Virus record (IMG/VR): IMGVR_UViG_3300026478_000263
DNA from: a virus
Lineage: Duplodnaviria > Heunggongvirae > Uroviricota > Caudoviricetes
Length of the DNA stretch: 64,000 nt
Reading direction: 5' to 3' (one strand)
How positions within the stretch are numbered: the first letter of the stretch is position 1; each line of letters begins with the position of its first letter. Made by a program: the position numbers and the translations under genes. Shown here one piece after another: positions 1 to 64,000 of the stretch. The notes under the pieces were generated by a model, which had not been told where the DNA came from, did no database searches, and worked only from the letters and a program-made list of their open reading frames with translations.

Positions 1-89
1 TTGGCTACTAATCCCGCGGCCAAGGCGGCATGGGATAAATTTCAAACAGTGGCTGGACTAACTAATGTAGAATTAGATAAGGAGTATAA

Positions 90-479
90 ATGATTAAAGG
101 TATTAATTCTAGTGGAAGATTTGTTACTGTATCTGGTGGCCAGCCCAGCAGTAACTATATTAGTCCTGGCTCCAGTGGTGCAGGTATGTTGCGGTATAAC
201 CCTAACACGAGTGCTATGGAAGTCAACGATGGCAATTCATGGCAACAACTAAACATGAATTATGCCACTGTTGAACTTACACAAGAAGCAGAAAGTTTGT
301 TAGAGTGGGCACGTGAACAGCGTAGTAAGCAACAGGCCAGAAAATATGCCGCAGAAAATAATCCCGCACTGAAGAAAGCATATGAAGCAATTCAACGTGC
401 AGAAGAAAACTTTGATTTATTAGAAGCCATTGCTGGCAAATATGAATCCGAATCAGAACAAGTACAGAGTGCGCCATGA
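90..479 (+). CDS. hypothetical phage protein
   Basis: 129-aa ORF, GGAG upstream, stop overlaps next start (ATGA). Confidence 0.75.
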   Translation: MIKGINSSGRFVTVSGGQPSSNYISPGSSGAGMLRYNPNTSAMEVNDGNSWQQLNMNYATVELTQEAESLLEWAREQRSKQQARKYAAENNPALKKAYEAIQRAEENFDLLEAIAGKYESESEQVQSAP

Positions 480-712
480 GTAATATTAAAGTGAGATACG
501 ATGCTACCTGCGAAGTTAAACAGGAAAGTTCGGGTAGAGTTGTTCAAGCAGATGTTATGGCATTCAATGAAGGTCGTAACTTAACTGTGGTAATGAACAA
601 AAGTGTTAAACTATTAATGAACTGGAATGGCAGAGTTTACGAAGGTCGTATGGCCGGAATGGATTTTATTAGTAACGGACCAAAAGGTCAAAAATATACA
701 GAGGGCAGATAA
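476..712 (+). CDS. hypothetical phage protein
   Basis: 78-aa ORF coupled to both neighbours. Confidence 0.7.
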   Translation: MSNIKVRYDATCEVKQESSGRVVQADVMAFNEGRNLTVVMNKSVKLLMNWNGRVYEGRMAGMDFISNGPKGQKYTEGR

Positions 713-1428
713 TGAACGTTGTAGTTTCAGATCTTGATAATATTTTTTCCGCAACTTATAAAGAAAAAGCCACGGAGTTTCAAGAAGATCCACTGGTGTT
801 GTCTGTAAGTCTAAAAGAACTTATGGAGGGAAATCCAGGTTCTTTTTATTCCATGGAAGACGACCGTGTAAAAAATAATATCAAAGATGAAACTAGAACA
901 TTAGCCGAAAAGATTAGAAAATATTACGGTAAGAAATACTTTTGGTCTAATCTTACTAATGCTAGAAATATCAGTGACTTTAGAAGTCGTGTTTGCTATT
1001 TGTTAGAAAATCGTATTCATACCTGCGAAGGCAAAGACCTAGGTATATATTATAAACTTCCTTACTTTTACGAAGAAGATATGATATACGATGATTTCAA
1101 AAAACAATATAACACCACAGATGTTCCACGTATAATTCGTGGTATGGGTAAGCCTGTTAAGAGTCAACTAAAATTAAAGTATTTGAAGACTACTTCTAGC
1201 AGACAACAGAAGCGAAATATTAATCGTTTTTGGTTTACAGATGACCGTTATCTATACAACATCGAAGTAGCCAGCGATAATCCTTTATTGGAGATGTTTA
1301 AGCAGTTAGTTGTTGACAAGACTGAAGTTGCGTTTGATACCTTCTATGAAGTTGACAGGATAGATCAATTGTATTTTTATAAACTTTTTAATTTTACGTT
1401 AGCAAAGGAACATAATGAAATTTCGTAA
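712..1428 (+). CDS. hypothetical phage protein
   Basis: 238-aa ORF, TAATG coupling. Confidence 0.75.
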   Translation: MNVVVSDLDNIFSATYKEKATEFQEDPLVLSVSLKELMEGNPGSFYSMEDDRVKNNIKDETRTLAEKIRKYYGKKYFWSNLTNARNISDFRSRVCYLLENRIHTCEGKDLGIYYKLPYFYEEDMIYDDFKKQYNTTDVPRIIRGMGKPVKSQLKLKYLKTTSSRQQKRNINRFWFTDDRYLYNIEVASDNPLLEMFKQLVVDKTEVAFDTFYEVDRIDQLYFYKLFNFTLAKEHNEIS

Positions 1429-1699
1429 GAAGCCTGTGATTATCGAGGCTGTACAATTTTTTTACACAGACGAATCTGTTGCACAGTTAGAAGAATTCTG
1501 CGGAGAATCTCTAGGCAACATTCGCAAAGAACATAACAATGATCCAGCCGAAGCAGAAATACGCACATTAGAAGACGGTATAGGTTTAACAGTTAAACAT
1601 ATTGCCACCGAAGGCGATTGGATTATTAAAGGAGTGCAGGGCGAGTTCTATGCCTGCAAGCCAGATATTTTTGAACAAACTTACGAAAAGGTAGAATAA
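1415..1699 (+). CDS. conserved phage protein ([14 protein letters not shown]...[18 protein letters not shown] type)
   Basis: recognisable widespread small phage protein pattern; AGGA SD. Confidence 0.75.
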
Positions 1700-1700
1700 G

Positions 1701-2324
1701 ATGCCACATTTGGTGCCAATGGTAGTAGAGTCCACAAACAAAGGCGAACGTGCCTATGACATTTATTCACGTCTATTAAAGGATCGTGTAATTATGTTAG
1801 ACACCGACGTCAATGAACATTCAGCCAGTGTGATTGTGGCACAACTGCTATTCCTCGAAAGTGAGAATAGCGAAAAAGACATTAGTCTGTTTATTAACAG
1901 TCCTGGTGGAAGTGTAACTGCGGGACTGGCTATTTACGATACCATGCAGTTTATCAAACCAGATGTTGCCACTTACGTAGTTGGGCAGGCCGCAAGTATG
2001 GGATCATTCCTAGCGTCTGCTGGTGCAAAAGGTAAACGATTTGTATTGCCAGAAAGTCGCACAATGATTCATCGTGTTAGTTCAGGAACTCCTGGCACAC
2101 GTGGTAGCGTACACGTACAAGAACTACAGTTCGAAGATGCTAAACGTACTTACGAGGAAAGTCAGCGTATCAACAAACGTCTAACTGAATTGTATGTTAA
2201 ACACAATACGGCAGGTAAAACCTATGACGAAATGTTTGGCGACATGAAGTTTGATACATTCTTATCTGCACAACAGGCTGTTGAATATGGACTTGCAGAT
2301 AAAGTAATTGAGAAACGTGAATGA
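1701..2324 (+). CDS. clpP: ATP-dependent Clp protease proteolytic subunit
   Basis: [30 protein letters not shown], catalytic Ser in GQAASMGS, His in MIHR, Asp in DTFLSA. Confidence 0.97.
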
Positions 2325-2884
2325 CCACATACGTAGACCATACTGGGCAATTTGAAAAATATAATTTTAGTTCTGTAATTACAGAACAAGACCAGGCCGA
2401 TGCTATACAACGAATTACAGACATTGTAAATTCTGGACAGTATTTTAAAAACAGTCCCAAGTATCAAACACAGGTTAATTTATTTGGATTGCCTGACCCG
2501 CTTTGGATGAAATTTAGAATGAGTTTTATCTTTAGTGTGTTTATGTATTTAGGTAAAGAAGTAAAGATTAATCAATTAATGGCTTGGAGTTTCATGACTA
2601 ACAATGAAATTACCGAGGATCGAGATAATCTTTGGCACACGCACCATTATACCGAAGGGAAAACTACTGTATCAGGCATTTGGTATTTAAAGATACCCAC
2701 CGATGCAGACTATAAGTCAAGTGGTACAGAGTTTGCCCCTAACGGTGTCGGTCAGCCAGAACGAATCACCATAGAGCCTGTGCAGAATCATTGGTTAATA
2801 TATCCTGGCAAGATATATCACAGACCAACTCCTCCACAGAGTAAAGAATTTAGATATGTATTAGCCGCAGATTTGGAGTTTTAA
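2321..2884 (+). CDS. putative 2OG-Fe(II) oxygenase-like protein
   Basis: WHTHH and [11 protein letters not shown] metal-ligand pattern, SGIWYL strand typical of small phage oxygenases. Confidence 0.55.
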
Positions 2885-2885
2885 T

Positions 2886-3191
2886 ATGACACAGGTAACA
2901 GATTTAGTAGAGTTTCAAAGTGATTGGTATGCTACTGCCACAGAAGATGAACGCAAGTCATTTCGCGAATGGTTGATTAACGTTCTACGTATGCACGACA
3001 CAGTGGAAGTAACATTCAAAAAAACTGATGGCACACTGAGAGAAATGAAGTGTACTCTTAAAGAAGGCATTTGCCCTACAGTAGAGAACCCAAAAACTTC
3101 AGAAGTTCTTTGTACAGTTTGGGATACCGTAATTGGCAATTGGCGTAGTTTTAAGTTTGAGAACATCCAAAAAATAAATTTCATGTTGTAA
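2886..3191 (+). CDS. Sm-like/SH3-fold phage protein (T4 61.1-like)
   Basis: VEVTFKKTDGTLREMKCTL...VWD...WRSFK pattern. Confidence 0.6.
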   Translation: MTQVTDLVEFQSDWYATATEDERKSFREWLINVLRMHDTVEVTFKKTDGTLREMKCTLKEGICPTVENPKTSEVLCTVWDTVIGNWRSFKFENIQKINFML

Positions 3192-3481
3192 TGAAACCAC
3201 AGTTCCGAATCGACAAAAGAGACGGGTTTTGGACTGCTGACGTTTATTATGTTACCCAAAGTGGACAACAAGAACTCTTTCCGGAATGGGACGGGTTTGA
3301 AGAACCGTTTAGCGAATCTACTTACCAAAATATAAGTAATTGGTGTTACAATACGTTTAAGACGTATATTTGGCCCAAAAGAGCTCGCAGAATGAGCTAT
3401 ACCCAATTTTGGTTTAAGAATAAAAAGGATTTGGATTGGTTTGTTCTGTATTGGAGCGGAGTTGACATTTCGGAAGAGTGA
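3191..3481 (+). CDS. hypothetical phage protein
   Basis: 96-aa ORF, TAATG coupling. Confidence 0.65.
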   Translation: MKPQFRIDKRDGFWTADVYYVTQSGQQELFPEWDGFEEPFSESTYQNISNWCYNTFKTYIWPKRARRMSYTQFWFKNKKDLDWFVLYWSGVDISEE

Positions 3482-3490
3482 CTATATAAT
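3462..3490 (+). promoter_or_regulatory. sigma70-type promoter
   Basis: TTGACA(3462-3467)-17 nt-TATAAT(3485-3490), perfect consensus. Confidence 0.9.
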
Positions 3491-3521
3491 ATGTTTATTA
3501 AGTTAATTAACAGGAGCAAAA

Positions 3522-4718
3522 ATGGCTACTAAGACAGCAACCAAAACCCGTGTAACCAAAAAGCAAGTTATTGCACACCGCACTCGTGCAGTCAAAGATA
3601 CTAGCCCAAATTGGGAAGGTTGCGAATCTTGGGATGCCGACAAGTTCCATAAACACTTTCGTAGTAGCATGGACTACTATCGTTTAGAAAGCGACATTAA
3701 AACTTACAAGCCAATTATTGTTAAGTGGATGACTGATGCAGGCTGTGCTAAAGAAGACATTGTTGCTATTAAGAAAGTCAAAGACAATCGTATCAGCACC
3801 ACAATGGGCGCCATTGCTCACTGTCTGTTACGTGGTATGACTCCGCAACGTGCAGACTTTAACAGCGGCAAGGACACCGCCGCTTGGTTGCGTAATGCCA
3901 TTGTCAATGTAATCCTCGAAGGCAAAGACGATACCGAGGGCGAAGAAAAAGTTGAAGTCAAAAAAGAAGTGTACACTCCTAGCATTCAAGAACGTCTGCG
4001 TGAAGTTGCGCTGAATATGACTGAAGAAATTGAAAAGGCCTATGAGTCGTTTCAAATCGATCCGGAAAACTTTGATCCAAAAGCATTTAAGGTTCTTAAT
4101 TTGTTGAAGAGCCAGCAGGCCAAAGCCGCACACGCTCGTATCATTCGTGACTTTTATGCTCGCGATTTGGCAGAACTAGAAGAGCTTGCCAGCGGTAAAG
4201 CAGACGAACAGTTGAAAGAAGGTTACAGTCATCGTAGCAAAAAGCAGATTCGTAACTTCATTACATTTTTGCAGGAGATTCAAAACGCCTGTACTATGTT
4301 AATGCAGGAAGCCAAAGTGAATCGTGCTCCTCGTGCTAAGAAAGCAGTCAGTGTTGACAAACTTGTTGCTAAACTCAAGTACAAGAAAACTGACGAGCCA
4401 TTGAAATTGGTGTCAATTAATCCTACTGACATTATCGGTAGCAAGGAGTTGTGGGTTTATAACACTAAGAGCCGTAAGTTGGGCAAGTATGTTGCCAACG
4501 AATATATGGAATTAGGTGTTAAAGGCACCACAATTACCGGCTTTAGCGAAACACTCAGCATTATGAAGACTGTGCGTAAGCCAGAGGAAAAGATGAAAGA
4601 GTTCAAAGCCGCTGGTAAGGTGCAGTTGCGTAAGTTCTTAGACGAGATTAATGCTACAGAGGCTCGTATGAATGGACGCATTAACGAAGAGATTATTCTT
4701 CTTAAGGCTAGTTCTTAA
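3522..4718 (+). CDS. hypothetical early phage protein
   Basis: 398-aa basic/helical ORF behind a consensus promoter and AGGAG SD. Confidence 0.8.
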   Translation: MATKTATKTRVTKKQVIAHRTRAVKDTSPNWEGCESWDADKFHKHFRSSMDYYRLESDIKTYKPIIVKWMTDAGCAKEDIVAIKKVKDNRISTTMGAIAHCLLRGMTPQRADFNSGKDTAAWLRNAIVNVILEGKDDTEGEEKVEVKKEVYTPSIQERLREVALNMTEEIEKAYESFQIDPENFDPKAFKVLNLLKSQQAKAAHARIIRDFYARDLAELEELASGKADEQLKEGYSHRSKKQIRNFITFLQEIQNACTMLMQEAKVNRAPRAKKAVSVDKLVAKLKYKKTDEPLKLVSINPTDIIGSKELWVYNTKSRKLGKYVANEYMELGVKGTTITGFSETLSIMKTVRKPEEKMKEFKAAGKVQLRKFLDEINATEARMNGRINEEIILLKASS

Positions 4719-6796
4719 GTAGCACTAGCGTTAATTGTAATCACAGGACTTAGTCCAACAAGGGTTCCGGTAGTGGACCCTTGTCTCACACCAATTCTAA
4801 ATGTTTCTGCGGCTTCTGCTCCGTCCGTGGCACGAATAGAAACTATACCGTTAATAAAATAGTTTCCTTGGCTGGTAATATTAAACGAATACGGTAGTCC
4901 GCTAACGTCTGCGGCTACAGCAGAGCTGGTGCTTTCAAATGTTAACCAATATGTTCCTTGAACCATTCCGTTAGGAGACGATAATGGTGTAGTTACTGTA
5001 ATGTTTAATCCGTTACCTTCACTAGCAGGGTTCGGAGAAACTGCAGAAATTGTCATCGATGAATCGTATAATATTATCTGTCCACTAGTTACTAATACTG
5101 TTCCTGATATAGAACCTTCTCTAATTTGAACTGTAAACACTTGGACACTATTAGTTTCTGCTACAGTATCAGAGGCCGCACCGATAGTTAATGTAGTTGT
5201 TTGATTTAATGAAGTTGTTGTGAAAGATCCTGATAGACTTCCTGTAGAAATATCTGTGGTCAATAGTGTTCCAGATACGTTATTAAATGTATAATAATAT
5301 GTTCCAGCAGGCCCAAGGTTTCCTACTTGTAATGTAGTCGATGTAGCATACCCGGATATGTTGCCTGCCATTTCTGCAATAGTACTATTGGCAGTAAATG
5401 AAGTAAATGGTGTCAATGAGGTATCAAGTATCGTTACACTAGTTGATACAATAATAGTTCCGCTAGTACTGCCACTTCGAACTTGTACGTTCATAGTTTC
5501 AGATCCTTCGGTTGTTCTATCCGAAGACGTAGTGATGCTAAATGTGCCCGTGCCGTTTTCTATTCCACCAGTACTACCGCTTATTGTAAATGAGCCGCTA
5601 GTAGCAGTTACATCGCCTGCACTAATACCAGATGTTGTCCAGTAGTATGTTCCGTCTGGGCCAACATTGGCTGCGGTGAACGATACACTACTTCCTTCGT
5701 TTACAGTTGCCGCGTCAGGTGTTAATGTTGGTGTAATAGAAATATCTGTTATAGTTATTTCATCACTGGCGCCAATAATTGTTCCTGTAATCGATGTTTG
5801 TCTTACTGCAACAGAAAACGTTTCGGTACCTTCTGTAAATAAATCCTTTGCAGGTGTTATATTAAATGATCCGCTATTGCTGGTCATTGTAAATGTACCA
5901 GACAAGGATGCAGAGGTAAAATCAGATGTAGTAATTGCTGTACTACCGGATGCTTGTTCAATTGTATAGTAGTATGTTCCATCTGTAACGTTTGTTCCAG
6001 CAATAGTAAACGTAATTGCACTACCCTCGCTGCCTGTAAGAGTAGATGGAGTTACTGTAGCAGATACTACTGTTACTGTTGGCGGCGTTACATAATTTTC
6101 AGTATATGGAGATTCAGCAATATATGTTACAAGATTGTTTGTCACTGCTATCGCATTGGCTGAACTATCAGTAGTAAATGTTCCACTAGATTTTACATTT
6201 AATAATAGAGATGCGGTTGCACCCTGACTTGTTCTAGTAAAAGGAACTTTGCTAGGAGTAAATCCTGTAGTGTATAACGCACTCTTAGAAATTCTTAAAT
6301 TGGTTAAGTAACCCAATGCTGGGTAAGTACTATTGCCCGGATACCATTGCCCCACACACGGATTATATGTTGTATTAGTAGCATAGTTATTAGTACAGGT
6401 TGCAGAAGCATAGGCTACACCGTTTACGAACAATCTAGCACTACCACTGTTTCGAACTAAAGCAATATGATTCCAAGTGTTTAATGTCAATGTTCCACCA
6501 AATGCTCGAATGGCGCCGCCTACTGTGGCAAATACAATTTGGCCATCACGTTGATAAATCCAAAGATAATTATTGTTACCAAACCATTGAGCATATAAAA
6601 CTTTAATACCAGTCAAATTAGTAATTGGTTTCCACCAAAACTCTATGGTAAAGTTTGCCGTACCGTAGGTTAAACTAGTTCCCGAAAATGTTAAGTACTG
6701 ACTGCCGCCAACAAAGTACAAACTTCCTCCCGGCTGTATTCCAGAAGTTCCATATGATTGTACGCCTGCGCTACCTAATGTAGTTAATAATGGCAT
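4715..6796 (-). CDS. virion fibre/adhesin: LamG/concanavalin-like domain plus repeated Calx-beta/Ig-like modules
   Basis: FTIEFWWKP, WNHIALVRNSGSARLFVNG, GYLTNLRISK; repeated EG...TYY...D...SGSFT...D..TEG.ETF.V.VR.GS.TGT units. Confidence 0.7.
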   Translation of the reverse strand: MPLLTTLGSAGVQSYGTSGIQPGGSLYFVGGSQYLTFSGTSLTYGTANFTIEFWWKPITNLTGIKVLYAQWFGNNNYLWIYQRDGQIVFATVGGAIRAFGGTLTLNTWNHIALVRNSGSARLFVNGVAYASATCTNNYATNTTYNPCVGQWYPGNSTYPALGYLTNLRISKSALYTTGFTPSKVPFTRTSQGATASLLLNVKSSGTFTTDSSANAIAVTNNLVTYIAESPYTENYVTPPTVTVVSATVTPSTLTGSEGSAITFTIAGTNVTDGTYYYTIEQASGSTAITTSDFTSASLSGTFTMTSNSGSFNITPAKDLFTEGTETFSVAVRQTSITGTIIGASDEITITDISITPTLTPDAATVNEGSSVSFTAANVGPDGTYYWTTSGISAGDVTATSGSFTISGSTGGIENGTGTFSITTSSDRTTEGSETMNVQVRSGSTSGTIIVSTSVTILDTSLTPFTSFTANSTIAEMAGNISGYATSTTLQVGNLGPAGTYYYTFNNVSGTLLTTDISTGSLSGSFTTTSLNQTTTLTIGAASDTVAETNSVQVFTVQIREGSISGTVLVTSGQIILYDSSMTISAVSPNPASEGNGLNITVTTPLSSPNGMVQGTYWLTFESTSSAVAADVSGLPYSFNITSQGNYFINGIVSIRATDGAEAAETFRIGVRQGSTTGTLVGLSPVITINASAT

Positions 6797-6805
6797 TGTT
6801 AAACC

Positions 6806-8740
6806 TTAAGCAAATCTAGCCTGACTAGCAATAATTGTATATGTACTTGCGGCTGTTTTAATAATTGTAAATGAATATGAGTCAATGCTACTAGCATTAC
6901 CGCCTGTCGGTGCGGCACCGCCTAACCATTTAGGAGTAACGGCAGATCCATCGACAGTAAACGCTGTTGGATAGTATGCTGTGCCGCCTTGTGTGGCTAG
7001 CAATACTACTGTTACACTCTGTCCTGTGGTTAAGAATGTATTCATTGTTGTACTTCCGTCACCACGGAAGTTCAGTGTCCAGTTTGCGGCTGCATTAGAG
7101 GAATAGTAAAACACACTATTTGTTTTGCAATCTAATGTTGTTGCGCCAGTAAGTGCCGCTGGGTTAACTGAAACCGTTTCAATTGTGCTAGTGCCAATGC
7201 TAAGTGTACTACTTGCACTGACTGTACTACCACTGATAATACCACTGAATGTCCCTGCTGTAAGAACATTTGTGCTAGGATTGTAGGCTAAGTCTACATC
7301 AGTTCTAATATTTTCGTTACCTGTGGTTGTATCGACAAATGTTAGATAGTGTGCGGCATTAGTCGATGTTGCTGTTAATGCTACCTGACTTGCTGGTCCT
7401 GTAAACGCTGTGGCTGTAATTGTGCCTGCACTAAAGTCGCCGTTAGTATCACGGAATACAATAGTTGATGCTGTGTTGTTTGCAGTAGCATTTGAACTAA
7501 CTGTAAATGTTCCACCTTCTGAACTCGAACTTCCTGATAGACCGTTACCGCTTACTCCGGCTGTAGCAACATAGTTACCTGTAGTATCTGTACCAAGTGC
7601 AACTGTATCACTGCCAACTGTTAATGCTACGCTAGTAACATCTGCCGATCCATCGATGCTGAATGAACCTGTTACATCGCCTGTGAATGTAACTGTACGA
7701 GCAGTATGCCATTTACTTGCAGTGGCGGCTTGTAAATTTGCCACAGCGGTAGTGCTAGCCACAGTAAATGGAGCAGTACCAGTTGTCTGAGTACTTTCAA
7801 ATGTTGTTGCTTTTACATACCCACCAATGTTAGCATTTTCAAATACAGCAAGGCCGCCGGCGGTTAATTTTAATGCGCCAGTAGATGTATTACTACTGCC
7901 TGTAGCATTACTAATCGTAATTGCTGATGTAGTTGTTGCACCGCGGCTTGTAACATTTTGTAGTGTAGATGTAACAGCCAAATCTATGTTATCTGATGCT
8001 ATTGGAGTTCCTGTTGCAGAAGTAATAGTTAAAATTGTTCCGCTACCATCAACAGAGCCTACAGTAATTGTTACATTGTTGGCCGGATTCAATCCGCCTG
8101 GGAAATTAGTTCCATAGACTGTTACGGTATTACCTGCGGCAAAACCAGTACCACCATTGCTAACGCTGGCCACATAGGTATTGTTAATAATTGAAATATT
8201 GAATACAGCATTAATGCCCGAGCCGCTAGTTGCATTTTGAGCAAATGTCGATGGCAAAGTAACGGAATCCTGATAGGTAACTGTTAACTCTGTATGTGTT
8301 CCGTTAGTCAAAAGTGAAGCAGATAAATCTTCAATTTGTTCTTGGCTAAATGGTAAACTAGGACTGTTAGAACCAATTGTAATCTGATTTGCGCCAGTTC
8401 TAGTAATAAGAATTGGACTTAGTGGATCTGGATATAATTCGATATCGCTAGTCTCTGCGCCTAGGTCGCGCTCTAAACGTAACTTTGTTGTGCCTAACGG
8501 TACATAAGTTTGATAATCTGGACCATGAATTGTAATGGTATCAGTTGTCTGTCCAGGCGTTGCTGTGGAACTATCCTCAATGCTAAATGCAATATTCTGC
8601 CCAGCAACAATGGTAGCAGTATCCGTGACGCTGTCTGCTTCAATTTCAGTATCTACAGTAATTGCGTTGGGGATAGTTGTAACGCTTTCGCTGGGTCTAA
8701 ATCTTATTTTTCTAAAAAAATCGTAAAAGGCTGCTGGCAT
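6806..8740 (-). CDS. tail fibre-like structural protein
   Basis: 644 aa, Thr/Ser/Gly-rich; WHTARTVTFTGDVTGSFSIDGSADV and other fibre motifs; late promoter upstream. Confidence 0.7.
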   Translation of the reverse strand: MPAAFYDFFRKIRFRPSESVTTIPNAITVDTEIEADSVTDTATIVAGQNIAFSIEDSSTATPGQTTDTITIHGPDYQTYVPLGTTKLRLERDLGAETSDIELYPDPLSPILITRTGANQITIGSNSPSLPFSQEQIEDLSASLLTNGTHTELTVTYQDSVTLPSTFAQNATSGSGINAVFNISIINNTYVASVSNGGTGFAAGNTVTVYGTNFPGGLNPANNVTITVGSVDGSGTILTITSATGTPIASDNIDLAVTSTLQNVTSRGATTTSAITISNATGSSNTSTGALKLTAGGLAVFENANIGGYVKATTFESTQTTGTAPFTVASTTAVANLQAATASKWHTARTVTFTGDVTGSFSIDGSADVTSVALTVGSDTVALGTDTTGNYVATAGVSGNGLSGSSSSEGGTFTVSSNATANNTASTIVFRDTNGDFSAGTITATAFTGPASQVALTATSTNAAHYLTFVDTTTGNENIRTDVDLAYNPSTNVLTAGTFSGIISGSTVSASSTLSIGTSTIETVSVNPAALTGATTLDCKTNSVFYYSSNAAANWTLNFRGDGSTTMNTFLTTGQSVTVVLLATQGGTAYYPTAFTVDGSAVTPKWLGGAAPTGGNASSIDSYSFTIIKTAASTYTIIASQARFA

Positions 8741-8765
8741 TTTAGGTATATTCCTGTGTTACCAA

Positions 8766-8796
8766 TATTTATGCTATGTTGGATTCTATATAAATA
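8766..8796. promoter_or_regulatory. divergent pair of T4-like late promoters
   Basis: CATAAATA on minus (8766-8773) and TATAAATA on plus (8789-8796). Confidence 0.75.
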
Positions 8797-8803
8797 CTAC
8801 ACT

Positions 8804-10417
8804 ATGAGCTCAAACATCGACAAAATTCTTCAAGATTTAGGTGACGCACTAAAATCAGCCGCTAACGGTGGCACACTATCTAAGGGCATTTCTGATACTG
8901 CTACACGTGAGCAGATGATTGTTACAGATAAAGGTGTACAGGTTGGCGTATTAAGTGCTGACAGAATTAGCGGAAACATTCACGTAGAAGGCGTTCTTGG
9001 CGCTGGAAAAATTGTTGCCGCAGGTACTAGCGAATTTGCTAACTTAAAAGTTAACGGCAAATTAGAAGCAGATACGCTGTTAGTTAAGAATGTTATTTCA
9101 GAACAAAGCCTAGAATCATTTACAAAATCCATTTCTTTTGCCAGCAGACAACTCAGCGATTTAGATGGTAAAGGCTTGCAATGGGACAGCCCAGATGTAA
9201 GTTATCAGTTTGTTTTTAAAGCAAACCCAAAAAGAATTTTCAGCACAGAATCTATTGATTTATACAAAGGTTCTAAGTATCAAATTGAAGGCACAGATGT
9301 TTTAGAGCGCACAAGATTAGGTAATTCAGTACGTGACAGTAACCTACGCACAGTGGGTCCTTTAGAAGAACTACGTGTTACAGGCGAAACAAACCTAGGT
9401 GACACAGTTTTTGTTAATGCCCTAGGAAGACTAGGTGTCAATACAGAAGAACCAAACGCAGTTATCAGTGCCGTTGACAATAATGTAGAAGTAATTTTAG
9501 GTGCGGATCAAGACTCAGTGGGTTTTGTAGGTACTTGGGGCAGTAACAGTTTCAGTATTGTTACCGATAACACAAGACGTATTACAGTATCAGGAAACAC
9601 TACAGAGTTTGGCAATGCTAAGAGCAAAGGCGCAATAGTCAAAGTTCACGGCAGATTAGAAGTAGACAGCATTGTATCTGACATCAGAATCGAAAAAACT
9701 AGTCCAATAGAATTTATAGCCAGTAAGGATAACAGTATTTTTGGCAAGGGTATGCAATGGAAGGGCGAAGGTGGTACACGTCAGTTTATTATGCTTCCAA
9801 ACCCTGACAGAATCTATTCTTCAGAAAGTCTTGAATTAGCAATTAACAAAGAATTCTGGATCGACGGTAAGAGTGTATTAAACAGAACTGACCTAGGAGT
9901 TAGCGTTGTTAACTCTAGTCTTACTCGTTTAGGCACACTGACATCATTAGATGTTGCTGGAACAGTAAACTTGTCAGACAGCATTACTGTACAAGACAGC
10001 GTAGTTACAATTAACAATTCTGTAACAATCAAAGACGGCTCGGGCACATTAAGATTATCCAGCAGTGGTATTACAGCAGATAAGTTTGGCATTGGCGAAG
10101 ACTTTGAAGTAGATAACGCTGGCAGTATCCGTATCGGTGACAAAAATAATACAACTAGAAATGTAAACATCTATGGACAACTAAGTGTAAACATTACCAA
10201 CCCACAAGAAGATGCGGCATTCAGCGTAGACGGAATGATGGTTATCAATGGTAAACGCTTTGCACACGGCGTAGGTGCTCCTACAGAAAAAGCCTGGAAC
10301 AAAGGCGATATCATTTGGAATAGCAGTCCAGTAAGAACTAGTTACGTTGGATGGATCTGCGTAATGAGCGGTACTCCTGGTACTTGGGAGCCGTTCGGTT
10401 ATATTGGCGGAAGATGA
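8804..10417 (+). CDS. virion structural protein with two internal repeats (start re-called from 8510 to ATG 8804)
   Basis: ATG 7 nt after TATAAATA; repeated G.QW...F....NP.RI.S.ES..L......I.G..VL.RT.LG.SV..S.L...G.L..L.V.G unit. Confidence 0.7.
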   Translation: MSSNIDKILQDLGDALKSAANGGTLSKGISDTATREQMIVTDKGVQVGVLSADRISGNIHVEGVLGAGKIVAAGTSEFANLKVNGKLEADTLLVKNVISEQSLESFTKSISFASRQLSDLDGKGLQWDSPDVSYQFVFKANPKRIFSTESIDLYKGSKYQIEGTDVLERTRLGNSVRDSNLRTVGPLEELRVTGETNLGDTVFVNALGRLGVNTEEPNAVISAVDNNVEVILGADQDSVGFVGTWGSNSFSIVTDNTRRITVSGNTTEFGNAKSKGAIVKVHGRLEVDSIVSDIRIEKTSPIEFIASKDNSIFGKGMQWKGEGGTRQFIMLPNPDRIYSSESLELAINKEFWIDGKSVLNRTDLGVSVVNSSLTRLGTLTSLDVAGTVNLSDSITVQDSVVTINNSVTIKDGSGTLRLSSSGITADKFGIGEDFEVDNAGSIRIGDKNNTTRNVNIYGQLSVNITNPQEDAAFSVDGMMVINGKRFAHGVGAPTEKAWNKGDIIWNSSPVRTSYVGWICVMSGTPGTWEPFGYIGGR

Positions 10418-10989
10418 TATCTGTATTTGGCAACGGCGAATCCAGAAAACATTTAGATTTAAATTCACTTACAGAAACTAAAGTTGGCTGTAACGCCATA
10501 CATAGAGACTACTCAGTCGACCATTTAGTCTGTGTAGACAGACGTATGGTACAAGAAGCACTGGATAGCCACTTTGCTGGCACAATCTATACTAGAAAAG
10601 ATTGGGCACACTTCTACAAAAACAATCCTGTAAAAATATTACCAGACTTGCCTTACCAGGGCACTACTAGACCTGACGAGCCTTTTCAATGGGGCAGTGG
10701 TCCGTATGCTGTTTTGTTAGCCGCTATGCTAGACGACCATGTAAACTTATTTGGTTTTGATCTACACAGCCCAACACAGTTTGTCAATAACATTTACAAA
10801 GATACTGCTAACTATGCAGATGCTACTAAACCCGCAGTGGATCCAAGGTATTGGATATACCAGATTGCTCGCGTGTTTGAATGTTTCCCCGATAAGTACT
10901 TTGTAGTTTTTAACAATACAGAATGGCAGATGCCCAGTAGTTGGCTTTTGGCAAATGTTAAATTCAAAACTATTGACAGTATAATGTAA
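10414..10989 (+). CDS. glycosyltransferase-like/Rossmann-like protein (start re-called to ATG 10414)
   Basis: ISVFGNGESR...VGCNAIHRD...DHLVCVD...LFGFDL pattern; ATGA overlap with upstream stop. Confidence 0.5.
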   Translation: MISVFGNGESRKHLDLNSLTETKVGCNAIHRDYSVDHLVCVDRRMVQEALDSHFAGTIYTRKDWAHFYKNNPVKILPDLPYQGTTRPDEPFQWGSGPYAVLLAAMLDDHVNLFGFDLHSPTQFVNNIYKDTANYADATKPAVDPRYWIYQIARVFECFPDKYFVVFNNTEWQMPSSWLLANVKFKTIDSIM

Positions 10990-11001
10990 TACCTATATAC
11001 T
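10973..11001 (+). promoter_or_regulatory. sigma70-type promoter for queD
   Basis: TTGACA(10973-10978)-17 nt-TATACT(10996-11001). Confidence 0.85.
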
Positions 11002-11009
11002 GTATCAAT

Positions 11010-11048
11010 AGAGGACTAGACGCTCACCCCTCTTTAAATACTCTGCGT
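11010..11048 (+). ncRNA. preQ1-I-like riboswitch aptamer (candidate) in the queD leader
   Basis: P1 AGAGG/CCUCU, loop ACUAGACGCUCACC, A/U-rich tail, pseudoknot ACGC/GCGU; starts at predicted +1 and precedes queD. Confidence 0.6.
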
Positions 11049-11079
11049 GTCATCAAACTTAACTTAAAAAGGGCAAGAG

Positions 11080-11637
11080 ATGACTTGGATCATTGATAAA
11101 ACATTTGAATTTTGTTATGGACATCGTGTTCATACACAAACACTAAACGGCGAATATGCGGCAGACTTGAAATGTGCTTGCAGACATTTACATGGACACG
11201 AAGGTAAAATGCAGGTTCATTTAACAGGCGACGGATTAGATAAAACTGGAATGGTCACTGACTTTAGACATTTAGAATGGCTAAAGAAATGGATCAACAC
11301 TTATATTGATCATCAATTTATTATTGATAAAAACGATCCGCTGTTTACTAAGATGCTGGGAGAAAAAGTCGAGCTAATTCCAGTGTATGTTCCAGAAACC
11401 GAATACGTTGCAGGTTGGCATATTCATCCAATCTATTATGCTAATATGTCTGGTCCTGAACAAGAATACTACGAAGGATTTATGGTAGTAGACTTTGTTC
11501 CAACATCGGAACACCTAAGTAGTTGGATGGCAGAATTAGTTGATGTCAAAATGAAAAAATTAGGCGTCAAAGTTCACAGCATCGAATGGTGGGAAACTCC
11601 TAAGAGTCGTAGTGTTTTTTATAAAGATGGTACGTAA
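11080..11637 (+). CDS. queD: 6-carboxy-5,6,7,8-tetrahydropterin synthase
   Basis: FEFCYGHR, CRHLHGH, GMVTDF, DHQFI, PTSEHL, WETPKS. Confidence 0.92.
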   Translation: MTWIIDKTFEFCYGHRVHTQTLNGEYAADLKCACRHLHGHEGKMQVHLTGDGLDKTGMVTDFRHLEWLKKWINTYIDHQFIIDKNDPLFTKMLGEKVELIPVYVPETEYVAGWHIHPIYYANMSGPEQEYYEGFMVVDFVPTSEHLSSWMAELVDVKMKKLGVKVHSIEWWETPKSRSVFYKDGT

Positions 11638-11788
11638 GTTTTGGAGACTATGGGCCAAGGCACTAGGAGAGAAAGCCGGTGTTACCAAACAAGAAGCGGA
11701 CAGGATTGCATTGATTCGAACTGTTATTGTATTGACTTATATAATAACTAACATATTCATTGTAGCGGGTGTAATAAGGCACTGGTAA
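11627..11788 (+). CDS. small membrane protein, 53 aa (absent from ORF track)
   Basis: MVRKFWRLWAKALGEKAG...IALIRTVIVLTYIITNIFIVAGVIRHW; TAATG-coupled to next gene. Confidence 0.7.
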   Translation: MVRKFWRLWAKALGEKAGVTKQEADRIALIRTVIVLTYIITNIFIVAGVIRHW

Positions 11789-12483
11789 TGCTAAACGTCA
11801 TTAGTTTAAAACACGGTACAAAGTACGGTCCGGAATATGTAAACAAACTTTACAATATGGTCTCAAGGCACTTAACTGTGCCTTTTGATTTTTATTGCTT
11901 TACTGAAGATCCTACAAACTTAAATCCTGCAATTAAAATTAAACCCTTGCCCAAAGGACTGTTTTCTGGTTGGTGGTGGAAACCATATATCTTTAAACAA
12001 GGACATTTTCCAGACGGTGATGTAAATTTGTTCTTTGATTTGGATATGGTTATTGTAGGTAATATAGACAAATTGGTTTCGTACCTGCCTGGAAATTTTG
12101 TTGGTTTGGAAGATGTAGGCAGAGTGTTTAGACGTGTGCCACCAAAATTAGGTAGTGCTGTACTGCGTTGGCCCAGTAACCATTTCAGCAATATTTGGGA
12201 CGATTTGGAAAACAATCCAGCGTTAACCAAAAAGTTCCCAGGTGATCAAGATTGGATTTGGCAGTCACACAAAAGTATTATAAAATTTTTCCCTGAAACT
12301 TGGATACAGAGCTACAAGTGGGAAATAAGACAGCGGGAAGAGTTGATTAGGGTTCAGGGTAAAAACGTGTTTAAGACGGTGCGTAGCCCGTCTATGAACC
12401 CGGATTGTAGCGTAATTGCGTTCCACGGAACACCAAATCCCGAAGATGTCCAGGACCAAATCATTGTTGACAACTGGCAGTAA
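11788..12483 (+). CDS. GT-A fold glycosyltransferase
   Basis: KHGTKYGPEYVNKL, FYCFTED, DxD motif FDLD, GDQDWI, FHG.PNP. Confidence 0.75.
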   Translation: MLNVISLKHGTKYGPEYVNKLYNMVSRHLTVPFDFYCFTEDPTNLNPAIKIKPLPKGLFSGWWWKPYIFKQGHFPDGDVNLFFDLDMVIVGNIDKLVSYLPGNFVGLEDVGRVFRRVPPKLGSAVLRWPSNHFSNIWDDLENNPALTKKFPGDQDWIWQSHKSIIKFFPETWIQSYKWEIRQREELIRVQGKNVFKTVRSPSMNPDCSVIAFHGTPNPEDVQDQIIVDNWQ

Positions 12484-12495
12484 CGATGCTATAAT
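12467..12495 (+). promoter_or_regulatory. sigma70-type promoter for uvsE
   Basis: TTGACA(12467-12472)-17 nt-TATAAT(12490-12495), perfect consensus. Confidence 0.9.
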
Positions 12496-12523
12496 ATATT
12501 ATCGTAACTTTATCGAGAGTTTT

Positions 12524-13543
12524 GTGAACAAACGTATTGGCTTTGCCTGTAAATGGATCGACCGTCCAGATCAAGTAGACGGTATTAAACCCAAAGATGA
12601 ATGTAAGAAATACAATACAGGAGCAACAACTGTGGCTTGGCTTAACCGTCAAACCAAAGATGTGGCTGTTGAAAAATTGTGGTCTTTGCTTGAACAAAAT
12701 ATCAACTCAACTAAATTATTAGTAGAAAGGGTAGGGCAATTAGATGATGACTTACGTATGGTACGCCTTAGCAGTGATATTCTTCCTGTCTACACTGAGC
12801 CTACTTGGTGCTGGTTTTGGCGTGAAAATGATGTGCAGACATACGCCCAAAAACATTTTGCAGAAGTGGGAGATATTGCTCGTTCCCGCAACGTTCGTCT
12901 CAGTTTTCATCCTGGTCAATTTACTGTGTTGGCAAGCGACAATCCTGATATTGTTCAGCGTTCTATAGAGGAGTTTGAGTATCATGCGGATATGGCGAGA
13001 TGGATGGGGTATGGTAAAAGATTTCAGGACTTTAAGATCAACGTCCACATCGCCGGTAGAGCCGGTCCAGCCGGTATTAAAAGTGCCCTCCCGAGACTTT
13101 CCCCCGAAGCAAGAAACTGCATCACCATCGAAAATGACGAAATCACCTGGGGAATCGACTCAAGCCTCGAACTTGCCAAAGATCTCGCTTTGGTGCTAGA
13201 CATACACCATCATTGGATTAATACTGGAGAATATATTGAAGCAACTGACGACCGTGTTAAAAGGATTATCGATAGTTGGCGTGGTGTGCGCCCTGTCATA
13301 CATTATAGTGTTTCACGGGAAGAGCATCTTAATGGCCATGCCACAGACTCCGCTCCCTCCCTACTTTCACTAATGGAAAGTGGACACAAAAAAGCAAAAC
13401 TCAGAGCACATTCGAACTTCTACTGGAACACAGCAGTGAACGAATGGGCACTGAGTTTTTGGGATCAGTTTGATATTATGTGCGAAAGCAAGGCTAAAAA
13501 TCTAGCCTCGTTTGCACTACACAAACAAGCGATTACTTCTTAG
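12524..13543 (+). CDS. uvsE: UV DNA damage endonuclease (start re-called to GTG 12524)
   Basis: RIGFACK, RLSSDILP, RLSFHPGQFTVLAS, IENDE, LDIHHH, HSNFY. Confidence 0.92.
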   Translation: MNKRIGFACKWIDRPDQVDGIKPKDECKKYNTGATTVAWLNRQTKDVAVEKLWSLLEQNINSTKLLVERVGQLDDDLRMVRLSSDILPVYTEPTWCWFWRENDVQTYAQKHFAEVGDIARSRNVRLSFHPGQFTVLASDNPDIVQRSIEEFEYHADMARWMGYGKRFQDFKINVHIAGRAGPAGIKSALPRLSPEARNCITIENDEITWGIDSSLELAKDLALVLDIHHHWINTGEYIEATDDRVKRIIDSWRGVRPVIHYSVSREEHLNGHATDSAPSLLSLMESGHKKAKLRAHSNFYWNTAVNEWALSFWDQFDIMCESKAKNLASFALHKQAITS

Positions 13544-13751
13544 GGGCTTTCTTAGCAGGAGCCTTTTTTGCGGCTGCTGGTTTACGGCCAGCGGCCTTTT
13601 TCTTAGGTGCTTCTGCTTTAGGTGCCTCAGCAACTGGAGCAGGTGCTTCTACTTTAGTTTCTTCCACTTTAGGTGCTTCAACCTTGTATGGTGCTTCTGC
13701 TACGGTTTCTTGAGACTTACCGCCAAATAGTTTTTTTAATAATGACAACAT
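13533..13751 (-). CDS. small Lys/Ala/Pro-rich protein (start re-called to 13751)
   Basis: GGAG SD and TATAAATA upstream on minus; MLSLLKKLFGG then EAP/PAKK-rich tail. Confidence 0.7.
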   Translation of the reverse strand: MLSLLKKLFGGKSQETVAEAPYKVEAPKVEETKVEAPAPVAEAPKAEAPKKKAAGRKPAAAKKAPAKKAPKK

Positions 13752-13773
13752 TCTAGTGTCCTCCATGAGCAAA

Positions 13774-13781
13774 TATTTATA
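13774..13781 (-). promoter_or_regulatory. T4-like late promoter
   Basis: TATAAATA on minus strand upstream of the 13751 start. Confidence 0.7.
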
Positions 13782-14064
13782 GTTTACTAATATCATCCAG
13801 GCTCGAAACAGTCTTATCCCATATGATTTTGCGTTCTGCACCTTTTTTCTGTGCAAATCTCTTAGGATCGCAACTAGGGCAACAGTGAAAGAAATTATTG
13901 TTTAACCTATTAGGATCCATTGATCCTTTAGTCCTAGTAAATGTTTCACCGCAGTTATCACAGCGCAGGACTACAATAGTTTTTTTACGTTCATAAGTAT
14001 GCTCACGACCAAGTTTACTAGTTCGTGTATGCTGACTTTTTTCTGTATCTATACGTATGAACAT
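13777..14064 (-). CDS. zinc-ribbon protein
   Basis: RCDNCGETF...HCCPSC; TAAATA just upstream on minus. Confidence 0.7.
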   Translation of the reverse strand: MFIRIDTEKSQHTRTSKLGREHTYERKKTIVVLRCDNCGETFTRTKGSMDPNRLNNNFFHCCPSCDPKRFAQKKGAERKIIWDKTVSSLDDISKL

Positions 14065-14068
14065 CAGT

Positions 14069-14104
14069 TATTTACATTAAGGTTATAAAATTATCTGCTA
14101 AATA
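14069..14104. promoter_or_regulatory. divergent pair of late promoters
   Basis: TAAATA on minus (14069-14074) and CTAAATA on plus (14098-14104). Confidence 0.6.
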
Positions 14105-14134
14105 TTGGATACAAAGTCTTTTTTGGAGTATTCA

Positions 14135-17100
14135 ATGGCACGTAAAATAGTCGACATCGGCGTATCAGGTAATGACGGAACTGGTGATAGTATCCGTGAA
14201 GCGTTTAGAAAAACGAATGAAAACTTCCAAGAGTTATATGCTGTTTTCGGTCAAGGCGGATTTTTAAAGTTCACTGACCTTAGCGATACTCCTGATACAT
14301 TAGTAGGACAAGGTAATAAGATTCCAGTAGTTAATTCTATTGGTACTAGTTTAGTATTCAAAGACTTTTTCAGTCCTAACGGTACTATCCAGTTTGATTA
14401 TTCCGAGCAAGAAACCTTTGATATTGTTAGTGTATCAAGAAGTAGCAACGTTGCCACTATTACACTTTCAGCAAACCACAATTTAGATCCTGGACAACGA
14501 GTTACAATCGCGTCCACAGACAATACTTCATTTAACACTACTTCTGCCCTATTGTTAACTGGCACAGTAGACAATGTTCTAGTATATACAAACGCAGGAA
14601 CAAACTTATCAACTAGTGCGGCAACTGGTACTATTACCAGTTACGGTTCCGTTAAAATTGATACATTAAGTTCTAAATTACAGGACGACCCATTACCAAA
14701 ATTACAATATGCGCTGGATGCACGTAATCAATTAATCGGCGGCTTACGCAGTCCTATTAATCAAACAGATTTCCAAACTGCTGTTAATAGTTTCAACACA
14801 CAGCACGAAACTCTTTATAGCATAGATTCCTTTGCTATTAACAAAGGTTATGCCGACTCCAAATATGTAAACATTACAGGCGACACAATGACTGGTCACT
14901 TAAATGTGCCAGCAAACGCCACAGGTAACCAAGCACCACGTGCCGCAGAAGTTGTATTAAAAACTGGCGGCGATATGACTGGTGTGCTAAACTTAGCAGA
15001 TCATCCAGGCGGACTTGCAGGTGCTGGTACGCCTAACGGAGAAGATGACTTACAAGCCGCTACAAAATATTATGTAGATAATTCAAGTTATTCAAGCAGA
15101 TTTAACTTGTACGTTACCACAGGCGGTGACGACACACAGGCACGTACACCGCGTGGAAAAGAAGGACGCGATCGTTCTTATGCTTATGCAAGTATTAACA
15201 AAGCCTGTCAAAAAGCAGAACAATTAGTAAATGATGCACCATGGGAAACTGGTCCTTATCGTCAGTTAATTGCCTACGGTGGCGGTGAAGCGTTCTCTGA
15301 AGTTACAAGAATTGAATCTGGTGCATCTGGTACTACTCGTGTTTACTTTACTAACAACGGTGGTTCTCGTGTTGACCAAGGTCAATTACCAAAACCAGAT
15401 ATTGTCTCCGGTAAGATTGTTGTTGGACGTACCAGCGGCGCACAGGGTTTCATTTATCAATACTATGGCTCCGATGGTAGTTCAAGTATCGGCGAAGACT
15501 ATTTTGACTTGCAGGATGTTATTGGTGATTTTGTGCCTGGCGAAAACCTAGAGTTTGACCAAGCAGTTAAAAATATCCAAATTAGTATTGTTGTTGAATC
15601 TGGTATCTATTTTGAAGACTATCCAATTCGTGTCCCGCCAAACGTTGCTATCGTTGGTGACGAATTGCGTAGATGTATTGTTCGTCCAGCGGACCGCCCA
15701 AGTCGCAGTCCATGGGTTGACGTTTGGTTCCGTAGAGATAAAACATTTGACGGATTAACTTTAACCAGCACAGAATACGGTTATCACTATCTAACAGACC
15801 CGTCTGATATTTTAAGTGAACCAAAGAACAACAGAGACCTTGACGTATTCTTATGTAACGATGCTGTTATTATTCGTCAGATTACCTGTCAAGGCCACGG
15901 CGGCTTTATGATGGTACTTGACCCAGAAGGTCAAATTTTAACCAAGTCTGCATATATTCAACAGTCCGGTTCTTTTGCAGGATCACTAAACAAACAACGT
16001 TTTGCTGGTGGACAGTATGTTGACGGCTTTGCTGGTAACGTTCCTCTTAAGATTCAAGAAAAAATCAGCGACACAGAATTCCTAGTAACAGGCAGTGAAC
16101 GTGCTCCAACAACTCCTTGCTCATTTGTTATTGACGGAAGAACTTTTAAAGTTGAAGCATACACTGATGACGGCAACGGCTATGGAAATGCTAGAAAATT
16201 AATTCGTCGAAACATCGACTTTATCAAAGCAGAAGTTATTGGTTATATTAATACAGAACTAAGTCCACCATTTACATTCAACGAAACCAAATGTGCTCGT
16301 GACGTTGGATTGATTGTTGATGCACTAGGTTACGATCTAGCACTAGGTACAAACTTTAATGCTGTACGTGCTGGACAATCATACTATCGCGGCACACAAT
16401 ACAGTATTCTTCCAGACCAAAAAGATGAATACTTAGATGCGTTAATCTATACAAGAACATTAATTTCTGATGTATTAGCCGGTAACTCTGTTGCACGTCT
16501 AAGAGCAGAAGCAAGTTTTGATGAGATAACAGATATCATTGCTAACGGTATTATTTCATCAGATACAATTACATGGTCAGATCCGTCAGGTGCTCCTACT
16601 TCAAGAGTAAATGCAAAAAATCTTATTTTAGATAACATTGAATTTATTAAAGAAGAAATTATTGCCTGGATTGCTGAAGAATATCCAGACTTTGTCTACG
16701 ACGAAGACAAGTGTCGTCGAGATGCGGCATACATTTTAAATTCTATTGTTTACGACTTACTATATGAAGGTAACTCGGCAACTGTAGAAGCCGGATATCA
16801 ATATTACGATGGTAACGGAAGTTTGCAAATTCCTGGACAAACATTGCAAACCACAGAAGCATTGGCCTATGCCAGTGGTGTTGCACAGTTAGTTGTTACT
16901 AATACTCCTGTTCCGTTCCCTAAACAAAGTGCTGTAACACAGGTATTTGATTTAGTTAATCCAGGTAGCGCAACTGAATCTGCTAGAGTAGGTGTGTTAA
17001 TGGGCTACATTAATACTATTATTTTAAGCGGACGTGAAGCGGCTCCTACTATTGAATATCCAACTTTCTATAGTGTGTCTGGTTCGTTAACAGACAGCAG

Positions 17101-20100
17101 AACATTATTGTTAAACAACAAAGAAAGTATCAAGTCTGACACATTAGTTTATCTACAACAAAGATATAGTTACAACCAAGATACTTGTGCTCGTGACACT
17201 GGATACATCTGCGATGCTATTGCACACGACATTTATTATAGCGGTAATTTAAAAACAGTTCAGGCAGCTCTAGCATACTTCAATGCTAGTGCTAGTTCTA
17301 AGATTGTTATTGACCAGCAGTTGGCCAACACACTTGCGGCTATTAACTACATTGAAACATTGATATTAAATGTTATTAATAACGAAGATCCAACAGTACG
17401 ATATCAACAATCTGTTCTACAGTATATCGATACCGATATTACCGATGGCGGCTTAGCAGAAGCAACTATTCAAGATTTGTTTGACGAGTTCATTGGCATT
17501 TTAGAAAATCCGCCAAGTGCTCGTGGTGCTCGTGCATTGTTAGTCGATAATAAAGATTTTATCAAAGCAGAAGTTATTAACTACATTAACAACAAATATG
17601 TAGGATTTACCTATGATTCTGCTACATGTCAACGTGACGTGGGTTATGTAATTGATGCTATTGGTTACGACTTAATGTTTGGCGGCAACTTCCAGACAAT
17701 TACAGCGGCAAGATCTTATTACAGAGCTTCAGCCGCTGTGGCTGTTGGCGTACAAAAAGCCGCAACTATTGACGCATTTACTTTCTTAAGAGATGAAATA
17801 TTATCTGTTGTTAGTGCAAGTGCTACCGCAGTTACTAGTGTAACTACCAACATGAATATGTTCTTAGATGTTATTACTAACGGACTAACTCAAGAACCTG
17901 CAATCGTAACTCCTGATCCAACAGGCTACGATGTAAATTATAATCGTGCTAGAACACTGATTGAATCTAACAGAGAATTTATTAAAGCAGAAGTAATTCA
18001 ATATATTTCTAACAACTATGTTGGATTAAGTTATGACCCTGCTGTATGCTTACGTGATACAGAATACATTTTAGATGCACTATATCACGACCTAACCTAC
18101 GGTGGTAACATTCAAACATTGATTGCTGGTAAGGCTTATTATTCTTACACAACTCTACAAGTTGCGGCTCCTGAGAAACCAGCAACATTGGCCGCATATG
18201 GTTATCTACAAAGTCTAGTTGAAGACATTGCATTAGACTTACCTATTACTGCATTACAAGGTGGTGTTGCGCAGGTTCGCGGTACTCCAGGTAACAGTTC
18301 TGCCAGTGCTACTGCTGGACAGCGTATTGGAGAAATTTTAACAATTATCGACCTTGGGCTCGGTTCTGTTCCTTCAACAATTACTCCAAGTACTGCTTGG
18401 GTAAGTGCTGGCTTAACTGGTGCAAATTCTGCACTACAAAGTGCTAAGTCAACTTTACAAACTGCTGTAACAAATTATATCGATGCTAATTATACAAACA
18501 CATTAGTTTACAATGAAGAAATTTGTTCACGAGACGTTGGCTTTATTGTTGCCGCAGTTTCAGCAGACTTGTTATATGGCGGAACATACTTAACAATTCG
18601 TGCCGCACAGCGTTACTATGTAGGTACTGCTAGTAGCCGTGTTGTATTAGAAAATCAATTATCACAAACATTAGATTCATTTGCCTATGCCAAGGAAGTT
18701 GCACAGGCTGTATTGAATCAAGTTCCACCAACATTAAATTATCAAGTTATTAACGATGTTGCTGTAGAGAATAGAGTATCACAGGTATTCAGTTCTGACT
18801 ACGACGGCTCTGCATTTGTTACACGAGCAGGACAGTTGTTTGATTTATTAAACGAAGTTATTACAGACCCGGAAGTAGATGTTTCAACAGTATTAACTGG
18901 TGCCAAACCTATCGTTTACCCAACATACAGATTAGTTCTTTCTACAACTACTCCTGTAACTAACGACTTAGAATATACTATTTCTACCTTCACTAGCAAG
19001 GCAGACTCGGGCGTCGGGGATGGATCTTACGATGTAGTATTCAGCATTGTTACGCCCGTTGGAACTACTGCTCCTAGAACTAAAACACGTTATAGAGTGT
19101 TTGGCAACAGCAACTCTAACTATAACAATGATGCTGTAGAGTGTGTAGCATCTACACTAACTTCGATGACACTACGTTATCCAAGTGACCCGGGTGCATT
19201 TGGCACTGGCACTACTACCATAGAGTATGTAAAAGACTTTATGCTACTAAGTGCTGGTAACACCAGTATGTGTTCAAATGACTTTACACAGATTAACGAC
19301 TTAGGTTATGGACTGGTTGCTACAAACATTGGTTTGATTGAAACAGTTTCTGTGTTCAGTTACTATTGCTGGACTGCTTATTATGCCAACAACGGTGGAC
19401 AGATTCGTTCATTGAACGGTTCTAACGCACACGGCGAGTATGGTATTATTTCTGAAGGTAGTGATCCATTAGAAGTTCCAGATAAGTGTAACTTGTCAGA
19501 CAACATGATGCAGGTTGCTCGTGTTTACAAACAAGGAATTTATAGCACAGACAACGATGTTGGTGATTTACAGGTATTTTTCTACCAACATGATTACTCA
19601 CCATACAACGTATCTGAAGTTGAAATTAACCACGGCGCTGGCGTTGTTACAGAACTAGACGCAACTAGTTTAATCGGTGGTAGTGGTTATACCAACGGCA
19701 CATATATTAATGTTCCGTTAACAGGCGGAACTGGTAGTGGTATCACTGCTAACATTGTTGTGTCAGGAGGTGTAGTAACTACTGTAGGTTTAGTTGCCGC
19801 AGGTATTAGATACAGCGAAGGTGATATTTTAAGTTGCAGTAATACAAACGTAGGCGGAACAGGTTCGGGCTTCTTTATCACTGTTAAAACTATTATTGGT
19901 AACGGTATTGCTCGTTACGAAGTTGCAGGTGTAACTGATGTTTCAAGTACCTTGGCACAGTCTGTTTCTGGAACACCACTTAAGACTGGGCCAACAGGCG
20001 GAAAATATTACGTAACATATTCGTTCACTGCTGAACCATATACACCAAGAATTGGTGTACCTTACACAGTTAGTGGATCAACAACTTCTGGGTTTAACGG

Positions 20101-23100
20101 TGTATATACTGCTACCGCTAGTACAACATCTAGTGTTACACTAGAGTACAGTACCAATCCTGGAACATGGGCAGGCGGTTTGGCTAGCCTATGGGGCCTA
20201 GGCAACGTTCTACGTCTAAACATCAACACTGGCGGTAATAATGATACTGCTACAAACGGCTTGGCCGTAGCATTGTCACATGACCAACCAATTATTATTC
20301 GCAGTAACCAAAACTTTAAGTTCTACGAAGTCGATGACACTAACCCGGTTCGTCCAAGTACTGCATTGACATTCGTCGGTGATCCCGATGCAGGTGCTAT
20401 TGTTTATCGTGTGTTAGCATACGGTAACAAAGGTCCATTAAATGAAGACCTTGCGGTAGACGAAAGTATTCTAGGCTTCGATACAACTTACGATTATGTA
20501 AAATTACTAGTCAATGCAGAAAATGTATCTAACGCTGATCCAGATAATGTTGGACAGACTATGGGGTCGACTGCTGGTGATACTAAGATTGCCATCGACC
20601 GTGTAAACGAAACTGACATTGAAAGCAGACTTAATACCGGAGATATGATTACTGCCTGGGATGGCAAGATTCATAAAATTTTAAGTTACACTGACATGGG
20701 GTTATTAGCCGGTTACGCTTATGTTGAAATAGAAGATGTCGCTGATAAGTGTCTAGCAGGAACATCTGCTAGCGGTATTAATACACCAGTTGATCCAGAC
20801 TTTAACTTGGATATTTCTGAACCTCCAACATTACGTGCAGGTTTATCTAGCACAGAGCCAGCAGAAGTTATTGTACGTATTAGTACTTGCCGTGTTACAG
20901 GACATGACTTCTTAGACATTGGTACTGGAGGCTATAACGATACTAACTTCCCAAGCAAGATTTACGGTGCTCCAAAAGAACCTAACCAAGCACGTGAAGT
21001 TACAGAACGTACAAGAGGACGTTGTTTCTATGTAACCACAGACCAAGACGGTATTTTCCGTGTAGGTCGATTCTTTACAGTTGACCAAGGTACTGGTCGT
21101 GTAACGTTTGCGGCATCTATTGCGTTGTCAAACTTAGACGGTCTAGGATTTAAGCGTGGTGTTACAGTTAGTGAATTCTCAAACGATGATAGATTTACTG
21201 ACGGTGCTAACGATGCGCTACCAACTGAAGCGGCAACACAAGGTTACATTGACAGACGTCTTGGAATGGATCGTACAAATAACGTTCTAGATCCAACTGC
21301 ACTAATTGGTCCAGGCTACATGGATCGTGCTGGTTTGTTAACATTTACTGGTCCAGATCCAATGGACATGGGCGGATTTGTTATTGCTAACTTAGGTAGT
21401 CCTACTGCTGATACAGATGCGGCTAACAAGTTATATGTTAGAAATCAAGAACTAAGCGATGACAGAGTTGATACTTCAACAAGTCCAGCAAGAAGTTTAA
21501 ATGATTTATTAGTTTATAACGGAGTTAAATGGATCAACGCTGAAACAGTTAGCACAGGCGATATTCAAACTTCATTGACTCCTGGAACTAAAAATCTTGC
21601 TTTAAACATCAAGTCTAATGTAATTATTAACGCAGACGTTAATTCTAGTGCGGCTATTGCACAAAGTAAGTTAGACATGAATAAAGCAACTACTCGTGCA
21701 AATGCTACAAGTATTGCACAGGCAGATTTGGGTCTAGCAAGTTTCAAGAGTACAGAATTTACTGCAACTAACGGTTGGATTGAGTTGCAAACATCCAGTT
21801 CAACAACTACAGGTGTATTACAAACTAAATTACAGTATATTGCCAACGACACTTATTTAGGTAATAATACAGGCAGTGCTACATATCCTCGTCAAGTAAC
21901 ATCTGGACAGATTGTTACCAACGGCGATGGTATTAAGAATGCGTCATTTGCTCCAGGATCAGTAGGTAGCAATGGTCGTGCAATGATTTTAACTGCTATT
22001 GGTCCAAACGCTTACAGTACAACAAACATTAGTACAAGTGCTCAGGCTAGTTCATTGATACAATCTGATGGTAGCGGCCGTGTTGCTGTAGCACAGTTAG
22101 ACTTAACTTCAAGTAGTTATAAGACCTTAAGCGTCAGCGGAACTACACTGACTATGACTACACCCGGTGCTGTAGACTTCTTAACAGCAGTTGGAACTAC
22201 TTCAGCAGGCACAACTATTACCACAGTTGGTACTTTAAGTGCAAACGCAATAACATCAGCAAGCACTACAACATTTAGTCCTGCTAATGCTAACGTAACA
22301 CTAAGTCCAAGTGGTACCGGTACTGTAACTATTGCTCCGGCCAGTGTCGGATCAATAAACAACGTAAACATTGGTGCAACTACTCGAGGTAATGGTTATT
22401 TTAAATTGTTGTCTGCTAACGATACAGTAACCTTAACTGCTAACCAAGCAGTAACAGGTGCTGCCAACGGTACTGGTACATTACAGGTTACAGGCGGTGC
22501 AGGTATCAGTGGCGACCTACGTGTTGGTGGAACTATCTACGGTGCTGTTACTGGTACATTGGCTGGTACACTGGGTCTAAGCACATACCTAAGTTTCACT
22601 GCTGGTTCAAGTTACGATGGTAGTACAACACGTACAATCCAAACTAACGCAACAAGTGCGGCCACAGGAAGCACATTAGTTGCACGTGACGTTAACGGTG
22701 ACTTCAACGGACGTTATATTAACAGCAGTTACTTTAACAGTAGCGACGATGTAAGTGGTGGCACCATTACATACATAATGGCTAAGTTTGGCGATAACTA
22801 CTATCGCTCTGCTACAGCCGCAAAAGTTGCTTCGTTCATTAGCGGACAGTCAATGAACATTGCAGGTAATGCAAGTACAGTTACAATTAACTATAACAAC
22901 GATAGTAACAGCACATATCAAATGTTATGGGGTAGCGGTAATAGTGTATATGGCACAGGCGGCATTTATTGTAATCCATTTACCGACACACTATACGCAA
23001 CATTATTCAATGGTACTGCTACAAGTGCTCGTTACGCTGACTTGGCTGAAAAATACTTGTCAGATGCAGAATATGAAACTGGTACTGTTGTAGTATTTGG

Positions 23101-23413
23101 TGGTGATGAAGAAATTACAGTCACTGACAAACATAACGATACTAGAGTTGCTGGTGTTATTTCTGAAAAACCAGCGCATTTGATGAACTCTGATTTAGCA
23201 GGAAAACATCCACTAGCAGTAGGCCTAACAGGACGCTTGCCATGTAAAGTACTTGGTAAGGTTAAGAAAGGTGATATTCTAGTTACTGCGGCTAAGAAAG
23301 GTTACGCAATAGTTAATAATACTCCATCTGTAGGAACTATTATTGGTAAGAGTTTAGAGAACAAAGACGATTTAGGCGAAGGCCTAGTTGAGATTGTTGT
23401 TGGTAGATTCTAA
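14135..23413 (+). CDS. giant baseplate/tail-fibre protein, 3092 aa, with six CxRD repeats and C-terminal chaperone/autocleavage-type domain
   Basis: N-term IVDIGVSGNDGTGDSIREAFRKTNENFQELY (T4 gp9/gp10-like); C-term ARYADLAEKY...GTVVVFGG...GVIS..PAHLMN...GLTGRLPCKV; GGAG SD before ATG 14135. Confidence 0.8.
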   Translation: MARKIVDIGVSGNDGTGDSIREAFRKTNENFQELYAVFGQGGFLKFTDLSDTPDTLVGQGNKIPVVNSIGTSLVFKDFFSPNGTIQFDYSEQETFDIVSVSRSSNVATITLSANHNLDPGQRVTIASTDNTSFNTTSALLLTGTVDNVLVYTNAGTNLSTSAATGTITSYGSVKIDTLSSKLQDDPLPKLQYALDARNQLIGGLRSPINQTDFQTAVNSFNTQHETLYSIDSFAINKGYADSKYVNITGDTMTGHLNVPANATGNQAPRAAEVVLKTGGDMTGVLNLADHPGGLAGAGTPNGEDDLQAATKYYVDNSSYSSRFNLYVTTGGDDTQARTPRGKEGRDRSYAYASINKACQKAEQLVNDAPWETGPYRQLIAYGGGEAFSEVTRIESGASGTTRVYFTNNGGSRVDQGQLPKPDIVSGKIVVGRTSGAQGFIYQYYGSDGSSSIGEDYFDLQDVIGDFVPGENLEFDQAVKNIQISIVVESGIYFEDYPIRVPPNVAIVGDELRRCIVRPADRPSRSPWVDVWFRRDKTFDGLTLTSTEYGYHYLTDPSDILSEPKNNRDLDVFLCNDAVIIRQITCQGHGGFMMVLDPEGQILTKSAYIQQSGSFAGSLNKQRFAGGQYVDGFAGNVPLKIQEKISDTEFLVTGSERAPTTPCSFVIDGRTFKVEAYTDDGNGYGNARKLIRRNIDFIKAEVIGYINTELSPPFTFNETKCARDVGLIVDALGYDLALGTNFNAVRAGQSYYRGTQYSILPDQKDEYLDALIYTRTLISDVLAGNSVARLRAEASFDEITDIIANGIISSDTITWSDPSGAPTSRVNAKNLILDNIEFIKEEIIAWIAEEYPDFVYDEDKCRRDAAYILNSIVYDLLYEGNSATVEAGYQYYDGNGSLQIPGQTLQTTEALAYASGVAQLVVTNTPVPFPKQSAVTQVFDLVNPGSATESARVGVLMGYINTIILSGREAAPTIEYPTFYSVSGSLTDSRTLLLNNKESIKSDTLVYLQQRYSYNQDTCARDTGYICDAIAHDIYYSGNLKTVQAALAYFNASASSKIVIDQQLANTLAAINYIETLILNVINNEDPTVRYQQSVLQYIDTDITDGGLAEATIQDLFDEFIGILENPPSARGARALLVDNKDFIKAEVINYINNKYVGFTYDSATCQRDVGYVIDAIGYDLMFGGNFQTITAARSYYRASAAVAVGVQKAATIDAFTFLRDEILSVVSASATAVTSVTTNMNMFLDVITNGLTQEPAIVTPDPTGYDVNYNRARTLIESNREFIKAEVIQYISNNYVGLSYDPAVCLRDTEYILDALYHDLTYGGNIQTLIAGKAYYSYTTLQVAAPEKPATLAAYGYLQSLVEDIALDLPITALQGGVAQVRGTPGNSSASATAGQRIGEILTIIDLGLGSVPSTITPSTAWVSAGLTGANSALQSAKSTLQTAVTNYIDANYTNTLVYNEEICSRDVGFIVAAVSADLLYGGTYLTIRAAQRYYVGTASSRVVLENQLSQTLDSFAYAKEVAQAVLNQVPPTLNYQVINDVAVENRVSQVFSSDYDGSAFVTRAGQLFDLLNEVITDPEVDVSTVLTGAKPIVYPTYRLVLSTTTPVTNDLEYTISTFTSKADSGVGDGSYDVVFSIVTPVGTTAPRTKTRYRVFGNSNSNYNNDAVECVASTLTSMTLRYPSDPGAFGTGTTTIEYVKDFMLLSAGNTSMCSNDFTQINDLGYGLVATNIGLIETVSVFSYYCWTAYYANNGGQIRSLNGSNAHGEYGIISEGSDPLEVPDKCNLSDNMMQVARVYKQGIYSTDNDVGDLQVFFYQHDYSPYNVSEVEINHGAGVVTELDATSLIGGSGYTNGTYINVPLTGGTGSGITANIVVSGGVVTTVGLVAAGIRYSEGDILSCSNTNVGGTGSGFFITVKTIIGNGIARYEVAGVTDVSSTLAQSVSGTPLKTGPTGGKYYVTYSFTAEPYTPRIGVPYTVSGSTTSGFNGVYTATASTTSSVTLEYSTNPGTWAGGLASLWGLGNVLRLNINTGGNNDTATNGLAVALSHDQPIIIRSNQNFKFYEVDDTNPVRPSTALTFVGDPDAGAIVYRVLAYGNKGPLNEDLAVDESILGFDTTYDYVKLLVNAENVSNADPDNVGQTMGSTAGDTKIAIDRVNETDIESRLNTGDMITAWDGKIHKILSYTDMGLLAGYAYVEIEDVADKCLAGTSASGINTPVDPDFNLDISEPPTLRAGLSSTEPAEVIVRISTCRVTGHDFLDIGTGGYNDTNFPSKIYGAPKEPNQAREVTERTRGRCFYVTTDQDGIFRVGRFFTVDQGTGRVTFAASIALSNLDGLGFKRGVTVSEFSNDDRFTDGANDALPTEAATQGYIDRRLGMDRTNNVLDPTALIGPGYMDRAGLLTFTGPDPMDMGGFVIANLGSPTADTDAANKLYVRNQELSDDRVDTSTSPARSLNDLLVYNGVKWINAETVSTGDIQTSLTPGTKNLALNIKSNVIINADVNSSAAIAQSKLDMNKATTRANATSIAQADLGLASFKSTEFTATNGWIELQTSSSTTTGVLQTKLQYIANDTYLGNNTGSATYPRQVTSGQIVTNGDGIKNASFAPGSVGSNGRAMILTAIGPNAYSTTNISTSAQASSLIQSDGSGRVAVAQLDLTSSSYKTLSVSGTTLTMTTPGAVDFLTAVGTTSAGTTITTVGTLSANAITSASTTTFSPANANVTLSPSGTGTVTIAPASVGSINNVNIGATTRGNGYFKLLSANDTVTLTANQAVTGAANGTGTLQVTGGAGISGDLRVGGTIYGAVTGTLAGTLGLSTYLSFTAGSSYDGSTTRTIQTNATSAATGSTLVARDVNGDFNGRYINSSYFNSSDDVSGGTITYIMAKFGDNYYRSATAAKVASFISGQSMNIAGNASTVTINYNNDSNSTYQMLWGSGNSVYGTGGIYCNPFTDTLYATLFNGTATSARYADLAEKYLSDAEYETGTVVVFGGDEEITVTDKHNDTRVAGVISEKPAHLMNSDLAGKHPLAVGLTGRLPCKVLGKVKKGDILVTAAKKGYAIVNNTPSVGTIIGKSLENKDDLGEGLVEIVVGRF
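16200..18700 (+). repeat. six tandem 140-159 aa protein repeats (boundaries approximate)
   Basis: Cys codons of CxRD at 16292, 16712, 17186, 17627, 18047, 18524; each preceded by N..FIK.E...YI and followed by DAI.YDL..GGN..T..A...YY. Confidence 0.85.
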
Positions 23414-23423
23414 GGAAAATAAC

Positions 23424-24005
23424 ATGGCATTATATGATGATTTACAAGAGATTAACCTAGGAAATGTCGTCAACGACGGTACTGGGGACGACCTGCGTAC
23501 AGCCTTTGAAAAAGTTAAAACTAACTTTGAATATCTGTACAACAACGGTTATGCTCCAGTTAGTGCTGAAAATATAGGCACTTCAGGACTAGGTGTTTTT
23601 AAACAAAAGAACGCAGACAGCAATCTAGAACTTAGAAAACTAGATGCGCTAGGACCACTAAGATTACAATTAGTAGGAGATGTGTTGCAGTTAGATTTAC
23701 ATCCAACGGCTACAGTTGACTTTAATGGGCAGGCTATTAATAACATTAGTACTGTTACAGCCACTACATTTTCTGGCACTTTAACTGGAAATGTTGTAGG
23801 TTTAATTAGAAACGGCGGAACTGCAACTCAAAACCCGTTTGTTGATGTAACACTTTTAGATAGACAGGTAAATACATTTGACTATGGACCCATTGCACCT
23901 ACGTACTACGATCCAATTACTTATTTGTTAAATGAAATTGGAACGGACATGGGCACGTTTACCGACCCGAGCCCTATAAGTATAGACGCTGGACCCATAG
24001 CATAA
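23424..24005 (+). CDS. baseplate/tail protein with gp9/gp10-like N-terminus (start re-called to 23424)
   Basis: INLGNVVNDGTGDDLRTAFEKVKTNFEYLY. Confidence 0.7.
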   Translation: MALYDDLQEINLGNVVNDGTGDDLRTAFEKVKTNFEYLYNNGYAPVSAENIGTSGLGVFKQKNADSNLELRKLDALGPLRLQLVGDVLQLDLHPTATVDFNGQAINNISTVTATTFSGTLTGNVVGLIRNGGTATQNPFVDVTLLDRQVNTFDYGPIAPTYYDPITYLLNEIGTDMGTFTDPSPISIDAGPIA

Positions 24006-24017
24006 GGAGAGAATAGA

Positions 24018-25247
24018 ATGGCATTACAAATCCGTAGAGGAACAACCGCTGAGAGAACCGCAAGAAAATTCCTCGAAGGCGAACTAATTTATGATACAAC
24101 ACTTCAGCAAGTGTATGTAGGCGACAGTACCAACGGCATCGACGGAACAGCCGGTGGCAAATCAGTAACTGCGTTTTCAGACGAAAACGCAAGAGATGCA
24201 GTTGCGGCAGTATTTGCAACAGGTACACACACAAATATAAACTTTTCATATGTTGACGATGGCAACAATATTGGTAGTTTTAGTGCCGCTGTTAACTTAA
24301 CATCTACTCCTTATGTTGGTAACGTGAATGTTACTGGTCTAGTTAATGCTAATGGTTTTAATGGGTGGCTTGAAGGTAATGTATTTGCAAGCGACTCAAC
24401 TCTCCTTGTTGATTCGGGTAACGGAAGAATTCCAGCAGAAGTTGTTAAAGGTACGTTTACAGGCAATGTAACTGGTAATGTATCAGGCAATGTAACTGGT
24501 AATGTATCAGGCAATTTAACAGGAACAGTATTAACTGCCGCACAGACAAACATTACCAGCGTTGGTACGCTGACTAGTCTTGCTGTTAGCGGCGCTATTA
24601 CTGGTTCTAGTTTTACTGGTGGTGTTGTTACAAGTTCCATTACTACTACTTCTGGGGATTTAACTGTAACTCCTAACACTAATTTTTCAAACGGTATCGA
24701 TGTAACAGGTGCTTCTACATTTGGAAATGTAACAGTTACTGGCGTCGGTACGTTTAATGCAACTGCTGGTAGCCCTACATTATTAAAGGTTACTGATACT
24801 TCAACTTCAGGCGCTCGTCCTATAGCATTAGAAATTAATGGTCGCGCATTAGATTTGCTAGGATCTGGCTCTGCTATGGAGTTTAAAGTAAACAACGGTA
24901 CAACAACTGAGCAGTTAGTTAAGTTAGAAGCATATACACAGTCCAACTTAATTCCTGCACTAAGTCCTGGTTTAAACTTTAAAGTTTACAATACTGGAAC
25001 CAGCTCATATGACCTAATTCCCCTAAGTTTTGACGGAGACGGTGTACTAGTAAGCGGAAATTTTGTACTTAACGATTCTTTAATATTAAGTACAGCCACT
25101 GCACCTACTTCATCTAAGGGCGCATCTGGAGATGCTGCCGGAACTGTTATTATTACAAATTCGTACATTTATCGCTGTATTGCAGATTATACAACCGGCG
25201 CAGCCGATATTTGGGTCAGAGTAGCATTTACTGGCGGTACTTGGTAA
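24018..25247 (+). CDS. tail fibre with Mtd-like N-terminal domain
   Basis: MALQIRRGTTAER...EGELIYDTT...VYVGD; GNVTGNVS repeats. Confidence 0.75.
   Translation: MALQIRRGTTAERTARKFLEGELIYDTTLQQVYVGDSTNGIDGTAGGKSVTAFSDENARDAVAAVFATGTHTNINFSYVDDGNNIGSFSAAVNLTSTPYVGNVNVTGLVNANGFNGWLEGNVFASDSTLLVDSGNGRIPAEVVKGTFTGNVTGNVSGNVTGNVSGNLTGTVLTAAQTNITSVGTLTSLAVSGAITGSSFTGGVVTSSITTTSGDLTVTPNTNFSNGIDVTGASTFGNVTVTGVGTFNATAGSPTLLKVTDTSTSGARPIALEINGRALDLLGSGSAMEFKVNNGTTTEQLVKLEAYTQSNLIPALSPGLNFKVYNTGTSSYDLIPLSFDGDGVLVSGNFVLNDSLILSTATAPTSSKGASGDAAGTVIITNSYIYRCIADYTTGAADIWVRVAFTGGTW
24460..24515 (+). repeat. 24-bp tandem repeat, about 2.3 copies
   Basis: CAGGCAATGTAACTGGTAATGTAT x2 plus partial; encodes GNVTGNVS. 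Confidence 0.9.
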
Positions 25248-25268
25248 TAAATTTAATTTCCCGGTACC

Positions 25269-25276
25269 GATAAATA
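25269..25276 (+). promoter_or_regulatory. late promoter within a hairpin
   Basis: GATAAATA spanning the arm and loop of CCGATA/TATCGG. Confidence 0.7.
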
Positions 25277-25295
25277 CAGTATCGGGGATTAAACA

Positions 25296-28200
25296 ATGCT
25301 TAATATATGGAATCAACCGTCTGGATACAGTTTTAATACTTACAACGAACGACAGACCCAGACTATACCTCTGCCTATAATTCCAAGCGCAGACTTAACC
25401 GGAGTAACATTTTCAGTTATCGCAGGCAATTTGCCCAGCGGGCTACGAGTCGCCTACGATACAAATTTAAGCACTTGGGTTATCAAGGGCTCTCCTTTAG
25501 AAGTTTCTACTAACACAACATCTACATTTGTAATCCGTGCATCTAACGGTACAGAAATTTCCGACAGAACATTTACAATGACCATTGCAGGTCCAGACGC
25601 ACCTGTATGGATCACTCCTGGTCCAAATCCAGACATTCAAATCTACGATTTTGATCCAGAAGCAACTTATATCCCAGATACTGTTATTAGACATACTGTG
25701 TCTAACGAAAGTACACTATACAGAACTACAACTACTGTTTCAGGAGTGACTCCTCCAAACAGTACATATTATCAAGTTTTCACAGAAGATACCGGATTAC
25801 TACCAGTCGGTCCAGTCACAACTAGGGTGTCGGCAGTTGTTAGCGCCAAACGTCAAAGTAACCTTGTTACTATAACTACTGCATCCGCTCACAACTTTGT
25901 ATTTGGAAATATTGTAACTATTGCTACCAACGTTGCGGCATTCAACGCTGCCAATGTAGAAGTGCTACAACCATTGCCTTTAGACGGAGAACAGTACGAA
26001 GAATATCTAACAAGAATTTCTACTACAATTACCTTTAATAAACTTGGTGGCGACCTAGGTTCACAAACTGTTTCTGGTACTGTTACATTAATTAAAGATC
26101 CGTTAACATTTGTGTTAGATAATACACCTGTAGATTTTCAATTAGAAGCAACAGATACAGATTTGTCATCAACAGATACTTTGGAATATTTTATCGGTGA
26201 CGGCGATGGAGAACTTCCCCCAGGTCTGTCTATGAGTAGCACAGGAAGAATTACTGGTATTATCGATCCTATCCTTGCCCTAGACGTAACAGCACGTACA
26301 GGATTCTATGATACAAACTTGTATGATGCCTATGCCTATGACTTTGGTAAGCGTCCTAACATAGGAGAAGAAGATTATTTAAATGTTGTTACTCCTAGAA
26401 AACTAAATCGAAATTACGAATTTATTGTTACAGTCAGCGATGGTGAATCTGTTGCTAGAAGAAGATTTAGAATTTATGTAGTAGGCGATGACTTCTTAAG
26501 AACCGACAATACACTTTTACAAGTTGGTAACGGTGCTTACACGGCAGACTCTACATACTTAAGAGCACCAATATGGTTAAGTGCCGCCAACCTTGGCCTA
26601 AGAAGAGCCAACAATTATGTAACTATTTTATTGGATGTTTTCGATCCTAATCCAGAAGTTGGTCCTGTAAGATATGAATTAGCCGCACTCAATGACGATT
26701 TGACTCCAAGCGTATTGCCTGACGGCTTATATATTGATTCCGATACTGCTGAAGTATTTGGATTTGCACCGTATCAGCCAGCAATTACTAAAGAGTTTAA
26801 ATTTACAGTTAATGCCATTAAGTACGACAAAGAAAATTTAACAGAAGTTGAAGTCGCTATTGTAGTAGCAGACGATGCACCTATTGGTCAAACTTTCTTA
26901 AAGATACTGCCTTTACCAGAAGAAGATGTTGGCTTACTAATAGGAGACGTTATCCGTATTGGTCCTAGTATCTATACTATGACTGAATATATTAGTAATA
27001 CTGTGCTAGGCGGAACAATGGCTACACTTAAACTATCCGATGCATTATTAACTAATGTAACAGACGGATTAATTATTAGAAAAACATATAACCAATCAGT
27101 TAGTGAGTTTTCAACACAGATTGCTCCGAAGACATTTACTATTGCTATCTTAGGCGAAGTAGATTCTGTAATTCAATTTACAACAGATAGAATACTAGGA
27201 TCAATTAAACCAAGTTTCCCAAGTAACTTTTATGTGGAAGCAACTACAACCGTGCCTAATGCTAAATTAAGATACACATTAGTAGACGGAAGATTGCCTG
27301 AAGGACTTACATTAAAATCATCTGGTATTATTGAAGGAAAAATTAATCAGTTCCGTGCTAACAGCATTTCAGGATTTACATTATTCGACGGTGGCGATAC
27401 CACATTCGACGGTGACTTATTAACCGTAGATCGTTCTTATAGATTTGTTGTTAATGCACAGGATCAATTTAGATATAGTTCAGTAAGTAAAGAATTTATA
27501 ATTACAATCAGCGAAGGTACACTAACTCTGTATAGTAATATCTATACCAAACCTTTGCCTAAACAATCAAAGAGAGAATTGTTTTATAACTTTATCAATG
27601 ACACAACTGTGTTTACTCCAGAAAAAATTTATCGCTTAGGCGATCCTAATTACGGATTACAGACAGAATTAAAAATGTTAATCTATGCTGGAATTGAGAG
27701 TAAAGCAATGCCAGAATATATTGCTGCCATATCAAAGAACATTCGACGTAAACGTTACAGAATTGGTAATCTTAAAAAGGCCATTGCTAAAGTACAGGGC
27801 ACTAACGACATTGTCTATGAAGTGATTTATCTTGAAATATTAGATGATTATGAAATTGCTAATAAATCTGCGGCCAGCAGAATTAAGTTGGACAGAGGTG
27901 TAAACAGCCCAACAAAAATTAATCAAGCAAGACGTAATCCAGTGGACGGTTCCCTAGGAACTGTTGACGGTAACGGAACTGTTACCTACGGAAGTACATA
28001 CATTAATGGCAAACTAAATGAACAAGCATTTGACAGATTTAGTCCTATGTCGACACCTGTGACTATCGATACAGCAAATGTTATGGTCAGTGGCAATGAT
28101 ACAGAATATGTTTACCCTAGCAGTATTAAAAATGTTAGAGCAAATATCTCAGAAGTAGGATTAACTGAAAATGAATTCCTGCCACTTTGGATGACTACTC

Positions 28201-28418
28201 CACAGGATGCTAGAACTGCGGCTACAGGATTTGTTAAAGCAGTACCTCTATGCTACTGTAAACCTGGCGAGGGACAGTATATTTTAGACAACATTATTAA
28301 CAGAAACTTTGATTTTAATCAGTTAGATTTTGAAATTGACAGATTTATCATAGATTCTGACATCAACGATGTGCAGGAAAAATACCTAAAATTCTCCGAT
28401 GCACGTTATAACATATGA
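25296..28418 (+). CDS. putative baseplate wedge protein with Ig-like repeats
   Basis: 1040 aa; GNLPSGL, GELPPGLSMSSTGRITG, GRLPEGLTLKSSGIIEG repeats. Confidence 0.65.
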   Translation: MLNIWNQPSGYSFNTYNERQTQTIPLPIIPSADLTGVTFSVIAGNLPSGLRVAYDTNLSTWVIKGSPLEVSTNTTSTFVIRASNGTEISDRTFTMTIAGPDAPVWITPGPNPDIQIYDFDPEATYIPDTVIRHTVSNESTLYRTTTTVSGVTPPNSTYYQVFTEDTGLLPVGPVTTRVSAVVSAKRQSNLVTITTASAHNFVFGNIVTIATNVAAFNAANVEVLQPLPLDGEQYEEYLTRISTTITFNKLGGDLGSQTVSGTVTLIKDPLTFVLDNTPVDFQLEATDTDLSSTDTLEYFIGDGDGELPPGLSMSSTGRITGIIDPILALDVTARTGFYDTNLYDAYAYDFGKRPNIGEEDYLNVVTPRKLNRNYEFIVTVSDGESVARRRFRIYVVGDDFLRTDNTLLQVGNGAYTADSTYLRAPIWLSAANLGLRRANNYVTILLDVFDPNPEVGPVRYELAALNDDLTPSVLPDGLYIDSDTAEVFGFAPYQPAITKEFKFTVNAIKYDKENLTEVEVAIVVADDAPIGQTFLKILPLPEEDVGLLIGDVIRIGPSIYTMTEYISNTVLGGTMATLKLSDALLTNVTDGLIIRKTYNQSVSEFSTQIAPKTFTIAILGEVDSVIQFTTDRILGSIKPSFPSNFYVEATTTVPNAKLRYTLVDGRLPEGLTLKSSGIIEGKINQFRANSISGFTLFDGGDTTFDGDLLTVDRSYRFVVNAQDQFRYSSVSKEFIITISEGTLTLYSNIYTKPLPKQSKRELFYNFINDTTVFTPEKIYRLGDPNYGLQTELKMLIYAGIESKAMPEYIAAISKNIRRKRYRIGNLKKAIAKVQGTNDIVYEVIYLEILDDYEIANKSAASRIKLDRGVNSPTKINQARRNPVDGSLGTVDGNGTVTYGSTYINGKLNEQAFDRFSPMSTPVTIDTANVMVSGNDTEYVYPSSIKNVRANISEVGLTENEFLPLWMTTPQDARTAATGFVKAVPLCYCKPGEGQYILDNIINRNFDFNQLDFEIDRFIIDSDINDVQEKYLKFSDARYNI

Positions 28419-28424
28419 TAAATA
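28417..28424 (+). promoter_or_regulatory. late promoter
   Basis: GATAAATA at gene boundary. Confidence 0.7.
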
Positions 28425-28447
28425 TCAAATAAAGGATACCCAGTAAA

Positions 28448-29029
28448 ATGACATACCGCGAGACCCAAATAGATGAAGCGTTCCCAGTAGCGGGCGTAGA
28501 CAACGAAAGCCAAGGCTTCCGTGATAACTTCTCAGCAATTAAAGATACGCTAATTCAGGCCAAGTCTGACATTCAAGATTTACAAGCATCTAGACTAGAC
28601 ATTTCTAGTCCAGAAACAGATCTTAGCGGAAACACCATTGCTAATGCAAACCTAAAAGGTGCCAGTTTCGAATTTAATGCAGGTGGCAACATTGTTGCTA
28701 GTCAAAACGTAAGTTTTACCAGCGGAGCATATCATGTGTACACATTGGCTGCAACAGATCCTGACGCAGGAAGTCCTTTAGAACTTACATTCTCTGACTT
28801 ACCAGCAAGCGGAACATTGGCTGTTATTAGAGTTCATTTATATGGAAATGGTACAGAACAATTCTTTTCCTTTAACACAGAATCCATTGGTGACTTCTAT
28901 GTAGAATCAGGATGGCCCGGTACACAAAGCGTTACTAGTTCGACAAGTCCAAAGATTTTTGAATTCTGGACTTACGATGGTGGCGTAAACGTATTTGGAA
29001 GATACTTAGGTAACTTTACAGCACTATAA
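28448..29029 (+). CDS. virion structural protein
   Basis: IDEAFPVAGVDNESQGFRDNFSAIK N-terminus; late promoter. Confidence 0.6.
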   Translation: MTYRETQIDEAFPVAGVDNESQGFRDNFSAIKDTLIQAKSDIQDLQASRLDISSPETDLSGNTIANANLKGASFEFNAGGNIVASQNVSFTSGAYHVYTLAATDPDAGSPLELTFSDLPASGTLAVIRVHLYGNGTEQFFSFNTESIGDFYVESGWPGTQSVTSSTSPKIFEFWTYDGGVNVFGRYLGNFTAL

Positions 29030-29262
29030 TGCACCCACTAGCAGAAGATTTTTCCAAACTAAAGGATGTGGAACTTGAAACTAAGATCCAAGATCTTAGT
29101 AGAAGATATTTCATGGCCGCTAGTAACTCTGGAGTTCAACAGCAGATTATTATGTTGTTGGACATGTATAAAGCAGAACTAAACATTCGCAGACAAAAAC
29201 TCTGGGAAGAACAATACCAAAAACGAGACACAGATCTTGACAGCCTCATTAATGTAAGTTAA
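29029..29262 (+). CDS. hypothetical phage protein
   Basis: 77-aa helical ORF, TAATG coupling. Confidence 0.7.
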   Translation: MHPLAEDFSKLKDVELETKIQDLSRRYFMAASNSGVQQQIIMLLDMYKAELNIRRQKLWEEQYQKRDTDLDSLINVS

Positions 29263-29265
29263 AAT
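29237..29265 (+). promoter_or_regulatory. sigma70-type promoter (predicted leaderless mRNA)
   Basis: TTGACA(29237-29242)-17 nt-TAAAAT(29260-29265), ATG 6 nt downstream. Confidence 0.8.
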
Positions 29266-29271
29266 ACTTGC

Positions 29272-29778
29272 ATGAGGATTGATAATTTAGGTATTCCAGT
29301 ATATTCAGCCAAAGACATCTTTGATTTAATTTACCAAGGTAAATTGGATGTCTTGCCTAATATTTTGGCAGAGCCTGACGATACAGACGTTAAGCAGTTT
29401 AATCTACATACTGAATCTGTAAAAATACGAGAATATCAAGAACCACAACTTTCTAAAACAGAGTTTGATTCCTTAATGCAGAGTAATTGGAATATGCCTG
29501 AGGAATACAAACAAATGGACATTGAAGGGTTCCTTGTTAACGAATGTCCTAAAGAAAACTACCAAAGACTAATAGAAGAATTACAAGAGTATAGAGAAAG
29601 AAATATGCTGGATCTACTACGCTGGCTAAAATACTTTGTAGATACTTGTCGTAAGGAAGGTATAGTTTGGGGTGTAGGAAGAGGAAGTAGCGTAGCCAGT
29701 TATGTACTATACTTAATTGGTGTACATAAAATTGACAGTTTGAAATATAATTTAGACTGGCGCGAATTCCTGAGATAA
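29272..29778 (+). CDS. stand-alone fragment of DNA polymerase III alpha (DnaE-like)
   Basis: RLIEELQEY...VWGVGRGSSVASYVLYLIGVHKIDSLKYNLDWREFL; only 168 aa. Confidence 0.8.
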   Translation: MRIDNLGIPVYSAKDIFDLIYQGKLDVLPNILAEPDDTDVKQFNLHTESVKIREYQEPQLSKTEFDSLMQSNWNMPEEYKQMDIEGFLVNECPKENYQRLIEELQEYRERNMLDLLRWLKYFVDTCRKEGIVWGVGRGSSVASYVLYLIGVHKIDSLKYNLDWREFLR

Positions 29779-29781
29779 GTA
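29774..29781 (+). promoter_or_regulatory. late promoter variant
   Basis: GATAAGTA before AGGAGG SD. Confidence 0.5.
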
Positions 29782-29804
29782 CATATATTAAGGAGGACAT
29801 TAAA

Positions 29805-30029
29805 ATGCCCATGAAACCAGCACCAAAGAAAGTTTATCGTACAGCCAACGGTAGAACTGTAGATATGGATCTATTGCGTCAACGCAACGAATTAACTCCA
29901 GCAGTAGGTAATGCTCGTGTTAATGCCCGCGGAGACGAACTAGGACCTGGTGGTCAAATTCTTCGCAAACGTGAAGATATTCTAAAAGACTTTTACGAAC
30001 AATCCGAATTACCACAAGAAAAGGAATAA
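29805..30029 (+). CDS. hypothetical phage protein
   Basis: 74-aa ORF, AGGAGG SD. Confidence 0.75.
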   Translation: MPMKPAPKKVYRTANGRTVDMDLLRQRNELTPAVGNARVNARGDELGPGGQILRKREDILKDFYEQSELPQEKE

Positions 30030-30032
30030 TAA

Positions 30033-30377
30033 ATGGCGGTAGTTAAAGGAACCATTAGACCGTTACATGACAAAGTCATTGTAACAGATATGGATTTCGG
30101 TGATACTAAAACGCAAAGCGGTATCATCATTCAAAGCGATGACGGCAAGGATCGCGGCATCCATCCAAGATGGGCTAAGGTATTTGCTGTTGGTCCAGAA
30201 CACGATGAAGAATACGGAGTCGGTGATTGGATATTAGTTGAACACGGACGATGGACTAGAGGTATCAAGTACGAAAATGAAAGCGGTGAAGAAATTACTA
30301 TTCGTATGATTGATAACGAAGCAGTTATGATGTGGGACGACGAAGAACCTAAAGACATGATTATTGGACACCTATGA
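30033..30377 (+). CDS. groES: co-chaperonin GroES
   Basis: IRPLHDKVIV, TQSGIII, VFAVGP, VGDWILV. Confidence 0.85.
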   Translation: MAVVKGTIRPLHDKVIVTDMDFGDTKTQSGIIIQSDDGKDRGIHPRWAKVFAVGPEHDEEYGVGDWILVEHGRWTRGIKYENESGEEITIRMIDNEAVMMWDDEEPKDMIIGHL

Positions 30378-30745
30378 CAAACCCATTTCGAGATCAAGAA
30401 AAATTCATGGTTGCTTGTGACCAAAGCGTAGATGATTACGACTTTTCACAATATGACATGTACTTAAAATTAATTGAAGAAGAATATAAAGAACTTCAAC
30501 TTGCAGTTGCCGCCAATGATGATGTTGAACAATTGGATGCCTTAATTGATATTTTGGTTGTTACCATCGGTGCTATACATAGTATGGGAGCAGATGCCGA
30601 AGGTGCTTGGAAAGAAGTTATGAAAACTAACTTTGCCAAGATCGACAAAGAAACTGGCAAGGTTCGCAAGCGTGAAGACGGAAAAGTACTTAAACCGCTC
30701 GGTTGGACTCCTCCAGTATTAGAACCATTTGTTACCAAAAAATAA
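30374..30745 (+). CDS. MazG-like NTP pyrophosphohydrolase
   Basis: LIEEEYKEL...LDALIDILVV...VMKTNFAK...DGKVLKP. Confidence 0.8.
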   Translation: MTNPFRDQEKFMVACDQSVDDYDFSQYDMYLKLIEEEYKELQLAVAANDDVEQLDALIDILVVTIGAIHSMGADAEGAWKEVMKTNFAKIDKETGKVRKREDGKVLKPLGWTPPVLEPFVTKK

Positions 30746-30750
30746 CACCA

Positions 30751-30786
30751 AAGGGTCTTGACGGACCCTTTTTTATTCTGTATAAT
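30751..30786 (+). terminator. intrinsic terminator whose loop holds the -35 box of a sigma70 promoter
   Basis: AAGGGTC-TTGACG-GACCCTT then T-run; TTGACG(30758-30763)-17 nt-TATAAT(30781-30786). Confidence 0.8.
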
Positions 30787-30792
30787 AAAAAA

Positions 30793-31041
30793 ATGAACTG
30801 TGATATTTGTAAAAAAGAATATAGTCCAGATTGCGACTACAAACAAGGAAGGTGTCCGCACCACAAACCAATGATAGATATTCAATCTAAAGATACAAGT
30901 AAGTGGCATTTTAGAATCAGCATCGTTAAAAGCGGAATGAGATTTGCCGCAGGTTATAGATTAATCCAAGGCGATTTAATTGGAGCAGGAGTGTTTATTA
31001 TTATTGCTGAAGTATTAGGAATTGCGGAGGAATTATTTTGA
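30793..31041 (+). CDS. hypothetical protein (start re-called to 30793; predicted leaderless)
   Basis: ATG 6 nt after TATAAT; CxxC...C...CPHH N-terminus and hydrophobic C-terminus. Confidence 0.6.
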   Translation: MNCDICKKEYSPDCDYKQGRCPHHKPMIDIQSKDTSKWHFRISIVKSGMRFAAGYRLIQGDLIGAGVFIIIAEVLGIAEELF

Positions 31042-31259
31042 CAGACGAACGATTAGAAGAATTATACGGAACGTATCTGTCATTCACAGATACCATGGCT
31101 GGAGAATACGGGCCATTGCCTGTAGCGGCTATTATGATTGCACAGGCACTGACCATTTATAAATCTGCGCTAAGTCCAGAAGAATATGACACTATGGTGG
31201 ATAATATTAGTGAAAGCAGAGATCAAGTTAAAACTTTTCAAAAGGCATCGTTACAATGA
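31038..31259 (+). CDS. hypothetical phage protein
   Basis: 73-aa ORF, TTGA overlap. Confidence 0.6.
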   Translation: MTDERLEELYGTYLSFTDTMAGEYGPLPVAAIMIAQALTIYKSALSPEEYDTMVDNISESRDQVKTFQKASLQ

Positions 31260-32182
31260 AAGAATTATGGGTAGAAAAGTATCGTCCTAAAACTGTAGAT
31301 GGTTATGTGTTTAAGGATGAAACACTAAAACAGCAAATTGAAAAATGGATTAGTCAGAAGGCTATTCCGCACTTGCTGTTTAGCGGCAATGCTGGTACAG
31401 GCAAAACTACACTGGCTAAAGTATTGTTAAATGAAATCGGTGTCGAAGACACAGACATTCTTATTGCTAACGGCAGTAAGGAAGGTCGTAAAATTGAATG
31501 GATTGATAAACTAATCGGTTTTTGTCAAACTATGCCGTTTGGCGACTATAAAGTTGTGCTGATCGACGAAGCAGATTATATGAACAAAGATTCTGTTCAA
31601 CCAGCACTACGTAACTTAATGGAAGATTACAGTAACAGCGTTCGCTTTATTTTTACTTGTAACTATCCACACAGAATTATTACTCCAGTTAAAAGTCGTT
31701 GCCAAGAAATTAAAATTGAACGCACAGACATTACAGAGTTTACTGCTCGTGTAGCAACTATTCTTGTAGAAGAAAATATCGAATTTGACTTGGATACACT
31801 GGACACTTATGTCAAAGGTACATATCCAGATTTGCGTAAGTGTATTAACAACGTTCAAATGAACAGTTTGGCTGGTAAATTAATACTGCCAGATGCTGTA
31901 GAAGGTAGTGCAGATTACAGAGTTGAAATGGTTGAACTGTTTAAGAAAGGCCGTATTCAAGAAGCACGTAAACTGTTATGTAGTCAAGCCCGTCCAGAAG
32001 AAATGGAAGAAATCTACACTTGGATGTACAACAACATTACTCTGTTTGGCAAGGACGAGCATACACAAGACAATGCTGTGCTGGTAATTAAACAAGGATT
32101 AGTGGATCACGTATCTATGGCAGATCCTGAAATTAATCTAGCGGCCACGCTGATTAGATTAGCAAGACTCAATGAAGCCTAA
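31256..32182 (+). CDS. clamp loader AAA+ subunit (T4 gp44/RFC-like)
   Basis: LWVEKYRPKT, Walker A GNAGTGKT, Walker B VLIDEAD, SRC motif. Confidence 0.93.
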   Translation: MKELWVEKYRPKTVDGYVFKDETLKQQIEKWISQKAIPHLLFSGNAGTGKTTLAKVLLNEIGVEDTDILIANGSKEGRKIEWIDKLIGFCQTMPFGDYKVVLIDEADYMNKDSVQPALRNLMEDYSNSVRFIFTCNYPHRIITPVKSRCQEIKIERTDITEFTARVATILVEENIEFDLDTLDTYVKGTYPDLRKCINNVQMNSLAGKLILPDAVEGSADYRVEMVELFKKGRIQEARKLLCSQARPEEMEEIYTWMYNNITLFGKDEHTQDNAVLVIKQGLVDHVSMADPEINLAATLIRLARLNEA

Positions 32183-32621
32183 GTTAGTAAAAGCATACAT
32201 GAAAACTGCGGAAACATTCGCAGAACTCAGTCATGCTCGTCGATTACACGTAGGTGCCATTGTAGTTAAAGACGATAGAATTATTAGTATTGGCTACAAT
32301 GGTATGCCAGCAGGTTGGGATAATAACTGCGAATATGAGATTTGGGAAGATAACGGCGACGATGAACCTGAAACAGTTTTAAAAACTAAACCGGAGGTAC
32401 TACATGCCGAAACAAACGCCATTGCTAAATTGGCCCGTAGTAATGAGTCTGGGCTTGGTGCTAATATTTTTATTACTCATGCTCCTTGCCTCGATTGCGC
32501 CAAACTTATCTATCAGTCTGGCATTAATCGTGTTTACTATGGTGAAAACTATAGAGATGACTCGGGGGTCAAGTTTCTCAAAGCATCGGGCATCGAAGTA
32601 AAACAAGTGGAGGGGGATTAA
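32172..32621 (+). CDS. dCMP deaminase
   Basis: VGAIVVKD.RIISIGYNG, HAETNAI, PCLDCAK. Confidence 0.93.
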   Translation: MKPKLVKAYMKTAETFAELSHARRLHVGAIVVKDDRIISIGYNGMPAGWDNNCEYEIWEDNGDDEPETVLKTKPEVLHAETNAIAKLARSNESGLGANIFITHAPCLDCAKLIYQSGINRVYYGENYRDDSGVKFLKASGIEVKQVEGD

Positions 32622-32628
32622 CCCCTCC
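32609..32628. terminator. hairpin between convergent genes
   Basis: GGAGGGG-GATTAA-CCCCTCC; no clear U-tract. Confidence 0.55.
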
Positions 32629-32633
32629 TAGGT

Positions 32634-33389
32634 TTAATCACCGTAAATAGACAACACCTCCTTTACTGCTTCGTGTCTTTCGATATCTTTCATACCAAAT
32701 TGCACGACGCTTAACAAATCTAGTTGTTTATTTGCCAATCGCTCCGTGAAATCAATTAAACCGTTATCTTCTAATCTATCGGCTTGTCTTAAATCACCGG
32801 TTACGACCATCTTAGAGCCTTCTCCCAATCTCGTTAGCAACATCTTCATTTGATTTGGCGTAGCATTTTGCATTTCATCTGCAATAATGTATGCCTTCTT
32901 GAAGGTTCGACCTCTCATATATGCTAACGGGCTAATTTCAATAACACCTTCTCGGATCATATTCTCGATATCGCGAGCGTAATAGTACTCGGCTAGCACA
33001 TCAAAGATGGGTCTAGTCCAGGGAGCCATTTTTTGCTCTAGGGTACCAGGAAGGAATCCATGATCTTCGTCTACAGAAACAGCAGGGCGTGTTACCACGA
33101 TTTTATCTACCAACCCTTCTTTAAAGAGTTTAATACCGACTTGACACGCTATCAGCGTCTTGCCCGTGCCAGCGGGGCCCAGAGCAAAAACTATGTTTTT
33201 TGATGGGTCTAATAGTTTAAATAGATATTCTTCCTGATTACGGTTGCGCGGAATTACGTGTACGCTCTTTTTCTTCTGTGGAAGACTTTGAGGAAGTGTG
33301 TGTTGAAATGGTTGAAACTCAATAACATTTGCTCGAGGATTATTATAGCCCTCGTTGGCAAAACGTTTTTTGGCTCTTTTTGTCGTCAT
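32634..33389 (-). CDS. phoH: PhoH-family ATPase (start re-called to 33389)
   Basis: GPAGTGKT, IVVTRPAV, GFLPG, LAYMRGRTF, DEMQN, GDLRQAD; AAGGAG SD. Confidence 0.95.
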   Translation of the reverse strand: MTTKRAKKRFANEGYNNPRANVIEFQPFQHTLPQSLPQKKKSVHVIPRNRNQEEYLFKLLDPSKNIVFALGPAGTGKTLIACQVGIKLFKEGLVDKIVVTRPAVSVDEDHGFLPGTLEQKMAPWTRPIFDVLAEYYYARDIENMIREGVIEISPLAYMRGRTFKKAYIIADEMQNATPNQMKMLLTRLGEGSKMVVTGDLRQADRLEDNGLIDFTERLANKQLDLLSVVQFGMKDIERHEAVKEVLSIYGD

Positions 33390-33465
33390 TAACTGCTCTC
33401 CTTTTGAGGCGTAGGACGTCATATTGTCACACTTCTTGTAGGACAACTGAGAGGTCCTACAAAAA

Positions 33466-33524
33466 TATTTAACATCTAGAAGAAAAATAGAACTGATACT
33501 ATATCAAAATCGTCTAGATAAATA
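33466..33524. promoter_or_regulatory. divergent pair of late promoters
   Basis: GTTAAATA on minus (33466-33473) and GATAAATA on plus (33517-33524). Confidence 0.65.
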
Positions 33525-33547
33525 CTTCATCGAGGGATGACTGAAAA

Positions 33548-34114
33548 ATGCACGATATTTTAGATATTATAGAAAACATCAACACCATATATAACAACAA
33601 TAGTAGCCTTGCAATCCTTAAGGATTTCGAGCGTGTATTTGACGAGTTGGATATGTATGTATTTGAAAACTGGCGCGATGGAGAACTTATCAAAGGACCT
33701 GTCGTTGACCGTCATTGGGTCAGTGCTAGTTTTATGTGGCCTCACAAACAAATGCCTAACCCGCAGGCCGCAAAGCGTTTGATGGAATACGGCTGTCGAG
33801 TAATTTACAAAAAAGATACATTAGTCAAGCCTAGAGAAATTAAAGAACCTGACGACATTCGTCCAGGTACAAAACTTGGTAAACTAGACGAGCATCCAAT
33901 TTGGATTGTAGAAGTACAGATGCCTAAGAAGTTAATGTTAGAAATTTTCCGTGGATATCATAACCAATTAATGGACGAACTAGAGCCAGCAAATAATGAA
34001 AAGGCGCCAGAGCTTACACCTCCACCAGCAGGTGAAGCCACAGCAGGCGCACCACCAGCGGCCGCAGCCGCTCCAGCACCAGGAGGAGAAGCAAGTGCCC
34101 CACCAGCCGCTTAA
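33548..34114 (+). CDS. hypothetical late protein with Pro/Ala tail
   Basis: 188-aa ORF behind late promoter. Confidence 0.75.
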   Translation: MHDILDIIENINTIYNNNSSLAILKDFERVFDELDMYVFENWRDGELIKGPVVDRHWVSASFMWPHKQMPNPQAAKRLMEYGCRVIYKKDTLVKPREIKEPDDIRPGTKLGKLDEHPIWIVEVQMPKKLMLEIFRGYHNQLMDELEPANNEKAPELTPPPAGEATAGAPPAAAAAPAPGGEASAPPAA

Positions 34115-34838
34115 TGAAACAAGTTTACTAGCCAACGATCTAGTTAATCTAGTAAATCGTGTATTCGAAGTAGACAATTATAAATCTAAAATGGGCGACG
34201 ACGAAGATGTCGTTGTTTTAAGTTTTACTGTGGAAAGTCGCAGTCCGGCAGAAGACTTAGTTAGTTTTGTAGAAAAAGGTTACGACTTTGTTCTAGATGC
34301 TGACATGAGTCCCGGTGAATTAGAAGATGGAAAATATCGTGTGTTTGTAGAATTACAAAGAACAAGTAAAGTTACAGAACAAATCAGCGATATGTTATAT
34401 GGTATTTCTAAACTAGCAGGCATTGACAAGTTTGCTTTTAGATATCATAAGAGTTTTGATAGCCTAGAGGCTAATCAAGAAAAACTAGATGAAATTATTC
34501 CTACTAATCCTATGTTGTACAAACAACGTATGCAGGAACAGGAACTAAATAGTTACGAACAGTTCTTCAACAATAGTATGTTAGAAAGTGTTCGTATGCA
34601 CGGCGACATTATTGAATTTAAAAAGGTGTACGCTGAGCCATTAAAGTTCAAATATCTAGTTTCCGGCGGTACAAGAGAAGTATTAGAAAGTGTCGAAGAC
34701 AGGATTGCTGTCTCATACAACGACATGGCCGAAGTTATGTTTTTAACCAAGTACATTGGCAACTACAACATTACCAAACTGGGCAACAAGTTCATGTTTG
34801 AAAACAAAGGCCGTGCAGTTATTTTGGAGAAACTATAA
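34095..34838 (+). CDS. hypothetical late protein (start re-called to GTG 34095)
   Basis: AGGAGGAG at 34081-34088 precedes in-frame GTG; no in-frame ATG nearby. Confidence 0.65.
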   Translation: MPHQPLNETSLLANDLVNLVNRVFEVDNYKSKMGDDEDVVVLSFTVESRSPAEDLVSFVEKGYDFVLDADMSPGELEDGKYRVFVELQRTSKVTEQISDMLYGISKLAGIDKFAFRYHKSFDSLEANQEKLDEIIPTNPMLYKQRMQEQELNSYEQFFNNSMLESVRMHGDIIEFKKVYAEPLKFKYLVSGGTREVLESVEDRIAVSYNDMAEVMFLTKYIGNYNITKLGNKFMFENKGRAVILEKL

Positions 34839-35464
34839 TGAGTTTTACGTTTGATTTTAAGAAAGAGCATTTAGCAGATATTATTCATGGCAATCCTTAT
34901 GTGGATCACTGGTATCATGCGTTATGCGAAATACTTCCAGAGTATGATATTAATACTCCAGAACGTGTAGCGGCTTTCCTAGCACAATGCGCTCATGAAA
35001 GTGGTGGGTTCAAATTCTTAAAAGAAAATTTAAATTACAAAGCCGCAAGTTTACGCAAAGTATTTCCTAAGTATTTTCCAACAGATGAATTAGCACAAGC
35101 ATATGAAAAGAAACCAGAGAAAATCGCTAACAGAATTTATGGCAACCGCATGGGTAACGGACCAGAAGAGTCCGGAGATGGTTTCCGCTACTGTGGCAGA
35201 GGTCTTATCCAACTTACCGGAAAAGACAATTACAGTTGGTTTGCCGCTAGCCTTGAAATCCCAGTTGAAGAAGCATCAGAATACCTAGAAACATTTGAAG
35301 GTGCTGTACAAAGTGCCTGCTGGTTCTGGGAAACAAATAACCTAAACCAATGGGCAGACAAGGGCGACATCCTTACATTAACAAAACGCATTAACGGCGG
35401 AACAATTGGTTTAGAAGACCGTATCAAGCATTACAATCACGCACTACACGTATTAGGAGCATAA
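34838..35464 (+). CDS. glycoside hydrolase family 19 endolysin
   Basis: RVAAFLAQCAHESGGF, ENLNY, GRGLIQLTGKDNY, INGGTIGLEDR. Confidence 0.92.
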   Translation: MSFTFDFKKEHLADIIHGNPYVDHWYHALCEILPEYDINTPERVAAFLAQCAHESGGFKFLKENLNYKAASLRKVFPKYFPTDELAQAYEKKPEKIANRIYGNRMGNGPEESGDGFRYCGRGLIQLTGKDNYSWFAASLEIPVEEASEYLETFEGAVQSACWFWETNNLNQWADKGDILTLTKRINGGTIGLEDRIKHYNHALHVLGA

Positions 35465-35465
35465 T

Positions 35466-35927
35466 ATGTGGCTACTTGCGTGGGTACCAGATAGTTTTTT
35501 ACTGTGGATTATTCATACAGTTCTTCTGGCAGGTATTGTAGGAACAGTTCTAAGTTTCTTTTTATTACATAGAATTGTTCGCTGGTTTCCAGCATTAGCA
35601 CCATATCACTTATTAATTCAAATAGTCAGCGTGACTTTATTAGTAGGCGGTGTTTATTTCAAAGGTGGATACGACACAGAAGCAAGTTGGAGAGCTAAAG
35701 TTGCAGAACTAGAACTTCAAGTTGCTAAAATGAACGACCAGTCCACAGAACTTAATAAAAAGTTAGAAGACGAACGAAAGAAAAAACAAAAAGTTCGTGT
35801 TGAATATTACAACACCGTTAAAACTGAAATTAAAGAAGTTGAAAAACAAATTAACGCAGATTGTAAGTTAGATCCTAAAGTCAATGATCTAATTAACAAA
35901 GCCGCTAAGAATCCGGAGGCAAAATGA
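35466..35927 (+). CDS. putative i-spanin (Rz-like)
   Basis: N-terminal TM helices then coiled coil; after endolysin, before a lipoprotein. Confidence 0.65.
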   Translation: MWLLAWVPDSFLLWIIHTVLLAGIVGTVLSFFLLHRIVRWFPALAPYHLLIQIVSVTLLVGGVYFKGGYDTEASWRAKVAELELQVAKMNDQSTELNKKLEDERKKKQKVRVEYYNTVKTEIKEVEKQINADCKLDPKVNDLINKAAKNPEAK

Positions 35928-36184
35928 AAAGATTACTCCTATTGATTCCCGCAGTATTGTTAACTGGTTGTTTAACAACAATTCCACCATTTCCTGAAGT
36001 TCCTAAAGAATTGCTGGAGGCTTGCCCAGACTTAAAAACTGTAGATCCACAAAACGACAAATTAAGCACTATTGTAGATACTGTAGCAGATAACTACAAA
36101 CAATACTACGACTGTAAGGCTAAAGTTGACGATTGGATCGAATGGTACAACGGGCAGAAAAAAATCAGAGATAGTGTTAAATAA
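35924..36184 (+). CDS. putative o-spanin lipoprotein (Rz1-like)
   Basis: signal peptide with LLTGC lipobox, Pro-rich mature N-terminus. Confidence 0.75.
   Translation: MKRLLLLIPAVLLTGCLTTIPPFPEVPKELLEACPDLKTVDPQNDKLSTIVDTVADNYKQYYDCKAKVDDWIEWYNGQKKIRDSVK
36176..36183 (+). promoter_or_regulatory. late promoter variant
   Basis: GTTAAATA at gene end, AAGGAG SD downstream. Confidence 0.5.
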
Positions 36185-36209
36185 TAGTATATTATAAAGG
36201 AGCCGAGAA

Positions 36210-36773
36210 GTGGCATTACATGATTCAATTTTAAAACTAATCAATAAAGAACCTAAGGACGAAAGCGCACCAAAGCCAGCACCCGGTTCTCGCAGTGAGC
36301 GTGAAGCAAAGATTAAAGATAAAGCAGGTATGGTTATTTCTGTATTTGCATTATTCCTAGCAGTAAACAGTTGGTACGGTGGTAAATTGTCTAGTACAGT
36401 TTTAAACAATACACTAGGTGCTAACAATGCTTGGGCACAATATCAAGCGAAAAACAATCGTTTAGTTAGTTACGAAATTGCTAGTAAGACTACTAGCGAT
36501 CCTAAACTACGTGCAGAGTTTAAAGCAGAAGCAGAACGCATGGACAGTGATAAGAAAGAAATTGCTGTAAATGCACGTAAGATGGAAGCAGAGCGTGAAC
36601 ACGCTAAAAAATCTAGTCCATGGATTGGTTATGCTAGTACAGCATATCAGTTAGCCATTGTTGTTCTATCAGCAAGTATTCTTGCAGTTAGTATGGCAAT
36701 GTTTTGGAGCAGTTTTGTAGTAGCAGGTATCGGACTAGTATTAAGCCTAAACGGTTTATTCCTCTGGTTCTAA
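36210..36773 (+). CDS. membrane protein (DUF4337-like)
   Basis: TM helix, NAWAQYQAK, C-terminal TM hairpin. Confidence 0.6.
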   Translation: MALHDSILKLINKEPKDESAPKPAPGSRSEREAKIKDKAGMVISVFALFLAVNSWYGGKLSSTVLNNTLGANNAWAQYQAKNNRLVSYEIASKTTSDPKLRAEFKAEAERMDSDKKEIAVNARKMEAEREHAKKSSPWIGYASTAYQLAIVVLSASILAVSMAMFWSSFVVAGIGLVLSLNGLFLWF

Positions 36774-36791
36774 AAATTAAAAGGAGCGAAT

Positions 36792-37313
36792 ATGAGCGAG
36801 TATAAAGATATGAGTGATTCAGAAAAGAAAAAAGAAGATTGGATGAACAGTAAATGGCGTCCAATGATGGGCTGGTTATACATGGGCGTTTGTGCATTTG
36901 ACTTCGTTCTATTTCCAATCCTATGGTCAATGTTACAAGCAATTATGCACGTATCACAAATTACACAATGGCAACCATTGACATTACAAGGTGCTGGATT
37001 ATTCCACATCGCAATGGGTGCTGTTCTAGGTATCGCGGCAATGGGTCGCACACAAGAAAAATTAGCAGGAGCAAACAATGGCGGAGCACCAACCACAGCA
37101 CCAAGCGGCTTTACAGCACCTAGCGCACCTTCAACAGGATTTGGTGCCGCACCTGGGACTTTCGGTTCTGCAACACCAAGCCCAGCACCAGCACCAAGTG
37201 GCTTTGGCGGAGGCGGGTTTGGAAGCACACCTAAGGCAACTCCAGCGCCAGCAGTAGGATTCTCAAGCAGTGGCAAACCAATGCCTGTACAACCAGAACA
37301 ACCAGAACTCTAA
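36792..37313 (+). CDS. putative holin (3TM-holin-like) with Gly/Pro/Ala tail
   Basis: WMNSKWRPMMGWLY...FHIAMGAVLGIAAMGRTQEK; in lysis cassette. Confidence 0.65.
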   Translation: MSEYKDMSDSEKKKEDWMNSKWRPMMGWLYMGVCAFDFVLFPILWSMLQAIMHVSQITQWQPLTLQGAGLFHIAMGAVLGIAAMGRTQEKLAGANNGGAPTTAPSGFTAPSAPSTGFGAAPGTFGSATPSPAPAPSGFGGGGFGSTPKATPAPAVGFSSSGKPMPVQPEQPEL

Positions 37314-37325
37314 AAGGAGAGACAA

Positions 37326-37538
37326 ATGAAAACATTCTTAGCATTATTATTAACAGCGGCATTTGCAATGCCAACAATGGCTGCTGAAGAAGCACCAAAA
37401 ACTAAAAAGGCTTGCGTAACTCAAAAGGACGCAAAAACTGGTAAGGAAAAAGAAGTTTGTAAAACAGTCAAAGTACACAAAAAGCACGAAGGTACCAAAG
37501 TAGAAGGTACTAAGCCAGATACAGCGACTAAGAAATAA
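37326..37538 (+). CDS. small exported protein
   Basis: signal peptide MKTFLALLLTAAFAMPTMA; Cys pair; AGGAG SD. Confidence 0.7.
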   Translation: MKTFLALLLTAAFAMPTMAAEEAPKTKKACVTQKDAKTGKEKEVCKTVKVHKKHEGTKVEGTKPDTATKK

Positions 37539-37542
37539 ATTC

Positions 37543-37590
37543 TTGACATCTTAAGAAAGGTATAGTATAATTACTACTATACCTTTTTTC
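37543..37590 (+). promoter_or_regulatory. sigma70 promoter overlapped by a 12-bp hairpin with U-tract
   Basis: TTGACA(37543-37548)-17 nt-TATAAT(37566-37571); AAAGGTATAGTA/TACTATACCTTT stem at 37556-37586. Confidence 0.85.
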
Positions 37591-37600
37591 ATCATACACT

Positions 37601-38425
37601 ATGGATTATTATTCAATACTAGGAGTTTCAAAATCTGCTAGCCAAGACGATATCAAAAAAGCATATCGTAAATTGGCTTCAAAGCACCATCCTGACAGAG
37701 GCGGCGATACTTCTAAATTTCAACAAATTGAAGAAGCATATCGCACCCTTAGTGATGACCAAAAACGAGCTCAATACGACAACCCAATGCCACAGTATAG
37801 TTTTCATACTGGCAATATGAACGACATGAATGATTTGTTTGGTGCCATGTTTGGTGCTAATCCCTTTGGTGCTGGCTTTAGACAGCAGTCCAGAAAGAAC
37901 AGGAATATCAATATCCGTGTCGAAATGACTTTAGAAGAAATACTTGTCGGCAAAGAAGTTACTGGCAGTATCAGATTACCTAGTGGAAAAGAACAGGCAC
38001 TACAATTAAGTATTCCTGCAGGTGTACAAAACGGTGACTCAATTCGTTTTAGAGGATTAGGAGACGACAGCATTCCTAATATGCCTAGGGGCGATGTAAT
38101 AGCACAAATTATTGAACTTCCACATCCAAGATTCAAACGTGATGGCAGGAACTTATATGCAGAAGTAGAAATTTCTGCGTTTGATGCTATGTTAGGAAAA
38201 ACAATCCGCTTTAAAACATTAGAAGACAAAGAATTAGAAATCAAAGTTCCGGCAGGCATACAACCTAGTCAAATGATTAAGTGTGATAGTTACGGACTTC
38301 CAGTCGGTCCACACAATCATCAAAGAGGAAATTTGTTTATACAAGTACAAATTACAATTCCCAAAATACTATTCACGGAAGATAAGATTCAAATTGAGCA
38401 ACTTTCAGACCGTTACAGAACCTAA
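37601..38425 (+). CDS. dnaJ: DnaJ-class co-chaperone lacking the zinc finger (CbpA-like)
   Basis: [10 protein letters not shown]-domain HPD, G/F-rich linker, DnaJ C-terminal domain. Confidence 0.92.
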
Positions 38426-38921
38426 AGATTTTTATCTTAGAACAGATCCAGACCCAATACTCTATACAAAATTAGAGCCCTTTGATTTTAATTGCGGCAT
38501 CGATCCTAACCAAATAGAACAAGCCATGGTCGAGATAATGCTAGGCGGCCGTGGCATCGGCATTGCCGCTAATCAAGTTGGATTTGATCGCAGAGTTGTT
38601 GTAGTCAAACCTAGTGGGCAAGAACCATTTGCCATGTTTAATCCCGAAATTGTCAGCGGATCCGACGAGTGTATAGACGAGGAAGGCTGTTTGAGTTTTC
38701 CAAATTTGTTCATAAAGATTAACAGATTTAATAATATTACAATAAAATATCTTGACAAGACAGCAAAAGAATGTACAATTACATTAAGTGGTTATGACGC
38801 CAAGTGTATTCAACATGAAATTGACCACTTAGACGGCATTACTTTTACCAAAAGAGTAAGTAAGTTAAAGTTAGATTTAGCACTGAAAAAACAGAGGAAA
38901 TTAAATGGTAGAACCAAGTGA
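38394..38921 (+). CDS. def: peptide deformylase (start uncertain; in-frame TTG 38394 used)
   Basis: [26 protein letters not shown]. Confidence 0.92.
38752..38779 (+). promoter_or_regulatory. possible internal sigma70 promoter for clpA
   Basis: TTGACA-16 nt-TACAAT inside def. Confidence 0.5.
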
Positions 38922-41145
38922 TCAACTGCAAGTAGTTTTTGAAAAGGCTGTTGCAGACTGTAAAAAATTAGGACACGAATATGTCACGCTAGAGCATCTT
39001 ATTTTTGCTATGCTCTGCGAAGAAAAGTTCTACGAACTTCTTGTAAACTTCGGTGGTGACGGGGATTACATTAAAAAGAATCTCGAACACTATCTTAAAA
39101 ATCAATTAGACGAAATTAAAATAGATCCAATTCCCAAAGGATTTAAACCTAAGAAGACTCAAACTGTTGAGCGTGTTCTTAATCGTGCATTCACACAAGT
39201 CCTTTTCAGCGGACGTCAAAGCATTGAGCTTGTAGATGTGTTTATGAGCGCACTTAGCGAAAAGCGCAGTTACGCTGTATTCTATATTAATAAGGGCGGC
39301 GTGGATCGTGAAAAGTTTGCTGATTTTATTAACAGCGAAATCGATGAAGACGAAGAAGAACAGGTCACAGATGCACAAAGTGAAAAAGCACTGAAAGCAT
39401 TTACTACTAACCTCAATGACCAAGTCAAGAAAAATAAAATCGATCCAGTTATCGGTAGAACTGAAGAACTAGAACAAATTGCGCTAGGGCTCGGTCGCAG
39501 AACTAAAAATAATGTATTGTTAGTAGGCGACCCTGGTGTAGGTAAGACTGCTATCGCAGAAGGCCTAGCACATAATATTATTAATGGTGCTGTTCCTGAC
39601 TTCTTAAAAGAATATACAGTCTATAACTTAGACATTAGTGCTATGCTTGCTGGTAGTAAATATCGCGGTGACTTTGAAGAACGTTTTAAATTAGTACTTA
39701 AGGCACTAACAGGCAAAGGCAAAACTGTATTGTTCATCGATGAAGCACACATGATTAGTGGCGCAGGCGCAGGTGGACAAGGTAATGCCAATGACTTGGC
39801 TAATATGATGAAGCCTGCTCTAAGCAAAGGCAACATTAAAGTAGTTGCATCTACTACTTGGGAAGAATATCGTAAGTACTTTGAAAAGGATCGTGCGTTA
39901 ATGCGCCGTTTCCAACGCATCACTGTTGACGAGCCTACTCCAGAAGTAGCAGTAGATATTCTTAAAGGTATTAAGAAGTATTACGAAAAACATCACGGTG
40001 CTGAAATTACAGATGCGGCTATTGAAACAGCAGTTAAATTATCTGTAAAATATATGACAGATAAGAAATTACCAGATAAAGCAATTGATCTAATTGATGT
40101 GGCTTGTAGTCGTTTCAATATTAAGAACGCAGAACATAAGATTGTCGATGTTCCTGAGATTCAATACGAATTAGCAAAAATGGTTAAACTTCCCGAAGAC
40201 ACAGTCAAGGAAAAAGAAAACGAAAATCTTGTTAACCTTGAAAAGAACCTTAAAGGTGAAGTTTATGGGCAAGATGAAGCCATTGACGAAATCGTTGATA
40301 AGATTCTTGTAGCACAAGCAGGACTTAAATCTGATAATAAACCAGTGGGTAGTTTTGTATTCATGGGGCCAACTGGTGTTGGTAAGACTGAAGCCGCAAA
40401 ACAACTTAGTAAACAGTTAGGTGTTCCACTTATTCGCTTTGACATGTCGGAGTATCAAGAAAAACACAGCGTATCTAAGTTGATTGGTAGCCCTCCTGGA
40501 TATGTTGGCTTTGAAGAAAACGCTGGCTTGTTGATTACTAAACTACAAGAGAATCCACATTGTGTTCTATTGTTAGACGAAATTGAAAAGTCACATCCAG
40601 ATGTAGCAACTATCCTATTACAGATTATGGACAATGGTTTTGTAACAGGATCTAATGGTAAAGTAGCAGATGCTCGTAACATTATTTTGATTATGACTAC
40701 TAACCTTGGCGCACAAGATGCTGAAAAGAACGTTATTGGTTTTGGTAGTCAAGATAATGACTACGAAGATAAAGAACTTAAGAAATTCTTCGCTCCAGAG
40801 TTCCGCAATCGTTTAGATGGTGTTGTTACATTTGGTAAACTAAGCAAAGAAACAATGATTAAAATTGTTGGCAAGTTCTTAGTTGAGTTAAAAACACAGG
40901 TCAAGGATAAGGGCATTAAGATTACAATCAGCAACGAAGCAATTGACTACTTGGTAGATAAGGGCTTTGATAAGAAGATGGGTGCTCGCCCATTGCAACG
41001 TGTAATCGATAAGGATATTAAGCGTCCATTATCCAAACTTATGTTGTTTGGTGGTCTGAAACAGGGTGGAGCAGTAAACATCAATGTTGAAGACGATGAA
41101 ATTAAACTCGAATTACAGAATGAAACTGTACAAGCAAACATCTAA
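38905..41145 (+). CDS. clpA: ATP-dependent Clp protease ATPase subunit
   Basis: Clp N-domain, GDPGVGKT and GPTGVGKT Walker A motifs, IGF loop (40735-40743). Confidence 0.93.
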   Translation: MVEPSDQLQVVFEKAVADCKKLGHEYVTLEHLIFAMLCEEKFYELLVNFGGDGDYIKKNLEHYLKNQLDEIKIDPIPKGFKPKKTQTVERVLNRAFTQVLFSGRQSIELVDVFMSALSEKRSYAVFYINKGGVDREKFADFINSEIDEDEEEQVTDAQSEKALKAFTTNLNDQVKKNKIDPVIGRTEELEQIALGLGRRTKNNVLLVGDPGVGKTAIAEGLAHNIINGAVPDFLKEYTVYNLDISAMLAGSKYRGDFEERFKLVLKALTGKGKTVLFIDEAHMISGAGAGGQGNANDLANMMKPALSKGNIKVVASTTWEEYRKYFEKDRALMRRFQRITVDEPTPEVAVDILKGIKKYYEKHHGAEITDAAIETAVKLSVKYMTDKKLPDKAIDLIDVACSRFNIKNAEHKIVDVPEIQYELAKMVKLPEDTVKEKENENLVNLEKNLKGEVYGQDEAIDEIVDKILVAQAGLKSDNKPVGSFVFMGPTGVGKTEAAKQLSKQLGVPLIRFDMSEYQEKHSVSKLIGSPPGYVGFEENAGLLITKLQENPHCVLLLDEIEKSHPDVATILLQIMDNGFVTGSNGKVADARNIILIMTTNLGAQDAEKNVIGFGSQDNDYEDKELKKFFAPEFRNRLDGVVTFGKLSKETMIKIVGKFLVELKTQVKDKGIKITISNEAIDYLVDKGFDKKMGARPLQRVIDKDIKRPLSKLMLFGGLKQGGAVNINVEDDEIKLELQNETVQANI

Positions 41146-41764
41146 ATTGTTTTTTGACAAATATGTCAACAAGATTAGTGTAATAAATGTTTTTGCTTCG
41201 GAGTTTCGTAGCAGAACTATCGCTCGGGCAATGGCTTCAATCAAGATTCTTAGTGATCAAATTGAAGCCGTCCCGGATGGTAGAGTACAACTTAGATCCT
41301 GGCGTAAGAAATATGCTACAGTCAGTGATGTAATCTACATAAACAAACTTGTAGATTTACTTAATAAAGAAACTGATTTTTTGTTGCGTGTAGAAAGCGA
41401 CACATTAAGCATTTACACCAACAGTGATTCTTTATTAGATGCTGTTCAACTATTAGGACATGTTAAAGAAGTAACTAAACCTGCAGACGATAAAGTTAGG
41501 AAGTTTCTATTAACTAACCCTAACTGTATTATATCTAAAAAGTATACGCACAAGTATAGAGTAACTGTAAATCCTCTACGTGATTCTAGCGAAAGTTTCC
41601 ACGCATGGGCAGAGCAGATTCCCAGCATTAAACTGCTAAAGCGTACATACCACTCCGAAGGCTACTTTTACGCCGCAAATGAAAAGACCCTAGGAATGTG
41701 CAGACTATTCCTGGGCAATAAGATACGCAGAGTGGACGAAATGTACCTAATCAGCGAAATTTAA
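41120..41764 (+). CDS. hypothetical phage protein (start re-called to 41120)
   Basis: ORF overlapping clpA end. Confidence 0.65.
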   Translation: MKLYKQTSKLFFDKYVNKISVINVFASEFRSRTIARAMASIKILSDQIEAVPDGRVQLRSWRKKYATVSDVIYINKLVDLLNKETDFLLRVESDTLSIYTNSDSLLDAVQLLGHVKEVTKPADDKVRKFLLTNPNCIISKKYTHKYRVTVNPLRDSSESFHAWAEQIPSIKLLKRTYHSEGYFYAANEKTLGMCRLFLGNKIRRVDEMYLISEI

Positions 41765-41780
41765 TACAGTTGTAAAATAG

Positions 41781-41788
41781 CATAAATA
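41781..41788 (+). promoter_or_regulatory. late promoter
   Basis: CATAAATA at start of late block. Confidence 0.7.
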
Positions 41789-41841
41789 CTCTATTAGTGG
41801 AGTATGTATATCCGCGGCTCTATGCAGAACATGGTGATTAT

Positions 41842-42186
41842 ATGAAAATAAATGATGTAGATAAGCAAGCAGAACAGTTTAAAGACGTCGATTTCGTCGA
41901 TGATTTAAAGTTTTTTATGCACAACGACCCACGTTTTTATCGTAAGGTAGTTTATCCTGTAATCGCTGAATTAAAAGGCAAGTTGAAATCCGGCGGCAAG
42001 TGCAACGAAATGTCATTTATGCCCTGCATCGATAAAGCCATACCAGTTTATTGCAATAAATTCAAAATCACCCAAAACCCAAAAGTATTATTCGATCCCG
42101 AAGAAGTACAGGACTTGGCTGTTAAAATGTTCCACGAAGAAAAACATAACATCGAAAACGGTGTTTATGATGGGAGAGATGAATGA
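41842..42186 (+). CDS. hypothetical late protein (start re-called to 41842)
   Basis: GGTGA SD before ATG. Confidence 0.65.
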   Translation: MKINDVDKQAEQFKDVDFVDDLKFFMHNDPRFYRKVVYPVIAELKGKLKSGGKCNEMSFMPCIDKAIPVYCNKFKITQNPKVLFDPEEVQDLAVKMFHEEKHNIENGVYDGRDE

Positions 42187-43037
42187 TCCTATTAGAAGGT
42201 GGAAATGTATTTCCTGATGTAGAACCATTTGGCAAGGATGAAGCCAAGGAAGTACTAGCCAAGGCGCAATCAATGATGCCGCAGGGCATTGATTTAATTC
42301 CTGTTGGCAGTGCCGGCCATAAAGCCAGTTCTGGAGACATGGACTTAATGGTCGACGAGCAGTCCATGTTAGACTTTTTTAAAGTTAAGACAGCCAAAGA
42401 AGCAAGACAAAAATTAAAAACATACTTTCAAGATAGAGGCACCGAATCTGCACTAACTGGCATCAATGTACACATTAAAGTTCCTAACGGCGATAAGTTT
42501 GCACAAGCAGATATTATGTTTGTTAAAGATGCTGGCTCTGTTAGTAAATTTCATGAACACGATTATAGCATTGAAAATACTCCATTCAAAGGTTTACATA
42601 AGCACATACTACTTTCCAGTATTGCTAAAGAAACTCGTAACCAAAGATATCCTTACGGACTAATGTGGAGCGGATTCCAAGGGCTGTTTGCCCGAGATGA
42701 AAATGGAAAGAAGGCAGACTTTGTTTCTCACAATGCAGACGAAGTTGCTAAAATTTTAATCGGTGCTCATGCTACTGCCGCTGACTTAGGTAATGTAGAA
42801 AGAATTATTGCCGCACTACCAGGTAAAGAACAAAATCCAAAAATTCAACACGCACTAGCCGATGAGAACTGGCCTGGCAACGAAGGCAAAAAGCCTGAAG
42901 ATGTTAAAGAAGGTTCTGCCGAATGGTTCTCATGGATGCAAGGCGTAGTAGAAGGTACTTATGGACGTTACTGGTGCAGTACAGATAAAAAATGGAAACA
43001 ACGTAAAGGTCCCAAGCAGTCAAGGGGCGAAGAATGA
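42183..43037 (+). CDS. Pol-beta superfamily nucleotidyltransferase-like protein
   Basis: LIPVGSAGHKASSGDMDLMVD (GS...DxD) and later QADIMF. Confidence 0.65.
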   Translation: MILLEGGNVFPDVEPFGKDEAKEVLAKAQSMMPQGIDLIPVGSAGHKASSGDMDLMVDEQSMLDFFKVKTAKEARQKLKTYFQDRGTESALTGINVHIKVPNGDKFAQADIMFVKDAGSVSKFHEHDYSIENTPFKGLHKHILLSSIAKETRNQRYPYGLMWSGFQGLFARDENGKKADFVSHNADEVAKILIGAHATAADLGNVERIIAALPGKEQNPKIQHALADENWPGNEGKKPEDVKEGSAEWFSWMQGVVEGTYGRYWCSTDKKWKQRKGPKQSRGEE

Positions 43038-44182
43038 GATTAAGAGAACTATTTGTTGAATCCACAGAAACAGTTAAAAAGAAACTGGGCCGTGCATTCA
43101 ACCATCTCGAAGATCTAGTTTTCTTCTACGGCATCGACGGTACCATCGAAGCATTAGACCACGTTAAAGAAATCGCTACACAAGAAGGTTCTGAAAGCAT
43201 TCGCATGAAATGGGACGGTAATCCTCAAATCTATTGGGGTCGTGAAACAAAGAATGGACCATTAATTCTAGCAGGACACAACGGTTGGGCACGTGGTGCT
43301 AAGACAGATAATCCAGAAGCAGTAAAAGATTTTATTGCTAACAAGAGCGGTACACCTAAGACAGAAGAAGAGCGTAAACAACGTGAAGAATTTGCCGCCA
43401 AGTTTGCAAATTTATATCCAGCATTTGATGCGGCAACTCCAAAAGATTTTGTAGGCTTTGTCTATGCTGACGCATTATTTTTAAACAGGCCCGATTTAAA
43501 AGACGGAGTATACACATTCTGTCCAAATCCTAAATCACAAACTTGTTATCATGTCAGAGGCGACAGTGATTTAGGTAAGCGTATTGCTTATGCAGATGTA
43601 ATGGTTGTCGGTCATGCTTATTTCCCACAATTTGGAATGGATGACAGTGAACAAGAACCGTTAGACGATTTTGATCAATTTAATGCTAATCCTAAATTAA
43701 TTGTACAAGGTCCGATATACAATAAAAAATCTGTTAGTATCGATACTAAGATGATTGATAACATTGAAGGTTATGCACAACAACACGCAGAACAAATCGA
43801 AGGATTCTTGTCCGATACTGCTGGGTTAAGTGACCTTAAGAATATATTCTACACCTATGTAAATCAAACAGCAAGAGCTAAACAGTTAAGCAGTTTAGGT
43901 TTACAGAATTTTAACGCATGGTTGGAAAAGTCAAAAGTTAGTGCAGGAAAACAAGAAAAAATACAGGCTAAAATAGAAGCCCATCCTAACGCTGTAGATG
44001 CTATATTTTCTCTAGTTAAACAAATACAATCAATGAAAAACCAAATACTTGCACAGGTTGAAGGCGAGCAAGGAGATATCTGGGACACAAACGGAGAAGG
44101 TCGTGTACGCTATGCTGGCCCTGAAAAGAAATTCGGTAATGTAAAGTTAGTAAACAGAGACCAGTGGACTCCTGGGGAATAA
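43034..44182 (+). CDS. ATP-grasp ligase-like protein (KxDG motif)
   Basis: IRMKWDGNPQIYWG, VYADALF, GEGRV resemble ligase motifs I, III, IV. Confidence 0.5.
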   Translation: MRLRELFVESTETVKKKLGRAFNHLEDLVFFYGIDGTIEALDHVKEIATQEGSESIRMKWDGNPQIYWGRETKNGPLILAGHNGWARGAKTDNPEAVKDFIANKSGTPKTEEERKQREEFAAKFANLYPAFDAATPKDFVGFVYADALFLNRPDLKDGVYTFCPNPKSQTCYHVRGDSDLGKRIAYADVMVVGHAYFPQFGMDDSEQEPLDDFDQFNANPKLIVQGPIYNKKSVSIDTKMIDNIEGYAQQHAEQIEGFLSDTAGLSDLKNIFYTYVNQTARAKQLSSLGLQNFNAWLEKSKVSAGKQEKIQAKIEAHPNAVDAIFSLVKQIQSMKNQILAQVEGEQGDIWDTNGEGRVRYAGPEKKFGNVKLVNRDQWTPGE

Positions 44183-44183
44183 T

Positions 44184-45155
44184 ATGAGATTAAGAAATTT
44201 ATTTGAAAATAAAACAAGTGAAGTAGCCATTATATTTGGTCGATTCAATCCTCCGCACAAAGGACATAAAGCCGCTTGGGAAACTGCCGCTACTAAAGAT
44301 GTATGGTACGTTGGTACTAATGAAAGTACTGTAGGACCAAAAGACCCACTGCCATACAATGTAAAAACAGAATGTATGAAAGTTATTTGGCCTGATGTTA
44401 CAGGACATATTGTTGCCGAAACAAGTTGGTTAACATTAGCCAGTTATGTATATCAGAAACACGGTGCAGTAAAATTAATCATCGTTACTGACGAAGCATG
44501 GGTAGTTCCTACTGTACAAGATTATAATGGAAAGTCTGGTCCGCACGGCGAATACAATTTTCCAGAAATTAGACTGTTCCACGACAGTATAGAAGAAGCA
44601 AAATTAGAATTACGTAAGAGCTCTGCTACAAGTTTACGTGAAGCAGTAGCCAAAGGCGACAGACAAGCATTTAGCGATGCCGCTGGCGTAAGTTCAGAAA
44701 CACCTGTTATGGGTAAACCATTCTTTGACTTAGTTGCCGAGTACTTGATGCCCTATGAAGAAAAGGCGAAGGAAAAAGCAAAGAAAAAAGATTCTAAGAA
44801 AAAAGAAGAACCTAAGAAAAAAGAAGAGCCTAAAAAAGAAAAAGAACCTAAGAAGGAAAAAGATGCTATGAAAATGTCAGAATTAGAAGAAGGCCGTTAC
44901 GGTAGTTACGATGCGTATCAACGCGATTACGATTCTAGTCGCACAGGCTTTGGACGTCGTGAACGCGAAGATGATGAATATGTTAATGGACCGGATCCAG
45001 AAGAGTATTCATTCCGTTTTACTCTTATTGACAAGGACGGAAATGAAGTTGAAAGAACACCCCGTGTAACTACTACTAAAGGTCGCGAACACGCAAAGAA
45101 TTATGCTCACGATCACTACGTAAAAGCAGGATTTACTGTTGTTAAGGTTTCATAA
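44184..45155 (+). CDS. HxGH cytidylyltransferase/NMN adenylyltransferase-like protein with Lys/Glu-rich extension
   Basis: IIFGRFNPPHKGH, KDPLPY, SSATSLR. Confidence 0.8.
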   Translation: MRLRNLFENKTSEVAIIFGRFNPPHKGHKAAWETAATKDVWYVGTNESTVGPKDPLPYNVKTECMKVIWPDVTGHIVAETSWLTLASYVYQKHGAVKLIIVTDEAWVVPTVQDYNGKSGPHGEYNFPEIRLFHDSIEEAKLELRKSSATSLREAVAKGDRQAFSDAAGVSSETPVMGKPFFDLVAEYLMPYEEKAKEKAKKKDSKKKEEPKKKEEPKKEKEPKKEKDAMKMSELEEGRYGSYDAYQRDYDSSRTGFGRREREDDEYVNGPDPEEYSFRFTLIDKDGNEVERTPRVTTTKGREHAKNYAHDHYVKAGFTVVKVS

Positions 45156-45158
45156 TAA

Positions 45159-45446
45159 ATGAAACAATATAGAATCAGTACAGAAAATTTAAATCAAGAC
45201 AGTCCAGACGACTGCTTACTTGATCCTTCTGATCCTATATACGAAATTAAATCTATGCAGTATCTTGCAGGCTTAGGTCATGCCGCAAGACTACACGAGT
45301 ATCAGGGCAGTAACATCAGTGTTACTGGCAGTGATAAAGGCAGAATACAGAGAGAACAAAACATTAAACCTGGAACACCTGAGTGGTTTCAGTTATGGTT
45401 TAGTTTACCTTACATGACAGGCGAAAAACCGGTAAATAAAAAATGA
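45159..45446 (+). CDS. hypothetical late protein
   Basis: 95 aa, IKPGTPEWF motif. Confidence 0.7.
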   Translation: MKQYRISTENLNQDSPDDCLLDPSDPIYEIKSMQYLAGLGHAARLHEYQGSNISVTGSDKGRIQREQNIKPGTPEWFQLWFSLPYMTGEKPVNKK

Positions 45447-47188
45447 GAGCAAGCGATTTAGAATTACCCCAAGGCATGGAAGTCTATGTAGACATGGACG
45501 GAGTTCTTGCAGACTTTTTCACAGAGTATGCTAAACTTGCTGGCATTAAAAGCGGAAACTACAGAGACATTCCACCAGCGAAGACTGATCCTACATTAAA
45601 CAAAATGGTAGGAACAGACTTTTTTGCACGTCTACCAAAGTTTCCTACAGCAGACAAACTAATTGATATTGTAGTTGATGTGGCCGGTGGCTACAATATT
45701 TGTTCTAGCCCATTACGCGGCGACCACGAAGGCAGTGAAAAATACAAACGTATTTGGATCGATGAACACTTAAATCAACTGCCAGACAACATTTACATTG
45801 TTTCAAACAAAGCCAAGTACGCTAGAAATCCTAGCGGAATGCCTAACGTATTAATTGACGACAGAGGTAGTAATATCAGTGCTTGGGAAGCCGCTGGCGG
45901 TATTGGTATCAAATATCAAGCAGACGAAGATAGTTTACAAGTAATATTAGATGGACTTAAACGTGCTAAACGTGTGGGACAAGGTGAAGAAGAACACGAA
46001 CCACAGCAGTTAAAAAGTCTAGATAGAAGTCAAGGAAAATTAATTGCCACTAGTGGTGACAAAGATGTAGACGAAGGTCGTAAGAAAAAACGCAGAAACA
46101 AATACGGTGCGTTATATGGACCAGGTCCTTACGGACTATATGGTACCGATGCAGGCTACAGTGGTGTAGGTAGTGTGCCTGCGGGAGACGGCGGTGACGG
46201 CGGCGGATTGATGGAAGCATGGACTCCAGATAAAAAGCAACGTATCAAAGACTTTGCATTATGGGCTATCAAACTTTTAGAAATAGAACAAGCACCACGT
46301 ATTAAATTAGTAGGTGATACAAAGACTACTGCACTTGGATACTTTGATCCTGAAACACAAGACATAGTTGTATCTGTTAAAGATAGACATCAAATGGATA
46401 TTATGCGAACACTAGCACACGAATTAGTGCATCGCAAACAAAACGAAGCAAGAGAATTAGATGGTGCAACTGGCAGTCCAGACGAAAACGAAGCCAATGC
46501 TCTTGCTGGAGTATTGCTACGTTACTGGGGTAAAATGAATCCAGAACAGTTTAACGAACATATTGTTAAAGTTAAAGGCGGTTACGAATTAAAAAGCAAA
46601 CATGGTAATAAGAACTTAGGTAAGTATCCAACTCGCGCCGGTGCAGAGAAACGTGAACGTCAAGTACAATATTTTAAACACGCAGAAGAAGACCAGCACC
46701 CTAATGAAAAACCAAGAGGTCCTGAAATTAAACCTACAATGCCTAGAGGCACTGTTAGAGTTGATGTAAGTGATGTGTATGATTGGTACAAGTTAGGTAA
46801 GAATATTGCCAACTTAAAAAATTTATCAAATAAAGATTTTGGTAAAGGGCCTCCTAGTACTATTGTATCTTTTGGCAGTGAAGAAGAAGAGCACAAATAT
46901 ATTGCGGCTTTGAAAAAGTTGGGCCTTGATACCACAGACATTGACCCGGTTGATCCAAAGCGGCCTAAGAATATGCCGCGTCAAAAAGTTGATCCGACAT
47001 TTAATGTAGATGAAAACTTTGCCGATGGAAAAAATCCACAAGATAAAGGTGATAGTAAACGTCACGGCATCACTAAAGGCATGAGCATAGCACAGTTAAA
47101 AAAGATACGCAGTAGCGATTCTGCTAGTCCACGTAAAAAACAATTAGCACACTGGCAAATTAATATGCGTCAAGGAAAAAAGAAATGA
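45443..47188 (+). CDS. modular protein: HAD 5'(3')-nucleotidase-like domain + zincin HExxH domain + short basic modules
   Basis: VYVDMDGVLADF, VLIDD; TLAHELVH (46418-46432) with downstream E. Confidence 0.75.
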   Translation: MRASDLELPQGMEVYVDMDGVLADFFTEYAKLAGIKSGNYRDIPPAKTDPTLNKMVGTDFFARLPKFPTADKLIDIVVDVAGGYNICSSPLRGDHEGSEKYKRIWIDEHLNQLPDNIYIVSNKAKYARNPSGMPNVLIDDRGSNISAWEAAGGIGIKYQADEDSLQVILDGLKRAKRVGQGEEEHEPQQLKSLDRSQGKLIATSGDKDVDEGRKKKRRNKYGALYGPGPYGLYGTDAGYSGVGSVPAGDGGDGGGLMEAWTPDKKQRIKDFALWAIKLLEIEQAPRIKLVGDTKTTALGYFDPETQDIVVSVKDRHQMDIMRTLAHELVHRKQNEARELDGATGSPDENEANALAGVLLRYWGKMNPEQFNEHIVKVKGGYELKSKHGNKNLGKYPTRAGAEKRERQVQYFKHAEEDQHPNEKPRGPEIKPTMPRGTVRVDVSDVYDWYKLGKNIANLKNLSNKDFGKGPPSTIVSFGSEEEEHKYIAALKKLGLDTTDIDPVDPKRPKNMPRQKVDPTFNVDENFADGKNPQDKGDSKRHGITKGMSIAQLKKIRSSDSASPRKKQLAHWQINMRQGKKK

Positions 47189-47844
47189 GATTGATAGACA
47201 TTATAAACGAAGGTGTTATTGATATGATGGCTTTGGCTAAACGTGCCAAGGCATTATTAGCACAAGGACTAAGCGAACAACAAGCACAGGATAAACTTGT
47301 TAAAGAAGGTATTCCTGCAAGATTGGCCGCGCAGGCTGTACAAATGGCACAGATGAGCGAAACTGTTGCAGATCAACTTACCTTAGAAGCACCTATTGCC
47401 GCTACAGATGATCCTATGGATCCTATGATTCACAGTCACAATAAAGCAAATCCTATGACGTTAAAAGGACGCATTTTGCAAACACGTAAACAGTTACAAG
47501 AATTAGCACGTATGGCAGAAAGCGATGACCTAGCAACTTGGCATCAAATTACTAAGTTAGCCAAAGGCGGCATGTTCATGGGTTTAGAACAGAATTTAGA
47601 GCAAGTACGTCACGGTTTAGAAGAATTAGCCGCTAAACGTAAGAAGGGCGGAATGCAGAGTCGTGGAATCGATAAGTTTGACGAAACTGCAACACCGGGA
47701 GGCACTAGTGCAGGTATGGTTAGTGTGGGTCCTGTATACAAAAATAAAGCCGGAAAAACACCTAAAAATAAAGACGGTACTGCTAAAAATGCCCTAGATA
47801 TGAAGGCTAATCTGTTAACAGGCGGCAGTATAGCAAAACGATAA
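47185..47844 (+). CDS. putative internal head protein
   Basis: MRLIDIINEG N-terminus; several xxE-(A/G/T) junctions. Confidence 0.55.
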   Translation: MRLIDIINEGVIDMMALAKRAKALLAQGLSEQQAQDKLVKEGIPARLAAQAVQMAQMSETVADQLTLEAPIAATDDPMDPMIHSHNKANPMTLKGRILQTRKQLQELARMAESDDLATWHQITKLAKGGMFMGLEQNLEQVRHGLEELAAKRKKGGMQSRGIDKFDETATPGGTSAGMVSVGPVYKNKAGKTPKNKDGTAKNALDMKANLLTGGSIAKR

Positions 47845-47847
47845 ATA
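47840..47847 (+). promoter_or_regulatory. late promoter
   Basis: GATAAATA before AGGAG SD. Confidence 0.75.
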
Positions 47848-47868
47848 CAACACCAGGAGATTTTAACC

Positions 47869-49284
47869 ATGCACGACCAGATGAGACCAGTTATGCCAGG
47901 ACCAGTGGACGACCACGAAGGGGCTATGGCACGTTCAGAACTATATAGAGCCGCAAAGTACTCTATGAAATTGTTCCAAATGATTCAAGACGGACAAGAT
48001 TTAGAAGGTTGGGTACAGGCTAAAATTACTAAATCTGCAGATTACTTAGATAGTGTATATCACTATATGGAGTACCAAGTTAAGTTCGGCGATGGCAGCA
48101 ACGCATCCAACATCGACGACATTACAGGTGATGCTGAACAAGAGCTACCAAGCGAAGAGCCAGTGTCTGACATGGATGACGAAGAAAGGAAAATTGACGA
48201 AATGACTACATATGAACAAAAATTAGCATCCTTGTTAGAAGGTGCTGTTAAAGAAGCGTCTGGTGTACGTGCAACTGACAAAAAGAAAGGTCAAGTTGAT
48301 AAATCAGAAAAGAAACAATACTTTGTTAAACTTGAAAAAGATAACAAAACTCGTGGTGTTACTACTGTTGCCGACGAAGGCGAAAGCCAAGGCGAAGTAC
48401 GTGATCGTATGAAACGCGACAATCCAGGTTGGACTGTGGCCAGCATCCGTGTTAAGGATGAAATCGACGAAGCCGCAGAAAAAATTGCCAAGGCTGAAAA
48501 AGACGCCAAGAACAAGAAAGAAAAAGACAAGATGATTAAGGAAGCCCTTACACAAGTAGTCGAAAAGGCTGTAAGCAAAGCACAACAAAAATTTATGGGC
48601 ATGGTACACGCCGCAAAGAAAGGCGAAAAGCCAGCCAGTAAGGAAGTTGCTAAAGTTGCTAAAGGCATGAAAGACAAAGATGCCAAAGACTTTGCTAGTA
48701 CAAAGCATAAAGGTCTTCCAGAAAAGAAAAAGAAAACTGACGAAGGTCAAGTAATGAGCCCACCAGATGGTGCTACAGCCGCTCCTAAGAAAGATCCAAA
48801 GACTGGCAAGTATCCAAAAGTAACTTCTGGTCCAAACAAGGGTAAAGAGTGGAGCGAAAAGACTCCTGGTCCTACAAATCCAGCATTTAAAGAAGGTGCT
48901 GAAGCAGATAGCCCAACTGCAAAAGCACTCGCAAAATACGAAGAACAATACAAAACTGCTACAGGTGCCGATAAGACAAACTTAGCAAGAACTATTAGTG
49001 CTCTTAGAAAGAAATTAGAAGCCGAAGGTGGTACAACTGCTCCTACGCCAGCAGTACAAGAATCTAACCTAGTTAAGTCTATTGTTAGAAAAGTTGTTGC
49101 TGAAAAGAAAAAGGGCGATGGTAACTTAGCCAACAATGCTAAACCATATGACAAAGTAACCAAAGGTGATGTAGTTGCTGGTCGTTTAGGCAAAGACGAA
49201 ATGGGCGGCAAAGCAGATAAGAAAAAAGAAACAGTTAAAGAATCTACTGACTTATCTCGTTTGAAATTCTTATCAGGCCTATAA
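47869..49284 (+). CDS. modular putative internal head protein
   Basis: short basic modules separated by xxE junctions; ends VKESTDLSRLKFLSGL. Confidence 0.6.
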   Translation: MHDQMRPVMPGPVDDHEGAMARSELYRAAKYSMKLFQMIQDGQDLEGWVQAKITKSADYLDSVYHYMEYQVKFGDGSNASNIDDITGDAEQELPSEEPVSDMDDEERKIDEMTTYEQKLASLLEGAVKEASGVRATDKKKGQVDKSEKKQYFVKLEKDNKTRGVTTVADEGESQGEVRDRMKRDNPGWTVASIRVKDEIDEAAEKIAKAEKDAKNKKEKDKMIKEALTQVVEKAVSKAQQKFMGMVHAAKKGEKPASKEVAKVAKGMKDKDAKDFASTKHKGLPEKKKKTDEGQVMSPPDGATAAPKKDPKTGKYPKVTSGPNKGKEWSEKTPGPTNPAFKEGAEADSPTAKALAKYEEQYKTATGADKTNLARTISALRKKLEAEGGTTAPTPAVQESNLVKSIVRKVVAEKKKGDGNLANNAKPYDKVTKGDVVAGRLGKDEMGGKADKKKETVKESTDLSRLKFLSGL

Positions 49285-49288
49285 TATC

Positions 49289-50164
49289 ATGGACATGAAA
49301 CAAATTTTACAAGCACTAGATAAAGCATCTAGTCGTAGAGTAGAAGGCGCAAATGACATGCGCCGTTTCGTGTCTATTGTGCAGGAAAACAATACATTAA
49401 AAACAGTTGCTGACAAAGTTGCGTCTGCCGCTGATGCCGCAAAAGAAAAACTCAGCGACTTTAGACCGTATGATGAAAAAGCAGTGGCTAAGATGTATAA
49501 TATTAAAACTGCAAATAAAAAAGAAGACAGCGATCTAGAAGAAGCAGGCAGACCTGGGGAGCCGGGTTTTAAACCCAATCTACAAATTCCAAATGCTCCT
49601 GCATTTCCACAGGGCGATTTTTCTAAACCAGGTCGTTACGATTTAGAAGGCGGTGAGAAACTTACAGTAAAGCAAGACGGTACTAGAGTACACGATAGCG
49701 GGTTTGGTTCATTTACCTACGACAAAGCAGGTAAAGCAATCAAATATTCTAGTCCAATGTTTAACGGCTATAGTCAGGAACACGATTTAGTCACTGGCAA
49801 TATTACTGTAAAGTATATGAACGGTCCATTAAATGTTGTTAAGACCTATGACAAAACTGGCAAGGAAACAGGTGCCAGTGATGCCGAATACGATTTAGGT
49901 GTTGCAAAAGTTAGACGTCAACAAGATGCTAACAAGAATGTAACTAATACAGCATCTGTTCCTGACGGTGCTGCCACACACGTAGTACAACAGCAACAAC
50001 CAGCAACTATGGAAACTAAAAAATCTTTCTTAGACTACCTTACATTAGCAGAAGAAAAGCAAAAAGGTGTCGATGGTAAGGCTTGCTGGGATGGTTACAA
50101 ACGTATGGGTACCAAACAGAAAGGCGGTAAGACTGTTGATAACTGTGTCAAGGATGGAAAATGA
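49289..50164 (+). CDS. modular putative internal head protein
   Basis: KSFLDYLTLAEE then CWDGYKRMGTKQKGGKTVDNCVK module. Confidence 0.6.
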   Translation: MDMKQILQALDKASSRRVEGANDMRRFVSIVQENNTLKTVADKVASAADAAKEKLSDFRPYDEKAVAKMYNIKTANKKEDSDLEEAGRPGEPGFKPNLQIPNAPAFPQGDFSKPGRYDLEGGEKLTVKQDGTRVHDSGFGSFTYDKAGKAIKYSSPMFNGYSQEHDLVTGNITVKYMNGPLNVVKTYDKTGKETGASDAEYDLGVAKVRRQQDANKNVTNTASVPDGAATHVVQQQQPATMETKKSFLDYLTLAEEKQKGVDGKACWDGYKRMGTKQKGGKTVDNCVKDGK

Positions 50165-50547
50165 GAGCCCTTGTCTTAGCATTAGCAATATCATTAACAG
50201 GTTGCGCTACTGTTAAGAGTTGGATTCCTAGTTTCAGCGATCCTAATCAATCAGCACGTATTATAGACGTGCGTCAAAGTGTAGCACAATTAGATTGTAA
50301 ACAAGCACACGCACCACAGGTTAAAATTATCAAAGATAATTTAGAATGGTTTCAACTTTATAGTGAAAGCAAAGGTTGGCGTCAACAGGACGTTCTTAAG
50401 TTAGTTAAACCTATGCAGGAAACTGTAGATGACTTTTATAAACGCAGTACAGAAAAGCAGGGTAGCGAAACTTACTGCGAAATTAAAAAGAAATTAATGG
50501 CTACACAAGCGGATAAAGCCGCTAGTGCAGTTCTTGGGAGATTCTAA
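50161..50547 (+). CDS. lipoprotein
   Basis: MRALVLALAISLTGC lipobox. Confidence 0.75.
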   Translation: MRALVLALAISLTGCATVKSWIPSFSDPNQSARIIDVRQSVAQLDCKQAHAPQVKIIKDNLEWFQLYSESKGWRQQDVLKLVKPMQETVDDFYKRSTEKQGSETYCEIKKKLMATQADKAASAVLGRF

Positions 50548-50780
50548 TGATAGAACAGTTGCAGATGTTAACACAATGTGGTCGCCCATGGGCGGCTGAA
50601 CGTGCCGCAGTGGCATTGCAGATATGTGAAGCACGTCAGCAAGGACAAATAGGCGAAGACGAGTTTAGAGAATTAATGCTAGACCTAGTCAGAACAGATA
50701 AATTAGAAGAAGAGGCAGACGACATAAATTTAAAAACTATGTTAGTCACAGCCGTATACGCAGTAGCACAGGTGGCATAA
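50547..50780 (+). CDS. hypothetical phage protein
   Basis: 77-aa ORF, TAATG coupling. Confidence 0.7.
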   Translation: MIEQLQMLTQCGRPWAAERAAVALQICEARQQGQIGEDEFRELMLDLVRTDKLEEEADDINLKTMLVTAVYAVAQVA

Positions 50781-51215
50781 ATGGAAGAATTAGCAAAAGC
50801 ACTTAAAATAGTATTCGCATCAGAATTTAGTTTTTATCTAAAGGCACACTACTTTCACTGGAACGTAGAAGGACCTGATTTTGCAGAATTTCATGAACTA
50901 TTTGGTAACATCTACGAAGAAGTATATGGAAGTATAGATACTTTTGCAGAAAATATTCGCAAGAGTGGTAGTTACACTCCTGGTAGTTTTGAACGTTTCA
51001 CTATGCTTACTAAAATTGATGATGAAACAGAGATTCCAGATGCACTATCTATGACACAAATTTTATTAGAAGACTCTGATAAAATGGCTAACTTATTTGG
51101 CCTAGTGTACAAAATTGCAGAAACAAACAATGAATTTGGTCTTGCTAATTTCCTAGCAGATCGTCAAGATGCTCATCGCAAACATTCATGGATGTTGCGA
51201 GCAACTCTAAAATAA
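50781..51215 (+). CDS. dps: Dps/ferritin-like DNA protection protein
   Basis: KAHYFHWNVEGPDFAEFHELFGNIYEE, DTFAENIR, HSWML. Confidence 0.92.
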   Translation: MEELAKALKIVFASEFSFYLKAHYFHWNVEGPDFAEFHELFGNIYEEVYGSIDTFAENIRKSGSYTPGSFERFTMLTKIDDETEIPDALSMTQILLEDSDKMANLFGLVYKIAETNNEFGLANFLADRQDAHRKHSWMLRATLK

Positions 51216-51254
51216 TGGAAAACGAATATCCAGTTTACCCAGAGGAAGATGGCT

Positions 51255-51353
51255 ATGACCGTCCGAGAAACCCTTACAGCCCTGTTTAATGACATTGTAG
51301 AAGGGTTAGCTCGCTTTGGATGCGGATTAGCCGGAATTCCTTATGAATTGTAA
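51255..51353 (+). CDS. small ORF, 32 aa (MTVRETLTALFNDIVEGLARFGCGLAGIPYEL)
   Basis: GAGG SD 9 nt upstream; overlaps an alternative 24-aa ORF at 51215-51289. Confidence 0.4.
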   Translation: MTVRETLTALFNDIVEGLARFGCGLAGIPYEL

Positions 51354-51355
51354 GA

Positions 51356-51440
51356 ACATACCCTAGGACCGTTTGGGGTTATGTGCCCGGCTGCTGGGCT
51401 AATCAACGGATTCGCTACCCTGACGATTTAAAGTGAGCAC
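51356..51440 (+). ncRNA. candidate structured RNA, family unassigned
   Basis: GC-rich intergenic stretch with three stems and a possible CCGUU/AACGG pseudoknot. Confidence 0.4.
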
Positions 51441-51441
51441 T

Positions 51442-51449
51442 GATAAATA
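51442..51449 (+). promoter_or_regulatory. late promoter
   Basis: GATAAATA. Confidence 0.75.
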
Positions 51450-51475
51450 CTTAATAAGATTTTGGGGACAAACAA

Positions 51476-53254
51476 ATGGATATTAGATCAATTCTAAACA
51501 AATTGGATACTGTAGTACTTGCAGAGGCTATCACAATCAAAGACGTTGAAGCCGCAGTTGCTGGTAAATCAGACGAGCAAGAACGTGCAGAGATCCTTAA
51601 TGACCTAGCATGGAAACACAAACTACCAGGTTTGTATGATCCTGTTAGCGGTTACTTTGTTGGCAAGCAAGGACAGCCAAACAGCATGGGTGGCAAATAC
51701 AGTATTGCCGCAACTGCAACATCAAGCGCAGATAAAACACTTGCAGATCTAGGTTTAGTTCCACAAAACGCAAAAACATCTACAGCACTAGGACGTATGT
51801 TCCGTGGCGACGACAAAGGCGAACACGATACCGCAGTTAAAGGTACTAGTGACAAAGTTAATAAAGATCGCCAGACTGCCGAAATTAAAGCAGAAAAACT
51901 TCCGCAATTAGCGGACTTGGTTAAAAAGTTACAATCTATTACTGGTGGATCAGATACCGGAACAGCAAGTAGCGGAACTGGACTTAAGATGCCAGGCATG
52001 ACTGCTAATGCTCCAAAACTTGGTGGATTAAAAGTTGGTGAAGGAAGTATCTTTGAATCATTGATGAGAGAATTCCAAGACGTAGTTGGTGATGTACCAA
52101 TGCAAGAGCAACTAAGTCCAGAAGCCAAGGCAGTGGCAGATCAAATTAATGCGTTAATTGACGAATTAGAAACTTTAGGAGATGATCCAGAAGTACGTAA
52201 AGCAATCGATGATGCTAAGAAAACTGTTGCAGATGTTGAAGCAGCCGAAAAAGCAAAATACGATGCAAAGATGGATAAAGACTTAGATGCCGCAAGTGCA
52301 GAAGCAGATAAAGTTGCCGCTGATACTAAAGCATCTCAAGACAAGACTGCACAAGATAAGACTGCACAAGATAAGAAGACTGCTGGTGCAGATCCTGCAA
52401 TTCAGAAAATTCAAGAACAACTAAAAGCATTAGGTGTTGACCCTGGTCCAATCGATGGTAAGATGGGTCCTAAAACTGTTGCTGGTATTAAAGCATTTGA
52501 AAAGATGGCAGGCAAACCAGAAACTGGTAAAGTTACTCCTGAACTATCTACACTATTGGCAGACGGTAAAAATATCGTTGCACGTAGTCAGTTAACACAA
52601 TCATTAACTGCTATCGAAGCAATCGTTACTAAGTACAAAATTTCTGAAAGTGTAACTGAAGAAGATGTATTAGCAATGACTGAAAACGAAGCAAGAGCGT
52701 TTGTTATGAAAAATATCAAATACTTTAGCGAAGCAGAACAAATTGCTATTACAAGAGATTATCTAAGTGAAGCACCTGTGCCAGCACTACCTGGTCCTGG
52801 CGGCAAACTACCGGCACTATCTACACCAGGTGGTGCTAATCCAAACGTCATCGATGTTCCATTCAGAGACATTACTCCAAAACCAAGTTGGGGACAACGT
52901 GCCATGGACTTTGTCAAAGGCGCAGGATCAAAGGCACTTGGTGTACTAAAGAATCCAAAAGCGGCTATTGCAACTGCCGCTGTTGGTGGGGCATTGGCAC
53001 TAGGCGCACTATGGAAAGCATTTAGCGGCGGTGACATTGAAATGGATCCAAAAGATCTAGCAGAACTACAGAAGCATTTGAAAGTTCTAGATCAATATGG
53101 ACAAGATCCTGCAATCAAAGCAGGCTTACCAGCAGATGTCCAAAAACGTCTAGATGTTGTAATTTCCAAGTTAGACAAACTTAAAAAGGCTAAGGCAGCA
53201 GGCGGACAACAACCTGCGGCTCCTGCGGCAGCACCTGCGGCTCCAGCAAAGTAA
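51476..53254 (+). CDS. late protein with peptidoglycan-binding domain and C-terminal hydrophobic helix
   Basis: IQKIQEQLKALGVDPGPIDGKMGPKTVAGIKAFEK; AIATAAVGGALALGALW. Confidence 0.7.
   Translation: MDIRSILNKLDTVVLAEAITIKDVEAAVAGKSDEQERAEILNDLAWKHKLPGLYDPVSGYFVGKQGQPNSMGGKYSIAATATSSADKTLADLGLVPQNAKTSTALGRMFRGDDKGEHDTAVKGTSDKVNKDRQTAEIKAEKLPQLADLVKKLQSITGGSDTGTASSGTGLKMPGMTANAPKLGGLKVGEGSIFESLMREFQDVVGDVPMQEQLSPEAKAVADQINALIDELETLGDDPEVRKAIDDAKKTVADVEAAEKAKYDAKMDKDLDAASAEADKVAADTKASQDKTAQDKTAQDKKTAGADPAIQKIQEQLKALGVDPGPIDGKMGPKTVAGIKAFEKMAGKPETGKVTPELSTLLADGKNIVARSQLTQSLTAIEAIVTKYKISESVTEEDVLAMTENEARAFVMKNIKYFSEAEQIAITRDYLSEAPVPALPGPGGKLPALSTPGGANPNVIDVPFRDITPKPSWGQRAMDFVKGAGSKALGVLKNPKAAIATAAVGGALALGALWKAFSGGDIEMDPKDLAELQKHLKVLDQYGQDPAIKAGLPADVQKRLDVVISKLDKLKKAKAAGGQQPAAPAAAPAAPAK
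52337..52375 (+). repeat. 15-bp tandem repeat, about 2.6 copies
   Basis: CAAGAYAAGACTGCA; encodes QDKTA. Confidence 0.85.
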
Positions 53255-53267
53255 AATACTAACACTT

Positions 53268-53293
53268 AAAAAGCGGCTTCGGCCGCTTTTTTT
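53268..53293 (+). terminator. intrinsic terminator with UUCG tetraloop
   Basis: AAAAAGCGGC-TTCG-GCCGCTTTTT followed by further Ts. Confidence 0.95.
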
Positions 53294-53313
53294 GTCTTTT
53301 GACAAAATATTCG

Positions 53314-53342
53314 TTGACTCTGATCAAATAAACATATATAAT
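53314..53342 (+). promoter_or_regulatory. sigma70-type promoter
   Basis: TTGACT(53314-53319)-17 nt-TATAAT(53337-53342). Confidence 0.85.
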
Positions 53343-53366
53343 TAAACTTATTACTAAGGAGATATC

Positions 53367-53627
53367 ATGGGCAATAGAACCTATGGACCAGAAGAAAAGG
53401 CCAAACTAGAGCGACTAATTAACGAAGGCGTTCAAGTCAAATATGAAATTGAAAGTCTGACAGAAGGCTTAAAAGAAACAGTTAAGGCAGTAGCAGAAGA
53501 ATTAGAAATCAAACCTGCACTAATTAACAAAGCAATCAGTATTGCACACAAAGGCAACTGGAACGATGTATTCAGTGATTTCGATGATTTAGAAACAATT
53601 ATCGTTACTGTTGGCAAAGACAAATGA
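53367..53627 (+). CDS. dsDNA-binding protein, T4 DsbA-like
   Basis: 86-aa helical; LERLINEG...LKETVKAVAEELEIKPALINKAISIAHK resembles DsbA pattern. Confidence 0.55.
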   Translation: MGNRTYGPEEKAKLERLINEGVQVKYEIESLTEGLKETVKAVAEELEIKPALINKAISIAHKGNWNDVFSDFDDLETIIVTVGKDK

Positions 53628-53917
53628 TAGACGCTATTTTTGGGCCAACTATACAATGGATCAAGGATGACTGGAATAGTCATCCATTTCGATTTATTGT
53701 TGAGTTACTTGCCTGGGCTGTTAGTATTGGCTGTAGTATTACTATGGCCGTTACTGTACCTAATCCGCCATTGCTTGCTCTGTATCCTGTATGGATTAGC
53801 GGCTGTGCGATGTATGCGTGGGCCGCTTATACTAGAAAATCATTTGGTATGCTAGCCAACTATATCTTGCTAACCACTATCGACACAGTTGGCTTGATCA
53901 GAATGCTAATTAACTAA
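53624..53917 (+). CDS. small membrane protein
   Basis: three hydrophobic segments. Confidence 0.7.
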   Translation: MIDAIFGPTIQWIKDDWNSHPFRFIVELLAWAVSIGCSITMAVTVPNPPLLALYPVWISGCAMYAWAAYTRKSFGMLANYILLTTIDTVGLIRMLIN

Positions 53918-53932
53918 TATAAAGAAAGGTTT

Positions 53933-53985
53933 AGTCAGCCACAAATGACTTGTTTGGTATTTGCCAGCCCTAAATGGCATAGGAG
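53933..53985 (+). promoter_or_regulatory. tandem hairpin translational operator candidate for DNA polymerase
   Basis: AGTCA-GCCACAAA-TGACT and TGCCA-GCCCTAAA-TGGCA immediately before AGGAG SD. Confidence 0.6.
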
Positions 53986-53997
53986 AAAAATTAAAAT

Positions 53998-56667
53998 ATG
54001 AGTTACGTTGACGCTCTCTTTGACAGAGAGAATGATATTATTAAGGTCGTAGAGCGAAACGACCAAGGCGAACGGGTTTTCAAAGAACATCCTGTACGCT
54101 ACACGTTTTACTATCCGGATCAAAAAGGCAAGTTTACTAGCATTTACGGCGATCCGCTGACTAGGGTAGTTTGTAAAAACACCAAAGACTTTCGAAAAGA
54201 ATTAGCCATTAACAGTGGTAAGGACTTATACGAAAGCGACATCAATCCAATTTTTGTACATCTAAGCGAAAACTATCTAAATCAAGATGCACCTAATCTA
54301 AATATTTGCTTCTTCGACATTGAGGTGGACTTCGATCCAGAACGCGGCTATAGCACTCCTGAAGATGCGTTTATGCCAATTACTGCTATCACAGTTCACC
54401 TAAAATGGTTAGACAAATTAATTACACTGGCTCTTCCTCCAAAGACATTAACCTTTGCTGAAGCCGAAGCGTTAGTAGCCGATATTCCAGATACACATCT
54501 GTTTACTAATGAAGCAGATATGTTGGAAACATTCTTAGATTTAATTCAAGATGCAGACATTATCACAGGTTGGAACAGCGAAGGCTATGATATTCCTTAT
54601 ACTGTTAACCGTGTGACACAGGTGTTAAGTAAAGAAGATACAAGACGTTTCTGTCTATGGAATCAATTTCCTAAACGTAGAGAATATGAAAAGTATGGCA
54701 AGACTGCACAAACATATGACTTAATTGGTCGTGTACACTTAGACAGTCTAGAACTTTATCGCAAGTTTACCTACGAAGAACGACACACCTATCGATTAGA
54801 TGCCATCGGTGAAATGGAAATTGGCGAGAACAAAACTGTTTACGAAGGCACACTTGATCAACTATACAACAATGACTTTAAAAGATTTATTGTGTATAAC
54901 AGACAAGACGTTGCACTATTAAACAAACTAGATGAAAAACTTAAATTCATTGACCTTGCTAATAAAATTGCACATGAAAATACTGTATTATTACAGACTA
55001 CAATGGGTGCTGTGGCTGTTACCGAACAGGCTATTATTAACGAAGCGCATCGTAGAGGTTTCCAAGTTCCTAATCGTCCTAAACGAGATGACGATGAAAA
55101 TACTGCGGCTGCTGGTGCTTATGTAGCACATCCGAAAGAAGGTCTGCAAGATTGGATTGGATCGCTGGATATTAACAGTCTTTATCCAAGCGCCATTCGT
55201 GCGCTTAACATGGGTCCGGAAACTATTGTAGGTCAATTACGTCCTACAATGACAGAAGCATTTATCCATGAACAAATGACTCTTAAAAAGAAATCGTTTG
55301 CAGGCAGTTGGGAAGGCAAGTTTGGAACTGACGAATACGAAGCAGTTATGGCACAACGTAAAGATGTGGAAATTACCATAGACTGGGAAGATGGCAACAG
55401 TACTGTACACAGTGGTGCAGAAGTATATAAAGTTATTTTTGATAGTCATCAGCCTTGGATGCTTTCGGCAAATGGTACAATCTTTACCTACGAAAAGGAA
55501 GGTATTATTCCTGGACTGTTAAAGCGTTGGTATGCTGAACGTAAAGAAATGCAGGCCAAATTAAAAGAATGTATTCAGGCAGGTAACAAGGTCGAAGAAG
55601 AGTATTGGGATAAACGTCAGTTAGTTAAAAAGATTAACTTGAACAGTTTGTATGGTGCTATTCTTAACCCAGGTTGTAGATTCTTCGATAAACGTATTGG
55701 ACAGTCAACTACTCTAGTCGGTAGACAAATTGCCAAACACATGGCTAGTAAAGTAAATGAAATTATCACAGGTGAATACAATCACGTAGGTAAGGCAGTT
55801 ATCTATGGTGATACAGACTCTTGTTATTTCAGTGCATATACTACATTAAAGAAAGACATCGAATCTGGAGTTATTCCTTGGACTAAGGAAAACGTTACTG
55901 CACTCTATGACCAAATTGGCGAGGAAGTAAACAGTACATTCGTTAAGTTTATGGAGCAGGCATTTCATTGCCCGCCAAGTCGTGGTGATGTTATTCGAGC
56001 AGGTCGAGAAATTGTTGCTAGTAAAGGATTGTTTATTACTAAGAAACGTTATGCTGTACTTTACTATGATAAAGAAGGCAAACGTGCAGACGTAGATGGT
56101 AAACCAGGCAAGATCAAGGCCATGGGCTTAGACTTGAAGCGCAGTGATACTCCTGCATTTATTCAAGACTTTTTAAGTGATGTACTTGAGAAAGTTCTAA
56201 CTGGTGCTACAGAAGAACAAGTATTAGATCACATTACTCAATTCCGTACAGAGTTTAAGGCCCGTCCTGGTTGGGAGAAAGGTTCTCCTAAGCGAGCCAA
56301 CAACATTACTGAGTACGAAGCCAAAGAAAAGAAACAGGGCAAGGCTAATATGCCTGGACACGTTCGTGCAAGTATTAATTGGAATACTCTGCGTCGAATG
56401 AATTCGGACAAGTATAGTATGCAGGTCACAGACGGCCAAAAAGTTATTGTATGTAAACTCAAAGCAAATCCGCTAGGGTACACATCGGTAGCATATCCTG
56501 TAGACGAACTACGTTTGCCTAAATGGTTTATGGAACTTCCATTCGACGATGCAGAAATGGAACAAACTATTATAGATAACAAACTAGAAAACTTAATTGG
56601 AGTTCTTAACTGGGATATTAAATCCACAGAAGAAAAGAACACATTTAATCAACTGTTTGAGTTTTAA
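53998..56667 (+). CDS. polB: family B DNA polymerase (T4 gp43-like)
   Basis: Exo FDIE, GWNSEGYDIPY, YNRQD; Pol SLDINSLYPS, KKINLNSLYG, YGDTDS. Confidence 0.97.
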   Translation: MSYVDALFDRENDIIKVVERNDQGERVFKEHPVRYTFYYPDQKGKFTSIYGDPLTRVVCKNTKDFRKELAINSGKDLYESDINPIFVHLSENYLNQDAPNLNICFFDIEVDFDPERGYSTPEDAFMPITAITVHLKWLDKLITLALPPKTLTFAEAEALVADIPDTHLFTNEADMLETFLDLIQDADIITGWNSEGYDIPYTVNRVTQVLSKEDTRRFCLWNQFPKRREYEKYGKTAQTYDLIGRVHLDSLELYRKFTYEERHTYRLDAIGEMEIGENKTVYEGTLDQLYNNDFKRFIVYNRQDVALLNKLDEKLKFIDLANKIAHENTVLLQTTMGAVAVTEQAIINEAHRRGFQVPNRPKRDDDENTAAAGAYVAHPKEGLQDWIGSLDINSLYPSAIRALNMGPETIVGQLRPTMTEAFIHEQMTLKKKSFAGSWEGKFGTDEYEAVMAQRKDVEITIDWEDGNSTVHSGAEVYKVIFDSHQPWMLSANGTIFTYEKEGIIPGLLKRWYAERKEMQAKLKECIQAGNKVEEEYWDKRQLVKKINLNSLYGAILNPGCRFFDKRIGQSTTLVGRQIAKHMASKVNEIITGEYNHVGKAVIYGDTDSCYFSAYTTLKKDIESGVIPWTKENVTALYDQIGEEVNSTFVKFMEQAFHCPPSRGDVIRAGREIVASKGLFITKKRYAVLYYDKEGKRADVDGKPGKIKAMGLDLKRSDTPAFIQDFLSDVLEKVLTGATEEQVLDHITQFRTEFKARPGWEKGSPKRANNITEYEAKEKKQGKANMPGHVRASINWNTLRRMNSDKYSMQVTDGQKVIVCKLKANPLGYTSVAYPVDELRLPKWFMELPFDDAEMEQTIIDNKLENLIGVLNWDIKSTEEKNTFNQLFEF

Positions 56668-56671
56668 AGAC

Positions 56672-56700
56672 TTGACTTTGACCAAAAACCTAAATATAAT
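56672..56700 (+). promoter_or_regulatory. sigma70-type promoter
   Basis: TTGACT(56672-56677)-17 nt-TATAAT(56695-56700). Confidence 0.85.
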
Positions 56701-56721
56701 CAACATTAAGGAGAACTATAA

Positions 56722-57456
56722 ATGATTAAAGATATTCTAACCGACATCGTAGCACATACACATAGCCTAGGCTTTTTGCCTTTGGTAAAAATTACAGGTG
56801 CTAAAGATAGCACAACTATCGAATCAATGGCAGAGGATCGTAGCGTTATTGTTACTGCTACTGCACACAAGCCAGTATCAGAGTTTGATGGCACATTTGG
56901 TATGCCAAACTTGGACAAGTTAAATCTTCACTTGAAGAATCCAGAGTATAAAGAAAACGCAAAGATCGATGTAGTTACTGCGGAACGTAACGGCAACACA
57001 GTTCCAGTAGGTTTGCACTTTGAAAACCAAGCAGGTGACTTCCAAAACGATTATCGTTTCATGGCATCAGAACTTATTAACGAAAAACTAAAATCTGTTA
57101 AGTTCAAAGGTGCAACATGGGAAGTTGAGTTTGAACCAAGCATGGCGGCAATTGGTCGTTTGAAGTTACAAAGTGCGGCACACAGTGAAGAAACTGTTTT
57201 CCAAGTTCGTACAGAAGATAACAATCTTGTATTCTTCTTCGGTGATGCAAGTACACACGCAGGTTCTTTTGTATTCCAACACGATGTTGGCGGCAAGTTA
57301 AAGCACACATGGTCATGGCCTGTTGCACAAGTACAAAGCATTTTAAATCTCGATGGTAATATTACTATGAAGATTGCAGATGCAGGTGCTATGCAGATTA
57401 CTGTTGACAGCGGTGTTGCTGTATATGATTACATCTTGCCAGCACAGAGCAAATAA
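56722..57456 (+). CDS. probable sliding clamp (gp45-like)
   Basis: 244 aa, alpha/beta pattern, follows polB; clamp loader present in window; no diagnostic motif. Confidence 0.5.
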   Translation: MIKDILTDIVAHTHSLGFLPLVKITGAKDSTTIESMAEDRSVIVTATAHKPVSEFDGTFGMPNLDKLNLHLKNPEYKENAKIDVVTAERNGNTVPVGLHFENQAGDFQNDYRFMASELINEKLKSVKFKGATWEVEFEPSMAAIGRLKLQSAAHSEETVFQVRTEDNNLVFFFGDASTHAGSFVFQHDVGGKLKHTWSWPVAQVQSILNLDGNITMKIADAGAMQITVDSGVAVYDYILPAQSK

Positions 57457-57458
57457 TC

Positions 57459-57812
57459 ATGACTATTGAACAATTACTATACGCTAACATTGCCGCCGTA
57501 GTTTTATTGGTTATCGTTTATCATAGAACAGGTTGGCAAAAAGTTAAAGAATGCTACGGCATGTGGTTTACAAAAGAGTATTGGACTAATTATAATACTG
57601 TAGAATTTGTAAGTTGGTTTGCTAAGGCATTGATTATTGTGCCAGGATTAATCTTTGGCATTAGCCTTTGGTGGTTGTACTTTTTGACTTTGGCTACTAG
57701 TCTAGCATTAATTTGGGCCAGTAATAAAAAGTTTTTGCCAACTTTAGTAGGGTTTAATACTGTATGGACTTGGATTAGTTGTATGGTATTGGCACAGCAT
57801 TTAATAAAATGA
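57459..57812 (+). CDS. membrane protein
   Basis: several hydrophobic segments. Confidence 0.7.
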   Translation: MTIEQLLYANIAAVVLLVIVYHRTGWQKVKECYGMWFTKEYWTNYNTVEFVSWFAKALIIVPGLIFGISLWWLYFLTLATSLALIWASNKKFLPTLVGFNTVWTWISCMVLAQHLIK

Positions 57813-58033
57813 AACTATTTAATTGGAATCGTTACGAAACAATAACTGAAGGTCCAATGGCTCACGATTATACTAATGCGTCTGTTAGAAAAGAAATATA
57901 CGAGGCTTATAATAAGCGTTATAAAATTTCAGTAACTCCCCTGACGCATCCAGAGCATTATGATCCGTTGGATCCTCCGTTAGGCTGGGCTTACGACCCT
58001 TACTACGAAATTTGGATACAACTTAATGAATAA
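57809..58033 (+). CDS. hypothetical protein (start re-called to 57809)
   Basis: ATGA overlap with upstream stop. Confidence 0.6.
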   Translation: MKLFNWNRYETITEGPMAHDYTNASVRKEIYEAYNKRYKISVTPLTHPEHYDPLDPPLGWAYDPYYEIWIQLNE

Positions 58034-59573
58034 AAATTTAACCGCAACACAAAACGACTACGCATACTTTTTGCCGGCAACTAGCGGTTTCTATAGTACC
58101 TTTATAGGTAAACAAAGATATGGAAACTATGTTGATCCGGCAAGAGTTCCTGCTAGTTTTAAAAACGGAGTAGAAAGTCTAAACTACTTAGAACCGGAAA
58201 AAGGTGCGTTCTACTATGACCACTGCTTGTATAGTGCAGGTCATGCTAATCTAGACCTTAACAAAGTTGATCACAGCGAAGATATGTTTCGTAATAGAGA
58301 TCGCAGTACTAGTTGGGTACTAGGCGACTCCGGTGGTTTCCAAATTGGTAAAGGTGTATGGGAAGGCGATTGGAAGAATCCCAACTGTCCTAAAGCACAA
58401 AAGAAACGTGAACAGGTTCTTAAGTGGATGGATAGTCTAATGGACTATGGTATGTGTCTTGATATCCCTGCTTGGGTAGCTCGTAGCCCTGCTGGACAAA
58501 AAGCCACAGGCATTACTACATACGCAGAAGCAGTTCAAGGTACTTACATTAACAACGATTGGTTTGTAAACAATCGCAATGGTAATTGTAAATTCTTAAA
58601 CGTTCTCCAAGGTGAAAATCATACCGATGCAGACGATTGGTATGACCGAATGAAGAAGTACTGCGATCCTACTGTCTACGGTGACCGTGCATTTAACGGT
58701 TGGGCCATGGGTGGTCAGAATATGTGTGATGTACACTTGGTATTAAAACGCCTAGTAGCATTACGATTTGACGGATTACTTGAACAGGGCAAACAAGACT
58801 GGATGCACTTCTTAGGTACTAGTAAATTAGAGTGGGCTTGTTTATTAACAGACATTCAACGTGCTGTACGCAAGTATCACAATCCTAACTTTACAATTAG
58901 TTTCGACTGTGCTAGTCCATTCTTAGCAACTGCAAACGGACAAGTATACGTTCAAACAGAAACACAAGACAGAACTAAGTGGGTATATAGAATGTTACCT
59001 AGTATCGATAATAAAAAATATAGTAAAGATACTAGACTATTCCGCGATGCAGTAGTACAGGACGGACATTTTAAAAACTTTGACAATAGTCCAATTATTG
59101 ACGGGGTTCAAATTAAAGATGTTTGTATTTACGGGCCCGGGGATCTAAACAAGATTGGCAAGGAAGGTAAAACTTCGTGGGATAGTTTTAGTTACGCTAT
59201 CTTAATGGGCCATAATGTTTGGATGCACATTAATGCTGTACAAGAAGCCAATCGTCAATACGATTTGGGCATTGTTCCTGCTATGTTAGTAGAAGAACGG
59301 TTTGATAGACTATTCTTTAAAGATGTAGTAGAAGCCATTTTTGCTACTAGTAGTCGTGCAGAAGCAGACAAAGTCGTTGAAGAGTATAATAAATTTTGGC
59401 AAAGTATTATTGGAACTCGCGGAGCAGTAGGTAAGAAGACTGTAAACGCAAGTACACAATTTGCCAAACTGTTTGACGAAGTAGAGGAAGAGAGTGTACA
59501 ATTAGAGCACGGTGAAGAATTTACCGATGATGAAATTGCTAAACTTGACGAACTCGAAGAAGGCGTAAAATGA
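58026..59573 (+). CDS. tRNA-guanine transglycosylase-fold protein (TGT/DpdA-like)
   Basis: LGDSGGFQIG (58326-58343), CLDIP, NVLQG, GWAMGG, MHFLG, SFDCASP, GHN. Confidence 0.8.
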   Translation: MNKNLTATQNDYAYFLPATSGFYSTFIGKQRYGNYVDPARVPASFKNGVESLNYLEPEKGAFYYDHCLYSAGHANLDLNKVDHSEDMFRNRDRSTSWVLGDSGGFQIGKGVWEGDWKNPNCPKAQKKREQVLKWMDSLMDYGMCLDIPAWVARSPAGQKATGITTYAEAVQGTYINNDWFVNNRNGNCKFLNVLQGENHTDADDWYDRMKKYCDPTVYGDRAFNGWAMGGQNMCDVHLVLKRLVALRFDGLLEQGKQDWMHFLGTSKLEWACLLTDIQRAVRKYHNPNFTISFDCASPFLATANGQVYVQTETQDRTKWVYRMLPSIDNKKYSKDTRLFRDAVVQDGHFKNFDNSPIIDGVQIKDVCIYGPGDLNKIGKEGKTSWDSFSYAILMGHNVWMHINAVQEANRQYDLGIVPAMLVEERFDRLFFKDVVEAIFATSSRAEADKVVEEYNKFWQSIIGTRGAVGKKTVNASTQFAKLFDEVEEESVQLEHGEEFTDDEIAKLDELEEGVK

Positions 59574-59827
59574 AAAAACTACTAGGCATTGGTGTTTTAG
59601 CAGTATTAAGTTTTGGTTTGTTTTATAAAACGGCAGATGCCGTGGGTCCAAACGACTACTATCTTGTAATTAAATTTGCAGAAACTGGCAACACCATTGC
59701 CCTAGCAGATAAATTCAATGGGCACGAAGCCTGTGTATCCTCTCCGGATTATGCGCTACATCAATTAGCGGGCAAACAATCCGGATCTCTTATTAAATGT
59801 GTTAACGAACTACCAACATATAGATGA
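59570..59827 (+). CDS. small exported protein
   Basis: N-terminal signal/TM, Cys pair. Confidence 0.6.
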   Translation: MKKLLGIGVLAVLSFGLFYKTADAVGPNDYYLVIKFAETGNTIALADKFNGHEACVSSPDYALHQLAGKQSGSLIKCVNELPTYR

Positions 59828-60702
59828 AAAGTTTAGTTGTAGGAATGGGAATAGGACAGTTATATAAATCTGTCCTAACTCAATTAGGTTATGAAGTTTG
59901 TACTGTCGATACAGACATTAATAAAAATGCCGACTTCCCTAGTATAGAACCAGCCATATTACTTCACGGGTCTTTTGACACCGTACATATTTGCACACCA
60001 AATTTTACGCATTTAGAATTAGCCGTTAAACTGGCTCCTATCAGTAAAATTGTCTTTATTGAAAAGCCTGGACTGATTAATAGAAACGAATGGGCTAAAT
60101 TATGTAAAAGATTTCCACGCACACGATTTATGATGGTTAAAAATAATATGTGGCGTGACAATATTGCAGAATTACAGGAAAAGGCTAAAGTAGCAAAGAA
60201 TGTAGACATCGAATGGATTAGAAAGAACTGTATTCCTAGCCCAGGTAGTTGGTTTACTACACGCAAACTAGCATTTGGCGGAGTTAGTAGGGACTTAATG
60301 CCACACTTATTAAGTTTGTATATTGCACTACATCCAGACTGGCGCATAGAAAAAGTTAACGGCGAATCATCTATACAATCATGGCTGTTAAAAGATATCG
60401 AAAGCACAGAGTATGGTACTGTAAACCCAAATGGAACTTATGATGTAGACGACCAGTGTCACATTGGATTTGGTTCTAAATGGAACTGCCGTGCTAACTG
60501 GCGCAGTATGACTGTTGAACGTAGTGCTATTACATTTATTAATCAAGATAATACCAAAGATGTATTTGAGTTAGGCTGGTGTCCAGAAGAAGCGTACCTA
60601 AATATGATTAAAGATGCTGTAGAAAACCTAAATAATGACGAGTACTGGAAAGTACAGTTAGAAATTGACCTTTGGATACACGAAAGAATAGAAAAACTAT
60701 GA
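59824..60702 (+). CDS. Gfo/Idh/MocA-family oxidoreductase
   Basis: VVGMGIG, HICTPNFTH, VFIEKPG, GGVSRDLMPHLL. Confidence 0.85.
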   Translation: MKSLVVGMGIGQLYKSVLTQLGYEVCTVDTDINKNADFPSIEPAILLHGSFDTVHICTPNFTHLELAVKLAPISKIVFIEKPGLINRNEWAKLCKRFPRTRFMMVKNNMWRDNIAELQEKAKVAKNVDIEWIRKNCIPSPGSWFTTRKLAFGGVSRDLMPHLLSLYIALHPDWRIEKVNGESSIQSWLLKDIESTEYGTVNPNGTYDVDDQCHIGFGSKWNCRANWRSMTVERSAITFINQDNTKDVFELGWCPEEAYLNMIKDAVENLNNDEYWKVQLEIDLWIHERIEKL

Positions 60703-61589
60703 CACGCTGTCTACAAACAACTGGACAAGGTTACTTTGAAGAAGTAGAATATGCAAAGCCAGAACCTACGTCAACTGAAATTGAAGTTAAAGCAGTTATG
60801 ACTGGTGTATGTCGCAGTGACATAGATATGATGCAGGGCAACTTTGGACCTTTACCACTACACATGCAAGGTCACGAAGGTCTAGGAATCGTAACTAAAG
60901 TCGGTGCCAGTGTATTAGGTGTTAAAGTAGGCGATTATGTTGCTACCCGCGGCGAACCAGCATACGCAGATTATTACAACTGTCGTGACGGTGAGTTTGT
61001 AACAGTTTTAGAACTACATCCACGTTACATTTTAGAACCAGTGGCCTGTGGTGTTAACTGTATTAGACAAGCGTATACTCTTTTTGAACGTAGACAAAAT
61101 GGTAAATGCTTAATCCTAGGTAGTGGTTTCCTTGCATGGGTAGTTTTTAATAACCTGGCACATCATTTTCCAGAACTTGAAGTAGATGTACTAGGTTCTA
61201 GTAATCAGGAACTTTGGGGAGATGCGTTACTGTTAGGTACTACCGACAGTTACGATTTGATAGTAGATTTATCTGGAAAATATCAACTAGGTACCGACAT
61301 TAATCTAAATAACAATGCAGTAATCATTGATGCTGTTGGTAAAGCAGTAAGTAAAGAAGAAGCACAACAACAACTTTGGAAGGCTGTTACTACAGTTAAA
61401 CCAAGTCCAAGAACAGAAGAATTTATTGGTGCTATGTTTGAAGCACGTTGGATGATTGAAAACGGTAAACTAGAGGTTGATTCTTTCTGGACAAAAGGTT
61501 ATAATCGTAACACAGAATGGCAACAAGCATTTGCGGATGGTGTGGATCGTCCAAATGGTTATAGCAGAGGTTATATTAAATGGGATTAA
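60699..61589 (+). CDS. zinc-type medium-chain dehydrogenase (start re-called to 60699)
   Basis: GVCRSD, GHEGLGIVTKVG...VKVGDYV, LEPVACG, LILGSG. Confidence 0.85.
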   Translation: MTRCLQTTGQGYFEEVEYAKPEPTSTEIEVKAVMTGVCRSDIDMMQGNFGPLPLHMQGHEGLGIVTKVGASVLGVKVGDYVATRGEPAYADYYNCRDGEFVTVLELHPRYILEPVACGVNCIRQAYTLFERRQNGKCLILGSGFLAWVVFNNLAHHFPELEVDVLGSSNQELWGDALLLGTTDSYDLIVDLSGKYQLGTDINLNNNAVIIDAVGKAVSKEEAQQQLWKAVTTVKPSPRTEEFIGAMFEARWMIENGKLEVDSFWTKGYNRNTEWQQAFADGVDRPNGYSRGYIKWD

Positions 61590-62119
61590 ACACTGAAGAA
61601 AGACAAGACATTGTCTACTTTACAGGCTACGAAGTCGAACATACTATTTGCTATGGTATGTATACACTATTTGTAGTAGGCACTCCTCCGCTAGAAGAAA
61701 TACTACGTATTGCTGGTGACACACAAGCATACTTAGACGAAAACAAACGCATTAAACAAATTTACTTTGGCACTAGTCAAAGTTTTAATCCTAAAAGTAT
61801 TTCACACGAAGAATACAAAGCATGGGACGAAGTTATTATAGGCTGTCTAAAAGCAGGCTATTGGGTAGCTCTAGACTTTGGTGTTGAACACATCGAAGGC
61901 GTACTAGAGTCTGCTTATAACGAATATCCCAAGTTTGTACCTATGATTAGTGTCAAGTTACCCTACATTAATCAACTCAACTACAATGCCACACTCAAAC
62001 TGGATGACCGAACTTGGGGTGCTACAAATCCAGGTGTGTGGACACATCATTTACAAAGCCTAATGACTAAAGACAAGTATACTCATTGGGATTTGTACAC
62101 TCAAGATACACCAACATGA
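61580..62119 (+). CDS. hypothetical protein inside the modification cluster
   Basis: 179-aa ORF overlapping both neighbours. Confidence 0.75.
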   Translation: MGLNTEERQDIVYFTGYEVEHTICYGMYTLFVVGTPPLEEILRIAGDTQAYLDENKRIKQIYFGTSQSFNPKSISHEEYKAWDEVIIGCLKAGYWVALDFGVEHIEGVLESAYNEYPKFVPMISVKLPYINQLNYNATLKLDDRTWGATNPGVWTHHLQSLMTKDKYTHWDLYTQDTPT

Positions 62120-62511
62120 TTATCAAACAAGACATTAGACCAAACAAAATGATCTGGGTAACTTTCCGCAAAGAAGGTATCCATAAGTATCCTGCGGCAC
62201 TAACAGATCCTAATCTAGCAACAGGAGACGAATATGACGTATCGTTTTTGGGTCACCCTCATCGCCACATCTTTCATTTCAGGGTGTGGATCAGTGTGCA
62301 ACACAATGACAGGGACATCGAATTCATCCAATTCAAACGATGGCTCGAGTCGTTGTATAATGGTCAAGGTGCCACTATAAGCCTTGACTACAAGAGTTGT
62401 GAAATGATGTCTGACGAATTACATGACATCATTAGCAAGAAGTATCCAAATCGCGAGATTTGGATTGAGGTCTCCGAAGACGGAGAAAATGGTTCATTCA
62501 TCAAATACTAA
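62116..62511 (+). CDS. dpdL: QueD-like T-fold protein with LxxxHRHxF motif (DpdL-like; start re-called to 62116)
   Basis: EGIH, LGHPHRHIF (62248-62274), DIEF, SCE, VSEDGENG align to the QueD layout. Confidence 0.6.
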   Translation: MIIKQDIRPNKMIWVTFRKEGIHKYPAALTDPNLATGDEYDVSFLGHPHRHIFHFRVWISVQHNDRDIEFIQFKRWLESLYNGQGATISLDYKSCEMMSDELHDIISKKYPNREIWIEVSEDGENGSFIKY

Positions 62512-62519
62512 AGGAAACA

Positions 62520-62753
62520 ATGATGAAAAAAGAAGTCGTTCAAATTTTTGACGATCTTGACAATCTGCTAGATTTTTGCAGATTCAACCTTCTGCCTTAC
62601 AATGAGGCAGACTTGTATAACCGCCAAAGTAAAACTTGGCAGGCTTACGAGGCGTCTAAGCGTCCTCGTCGTTATAACAACGACAGACGATTTGAAAATC
62701 GTCCCCGTAATAACAACGGGTACAATAACAACTACAGGAATGGTCGCCAATGA
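62520..62753 (+). CDS. hypothetical protein with Arg/Asn-rich C-terminus
   Basis: 77-aa ORF, AGGA SD. Confidence 0.65.
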   Translation: MMKKEVVQIFDDLDNLLDFCRFNLLPYNEADLYNRQSKTWQAYEASKRPRRYNNDRRFENRPRNNNGYNNNYRNGRQ

Positions 62754-63823
62754 CCGTCTACTTAGTAGACCTTGAGCCGGTAGAAACACGCTATACAGCG
62801 CAGTGGAAGACCCACCTACCGGCTATCCTGAGAAAGAGAGGACACGATGTTCAAGTTTTATCTGGGCCTACGGATATTCCTTCAGCCACTACTCCTGGTG
62901 CTTTTCTTAATTTTGGTGGCACCAATATATACAAGTCTGCTCAAGTTGAGCAAATGGGTAGGTTGTTTTGCGCCGGATCAGTGGCTCCTAATGATCACTT
63001 CATCTTTACTGATGCTTGGCACCCTGGTATCATCAACCTAAAGTATATGAGTGAACTGTTACAGATTCCTGTAACTATTCACGCACTATGGCATGCCGGT
63101 AGTTACGATCCACAGGACTTTTTAGGTCGTCTAATTGGCGATGCTCCTTGGGTCAGAAATGCTGAAAAGAGTTTCTTTCATGCTATAGATCATAACTACT
63201 TTGCTACAACATTCCATATTGAAATGTTTTGTCATAATCTTTTAAACATAGATTACGATACTGCAAAAGCATCATATATCGATAAAGGAAAAATTGTACG
63301 CACAGGTTGGCCAATGGAGTATATGGAAGATACATTAACTCCATATAAAGGGATGAAAAAACGTGATTTAATTCTTTTCCCTCATCGCATCGCACCCGAG
63401 AAGCAAGTTGAAATTTTTAGAGATTTAAAAGAACACTTGCCACAGTACGAGTTCGTAGTCTGTCAGGATCAACAACTAACAAAAAATGAATATCATAACT
63501 TGTTAGGCGAATCGAAATTAGTGTTCTCTGCAAACTTACAAGAGACATTAGGGATTAGTTGGTATGAAGGCGCTGTTGTAGATGCTATTCCTATGGTGCC
63601 AGATAGACTTAGTTACAGTGAAATGGGCTATGATACTTTTAAGTATCCTAGTGAATGGACTGAAAGTTTCGAAGCATATAAAGCACACCGTCCAGAAATA
63701 TGTGCAAAGATTATCCAGTATATGGATAACTATGAAAAGTTTTTACCACAACTTAGAAAACAAACTCAAGACTTAACTGAAAATTTCTTTTCTGCAAATG
63801 GACTCTTAGAAAGACTTGTATGA
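62750..63823 (+). CDS. GT-B fold glycosyltransferase (GT4-like)
   Basis: FPHRIAPEK, E-x7-E motif QETLGISWYE, PMVPD. Confidence 0.8.
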   Translation: MTVYLVDLEPVETRYTAQWKTHLPAILRKRGHDVQVLSGPTDIPSATTPGAFLNFGGTNIYKSAQVEQMGRLFCAGSVAPNDHFIFTDAWHPGIINLKYMSELLQIPVTIHALWHAGSYDPQDFLGRLIGDAPWVRNAEKSFFHAIDHNYFATTFHIEMFCHNLLNIDYDTAKASYIDKGKIVRTGWPMEYMEDTLTPYKGMKKRDLILFPHRIAPEKQVEIFRDLKEHLPQYEFVVCQDQQLTKNEYHNLLGESKLVFSANLQETLGISWYEGAVVDAIPMVPDRLSYSEMGYDTFKYPSEWTESFEAYKAHRPEICAKIIQYMDNYEKFLPQLRKQTQDLTENFFSANGLLERLV

Positions 63824-64000
63824 TATTAAAACTGTTAGAACGTCTCGGTCGCAAGCGTATTATTATGGATCGTACCTGTGACGAGCCGTTACTTACACGT
63901 TATTATCTATTTTTAAAGGATCGTAAATGGTTTCCATTTAATGTATTCTTACACAAGTTTCATAAAGGTGATCCAGATGATGTGCATGATCACCCATGGC
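63820..64000 (+). CDS. partial ORF, possible cupin-like protein (runs off window)
   Basis: RYYLF...FLHKFHKGDPDDVHDHPW; ATGA overlap. Confidence 0.6.
   Translation, partial: MILKLLERLGRKRIIMDRTCDEPLLTRYYLFLKDRKWFPFNVFLHKFHKGDPDDVHDHPW

Follow-up and report, generated by a model that had tools for sequence, protein, structure and literature searches.

What does the leader of a phage queD gene carry, and how would it act on the gene behind it? The locus in question lies within the window, the whole 64,000-nucleotide stretch of phage DNA that was analysed, where an initial annotation read the leader as a preQ1-I-like riboswitch that exerts feedback on queD and so meters precursor supply for DNA modification. 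These claims raise the questions of whether the leader folds as proposed, whether its fold belongs to a known riboswitch class, and in which direction it would switch. The virus record behind the window is a 270-kb IMG/VR record of a river jumbo phage, estimated to be 71% complete, and near-identical DNA is present in many 2018 river metagenome runs.

The queD gene and its promoter

The gene at 11080–11637 on the plus strand, to which all coordinates below refer, encodes a 185-residue protein of the 6-pyruvoyl-tetrahydropterin/6-carboxytetrahydropterin synthase family (PF01242 (PTPS), E 2.4e-27). This product scores 59.8 bits against the NCBIfam QueD equivalog, under the cut-off of 89.25, and QueD homologs in Campylobacter, Pseudomonas and Vibrio phages show 37–43% identity. 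QueD diverts H2NTP from folate synthesis toward 7-deazaguanines. The phage record also encodes FolE and a QueE-like protein, whose genes lie side by side approximately 55 kb from queD, neither of them with a copy of the leader motif described below. In the same 71%-complete record no match to TGT/DpdA was found, and the only trace of QueC was a weak, sub-threshold QueC-like piece that is not convincing. 7-Deazaguanines are outlined in PMC6884629 as shielding the DNA of some phages from restriction, and a link of the leader element to DNA modification is conjectural.

Upstream of the gene, a sigma-70-type promoter spans 10973–11001 and comprises a −35 hexamer TTGACA (10973–10978), a 17-nt spacer and a −10 hexamer TATACT (10996–11001), matching the consensus at 11 of 12 positions. 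The initial annotation is correct in its letters and coordinates for the promoter, the AGAGG and CCUCU strands, the tail and the queD ATG, and its promoter stands; its transcript start at approximately 11008, 1–2 nt ahead of the first helix (P1), is a prediction only. AGAGG begins 8 bases past the −10 hexamer, and in relatives of the leader the end of the −10-like hexamer most often falls 6–9 nt before P1, which agrees with that start. Contigs from four river metatranscriptome libraries cover the leader and queD, which speaks for presence only, as such contigs cannot give the start, strand or level of an RNA. Two of the RNA-library contigs reach back to 10927, ahead of the promoter, and since contigs cannot show starts, the transcript start stays a prediction. 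Coverage gaps upstream of the leader in two metatranscriptome runs are likewise uninformative. Metatranscriptome contigs that carry the leaders of other phages run into this conserved core at 11018–11019.

A covarying pseudoknot in the leader

Folded alone, the leader reaches a minimum free energy (MFE) of −14.9 kcal/mol, which is not better than chance (z −0.26 against 200 shuffles); the evidence for structure is comparative. Viral contigs were searched with the window's QueD protein, giving 80 loci at 67–84% identity, and in the leaders of these relatives P1 occurs in the compensatory types AGAGG/CCUCU, AGUGG/CCACU, UGCGG/CCGCA and AGACG/CGUCU. A degenerate pattern made from the invariant letters recovered at least 120 loci, most of them true instances. 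When matches were picked by sequence anchors without filtering for complementarity, all five P1 pairs were present in 103 of the 113 obtained. For the second helix (P2), 4–5 of 5 pairs form in a single register in 104 of 136 distinct pattern matches, and slid registers give far fewer. The alignment A2, which holds 100 distinct versions aligned by MAFFT (P1 columns 2–6/28–32, P2 columns 17–21/46–50), has 94.7% of its cells paired, compared with 71.8% in shuffles (0 of 500 reach the observed value) and 36–56% when the partner strand is slid. Its covariation score is 0.592, against 0.165 in shuffles. Eight of the ten pairs change on both sides (all five in P2 and three in P1). Over A2 and the protein-anchored set below, the compensatory P1 pairs are A-U/U-A, G-C/C-G/U-A and C-G/A-U/U-A.

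Some of A2's apparent invariance stems from the search pattern that collected it, a bias from which alignment A3 is free. As A2 was partly gathered by RNA pattern, an independent set was fetched via protein alone, using a protein from a different QueD subfamily (168 residues, encoded by at least 600 viral stretches). This gave 80 loci, 79 of which were searched with R1, a covariance model built from A2 in which P2 supplies the only pairs. The motif was found in 74 of the 79, always upstream on the gene's strand, and among the 58 distinct sequences obtained in this way 94.7% of cells are paired, compared with 75.7% in shuffles. P1 is absent from the R1 model and is 99% paired in this set, where its second pair takes new forms (G-C in 50, C-G in 4, U-A in 4). 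Across both sets, pairing of 94.7% stands against 72–76% for shuffled and 28–56% for slid partners, and the pooled collection comprises 148 distinct aptamers from uncultured phages with approximately 60 P2 strand combinations.

These data bear out the P1 helix AGAGG/CCUCU of the initial annotation, through compensatory changes in A2 and in the protein-anchored set alike. Covariation across phage queD leaders, which the annotation had named as a check, was found for both helices, with P2 in a register other than the two it had offered. The first of these, ACGC/GCGU, lacks covariation support and is broken in two relatives (GACAG/CUGUC in L030, GACAU/GUGUC in L038), and the second, UAGA/UCUG, is equally unsupported by covariation; the supported register is GACGC/GUGUC. 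A pairing of the loop sequence UCAUC with GAUGA was also considered and rejected, as the loop base varies (U, C or A) without compensation.

The conserved, riboswitch-like element proposed for the 5′ end of the queD message therefore exists as a small H-type pseudoknot with covarying helices, 42 nt in length (11010–11051) and located between the promoter and the queD ATG at 11080. The 5′ strand of P1, AGAGG (11010–11014), pairs with CCUCU (11029–11033), and 98–99% of its cells are paired in relatives. The two strands enclose a hairpin loop of 14 nt and are followed by the tail UUAAAUACUCUGCGUGUCAUC, which continues to GUGUCAUC at 11047–11054. Loop 1, ACUA (11015–11018), comprises a variable base, a near-invariant CU and, in relatives, a further 0–9 variable bases; its length thus varies, and the CU is kept in 99 of 100 sequences in A2 and 57 of 58 in the protein-anchored set. 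The P2 5′ strand (11019–11026) pairs with the P2 3′ strand (11044–11051), the core helix being GACGC (11019–11023) with GUGUC (11047–11051), one G-U pair included. Beyond this core, U11024 opposes C11046 in a mismatch, after which C11025 and A11026 face G11045 and U11044. In two relatives (L306 and L323) A11026-U11044 is replaced by G-C through a double change, with no half-changes observed, and C11025-G11045 never varies across relatives and hence is without covariation support. An extension of P2 by these two pairs across the mismatch appears supported by such comparisons.

Loop 2, CC (11027–11028), is a variable base (U, C or A) followed by a C that abuts the P1 3′ strand and is invariant in all 58 protein-anchored relatives. 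This base, C11028, is at the counterpart position of the ligand-pairing specificity C of preQ1-I, and by analogy may serve a comparable function here. Loop 3, UUAAAUACUC (10 nt, 11034–11043), features three invariant or near-invariant A residues (11036, 11038 and 11040) and an invariant UC. Altogether, the (near-)invariant letters of the 58-sequence set are the loop 1 CU, a UCA, the second base of loop 2 (C), the three loop 3 A residues and a UCUGC. Two of the variable loop 3 positions change together with the central pair of P1 (mutual information 0.99 and 0.76), which may reflect a base triple or shared ancestry.

The motif is tied to one gene family and always shares the strand of the gene. 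A QueD/PTPS gene starts approximately 30 nt 3′ of it in 103 of 105 motif loci; at one exceptional locus a cupin gene and then QueD follow, and in L087 a second motif copy precedes a truncated QueD remnant. The downstream QueD genes span at least five subfamilies. The 270-kb phage record holds a single copy (62 bits, E 3e-13). Among the close relatives of the window's QueD the motif occurs in 29 of 80 loci, one copy each, and as the other 51 are without it the element is dispensable. A strict pattern scan of 185,579 prokaryote species, each represented by a single genome, gave 10 places, 7 of them true by R1 (47–64 bits). All 7 lie in contigs of metagenome-assembled genomes (MAGs), mostly short, in Bacteroidota-type, Rickettsiales and Nitrospira bins, and are probably of phage origin; none of the scanned isolate genomes contained the motif. 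In the queD regions of the cultured phages ACP17, R5C, X1, PA5oct, Vibrio 2.275.O and CP20, all of which encode a related QueD, R1 gave at most 11.3 bits and nothing at a leader. Against cultured phages, the locus found no match by megablast and the aptamer chance matches only by blastn. The element class is apparently phage-restricted, and its absence from isolate genomes and from the queD regions of these six cultured phages explains why Rfam lacks it.

Competition for the ribosome-binding site

Immediately behind the pseudoknot lies a candidate expression platform. The switching sequence GUCAUC (11049–11054), the first three bases of which belong to P2, is complementary in all six positions to GAUGAC (11079–11084), which contains the start codon (11080–11082) with its flanks. 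Both the MFE and the centroid fold of this leader consist of P1 and the GUCAUC/GAUGAC helix, with GAUGAC as the 3′ arm of the sequestering helix and an inner CUU pairing toward the Shine–Dalgarno (SD) sequence. This CUU is part of a conserved AAACUU module in the spacer at 11057–11072, which ends in an SD-like AGGG at approximately 11069–11072, and the RNAalifold consensus assigns it as the anti-Shine–Dalgarno. Because GUC (11049–11051) is claimed by P2 and by the sequestering helix alike, only one of them can form at a time. The duplex energies are −6.1 kcal/mol for GUCAUC/GAUGAC, −4.4 kcal/mol for P2 and −4.2 kcal/mol for CUCUGC/GCAAGAG. The last of these is the alternative pairing suggested by the initial annotation; it is possible in this leader, but it excludes the stronger GUCAUC/GAUGAC helix, which is conserved in relatives.

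A helix of at least 6 bp from the P2 3′ strand or tail to the SD–AUG window is found in 98 of 103 distinct leaders, and it varies by class. CCUAUG/CAUAGG covers the SD, UGCCAUUG/CAAUGGCA and (U)GUCAUC/GAUGAC(A) cover the AUG, and further classes are AAGUCAUC/GAUGACUU and UGUCUUC/GGAGACA. All of these platform types have bases in common with the P2 3′ strand. When tails and ribosome sites were swapped between leaders, the mean helix fell from 6.7 to 5.7 bp, a moderate separation. RNAalifold applied to the 29 leaders of the window's platform type returned the CAUC/GAUG and CUU/SD helices with one-sided changes only. The sequestering helix co-changes from class to class, but inside a class strict compensatory changes are nearly absent, since its 3′ arm coincides with the start codon or the SD. 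In this leader the probability that the AUG is unpaired is 0.00 when the leader is free and 0.41 once the aptamer bases are blocked from pairing, and the family median rises likewise from 0.02 to 0.36; these shifts are a weak test, as blocking bases must raise accessibility.

The position of the ribosome site bears on the direction of the switch. The SD is never part of P2 and lies at least 15 nt beyond it, and since the P2 3′ strand overlaps the start-codon helix, stabilization of the pseudoknot should open the ribosome site, i.e. act as an ON switch. This layout runs counter to the feedback (OFF) logic of the initial annotation, as the SD is outside P2 and the strand that P2 claims is the one that would otherwise bury the start codon. 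In the mechanism that we propose, GUCAUC of the free RNA would pair with GAUGAC around the start codon while CUU pairs with the SD region, leaving queD untranslated. A ligand that stabilizes the pseudoknot would draw GUC into P2, upon which the sequestering helix would be lost and translation of queD could begin.

Identity of the element and its place among known RNAs

Searches against Rfam 15 identified no family at the gathering threshold in the window and none at E ≤ 10 on 10900–11150, and eleven diverse relatives gave chance miRNA-type matches only at E ≤ 10. The Rfam preQ1-I model (RF00522), named in the initial annotation as a check, gave seven weak matches of 9–14 bits (at most 13.8) in the whole phage genome at E ≤ 10, none of them at the leader, where the score is under approximately 9 bits, compared with a gathering threshold of 39 bits. 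As controls, the same model scored 43–57 bits on five real preQ1-I RNAs from bacterial genomes and also recognized the B. subtilis site. In the reciprocal test, R1 with filters off detected nothing at five real preQ1-I sites, its best score elsewhere in these loci being 6.5 bits. The membership in preQ1-I proposed for this leader fails in both directions: the element is not a preQ1-I member, though it is of the same fold type. Moreover, literature keyword searches returned no queD, PTPS, preQ0, pterin or 7-deazaguanine riboswitch described in phages. The text of a catalogue listing over 10,000 candidate structured RNAs from viruses makes no reference to queD, and the element may be among its unnamed entries (PMC10690425).

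Taken together, these data suggest that the queD leader probably carries an uncatalogued class of phage RNA, the aptamer of a translational ON riboswitch. The element shows generic features of riboswitches, namely a covarying aptamer, conserved unpaired junction bases, a consistent 5′-leader position and a mutually exclusive platform, and on architecture and gene association it is a putative riboswitch. From these we infer a small-molecule effector, the ON direction and the nature of the ligand. The invariant C at the P1/P2 junction, together with the controlled gene, points to a guanine-faced ligand, most likely a heterocycle from the route that leads from GTP through pterins to 7-deazaguanine. 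The element may be retuned to a ligand other than preQ1, as the initial annotation suggested. ON control of a biosynthetic enzyme is unusual, and such a switch would fit better with a precursor or a substrate as its signal than with feedback from the end product.

An autoregulatory QueD or a phage repressor might instead bind the pseudoknot as a translational operator, in the manner of T4 gene 32. Phage leader pseudoknots bound by proteins are known, with T4 gp32 as an example (mentioned in PMC10690425), and QueD alone among the encoded proteins accompanies the motif throughout. The same conserved loop bases, however, precede widely differing QueD subfamilies, and no other gene is constantly linked, the neighbors among the 105 motif loci including UvdE (39), FolE (25), a QueE-like radical-SAM protein (21), a HIT protein (18) and a phosphoribosyltransferase (16). 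The size of the element and its junction conservation are, moreover, typical of small-molecule aptamers. We know of no case of RNA binding by a T-fold enzyme, which also counts against an operator, and we regard this explanation as unlikely. Distinctly unlikely, in our assessment, is end-product feedback by a divergent preQ1-I riboswitch, in which binding of preQ1 or preQ0 would repress queD. Such a riboswitch would account for the shared topology, for the 5-bp P1 ending in G-C, for a junction C after U, C or A that matches the UC/AC signature, and for the presence of queD in the classical preQ1 regulon. Against this stand the failed searches in both directions, a P2 of 8 layers rather than 3–4, the invariant UC of loop 3 and a UCUGC with no preQ1-I counterpart; the SD is also not sequestered by P2, and the only conserved alternative helix predicts ON.

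The element could also work with no ligand at all, as a 5′ stabilizer, a ribosome standby site or enhancer, an RNA thermometer, or a timer in which transcription paces the folding. Its beginning coincides with the predicted +1, where 5′ structure can protect a message, and its competing helices are only a few kcal/mol apart, such that temperature or kinetics could decide between them. Neither a stabilizer nor a thermometer, however, would need approximately 20 (near-)invariant unpaired bases or so strict a tie to a single enzyme family in phages of many lineages, and we judge such a role to be very improbable. Chance resemblance without function is scarcely credible: the single sequence does fold no better than its shuffles, but the covariation in 148 versions, the 0 of 500 shuffles and the strict gene association refute it.

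With the translational ON riboswitch as the preferred reading, a more specific and decidedly more tentative proposal is possible. The element may represent the first riboswitch class confined to viruses, sharing the preQ1-I fold type, in which translation would be turned on in feed-forward fashion by a precursor with a guanine-like face, either a 7-deazapurine or a pterin such as H2NTP, so that queD would be opened only when substrate is present, at the branch point between folate and 7-deazaguanine in infected cells. If a ligand is confirmed, this would be a class of riboswitch at home in phages instead of cells, and phages would meter the QueD step with it. It would likewise combine the preQ1-I fold type with reversed logic and a different pocket periphery, a natural re-engineering of a 40-nt pseudoknot. 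Being small, modular and predicted to be ON-type, the element is also attractive for synthetic control.

Comparison with characterized systems places the element closest in form to preQ1-I, whose types I–III include the RNAs of B. subtilis queC, T. tengcongensis and E. coli. In preQ1-I a conserved G-C closes the 5-bp P1, a specificity C that follows U or A sits immediately ahead of the 3′ strand of P1, and an A-rich tail is combined with a short P2 touching the SD; the preQ1 riboswitches described in the same source are all OFF switches (PMC11625349). Both RNAs are H-type pseudoknots at the 5′ end of a queuosine-pathway message, with P2 formed by the hairpin loop and the 3′ tail. In the phage element, too, a 5-bp P1 is closed by G-C, an invariant C (after U, A or C) precedes the P1 3′ strand, and loop 3 contains A residues that could occupy the P1 groove. 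Where preQ1-I has 3–4 P2 pairs, five covary here and are extended by C-G and A-U; where its loop 1 is UU(C), that of the phage element is NCU plus a variable insert. The invariant UCA...UCUGC, with an invariant UC preceding the P2 3′ strand, further sets the phage element apart, as does a distribution restricted to phage contigs and a few MAG contigs. In place of SD overlap and OFF control, the SD is outside the aptamer and the platform predicts ON.

The SAM-II, SAM-V, guanidine-III and fluoride riboswitches resemble the element in size class, topology and possible triples between the third loop and a helix, but none of them matches it at E ≤ 10 and their gene associations are unrelated. T4 gene 32 likewise has a pseudoknot in its 5′ leader through which translation of the gene behind it is controlled. 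There the pseudoknot is bound by the gene's product, a single-strand nucleic-acid-binding protein; no such protein is implicated in the queD leader. In the add adenine riboswitch of V. vulnificus, the aptamer 3′ strand is also part of a helix that masks the SD and AUG, and the ligand frees the ribosome site. That aptamer is a three-way junction and the present element a pseudoknot, yet both share an aptamer 3′ strand with the helix that masks the SD or AUG.

Sequence variation and apparent duplication of the leader

The proposed extension of P2, comprising the pairs C11025-G11045 and A11026-U11044, is carried by the conserved strands UCA and UCUGC. Only two leaders replace UCA with UCG (L306:330-374 and L323:326-372), and both also carry UCCGC in place of UCUGC. 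Together these substitutions constitute an A-U to G-C double change, which supports the putative P2 extension. The expression platform exists as two variants, each with linked elements: ...ACUUAC...GGCAAGAG versus ...ACUUGC...GACUAGAG. On the 3' side of the aptamer, a conserved AAACUU module is found in the window (11055-11060) and in an alignment of 29 related leaders with the same platform type, where it is followed by genes of several QueD subfamilies. A pairing between the CUU of this module and the Shine-Dalgarno sequence is predicted.

In one related locus (L087:3263-3530, minus strand) the motif is present twice, the copies lying approximately 220 nt apart. The first is followed by a 23-codon remnant similar to the QueD N-terminus and the second by an intact QueD, an arrangement that looks like a leader duplication in which one gene has decayed. 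In river RNA libraries X19-X22, queD-leader contigs of other phages join a common 43-nt conserved core (window 11018-11061); several motif-bearing phages therefore share these river samples and occur in their RNA libraries.

Genes surrounding queD

Immediately upstream of the queD promoter lies a 212-aa gene (10351-10989) that has no match in Pfam or NCBIfam. A cluster of neighboring genes of approximately 211 aa with a GNGES motif is found in 26 of the 105 related motif-bearing loci, at a median of approximately 670 nt upstream, and resembles the 212-aa gene in size and position, the two features compared. Two genes downstream of queD, the window encodes the UV damage endonuclease UvdE (12416-13543), and in 39/105 related loci the motif is followed by a UvdE gene no more than a few kb away, which links queD with UV repair. 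A promoter with perfect consensus (12/12; TTGACA, 17 nt, TG-TATAAT) is placed at 12467-12495, just within the UvdE ORF and past its listed start. Since this promoter is internal to the ORF, whose Pfam match starts only at residue 80, the true UvdE start is probably further downstream. A 3102-aa open reading frame occupies 14105-23413 on the plus strand.

Pathway genes lacking the motif

In this phage the RNA element is found only at queD; adjacent genes for a QueE-like radical-SAM protein and FolE, outside the window and approximately 55 kb from queD (152199-154606 of the whole phage record), have no copy. The motif is also absent from the QueD-like/FolE region of the cultured jumbo Pseudomonas phage PA5oct. 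There, FolE adjoins two QueD-like paralogues (169206-169724 and 171501-171971), one from each subfamily found behind the motif.

Follow-up and report, generated by a model that had tools for sequence, protein, structure and literature searches.

The closest described relatives of the domain reported here are the phycobiliproteins (Pfam family PF00502: CpcA/B, ApcA/B and CpeA/B), among them ApcE, in which the bilin is attached without a lyase via a cysteine at a non-canonical position. Paralogues of phycobiliproteins, the BBAGs, occur outside photosynthesis in heterotrophic bacteria, and two of them, BBAG-1 and BBAG-3, carry a CXRD motif and attach bilins without lyases (PMC10151467; Rockwell, Martin, Lagarias 2023). 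Phages encode bilin-synthesis enzymes in hemO-pcyX, pebS and pcyA cassettes, which were described by Ledermann et al. (cited in PMC11480375); the bilin reductase genes pebS/pcyA, for example, are carried by P-SSM2 (PMC2984593). The purpose of hemO and bilin reductase (FDBR) in phages of non-cyanobacteria has been called “still enigmatic” (PMC11480375, 2024), and a bilin-binding globin partner for the phage enzymes has merely been speculated on (PMC11480375).

We investigated a giant gene in a window of 64,000 nucleotides (the whole stretch of DNA analyzed, from IMG/VR virus record IMGVR_UViG_3300026478_000263). The window derives from a freshwater jumbo phage, abundant and uncultured, with a genome of roughly 380 kb. 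Its DNA polymerase is closest to that of Atu_ph07, Phosso and 121Q, which are jumbo phages as well. psbA was not found in this phage, and the preliminary description was right that photosynthesis genes are absent from the window, which matters because this is no cyanophage. The giant gene encodes 3102 aa, with the start codon at TTG 14105 or ATG 14135 according to the ORF list and translation. Its product matched the PHROG tail-fibre and virion-structural families phrog_5342, 4527, 9851 and 701, the tail-fibre matches having E-values of 1e-47 to 1e-65, and the adjoining ORFs matched baseplate-wedge and tail-fibre families. Among its annotated homologues are S-PM2 p091 (“tail fiber protein”) and P-HM1 PHM1_097 (giant “YapH” protein). 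Together, the PHROG tail-fibre families and the annotated S-PM2 and P-HM1 homologues support its assignment as a probable tail-fibre-type virion protein. The features of the gene are as follows:

14105..23413, plus strand: gene for the predicted giant tail-fibre-type virion protein, 3102 aa (ORF list and translation, PHROG matches, annotated homologues)
16160..16591, plus strand: repeat 1, aa 686-829, phycobiliprotein-like globin domain with K-C-A-R-D, Cys codon at 16292 (motif and alignment)
16592..17065, plus strand: repeat 2, aa 830-987, K-C-R-R-D, Cys codon at 16712 (motif and alignment)
17066..17506, plus strand: repeat 3, aa 988-1134, T-C-A-R-D, Cys codon at 17186 (motif and alignment)
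17507..17926, plus strand: repeat 4, aa 1135-1274, T-C-Q-R-D, Cys codon at 17627 (the copy folded with AF2; PF00502 E 0.001)
17927..18403, plus strand: repeat 5, aa 1275-1433, V-C-L-R-D, Cys codon at 18047 (motif and alignment; tandem model with repeat 4)
18404..18931, plus strand: repeat 6, aa 1434-1609, I-C-S-R-D, Cys codon at 18524 (motif and alignment)
20879..21262, plus strand: segment matching the tail-fibre family phrog_9851, aa 2259-2386 (PHROG match)
22985..23392, plus strand: C-terminal tail-fibre-type domain, aa 2961-3096 (phrog_22593 and phrog_19602, tail fiber protein)

Translation and alignment bore out the earlier observation of six tandem repeats, spaced 140-159 aa, with Cys, Arg and Asp kept in all six; the three peptides quoted with it were found verbatim. 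The C-x-R-D motifs lie at residues 730, 870, 1028, 1175, 1315 and 1474 (spacings of 140, 158, 147, 140 and 159 aa). The repeats themselves are 140-176 aa long and share 28-37% identity, with C41, R43, D44, D55, A67 and Y71 invariant. The block had been placed at 16200-18700; its location was correct, but its extent is slightly wider, covering residues 686-1609 (nucleotides 16160-18931).

The relation of the repeats to phycobiliproteins became clearer as more sequences were included. The entire protein scored 13.3 bits against PF00502 (E 0.083), and the best window repeat, repeat 4, reached 19.5 bits (E 0.001), under the family’s gathering cut-off of 22.2 bits. Across 150 diverse repeats, PF00502 was the sole Pfam family to match more than two (17 matches, best E 3e-5). 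A profile of the six window sequences, searched against the PDB, placed three phycocyanin alpha chains at the top (E 0.1-0.4); with a 150-sequence profile phycocyanin alpha reached E 0.0057, and phycobiliproteins made up 30 of the 35 chains listed. An hhalign comparison with CpcA/CpcB gave a probability of 84% (E 8e-7, 130 columns), aligning repeat positions 1-148 with phycobiliprotein residues 30-172. All six window copies have the C-x-R-D that corresponds to Cys84, Arg86 and Asp87 of helix E; both HMMER and hhalign set it in register with Cys84, and the motif is 93-97% conserved among 828 copies. The register match proposed in the preliminary description is thereby upheld, since the 150-sequence profile puts Cys41 on Cys84, and the recurrence of PF00502 together with the profile searches makes the phycocyanin likeness more than chance. 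The X-Y helix hairpin (phycobiliprotein residues 1-29) has no counterpart in the repeats by hhalign, and the ranges aligned by VIA begin at residues 31-49. The proximal His column was not conserved in the repeat alignment.

The predicted structures point the same way. The preliminary description had staked its reading on a globin-like fold, and AF2 confidently modeled repeat 4 as a seven-helix globin (pLDDT 94.2, pTM 0.89), to which the nearest solved structures were all phycobiliproteins. Using Foldseek, the best 50 PDB matches were all phycobiliproteins or their derivatives (TM 0.58-0.71), with E-values of 6e-3 to 4e-2 and none at or below 1e-3; AFDB matches likewise favored phycobiliproteins. 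With VIA-align, the best match was the ApcE bilin domain (Z 15.4, rmsd 2.2 Å over 117 residues), and the top eight were all phycobiliproteins (Z 13-15), followed by photocobilin and sensor globins (Z 10-12). The six repeats are thus homologues of the bilin-binding globins, that is, of phycobiliproteins and their BBAG paralogues, without the N-terminal X-Y hairpin. In the tandem model of repeats 4 and 5 (pLDDT 95.4, pTM 0.90) the two domains follow each other head to tail and are held at a set relative orientation, which predicts a rigid fibre shaft. The AF2 fold, the hhalign alignment over the whole globin core and the PHROG fibre families support the original suggestion of a fibre built from phycobiliprotein/globin-like domains.

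The family formed by this domain numbers at least 1498 cluster representatives; a single protein can hold up to 37 copies, and the carriers found are all phage-type giant proteins. In the literature searched we found no prior paper on a phage-fibre repeat domain of this kind, and precomputed, automatic PF00502 matches are already present on many of the homologues. To characterize the pocket residues, we used 1533 copies from 151 proteins. Cys41 is present in 1434 of these, accompanied by R43 (98%), D44 (100%) and Y71 (99%); where Cys41 is missing (99 copies) the values are 44%, 59% and 66%, with T87 at 40%, and the fold-keeping columns N15, D55, G59, G60, N61 and Q117 are unchanged. When position 41 is a bulky hydrophobic residue, R43 is retained in only 25% of copies. 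When it is Ser, 12 of 13 copies retain both R43 and D44 while carrying a Cys at column 87, a residue found there in just 2 of the 1434 canonical copies (Fisher p 2e-13); these Cys-swapped copies are diverse (median pairwise identity 0.30). Since Cys, Arg, Asp, Tyr and Thr are kept and lost jointly, and Cys can relocate to the Thr position, the repeats behave as would a ligand pocket dependent on a thiol. The match to the phycocyanin pocket is incomplete, since D55 (100%) and D50 (about 80%) of the chromophore helix have no phycocyanin counterpart; some P-HM1 copies read C-x-D-D, with Arg substituted.

Genes for bilin synthesis occur on phage contigs that carry the repeats. A heme oxygenase (HO) and an FDBR share a contig with repeats in four related or similar phage contigs: G021 (328 kb, 92% complete, 19 repeats, no psbA), G053 (278 kb, 11 repeats, with a polB 89% identical to that of the window phage), G058:C57 (335 kb, all on a single contig) and G063:C167. 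The HO-FDBR pair usually lies tens of kb from the repeat gene. Only in G063:C167, where it sits between neck genes and tail-fibre genes, is the distance about 5 kb, and the repeat-bearing fibre gene there is also covered by phrog_9851. The nearest match to the FDBR of these jumbo relatives in an isolated phage is PcyX of the Pelagibacter phage Mosig (40% identity). In the searched part of the window phage genome, neither the HO-FDBR pair, present in these relatives, nor a CpeT-type lyase was found; a hemO-pcyX pair reported for this genome is located beyond that part, and our confirmation of it comes from the relatives. Searches of G000, G021 and G053 gave no GAF domain, leaving no other recognizable type of bilin acceptor there. 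Conversely, the repeat, or any PF00502-like region, was not detected in Mosig, which has hemO-pcyX, or in P-SSM2, in which we found a heme oxygenase; phage bilin genes are therefore not always accompanied by the repeat domain. FDBR and HO were not found in G024, a complete, psbA-bearing contig with a repeat. The co-occurrence of repeats and bilin genes is partly a lineage effect.

We consider it about evenly balanced whether the repeats are working chromophore pockets, making the fibre a covalent carrier of bilin supplied by a phage HO and PcyX-type reductase or by the host. Each repeat would retain the thiol corresponding to Cys84, the Arg and Asp with which phycobiliproteins hold their bilin, and the co-varying Tyr and Thr, and would accept a linear tetrapyrrole without a lyase, as BBAGs do. 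Late in infection, the phage heme oxygenase and PcyX-type reductase would make this bilin; in cyanophages it would be taken from the host instead. The finished fibre would carry a row of covalently bound bilins. The joint loss of pocket residues, the relocation of Cys, and the presence of hemO and bilin reductase on the phage contigs with repeats offer circumstantial support. As related phages encode their own bilin synthesis and the repeats keep the pigment-attachment site, the fibres are, judging from sequence, a concrete candidate for the pigment’s purpose. Such a virion pigment might serve in adsorption-gating light sensing, in photoprotection or just in fold stabilization. It is improbable, in our estimate, that the particles are pigmented photoreceptors whose fibres are altered by bilin light absorption such that adsorption occurs in light only. 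Light-dependent adsorption has been reported for S-PM2, P-HM1 and P-HM2, and P-SSM2 and P-SSP7 adsorb in the dark; the repeats are present in giant fibre-type proteins of the three light-requiring phages, and none were detected in the other two. If true, this would explain both the light-dependent adsorption of cyanomyoviruses and the occurrence of hemO/pcyX in phages of non-photosynthetic bacteria.

The family could instead be a structural relic, a possibility that we regard as doubtful but real: a captured bilin-binding globin multiplied as a rigid alpha-helical brick, with Cys-x-Arg-Asp holding the fold by helix capping and salt bridges and no chromophore. The rigidity of the tandem model (pTM 0.90), the disappearance of the hairpin used in phycobiliprotein assembly, and the conserved acidic extras D50 and D55, unexplained by bilin binding, all agree with such a brick. 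So do the bilin genes of Mosig and P-SSM2, which have no repeats, and our literature search, which found no report of pigmented virions. About 6% of copies manage without Cys; yet if packing were its only role, it would be unusual for a lone extracellular Cys to persist in 93% of over 1500 copies at just 25-35% identity. Nor would a Cys with a purely structural role be expected to shift to a second pocket position with Arg and Asp fixed, as in the Ser41 copies, and the residues lost with Cys are a distinct subset that leaves the fold-keeping columns intact. Moreover, a mere brick would leave the hemO-FDBR of psbA-less phages without a recognizable acceptor.

Rather unlikely, in our view, is a functional pocket devoted to a non-bilin ligand or other thiol chemistry, such as binding of a metal, of heme or another tetrapyrrole, or of a ligand on the host surface, or locking of the fibre by disulfides between chains. 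The Cys swap indicates a need for a thiol at that place and nothing more, D44, D50 and D55 put conserved acidic residues near the Cys, and the globin superfamily also binds heme and cobalamin-linked ligands, as in the sensor globins and photocobilin noted above. However, the in-register match is specific to the phycobiliprotein chromophore helix and not to heme globins, there is no conserved proximal His, and the nearest structures are bilin binders by 2-4 Z units. A Cys-Gln thioester is unlikely because Q117 does not co-vary with Cys, and regular intradomain disulfides are disfavored by the single conserved Cys per domain and the possibility of odd copy numbers; the bilin-synthesis genes on the same contigs also point to bilin. 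Finally, that an unrelated helical repeat bears C-x-R-D by chance or convergence is extremely improbable and already close to refuted: despite weak single-sequence statistics (Pfam for the whole protein, and Foldseek), the signal rises with profile depth (E 0.1 to 0.0057), the hhalign alignment spans the entire globin core, two independent aligners return only phycobiliproteins as top fold matches, and no other Pfam family recurs.

Viewed as putative bilin carriers, the repeats offer a phage-encoded candidate acceptor with at least 17 sites per genome, which in one contig lies within the structural block at a distance of 5 kb from the enzymes. They make two open questions on aquatic phages directly testable, namely the purpose of hemO and FDBR and light-dependent adsorption. 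They also represent an antenna-protein fold put to use in the construction of virus particles, and the family, with some 1500 protein clusters or more, is nearly unannotated.

With phycobiliproteins, the repeats have in common the helix order A-B-E-F'-F-G-H and, in register, the motif K-C-x-R-D-[IV]-G-Y...Y.L..GG (Cys84, Arg86, Asp87). They differ in forming head-to-tail fusions of 6 to 37 domains per chain in giant phage fibre proteins, in the extra conserved acidic D55 and D50, and in that some carrier phages lack photosynthesis genes; as the X-Y hairpin is missing, the alpha-beta pairing and trimer discs of phycobiliproteins are not expected. The copies with the Ser41/Cys87 swap resemble the ApcE PB domain with its non-canonical Cys. 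BBAGs have a genomic link to HO and FDBR, like the repeats on the four contigs, a likeness drawn from the published description of BBAGs (motif and HO/FDBR link; PMC10151467); BBAGs are small cytoplasmic proteins of one domain, encoded in conserved operons, whereas the repeats form tandem arrays in virion proteins. The phage hemO-pcyX, pebS and pcyA cassettes encode enzymes and not the repeat domain, but the hemO-pcyX of Mosig adjoins neck genes exactly as the HO-FDBR pair does in one jumbo contig. Giant ORFs of 3300-4460 aa in T4-like cyanophages, with virion or tail-fibre annotations, also carry the repeat domain (nine copies in S-PM2, five each in P-HM1 and P-HM2) and are only 23-31% identical to the window protein, although these are true cyanophages of about 180-196 kb and the window phage is a jumbo phage about twice that size.

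Six tandem C-x-R-D repeats had been noted in a giant ORF of this phage in the preliminary description, and all six were recovered, with the quoted peptides present verbatim in the translation. The motifs lie at residues 730, 870, 1028, 1175, 1315, and 1474, with 140–159 aa between successive motifs. The six units, delimited by proline-rich linkers, can be aligned along their full length at 28–37% identity, and C41, R43, D44, D55, A67, and Y71 are invariant among them (numbering of the repeat-family alignment). The repeat block does lie at the 16200–18700 span first assigned to it, with HMM bounds slightly wider, at residues 686–1609 (nt 16160–18931). The remainder of the protein, together with neighboring ORFs, matches tail-fibre, baseplate, and virion-structural PHROG families. 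In the portion of the genome record (G000) examined, the domain occurs in three giant ORFs:

14105–23413, + strand: giant repeat-bearing ORF, 3102 aa, six copies (ORF list and translation)
G000:C1:67909–79419, − strand: 3837-aa ORF, about ten C-x-R-D copies, outside the window
G000:C1:79465–87483, − strand: 2673-aa ORF, one or two copies, outside the window

The copy with a readable motif in the 2673-aa ORF reads T-R-R-D, that is, Thr replaces Cys. Another ORF (window 23388–24005, + strand) overlaps the end of the fibre gene; its N-terminus matches the baseplate-wedge/tail-fibre connector families phrog_958 and phrog_677, and judging by sequence it would fit as the attachment partner of the fibre. 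Genes for a QueD-like synthase, a glycosyltransferase, and an endonuclease lie immediately upstream of the fibre gene (window 11080–13543, + strand).

The likeness of these repeats to phycobiliproteins is real. For single sequences the signal was weak but specific: the Pfam phycobiliprotein family PF00502 was the sole noteworthy match, slightly below the cut-off (whole protein, E = 0.083; repeat 4 alone, E = 0.001). Searching the PDB with a six-repeat profile placed three phycocyanin alpha chains on top, with the repeat Cys aligned to Cys84, and the E-value improved to 0.0057 with a profile built from 150 diverse copies. With this larger profile, phycobiliproteins made up 30 of the 35 PDB chains listed, some of the alignments spanning helix A to helix G. 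Individually, 17 of the 150 copies matched PF00502, and every other Pfam family was matched by at most two. A profile–profile alignment against the phycocyanin chains CpcA/CpcB, represented by four sequences from the Acaryochloris plasmid pREB3, covered 130 columns with a probability of 84% (E = 8e-7), repeat positions 1–148 corresponding to phycobiliprotein positions 30–172. The X-Y hairpin is absent from the repeat domain.

Structure prediction agreed with this assignment. AlphaFold2, given a 150-row alignment, produced a seven-helix model of repeat 4 (pLDDT 94.2, pTM 0.89). The best 50 Foldseek matches to this model in the PDB were all phycobiliproteins or engineered derivatives thereof (TM 0.58–0.71). 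An aligner independent of Foldseek ranked the bilin-binding domain of ApcE first (Z 15.4, rmsd 2.2 Å over 117 residues), ahead of seven further phycobiliproteins and then photocobilin, sensor globins, and RsbR at Z 10–12. The earlier reading of the fold from sequence thus held, with phycobiliproteins leading both searches. The AFDB cluster search gave a weaker signal than the PDB, with phycocyanin alpha at rank 1 and a phycobilisome protein at rank 3 (E ~0.06). An ESM Atlas feature search yielded weak leads (0.76–0.77), one of them a phycobilisome-protein cluster. Repeats 4 and 5 modeled together scored a pLDDT of 95.4 and a pTM of 0.90, and the units are therefore predicted to pack at a fixed orientation; on this model, we read the tandem repeats as a stiff rod. 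A homotrimer prediction of one repeat scored 0.00, which counts neither way.

The putative pocket was analyzed in 1533 HMM-aligned copies extracted from 151 proteins. Cys41 is present in 1434 of these, which retain R43 (98%), D44 (100%), and Y71 (99%) almost without exception. In the 99 copies lacking Cys41, R43 falls to 44%, D44 to 59%, T87 to ~40%, and Y71 to 66%, whereas N15, D55, G59, G60, N61, and Q117 are unaffected, and identity to the consensus is 0.36, compared with 0.42 in copies with Cys41. A defined subset of residues, spread over three helices, is therefore kept or lost together. Its map onto CpcA (Y36~Y74, Y71~Y110, T87~Y129) is tentative, since hhalign was of low confidence in that region. 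When Phe, Tyr, Trp, or Leu occupies column 41, the Arg and Asp are mostly gone. Among the copies with Ser41, 12 of 13 retain R43 and D44 and carry a Cys at column 87, a position usually held by Thr and located on a later helix. This Cys87 appears in just 2 of the 1434 canonical copies (Fisher p = 2e-13, the copies being non-independent). The Ser41/Cys87 copies form a diverse set, with a pairwise identity of 0.30 at the median (e.g., P0051:218-378 and P0134:1325-1474). Two copies in PHM1_097 of Prochlorococcus phage P-HM1 read C-x-D-D, with the Arg replaced and the Cys and Asp retained.

A thiol that shifts within a site while its partners stay fixed would be expected of a ligand-attachment pocket rather than of a packing residue. 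The main rival explanation, that the repeats are a relic of the fold with a solely structural role, is a serious contender which we nevertheless consider rather unlikely: in the Ser41 copies the Cys relocates to column 87 while R43 and D44 stay, as would not be expected of a packing residue. A Cys–Gln thioester was rejected because Q117 varies independently of the Cys.

The domain is widespread. Of 1.84 billion cluster representatives searched, at least 1498 proteins carry it, with a maximum of 37 copies per protein. In isolated phages (50,697 records), tblastn matched 115 records labeled Synechococcus, Prochlorococcus, or "Cyanophage", and the sole match without such a label was a single-cell marine virus record lacking annotation. 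At the nucleotide level, the repeat DNA had no blastn match among isolated phages. IMG/VR and species genomes were scanned at the DNA level with a degenerate pattern of the motif. In IMG/VR at least 119 DNA stretches matched, and the domain was confirmed in all 50 contigs checked, one of which carries psbA. Most of these 50 are fragments, and their lengths and completeness estimates point to genomes of ~350 kb. Across 185,579 species genomes there were 61 pattern matches, 15 real domains and 46 by chance. A cellular origin finds no favor here, as each of the 15 real matches lies in a giant ORF on a contig from a draft assembly or metagenome bin. The taxa to which these are assigned are unrelated, and cyanobacteria are not among them. 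In one assembly, labeled "Rhodobacteraceae bacterium Water_Bin34" (G059), three or more contigs carry the repeat in giant ORFs, and three distinct genes for bilin reductases (FDBRs) are present; the assembly looks heavily contaminated by phage contigs.

The phage to which the window belongs is not a cyanophage. Its IMG/VR record is 270 kb long and estimated to be 71% complete, and its lineage was placed by one gene:

53998–56667 of the window, + strand: T4-type DNA polymerase (polB), by homology

The closest polymerases are encoded by three phages, Phosso of Sinorhizobium (50%), Atu_ph07 of Agrobacterium (47%), and 121Q of E. coli (44%), and a T4-like cyanophage identity was accordingly rejected. 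A profile search found the repeat domain in none of the three. No psbA, hli, CpeT, heme oxygenase, or FDBR gene was found in the 270-kb record. Related polymerases occur on more than 590 IMG/VR contigs, the best 80 at 78–94% identity, and the lineage is therefore one of abundant uncultured jumbo phages. Its habitat is apparently freshwater; the exact sequence is present in riverine metagenomes, possibly the source samples themselves. The replication-side region of the window also encodes a 746-aa ATP-dependent protease (38905–41145, + strand; phrog_4871, E = 2e-250).

Genes for bilin synthesis were found on other repeat-bearing phage DNA. In G021 (328 kb, 92% complete, 19 repeats, without psbA), adjacent heme oxygenase and FDBR genes follow Hsp20 and ClpS. 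Both enzymes are also encoded in G053 (278 kb, 11 repeats), whose polymerase is 89% identical to that of the window, and, on one contig with repeats, in G058:C57 (335 kb, binned in a marine MAG). In G063:C167, a 17-kb contig of a T4-like phage that was binned with a Verrucomicrobiales MAG (positions 1531–14249), a repeat-bearing tail fibre is followed by five ORFs, two of them tail-fibre-like, then by heme oxygenase and FDBR, and beyond these by homologues of the T4 genes for the neck and the tail-sheath stabiliser. This places the enzymes within the structural block, with ~5 kb between them and the fibre gene that bears the repeats. Pelagibacter phage Mosig shows the same neck-side placement of its bilin genes. 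Among isolated phages, the FDBR of the jumbo relatives is nearest to PcyX of Mosig (40% identity). No reaction-centre genes were found in G021, G053, or the bins of G058:C57 and G063:C167, and no GAF domain in G000, G021, or G053. The bilin genes do not always accompany the repeat: Mosig and P-SSM2 carry the enzymes and lack both the repeat and any PF00502-like region, and G024, a complete psbA-bearing contig, carries the repeat and lacks heme oxygenase and FDBR.

We give even odds to the reading in which each repeat is an acceptor that attaches bilin by itself. In phages of heterotrophs the bilin would come from their own HemO and PcyX-type reductase, and in cyanophages from the host; once bound by the repeats, it would turn the fibre into a pigmented rod.

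Liu et al. (2019) reported light-dependent but photosynthesis-independent adsorption for S-PM2, no dark adsorption for P-HM1 and P-HM2, and dark adsorption for P-SSM2 and P-SSP7, and suggested that light-sensitive receptors or tail fibres might be responsible (PMC6628666). Our profile search found nine copies in S-PM2, five each in P-HM1 and P-HM2, and none in P-SSM2, P-SSP7, or T4. Repeat presence thus agrees with light dependence in all five phages, which count as no more than about two positives and two negatives that are independent. A photoreceptor role of the fibre in adsorption is conceivable on this thin support, and we hold it improbable.

Automatic PF00502 matches are already attached to many homologues, and our literature search found no paper on phycobiliprotein-like domains in phage virion proteins. 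What this analysis adds is the joint loss of pocket residues, the relocation of the Cys, and the presence of the enzymes on repeat-bearing contigs, once near a fibre gene. In ApcE, the top structural match, the bilin is attached through a relocated Cys, an arrangement which the Ser41/Cys87 copies resemble. The role of hemO and FDBR genes in phages of non-cyanobacteria has been called enigmatic in a 2024 Nature Communications study of tetrapyrrole genes in phages, which raised an interaction with bilin biosynthesis-associated globins (BBAGs) only as a possibility (PMC11480375). These phycobiliprotein paralogues of heterotrophs bind bilins without lyases (Rockwell et al. 2023, PMC10151467), and the CXRD motif common to BBAG-1 and BBAG-3 (PMC10151467) has its counterpart in the C-x-R-D of the phage repeats.

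Follow-up and report, generated by a model that had tools for sequence, protein, structure and literature searches.

Does the run of genes that follows the DNA polymerase gene in this phage genome encode a new kind of DNA modification, or a known kind with additional parts? The window (the whole stretch of 64,000 nucleotides that was analyzed) belongs to a 270 kb record, ca. 71% complete, of an uncultured jumbo phage. A sequence-only reading had proposed a candidate new system, in which a transglycosylase, a DpdL-like protein, two sugar-type oxidoreductases and a glycosyltransferase would place a decorated deazaguanine in virion DNA. That parts list and the linkage of the glycosyltransferase withstood comparison with related loci; the newness of the system, the redox pair as a fixed component and a riboswitch did not. 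The gene content suggests a replication-linked DNA modification module of abundant uncultured jumbo phages that may produce a glycosylated deazaguanine with a lineage-specific sugar, and on this reading as a whole our judgment is evenly divided.

Gene order and borders

All of the ORFs listed in the earlier reading are real and found on the plus strand, with overlaps of 4 to 31 bases or short gaps between them, in the tight run directly after polB and a probable clamp that had been described. The upstream border of the module is a family B DNA polymerase (polB, 53998–56667, + strand), 47–49% identical to the polymerases of phages PA5oct and Phosso and located upstream of the transglycosylase-like gene in nearly all related loci. 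It is followed by a probable sliding clamp of 244 amino acids (56722–57456, +), which belongs to phrog_12062, a family of unknown function, and has a Phosso homologue (33% identity) annotated as a sliding clamp. The transglycosylase-like gene sits between these two genes and RNase H, and the surroundings of the module are replication genes, not structural or lysis genes.

A published 7-deazaguanine core

The gene at 58026–59573 (+) encodes a DpdA-like guanine transglycosylase of 515 amino acids with an acidic C-terminal tail. The protein has no match to the Pfam TGT family (PF01702), unlike 14 of 14 control genomes, each of which had one. Its AlphaFold2 model (pLDDT 89.7) has a confident TGT fold, as the earlier reading had supposed – the top PDB matches are all tRNA-guanine transglycosylases, with probability 1.00 and a TM of ca. 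0.5 by target, and the viral structure matches include a Vibrio phage nt-1 protein (R9TGF0) and a 259-amino-acid phiST protein, taken to be the phiST DpdA3. In an alignment of 51 homologues, Asp101 (in DSGGFQ), Asp146, Gly225 and Asp294 (FDC..P..NGQ) are invariant, the catalytic aspartates among them, and no conserved CxCxxC...H zinc motif was seen downstream of the nucleophile. Profile comparison with hhalign gave 96.5% probability against the 424-amino-acid TGT-like protein of ACP17, and 75% over 82 columns against the phiST protein.

The identification of a QueD paralogue with the LxxxHRHxF motif as DpdL was borne out. This protein (141 amino acids; 62086–62511, +, probable start ATG at 62122; phrog_17812) carries LGHPHRHIF, matching the signature by which DpdL is defined (PMC10516641), and is 57% identical to the DpdL of ACP17 and 34% to that of phiST. 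The canonical QueD (CPH4 synthase) reported at 11 kb is present as a CxxxHGH protein at 11080–11637 (+; PF01242, 93.9 bits; phrog_2389; TIGR03367). The riboswitch-like leader that had been described there is without support, as an Rfam scan ahead of queD found no preQ1 or other riboswitch. Of the precursor genes sought beyond the window, folE lies 2.5 kb past its end (PF01227, E 1.4e-38) and a gene for a QueE-like radical SAM protein 4.1 kb past it (phrog_2076, E 2e-54), while no canonical QueC was found in the ca. 71% complete record. A divergent QueC-like PP-loop protein is encoded elsewhere in the genome and could shift the chemistry of the base. An XGPRT-like purine phosphoribosyltransferase is encoded within 5 kb past the window end and, together with a HIT-family protein, lies between the glycosyltransferase and FolE.

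With DpdL, a TGT fold, FolE, QueE and QueD all present, the core is a system that Cui et al. (2023, PMC10516641) have already described, the DpdL-type 7-deazaguanine DNA system without QueC, and so is not new. Both have FolE, QueD, QueE, an LxxxHRHxF DpdL and a DNA transglycosylase of the TGT superfamily, and neither has a canonical QueC. For ACP17 and PA5oct, relatives that belong to the published system, modification of G was already known or suspected. The differences are that the transglycosylase of the window is a longer, divergent clade, and that the published scheme is without the GT4 glycosyltransferase, p179, the Gfo/ADH pair, the cupin, the phosphoribosyltransferase and the HIT protein. 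No glycosyltransferase is mentioned anywhere in the text of PMC10516641, and no description of a sugar-bearing deazapurine of this kind was found in the literature.

A glycosyltransferase locked into the module

The earlier call of a GT-B glycosyltransferase holds for the gene at 62750–63823 (+), which encodes a GT4-like (retaining GT-B) protein. The EX7E motif (E265..E273) is invariant among homologues. Weak PF00534 matches were found in 9 of 17 homologues, with the window protein itself under the Pfam threshold, and ESM feature neighbors carry Glycos_transf_1. Close homologues are named glycosyltransferase by JGI, and those of PAC2 and Phosso are named GT4 or glycosyltransferase in GenBank; a profile search against PDB sequences did not retrieve any glycosyltransferase.

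GT4 is a core partner of DpdL. It accompanies DpdL in all 43 of the long related loci, and both there and in 6–7 cultured phage groups (including PA5oct-like phages, ACP17, Phosso, BUDD/X1, BCSR5 and BUCT-ZZ01) it adjoins DpdL or lies within ca. 3 kb of it, on different backbones and with different types of DpdA. In ACP17, homologues of p179 and GT4 flank the TGT-like gene just upstream of DpdL. Sister lineages have other sugar-tailoring genes beside GT4: an SDR 4,6-dehydratase/epimerase with a DegT aminotransferase and a B12 radical SAM enzyme, or a UDP-glucose dehydrogenase. No NDP-sugar pyrophosphorylase or SDR epimerase was found in the ca. 71% complete record.

An exchangeable redox cassette

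The two sugar-type oxidoreductases proposed earlier were confirmed by family and by invariant active-site residues. The first is an NAD(P)-dependent Gfo/Idh/MocA protein of 292 amino acids (59824–60702, +; PF01408), in which GxGxG, EKP and D157-x3-H161 are invariant among homologues. The second (60672–61589, +; ADH_N, PF08240) is a zinc-type medium-chain dehydrogenase of 305 amino acids from TTG at 60672, or 296 from ATG at 60699. Its Cys38, His59, Glu60 and E113..C117, among them the residues that bind the catalytic zinc, do not vary between homologues, and the sequences show no sign of a structural zinc lobe with 4 Cys. The best solved relative of the Gfo/Idh/MocA protein is the glycoside 3-oxidoreductase DgpA (E 2.6e-7 over residues 45–218). 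DgpA-type enzymes of gut bacteria (PDB 7xr9, 9m37) oxidize a hydroxyl of a sugar that is already joined to an aromatic aglycone. Similarity is low, however, and the phage protein is ca. 70 residues shorter and has no DgpB/C-type partner.

The third gene of the cassette encodes p179, a conserved protein of 179 amino acids (61580–62119, +) that is another core partner of DpdL, present in all 43 long loci and in PA5oct and ACP17. Its AlphaFold2 model (pLDDT 84) does not clearly match any fold; of the named neighbors QueE comes nearest, at noise level, and hhalign against QueE was negative. There are two types of p179. Type A forms one clade, includes the window protein and occurs with Gfo/ADH in 24 of 24 cases, against 0 of 47 for the other. 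The Gfo gene was found in 25 related loci, each time with the dehydrogenase, and the pair in 18 of the 43 long loci, always with its own type of p179. Gfo, ADH and p179 form a three-gene cassette that has moved between backbones, and the redox pair is accessory and exchangeable rather than a fixed part, though the co-variation with p179 could come from physical linkage alone. The glycosyltransferase co-occurs with the transglycosylase throughout the 43 long loci, and the redox pair does so in those 18 and in cultured PA5oct-like phages.

PA5oct and other members of Wroclawvirus (MIJ3, Callisto, Paride and others) have the same order of polB, clamp-like, TGT-like, GT4, DpdL, phosphoribosyltransferase-like, QueE and RNase H genes, with identities of PA5oct to the window of 33% (TGT-like), 41% (GT4, EST35_0317) and 54% (DpdL). 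PA5oct also has a contiguous trio of Gfo (EST35_0362, 34%), ADH (EST35_0363, 38%) and p179 (EST35_0364, 41%), but ca. 26 kb from the transglycosylase locus, whereas the trio of the window lies inside it. Neither PA5oct locus showed a homologue of the cupin or of the HIT protein. PA5oct DNA resists restriction enzymes with G in their sites and is a target of modified-G-specific nucleases (PMC12191111); no publication was found that gives the chemical identity of this base.

Proposed pathway and alternatives

In the proposed pathway, FolE, QueD and QueE would convert GTP to 7-carboxy-7-deazaguanine, which the DpdL-family protein, possibly with the assistance of p179, would turn into a 7-deazaguanine-type base. 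The decarboxylation role of DpdL is putative; E. coli expressing DpdA and DpdL made no dDG (PMC10516641). The divergent transglycosylase would exchange guanine in phage DNA for the base, and GT4 would then attach a sugar to that base. The redox pair may remodel the sugar or its donor, oxidizing it and then reducing it again as in an epimerization, and the phosphoribosyltransferase would most simply recycle excised guanine to GMP for FolE. Since the glycosyltransferase and redox pair are built into a deazaguanine gene set, the DNA may hold a sugar-bearing purine. There is a likeness of logic to the glucosyl-hydroxymethylcytosine of T-even phages, in which the base is altered first, a GT-B enzyme then adds sugar to the DNA in the major groove, and the sugar varies by lineage under host-defense pressure. 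The T-even base differs in being a pyrimidine whose hydroxymethyl group accepts the sugar; it is synthesized at the nucleotide level, ahead of replication, and glycosylated by another GT family. No evidence was found for the cyclitol decoration that had also been suggested.

The most serious alternative, possible but rather unlikely, is plain 2'-deoxy-7-deazaguanosine; GT4, p179, the cupin and the redox enzymes would then act on some other acceptor, for instance a phage protein, a small metabolite or a sugar of the host envelope, and have no more than an early/replication operon in common with the deazaguanine genes. GT4 enzymes usually make O-glycosides, and there is no obvious hydroxyl on plain 7-deazaguanine to accept a sugar. 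phiST, the sole DpdL phage with a measured base in PMC10516641, has no GT4 and all of its G is plain dDG; a GT homologue was not detected in 6 of 13 cultured DpdL phage groups; and the PA5oct trio is distant from its transglycosylase. The constant proximity of GT4 to DpdL, the confinement of p179 relatives to DpdL modules in homologue searches, and the replication setting argue for glycosylation of the base instead.

It is improbable that the XGPRT-like enzyme makes a deazaguanine nucleotide that the polymerase incorporates, with the HIT protein and others editing the pool and the TGT-like protein in a side role. Toyocamycin-type deazapurine nucleoside pathways follow such logic, 36 of the 43 long loci retain the phosphoribosyltransferase, and in phiST the neighbors of DpdL include MazG and a kinase-like ATPase. 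Nevertheless, the transglycosylase is universal in the long loci with all catalytic residues kept, the record yielded neither a dGTP-specific hydrolase nor MazG, salvage of excised guanine explains the phosphoribosyltransferase equally well, and the known phage deazaguanines are all placed after replication by DpdA (PMC10516641).

A queuosine-like base in tRNA, for example the phage's own, with DNA untouched, would suit the fold and is very improbable: the PF01702 match and zinc motif are missing, the gene lies among replication genes, PA5oct DNA has modified G (PMC12191111), and the partners of DpdL described so far belong to DNA systems only (PMC10516641).

A second glycosylated base, of the hydroxymethylated pyrimidine type on which the known phage DNA glucosyltransferases (GT-B enzymes acting on hydroxymethylcytosine) work, is hardly credible, since GT4 follows DpdL and no pyrimidine gene, the sole ThyA-family gene in the 270 kb record adjoins DHFR and encodes a canonical thymidylate synthase (its score of 376 bits exceeds the equivalog cut-off), and neither ThyX nor a hydroxymethyl-pyrimidine pathway was found, though at ca. 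71% completeness the absence of a hydroxymethylase is not proven.

Other genes in the run

Two ORFs had not been listed before, and neither has a match in family searches. One (59570–59827, +), of 85 amino acids with a signal-peptide-like N-terminus, is found in just 2 of 80 related loci and is probably a passenger. The other encodes a basic, Asn-rich protein of 77 amino acids between DpdL and GT4 (62520–62753, +) and is kept in 39 of the 43 long loci. The cupin-like partial ORF at the end of the window (63820–64000, +) was confirmed as a 3-His cupin; it runs 275 bases past the end, and the full ORF of 151 amino acids (L001:17922-18377, – strand) matches phrog_4786 (E 4.6e-35) and has counterparts in 32 of the 43 long loci.

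Organization of the gene run

The source record is 270 kb long with an estimated completeness of about 71%, the window corresponds to the minus strand of its contig C1 at 157196–221195, and the gene run described here occupies the last 6 kb of the window. As read from the ORFs, this run is tightly packed and co-directional (+ strand) and starts after polB (53998–56667), its upstream border, and a clamp-like gene (56722–57456). It consists of a gene for a 515-aa protein with a TGT fold (TGT-like; 58026–59573), an 85-aa ORF, genes for a Gfo/Idh/MocA protein (59824–60702) and a zinc MDR dehydrogenase (ADH; 60672–61589 or 60699–61589, there being two candidate starts), a gene for a 179-aa protein with no family assigned (p179; 61580–62119), a 141-aa QueD paralogue (62086–62511 or 62122–62511, again with two candidate starts), a 77-aa ORF, a 357-aa GT4-type protein (GT4; 62750–63823) and a cupin that begins at 63820 and extends beyond the window end. 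Every ORF that the sequence-only reading had placed after polB and the clamp is present, in the same direction and as closely packed as it described. Within the run Pfam recognized only the two oxidoreductases; PHROGs further identified the QueD paralogue (phrog_17812) and the cupin (phrog_4786). A megablast search of 56000–64000 against phage records found no match.

The DpdA-like transglycosylase

An AlphaFold2 model of the TGT-like protein, built on 51 homologues of 26–94% identity, had a pLDDT of 89.7 and a pTM of 0.90. Its best 50 matches in the PDB were all tRNA-guanine transglycosylases, each with a probability of 1.00, and the modelled fold is a TGT-type (beta/alpha)8 barrel. Four residues are invariant or nearly so in the 51 sequences, down to 26% identity – D101 (in VLGDSGGFQ), D146, G225 and D294 (in FDCASPF...NGQ). 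By motif comparison D101, D146 and D294, which we take to correspond to Asp102, Asp156 and Asp280 of Z. mobilis, would be the acid/base, guanine-binding and nucleophile Asp of TGT, respectively. Model, PDB matches and catalytic residues thus agree with the TGT fold first proposed from the sequence, and on its predicted structure the protein is a TGT-superfamily enzyme.

PF01702 did not match the TGT-like protein, nor did PF20314 (DUF6610, the DpdA4 marker) at E ≤ 0.01, and a PDB sequence search gave nothing useful. A search of the whole record with PF01702 found no match at E ≤ 1, although every one of the 14 control genomes gave one. Among the viral models matched by the TGT-like protein are one from Vibrio phage nt-1, a phage with a tested DpdA2, and a phiST protein of 259 aa, the former being structurally nearer (E 1e-9 against 3.5e-4). 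In hhalign comparisons the probability was 96.5% against the 424-aa TGT-like protein that phage ACP17 encodes beside its DpdL, and 75%, with a partial and weak alignment, against the 259-aa phiST protein (taken as the phiST DpdA3). On these comparisons the protein appears to belong to a separate, long DpdA-like clade, not firmly placed within DpdA1–4. The replication-gene context and the G-modified DNA of phage PA5oct point indirectly to DNA, not tRNA, as its substrate.

At its C-terminus (residues 465–515, window 59420–59573) the TGT-like protein is first disordered and then forms a strongly acidic helix (EEESVQLEHGEEFTDDEIAKLDELEEG). This tail could dock the enzyme to the replisome or to a DNA-binding partner.

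Precursor genes and the DpdL-type core

The sequence past the window end encodes an XGPRT-like phosphoribosyltransferase, a HIT protein, FolE, a QueE-like radical SAM protein, a 2OG-Fe(II) oxygenase and a 5'-3' exonuclease/RNase H. The precursor genes folE and queE, which the sequence-only reading had expected to lie beyond the window, are thus both found, starting 2.45 kb and 4.1 kb past its end. The canonical queD it had noted at 11 kb is also present (11080–11637, with CxxxHGH). The riboswitch-like leader proposed for that gene is without Rfam support: 10973–11082 had no match at the gathering score, 10700–11200 had none at E ≤ 1 and no preQ1 riboswitch, and no Rfam family was found across the window.

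No canonical QueC was found in the record, the best PF06508 match (18.7 bits) being below the cut-off. Elsewhere on contig C1 a gene (C1:36756–37355, +; positions 1069–1668 of locus L004) encodes a PP-loop ATPase of 199 aa that is divergent in sequence, contains SGGLDS and has CGRCDTC at its C-terminal end. It is QueC-like in PHROGs (phrog_1550, E 1e-18) and far below the Pfam and NCBIfam QueC cut-offs. Some 120 kb separate this gene from the deazaguanine module, and it has no counterpart in PA5oct, ACP17 or Phosso; since it is not shared with these cultured relatives, it was not counted in the pathway.

In DpdL, the proposed 7-carboxy-7-deazaguanine (CDG) decarboxylase, LxxxHRHxF replaces the CxxxHGH of QueD (PMC10516641). 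The motif in the window is LGHPHRHIF. L55, H59, H61 and F63 are invariant in 17 aligned sequences that include the phiST and ACP17 DpdL, and R60 is kept in all of these rows except PA5oct (HFH). Identity by tblastn is 57% to the ACP17 DpdL (E 4e-36) and 34% to that of phiST (E 5e-9). The sequence-only reading had taken the motif as a mark of DpdL, and both the published signature and the homology to named DpdLs bear this out: judged by sequence, the 141-aa QueD paralogue is a DpdL, with CDG decarboxylation as its proposed role. By the signature and these identities the core is most probably the published QueC-less, DpdL-type system, not the new system for which it had been put forward as a candidate.

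Expression of DpdA and DpdL alone in E. coli gave no 2'-deoxy-7-deazaguanosine (dDG), leaving the decarboxylase activity unproven, and Cui et al. suspected "other unknown enzymes"; in phiST DNA, dDG replaces all G (PMC10516641). The module described here very probably puts a 7-deazaguanine-type base into phage DNA. For its phosphoribosyltransferase the simplest role is salvage of the guanine excised in base exchange; the main mechanistic rival is a route to the modified base at the nucleotide level.

The 2OG-Fe(II) oxygenase (PF13640) lies directly after QueE, at L001:12513–13196 (-) in the locus that continues the window, or C1:151512–152195. It is almost unique to the source genome, with one partial match among 80 related loci.

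A putative glycosyltransferase linked to the transglycosylase

The 357-aa protein has an EX7E motif, E265-TLGISWY-E273, in its C-terminal domain, and both Glu and most of the residues between them are invariant in 17 homologues. PF00534 (Glycos_transf_1) did not match it at E ≤ 1; weak matches occur in 9 of the 17 homologues, the best (E 0.004) below the gathering score. Among its language-model (ESM-feature) neighbours 29–100% of members carry PF00534, and its close homologues are named glycosyltransferase or GT4 by JGI and GenBank. A PDB search with the GT4 sequence profile gave nothing useful. Taken together, the motif and these relatives identify the protein as a putative GT4-type glycosyltransferase.

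Linkage was assessed in 80 related viral loci with TGT-like proteins of 64–85% identity, onto which all proteins of the module were mapped. Counts were restricted to the 43 loci that extend 5 kb or more beyond the TGT-like gene on its downstream side. Both p179 and GT4 are found in all 43, followed by DpdL (42), the 77-aa ORF (39), FolE (37), the phosphoribosyltransferase (36) and the cupin (32), while the Gfo and ADH pair is found in 18. The expectation that glycosyltransferase and redox genes would co-occur with the transglycosylase therefore holds in full for the former and only in part for the latter. Homologue searches returned at least 7,982 (TGT-like) and at least 8,000 (GT4) significant protein clusters at 90% identity, and the carriers of the module are a very abundant group of aquatic jumbo phages.

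Thirty-six related loci encode a protein of about 200 aa after GT4 (e.g. L075:11618–12223). It is absent from the source genome, where the cupin directly follows GT4 (63823/63820 junction) with no such gene between them.

The module in cultured phages

A GT4 homologue adjoins DpdL or lies within about 3 kb of it in the PA5oct-like phages, ACP17, Phosso, Xanthomonas BUDD/X1, Burkholderia BCSR5 and Synechococcus BUCT-ZZ01. The PA5oct-like jumbo phages of Pseudomonas have polB and a clamp-like gene followed, in shared order, by TGT-like (33% identity), GT4 (41%), DpdL (54%), a phosphoribosyltransferase-like gene, QueE and RNase H. PA5oct DNA behaves as G-modified, with no chemical identity of the base given (PMC12191111). 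ACP17 encodes in a row a p179-like protein, the TGT-like protein, a GT4 homologue (36%), DpdL and QueE. In Phosso the order is clamp, a 178-aa gene annotated as a glycosylase, DpdL, glycosyltransferase (49%) and FolE; the 178-aa gene had no tblastn match to p179.

GT4 was not detectable in the DpdL phages phiST-like, RHph_I1_18, Ahp1, Bakedbeans, D479 and MA9V-3. Phage phiST thus has DpdL, dDG and no detectable GT4, whereas the module in the window has a GT4. The text of the paper describing DpdL never mentions a glycosyltransferase (PMC10516641).

The redox pair and p179

The Gfo/Idh/MocA protein matches PF01408 at 25.8 bits (cut-off 24), and G7-M-G9-x-G11, E80-K81-P82 and D157...H161 (D-x3-H) are invariant in 15 sequences. 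The dehydrogenase has a GroES-like domain (PF08240, E 5e-12). Its catalytic zinc ligands (C38, H59, E60, E113 and C117) and the G141-S-G143 of its cofactor loop do not vary across 15 sequences, and no four-Cys structural zinc lobe can be seen in its sequence. Both families are those named at the outset, with catalytic residues intact. Among proteins of solved structure, DgpA, which oxidises the sugar of an aryl glycoside, is the best relative of the Gfo protein (E 2.6e-7).

Gfo and ADH were never found apart, and they always lie between the TGT-like gene and p179 (25 loci). There are two types of p179. The type in the window (at least 50% identity) was found in 24 of 24 cases with the redox pair versus 0 of 47 without it, and the 24 pair-linked sequences cluster as a single clade in the p179 tree (SH-aLRT 99). 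The redox-pair trait requires three or more changes on the TGT-like tree. The single p179 clade and these repeated changes identify Gfo-ADH-p179 as a unit that has been exchanged between backbones. Co-variation within the metagenomic set could still reflect linkage alone. In the PA5oct-like phages a contiguous trio, EST35_0362–0364 (34, 38 and 41% identity), lies about 26 kb from the transglycosylase locus, and this separate location speaks for a unit kept together for its function, not simply for its position beside the TGT-like gene. A complex prediction for Gfo, ADH and p179 scored 0.00, which says nothing either way on binding.

The p179 model is of fair quality (pLDDT 84), and the protein has an invariant acidic cluster (E18, E20, D99, D142 and D143). 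Foldseek against the PDB found nothing at E ≤ 0.001, the AFDB clusters held one unnamed homologue only, and a PDB sequence search with the p179 profile gave nothing useful. In a wider structure search and the Atlas, QueE was among the best named neighbours (Z 6.3, TM 0.58), at the stated noise level. Since hhalign against the phage QueE family also gave a probability of only 0.1%, p179 is not called a QueE paralogue. Together with GT4, p179 is a candidate for the "other unknown enzymes" suspected by Cui et al. (PMC10516641).

Sugar genes in sister loci

Other loci carry different sugar genes around the same GT4. In a clade of five (L036, L050, L062, L064 and L066) a DegT-type aminotransferase directly follows GT4. 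The three that are annotated in full, L062, L064 and L066, also encode a radical SAM protein – B12-binding in L062 and L064, plain in L066 – and L062 and L064 encode an SDR NDP-sugar 4,6-dehydratase/epimerase. These sets (L064:9468–12767, L062:11838–15128 and L066:13862–16366), in which the DegT/DnrJ/EryC1-like ORF is only about 200 aa, look like deoxy-amino-sugar tailoring sets. In three further loci a UDP-glucose/GDP-mannose dehydrogenase lies just before FolE (L014:9356–10198, L011:11642–12451 and L033:15951–16742). Variable sugar tailoring around a constant GT4 is expected if GT4 transfers a sugar that is itself under diversifying selection.

A double 2OG oxygenase occurs in seven related loci. 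In two loci the Gfo/ADH slot upstream of p179 holds a gene of the flavin-dependent halogenase family (PF04820; the L043 gene scores 332 bits), either right after the TGT-like gene (L018:6918–8138) or after the Gfo/ADH pair (L043:12704–14245).

Possible nature of the modified base

The conserved linkage suggests that GT4 adds a sugar to the modified base and that the redox pair re-tailors this sugar, a combination to which we would give about an even chance. DpdL-type chemistry would free the C7 side of the deazapurine, and GT4 would then attach a sugar at C7, perhaps forming a C-glycoside with the pyrrole carbon, which is electron-rich. The redox pair and its matched p179 would re-tailor the attached sugar by oxidation and then re-reduction. 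Lineages would differ in their sugars through exchangeable cassettes: the redox trio, the UDP-sugar dehydrogenase, or the dehydratase, aminotransferase and B12 radical SAM set. The complete reading, a glycosylated 7-deazaguanine in virion DNA with all of these features, in source-type phages as well as the cultured PA5oct-likes, ACP17 and Phosso, is tentative and falls somewhat short of an even chance.

Plain 7-deazaguanine has no hydroxyl acceptor, and the reading would therefore require a glycoside of the C or N type, or some other product of DpdL. No hydroxymethyl-pyrimidine acceptor is apparent: the sole ThyA-family gene in the record (about 71% complete) is a canonical thymidylate synthase adjoining dihydrofolate reductase, and ThyX was not found; MazG was not found in the record either. 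The record yielded neither an NDP-sugar pyrophosphorylase (NTP_transferase) nor an SDR epimerase, and the host would therefore have to supply the donor sugar. In all eight published phage 7-deazaguanine DNA bases the C7 substituents are small or absent (PMC10516641). A literature search whose coverage left out most subscription journals found no glycosylated deazaguanine. The sugar decorations of DNA that we know of are on pyrimidines.

If this reading is true, the base would be the first sugar-bearing purine known in DNA and would parallel, on a purine, the diverse sugars that T-even phages carry on hydroxymethylcytosine. The linkage of GT4 to DpdL-type genes in abundant jumbo phages and several cultured ones predicts a new class of DNA base. 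A sugar-bearing base would explain why DpdA and DpdL failed in E. coli (PMC10516641), and would identify the modified G through which modification-dependent END nucleases attack PA5oct DNA. That the sugar cassettes are exchangeable suggests an arms race in which the sugar is the contested feature, with consequences for defences by restriction, CRISPR and glycosylases, for sequencing DNA of this kind and for the use of PA5oct-like phages in therapy. The question of a glycosylated base is open to mass spectrometry on phages already cultured.

The thymidylate synthase/dihydrofolate reductase pair lies 13 kb downstream of GT4 (L001:4363–5683, -; C1:143362–144682), and T4-like phages likewise have such a pair. 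The p179 family is confined to this module: in the genome collection all its relatives occur on phage-like MAG contigs with an unchanged gene order, and so give no independent cellular context. Contigs with the module (L090–L100) have been binned into MAGs assigned to Methanobacteriota, Pacearchaeota, Neomarinimicrobiota, Haliscomenobacter and others, probably through mis-binning of phage sequence as cellular.
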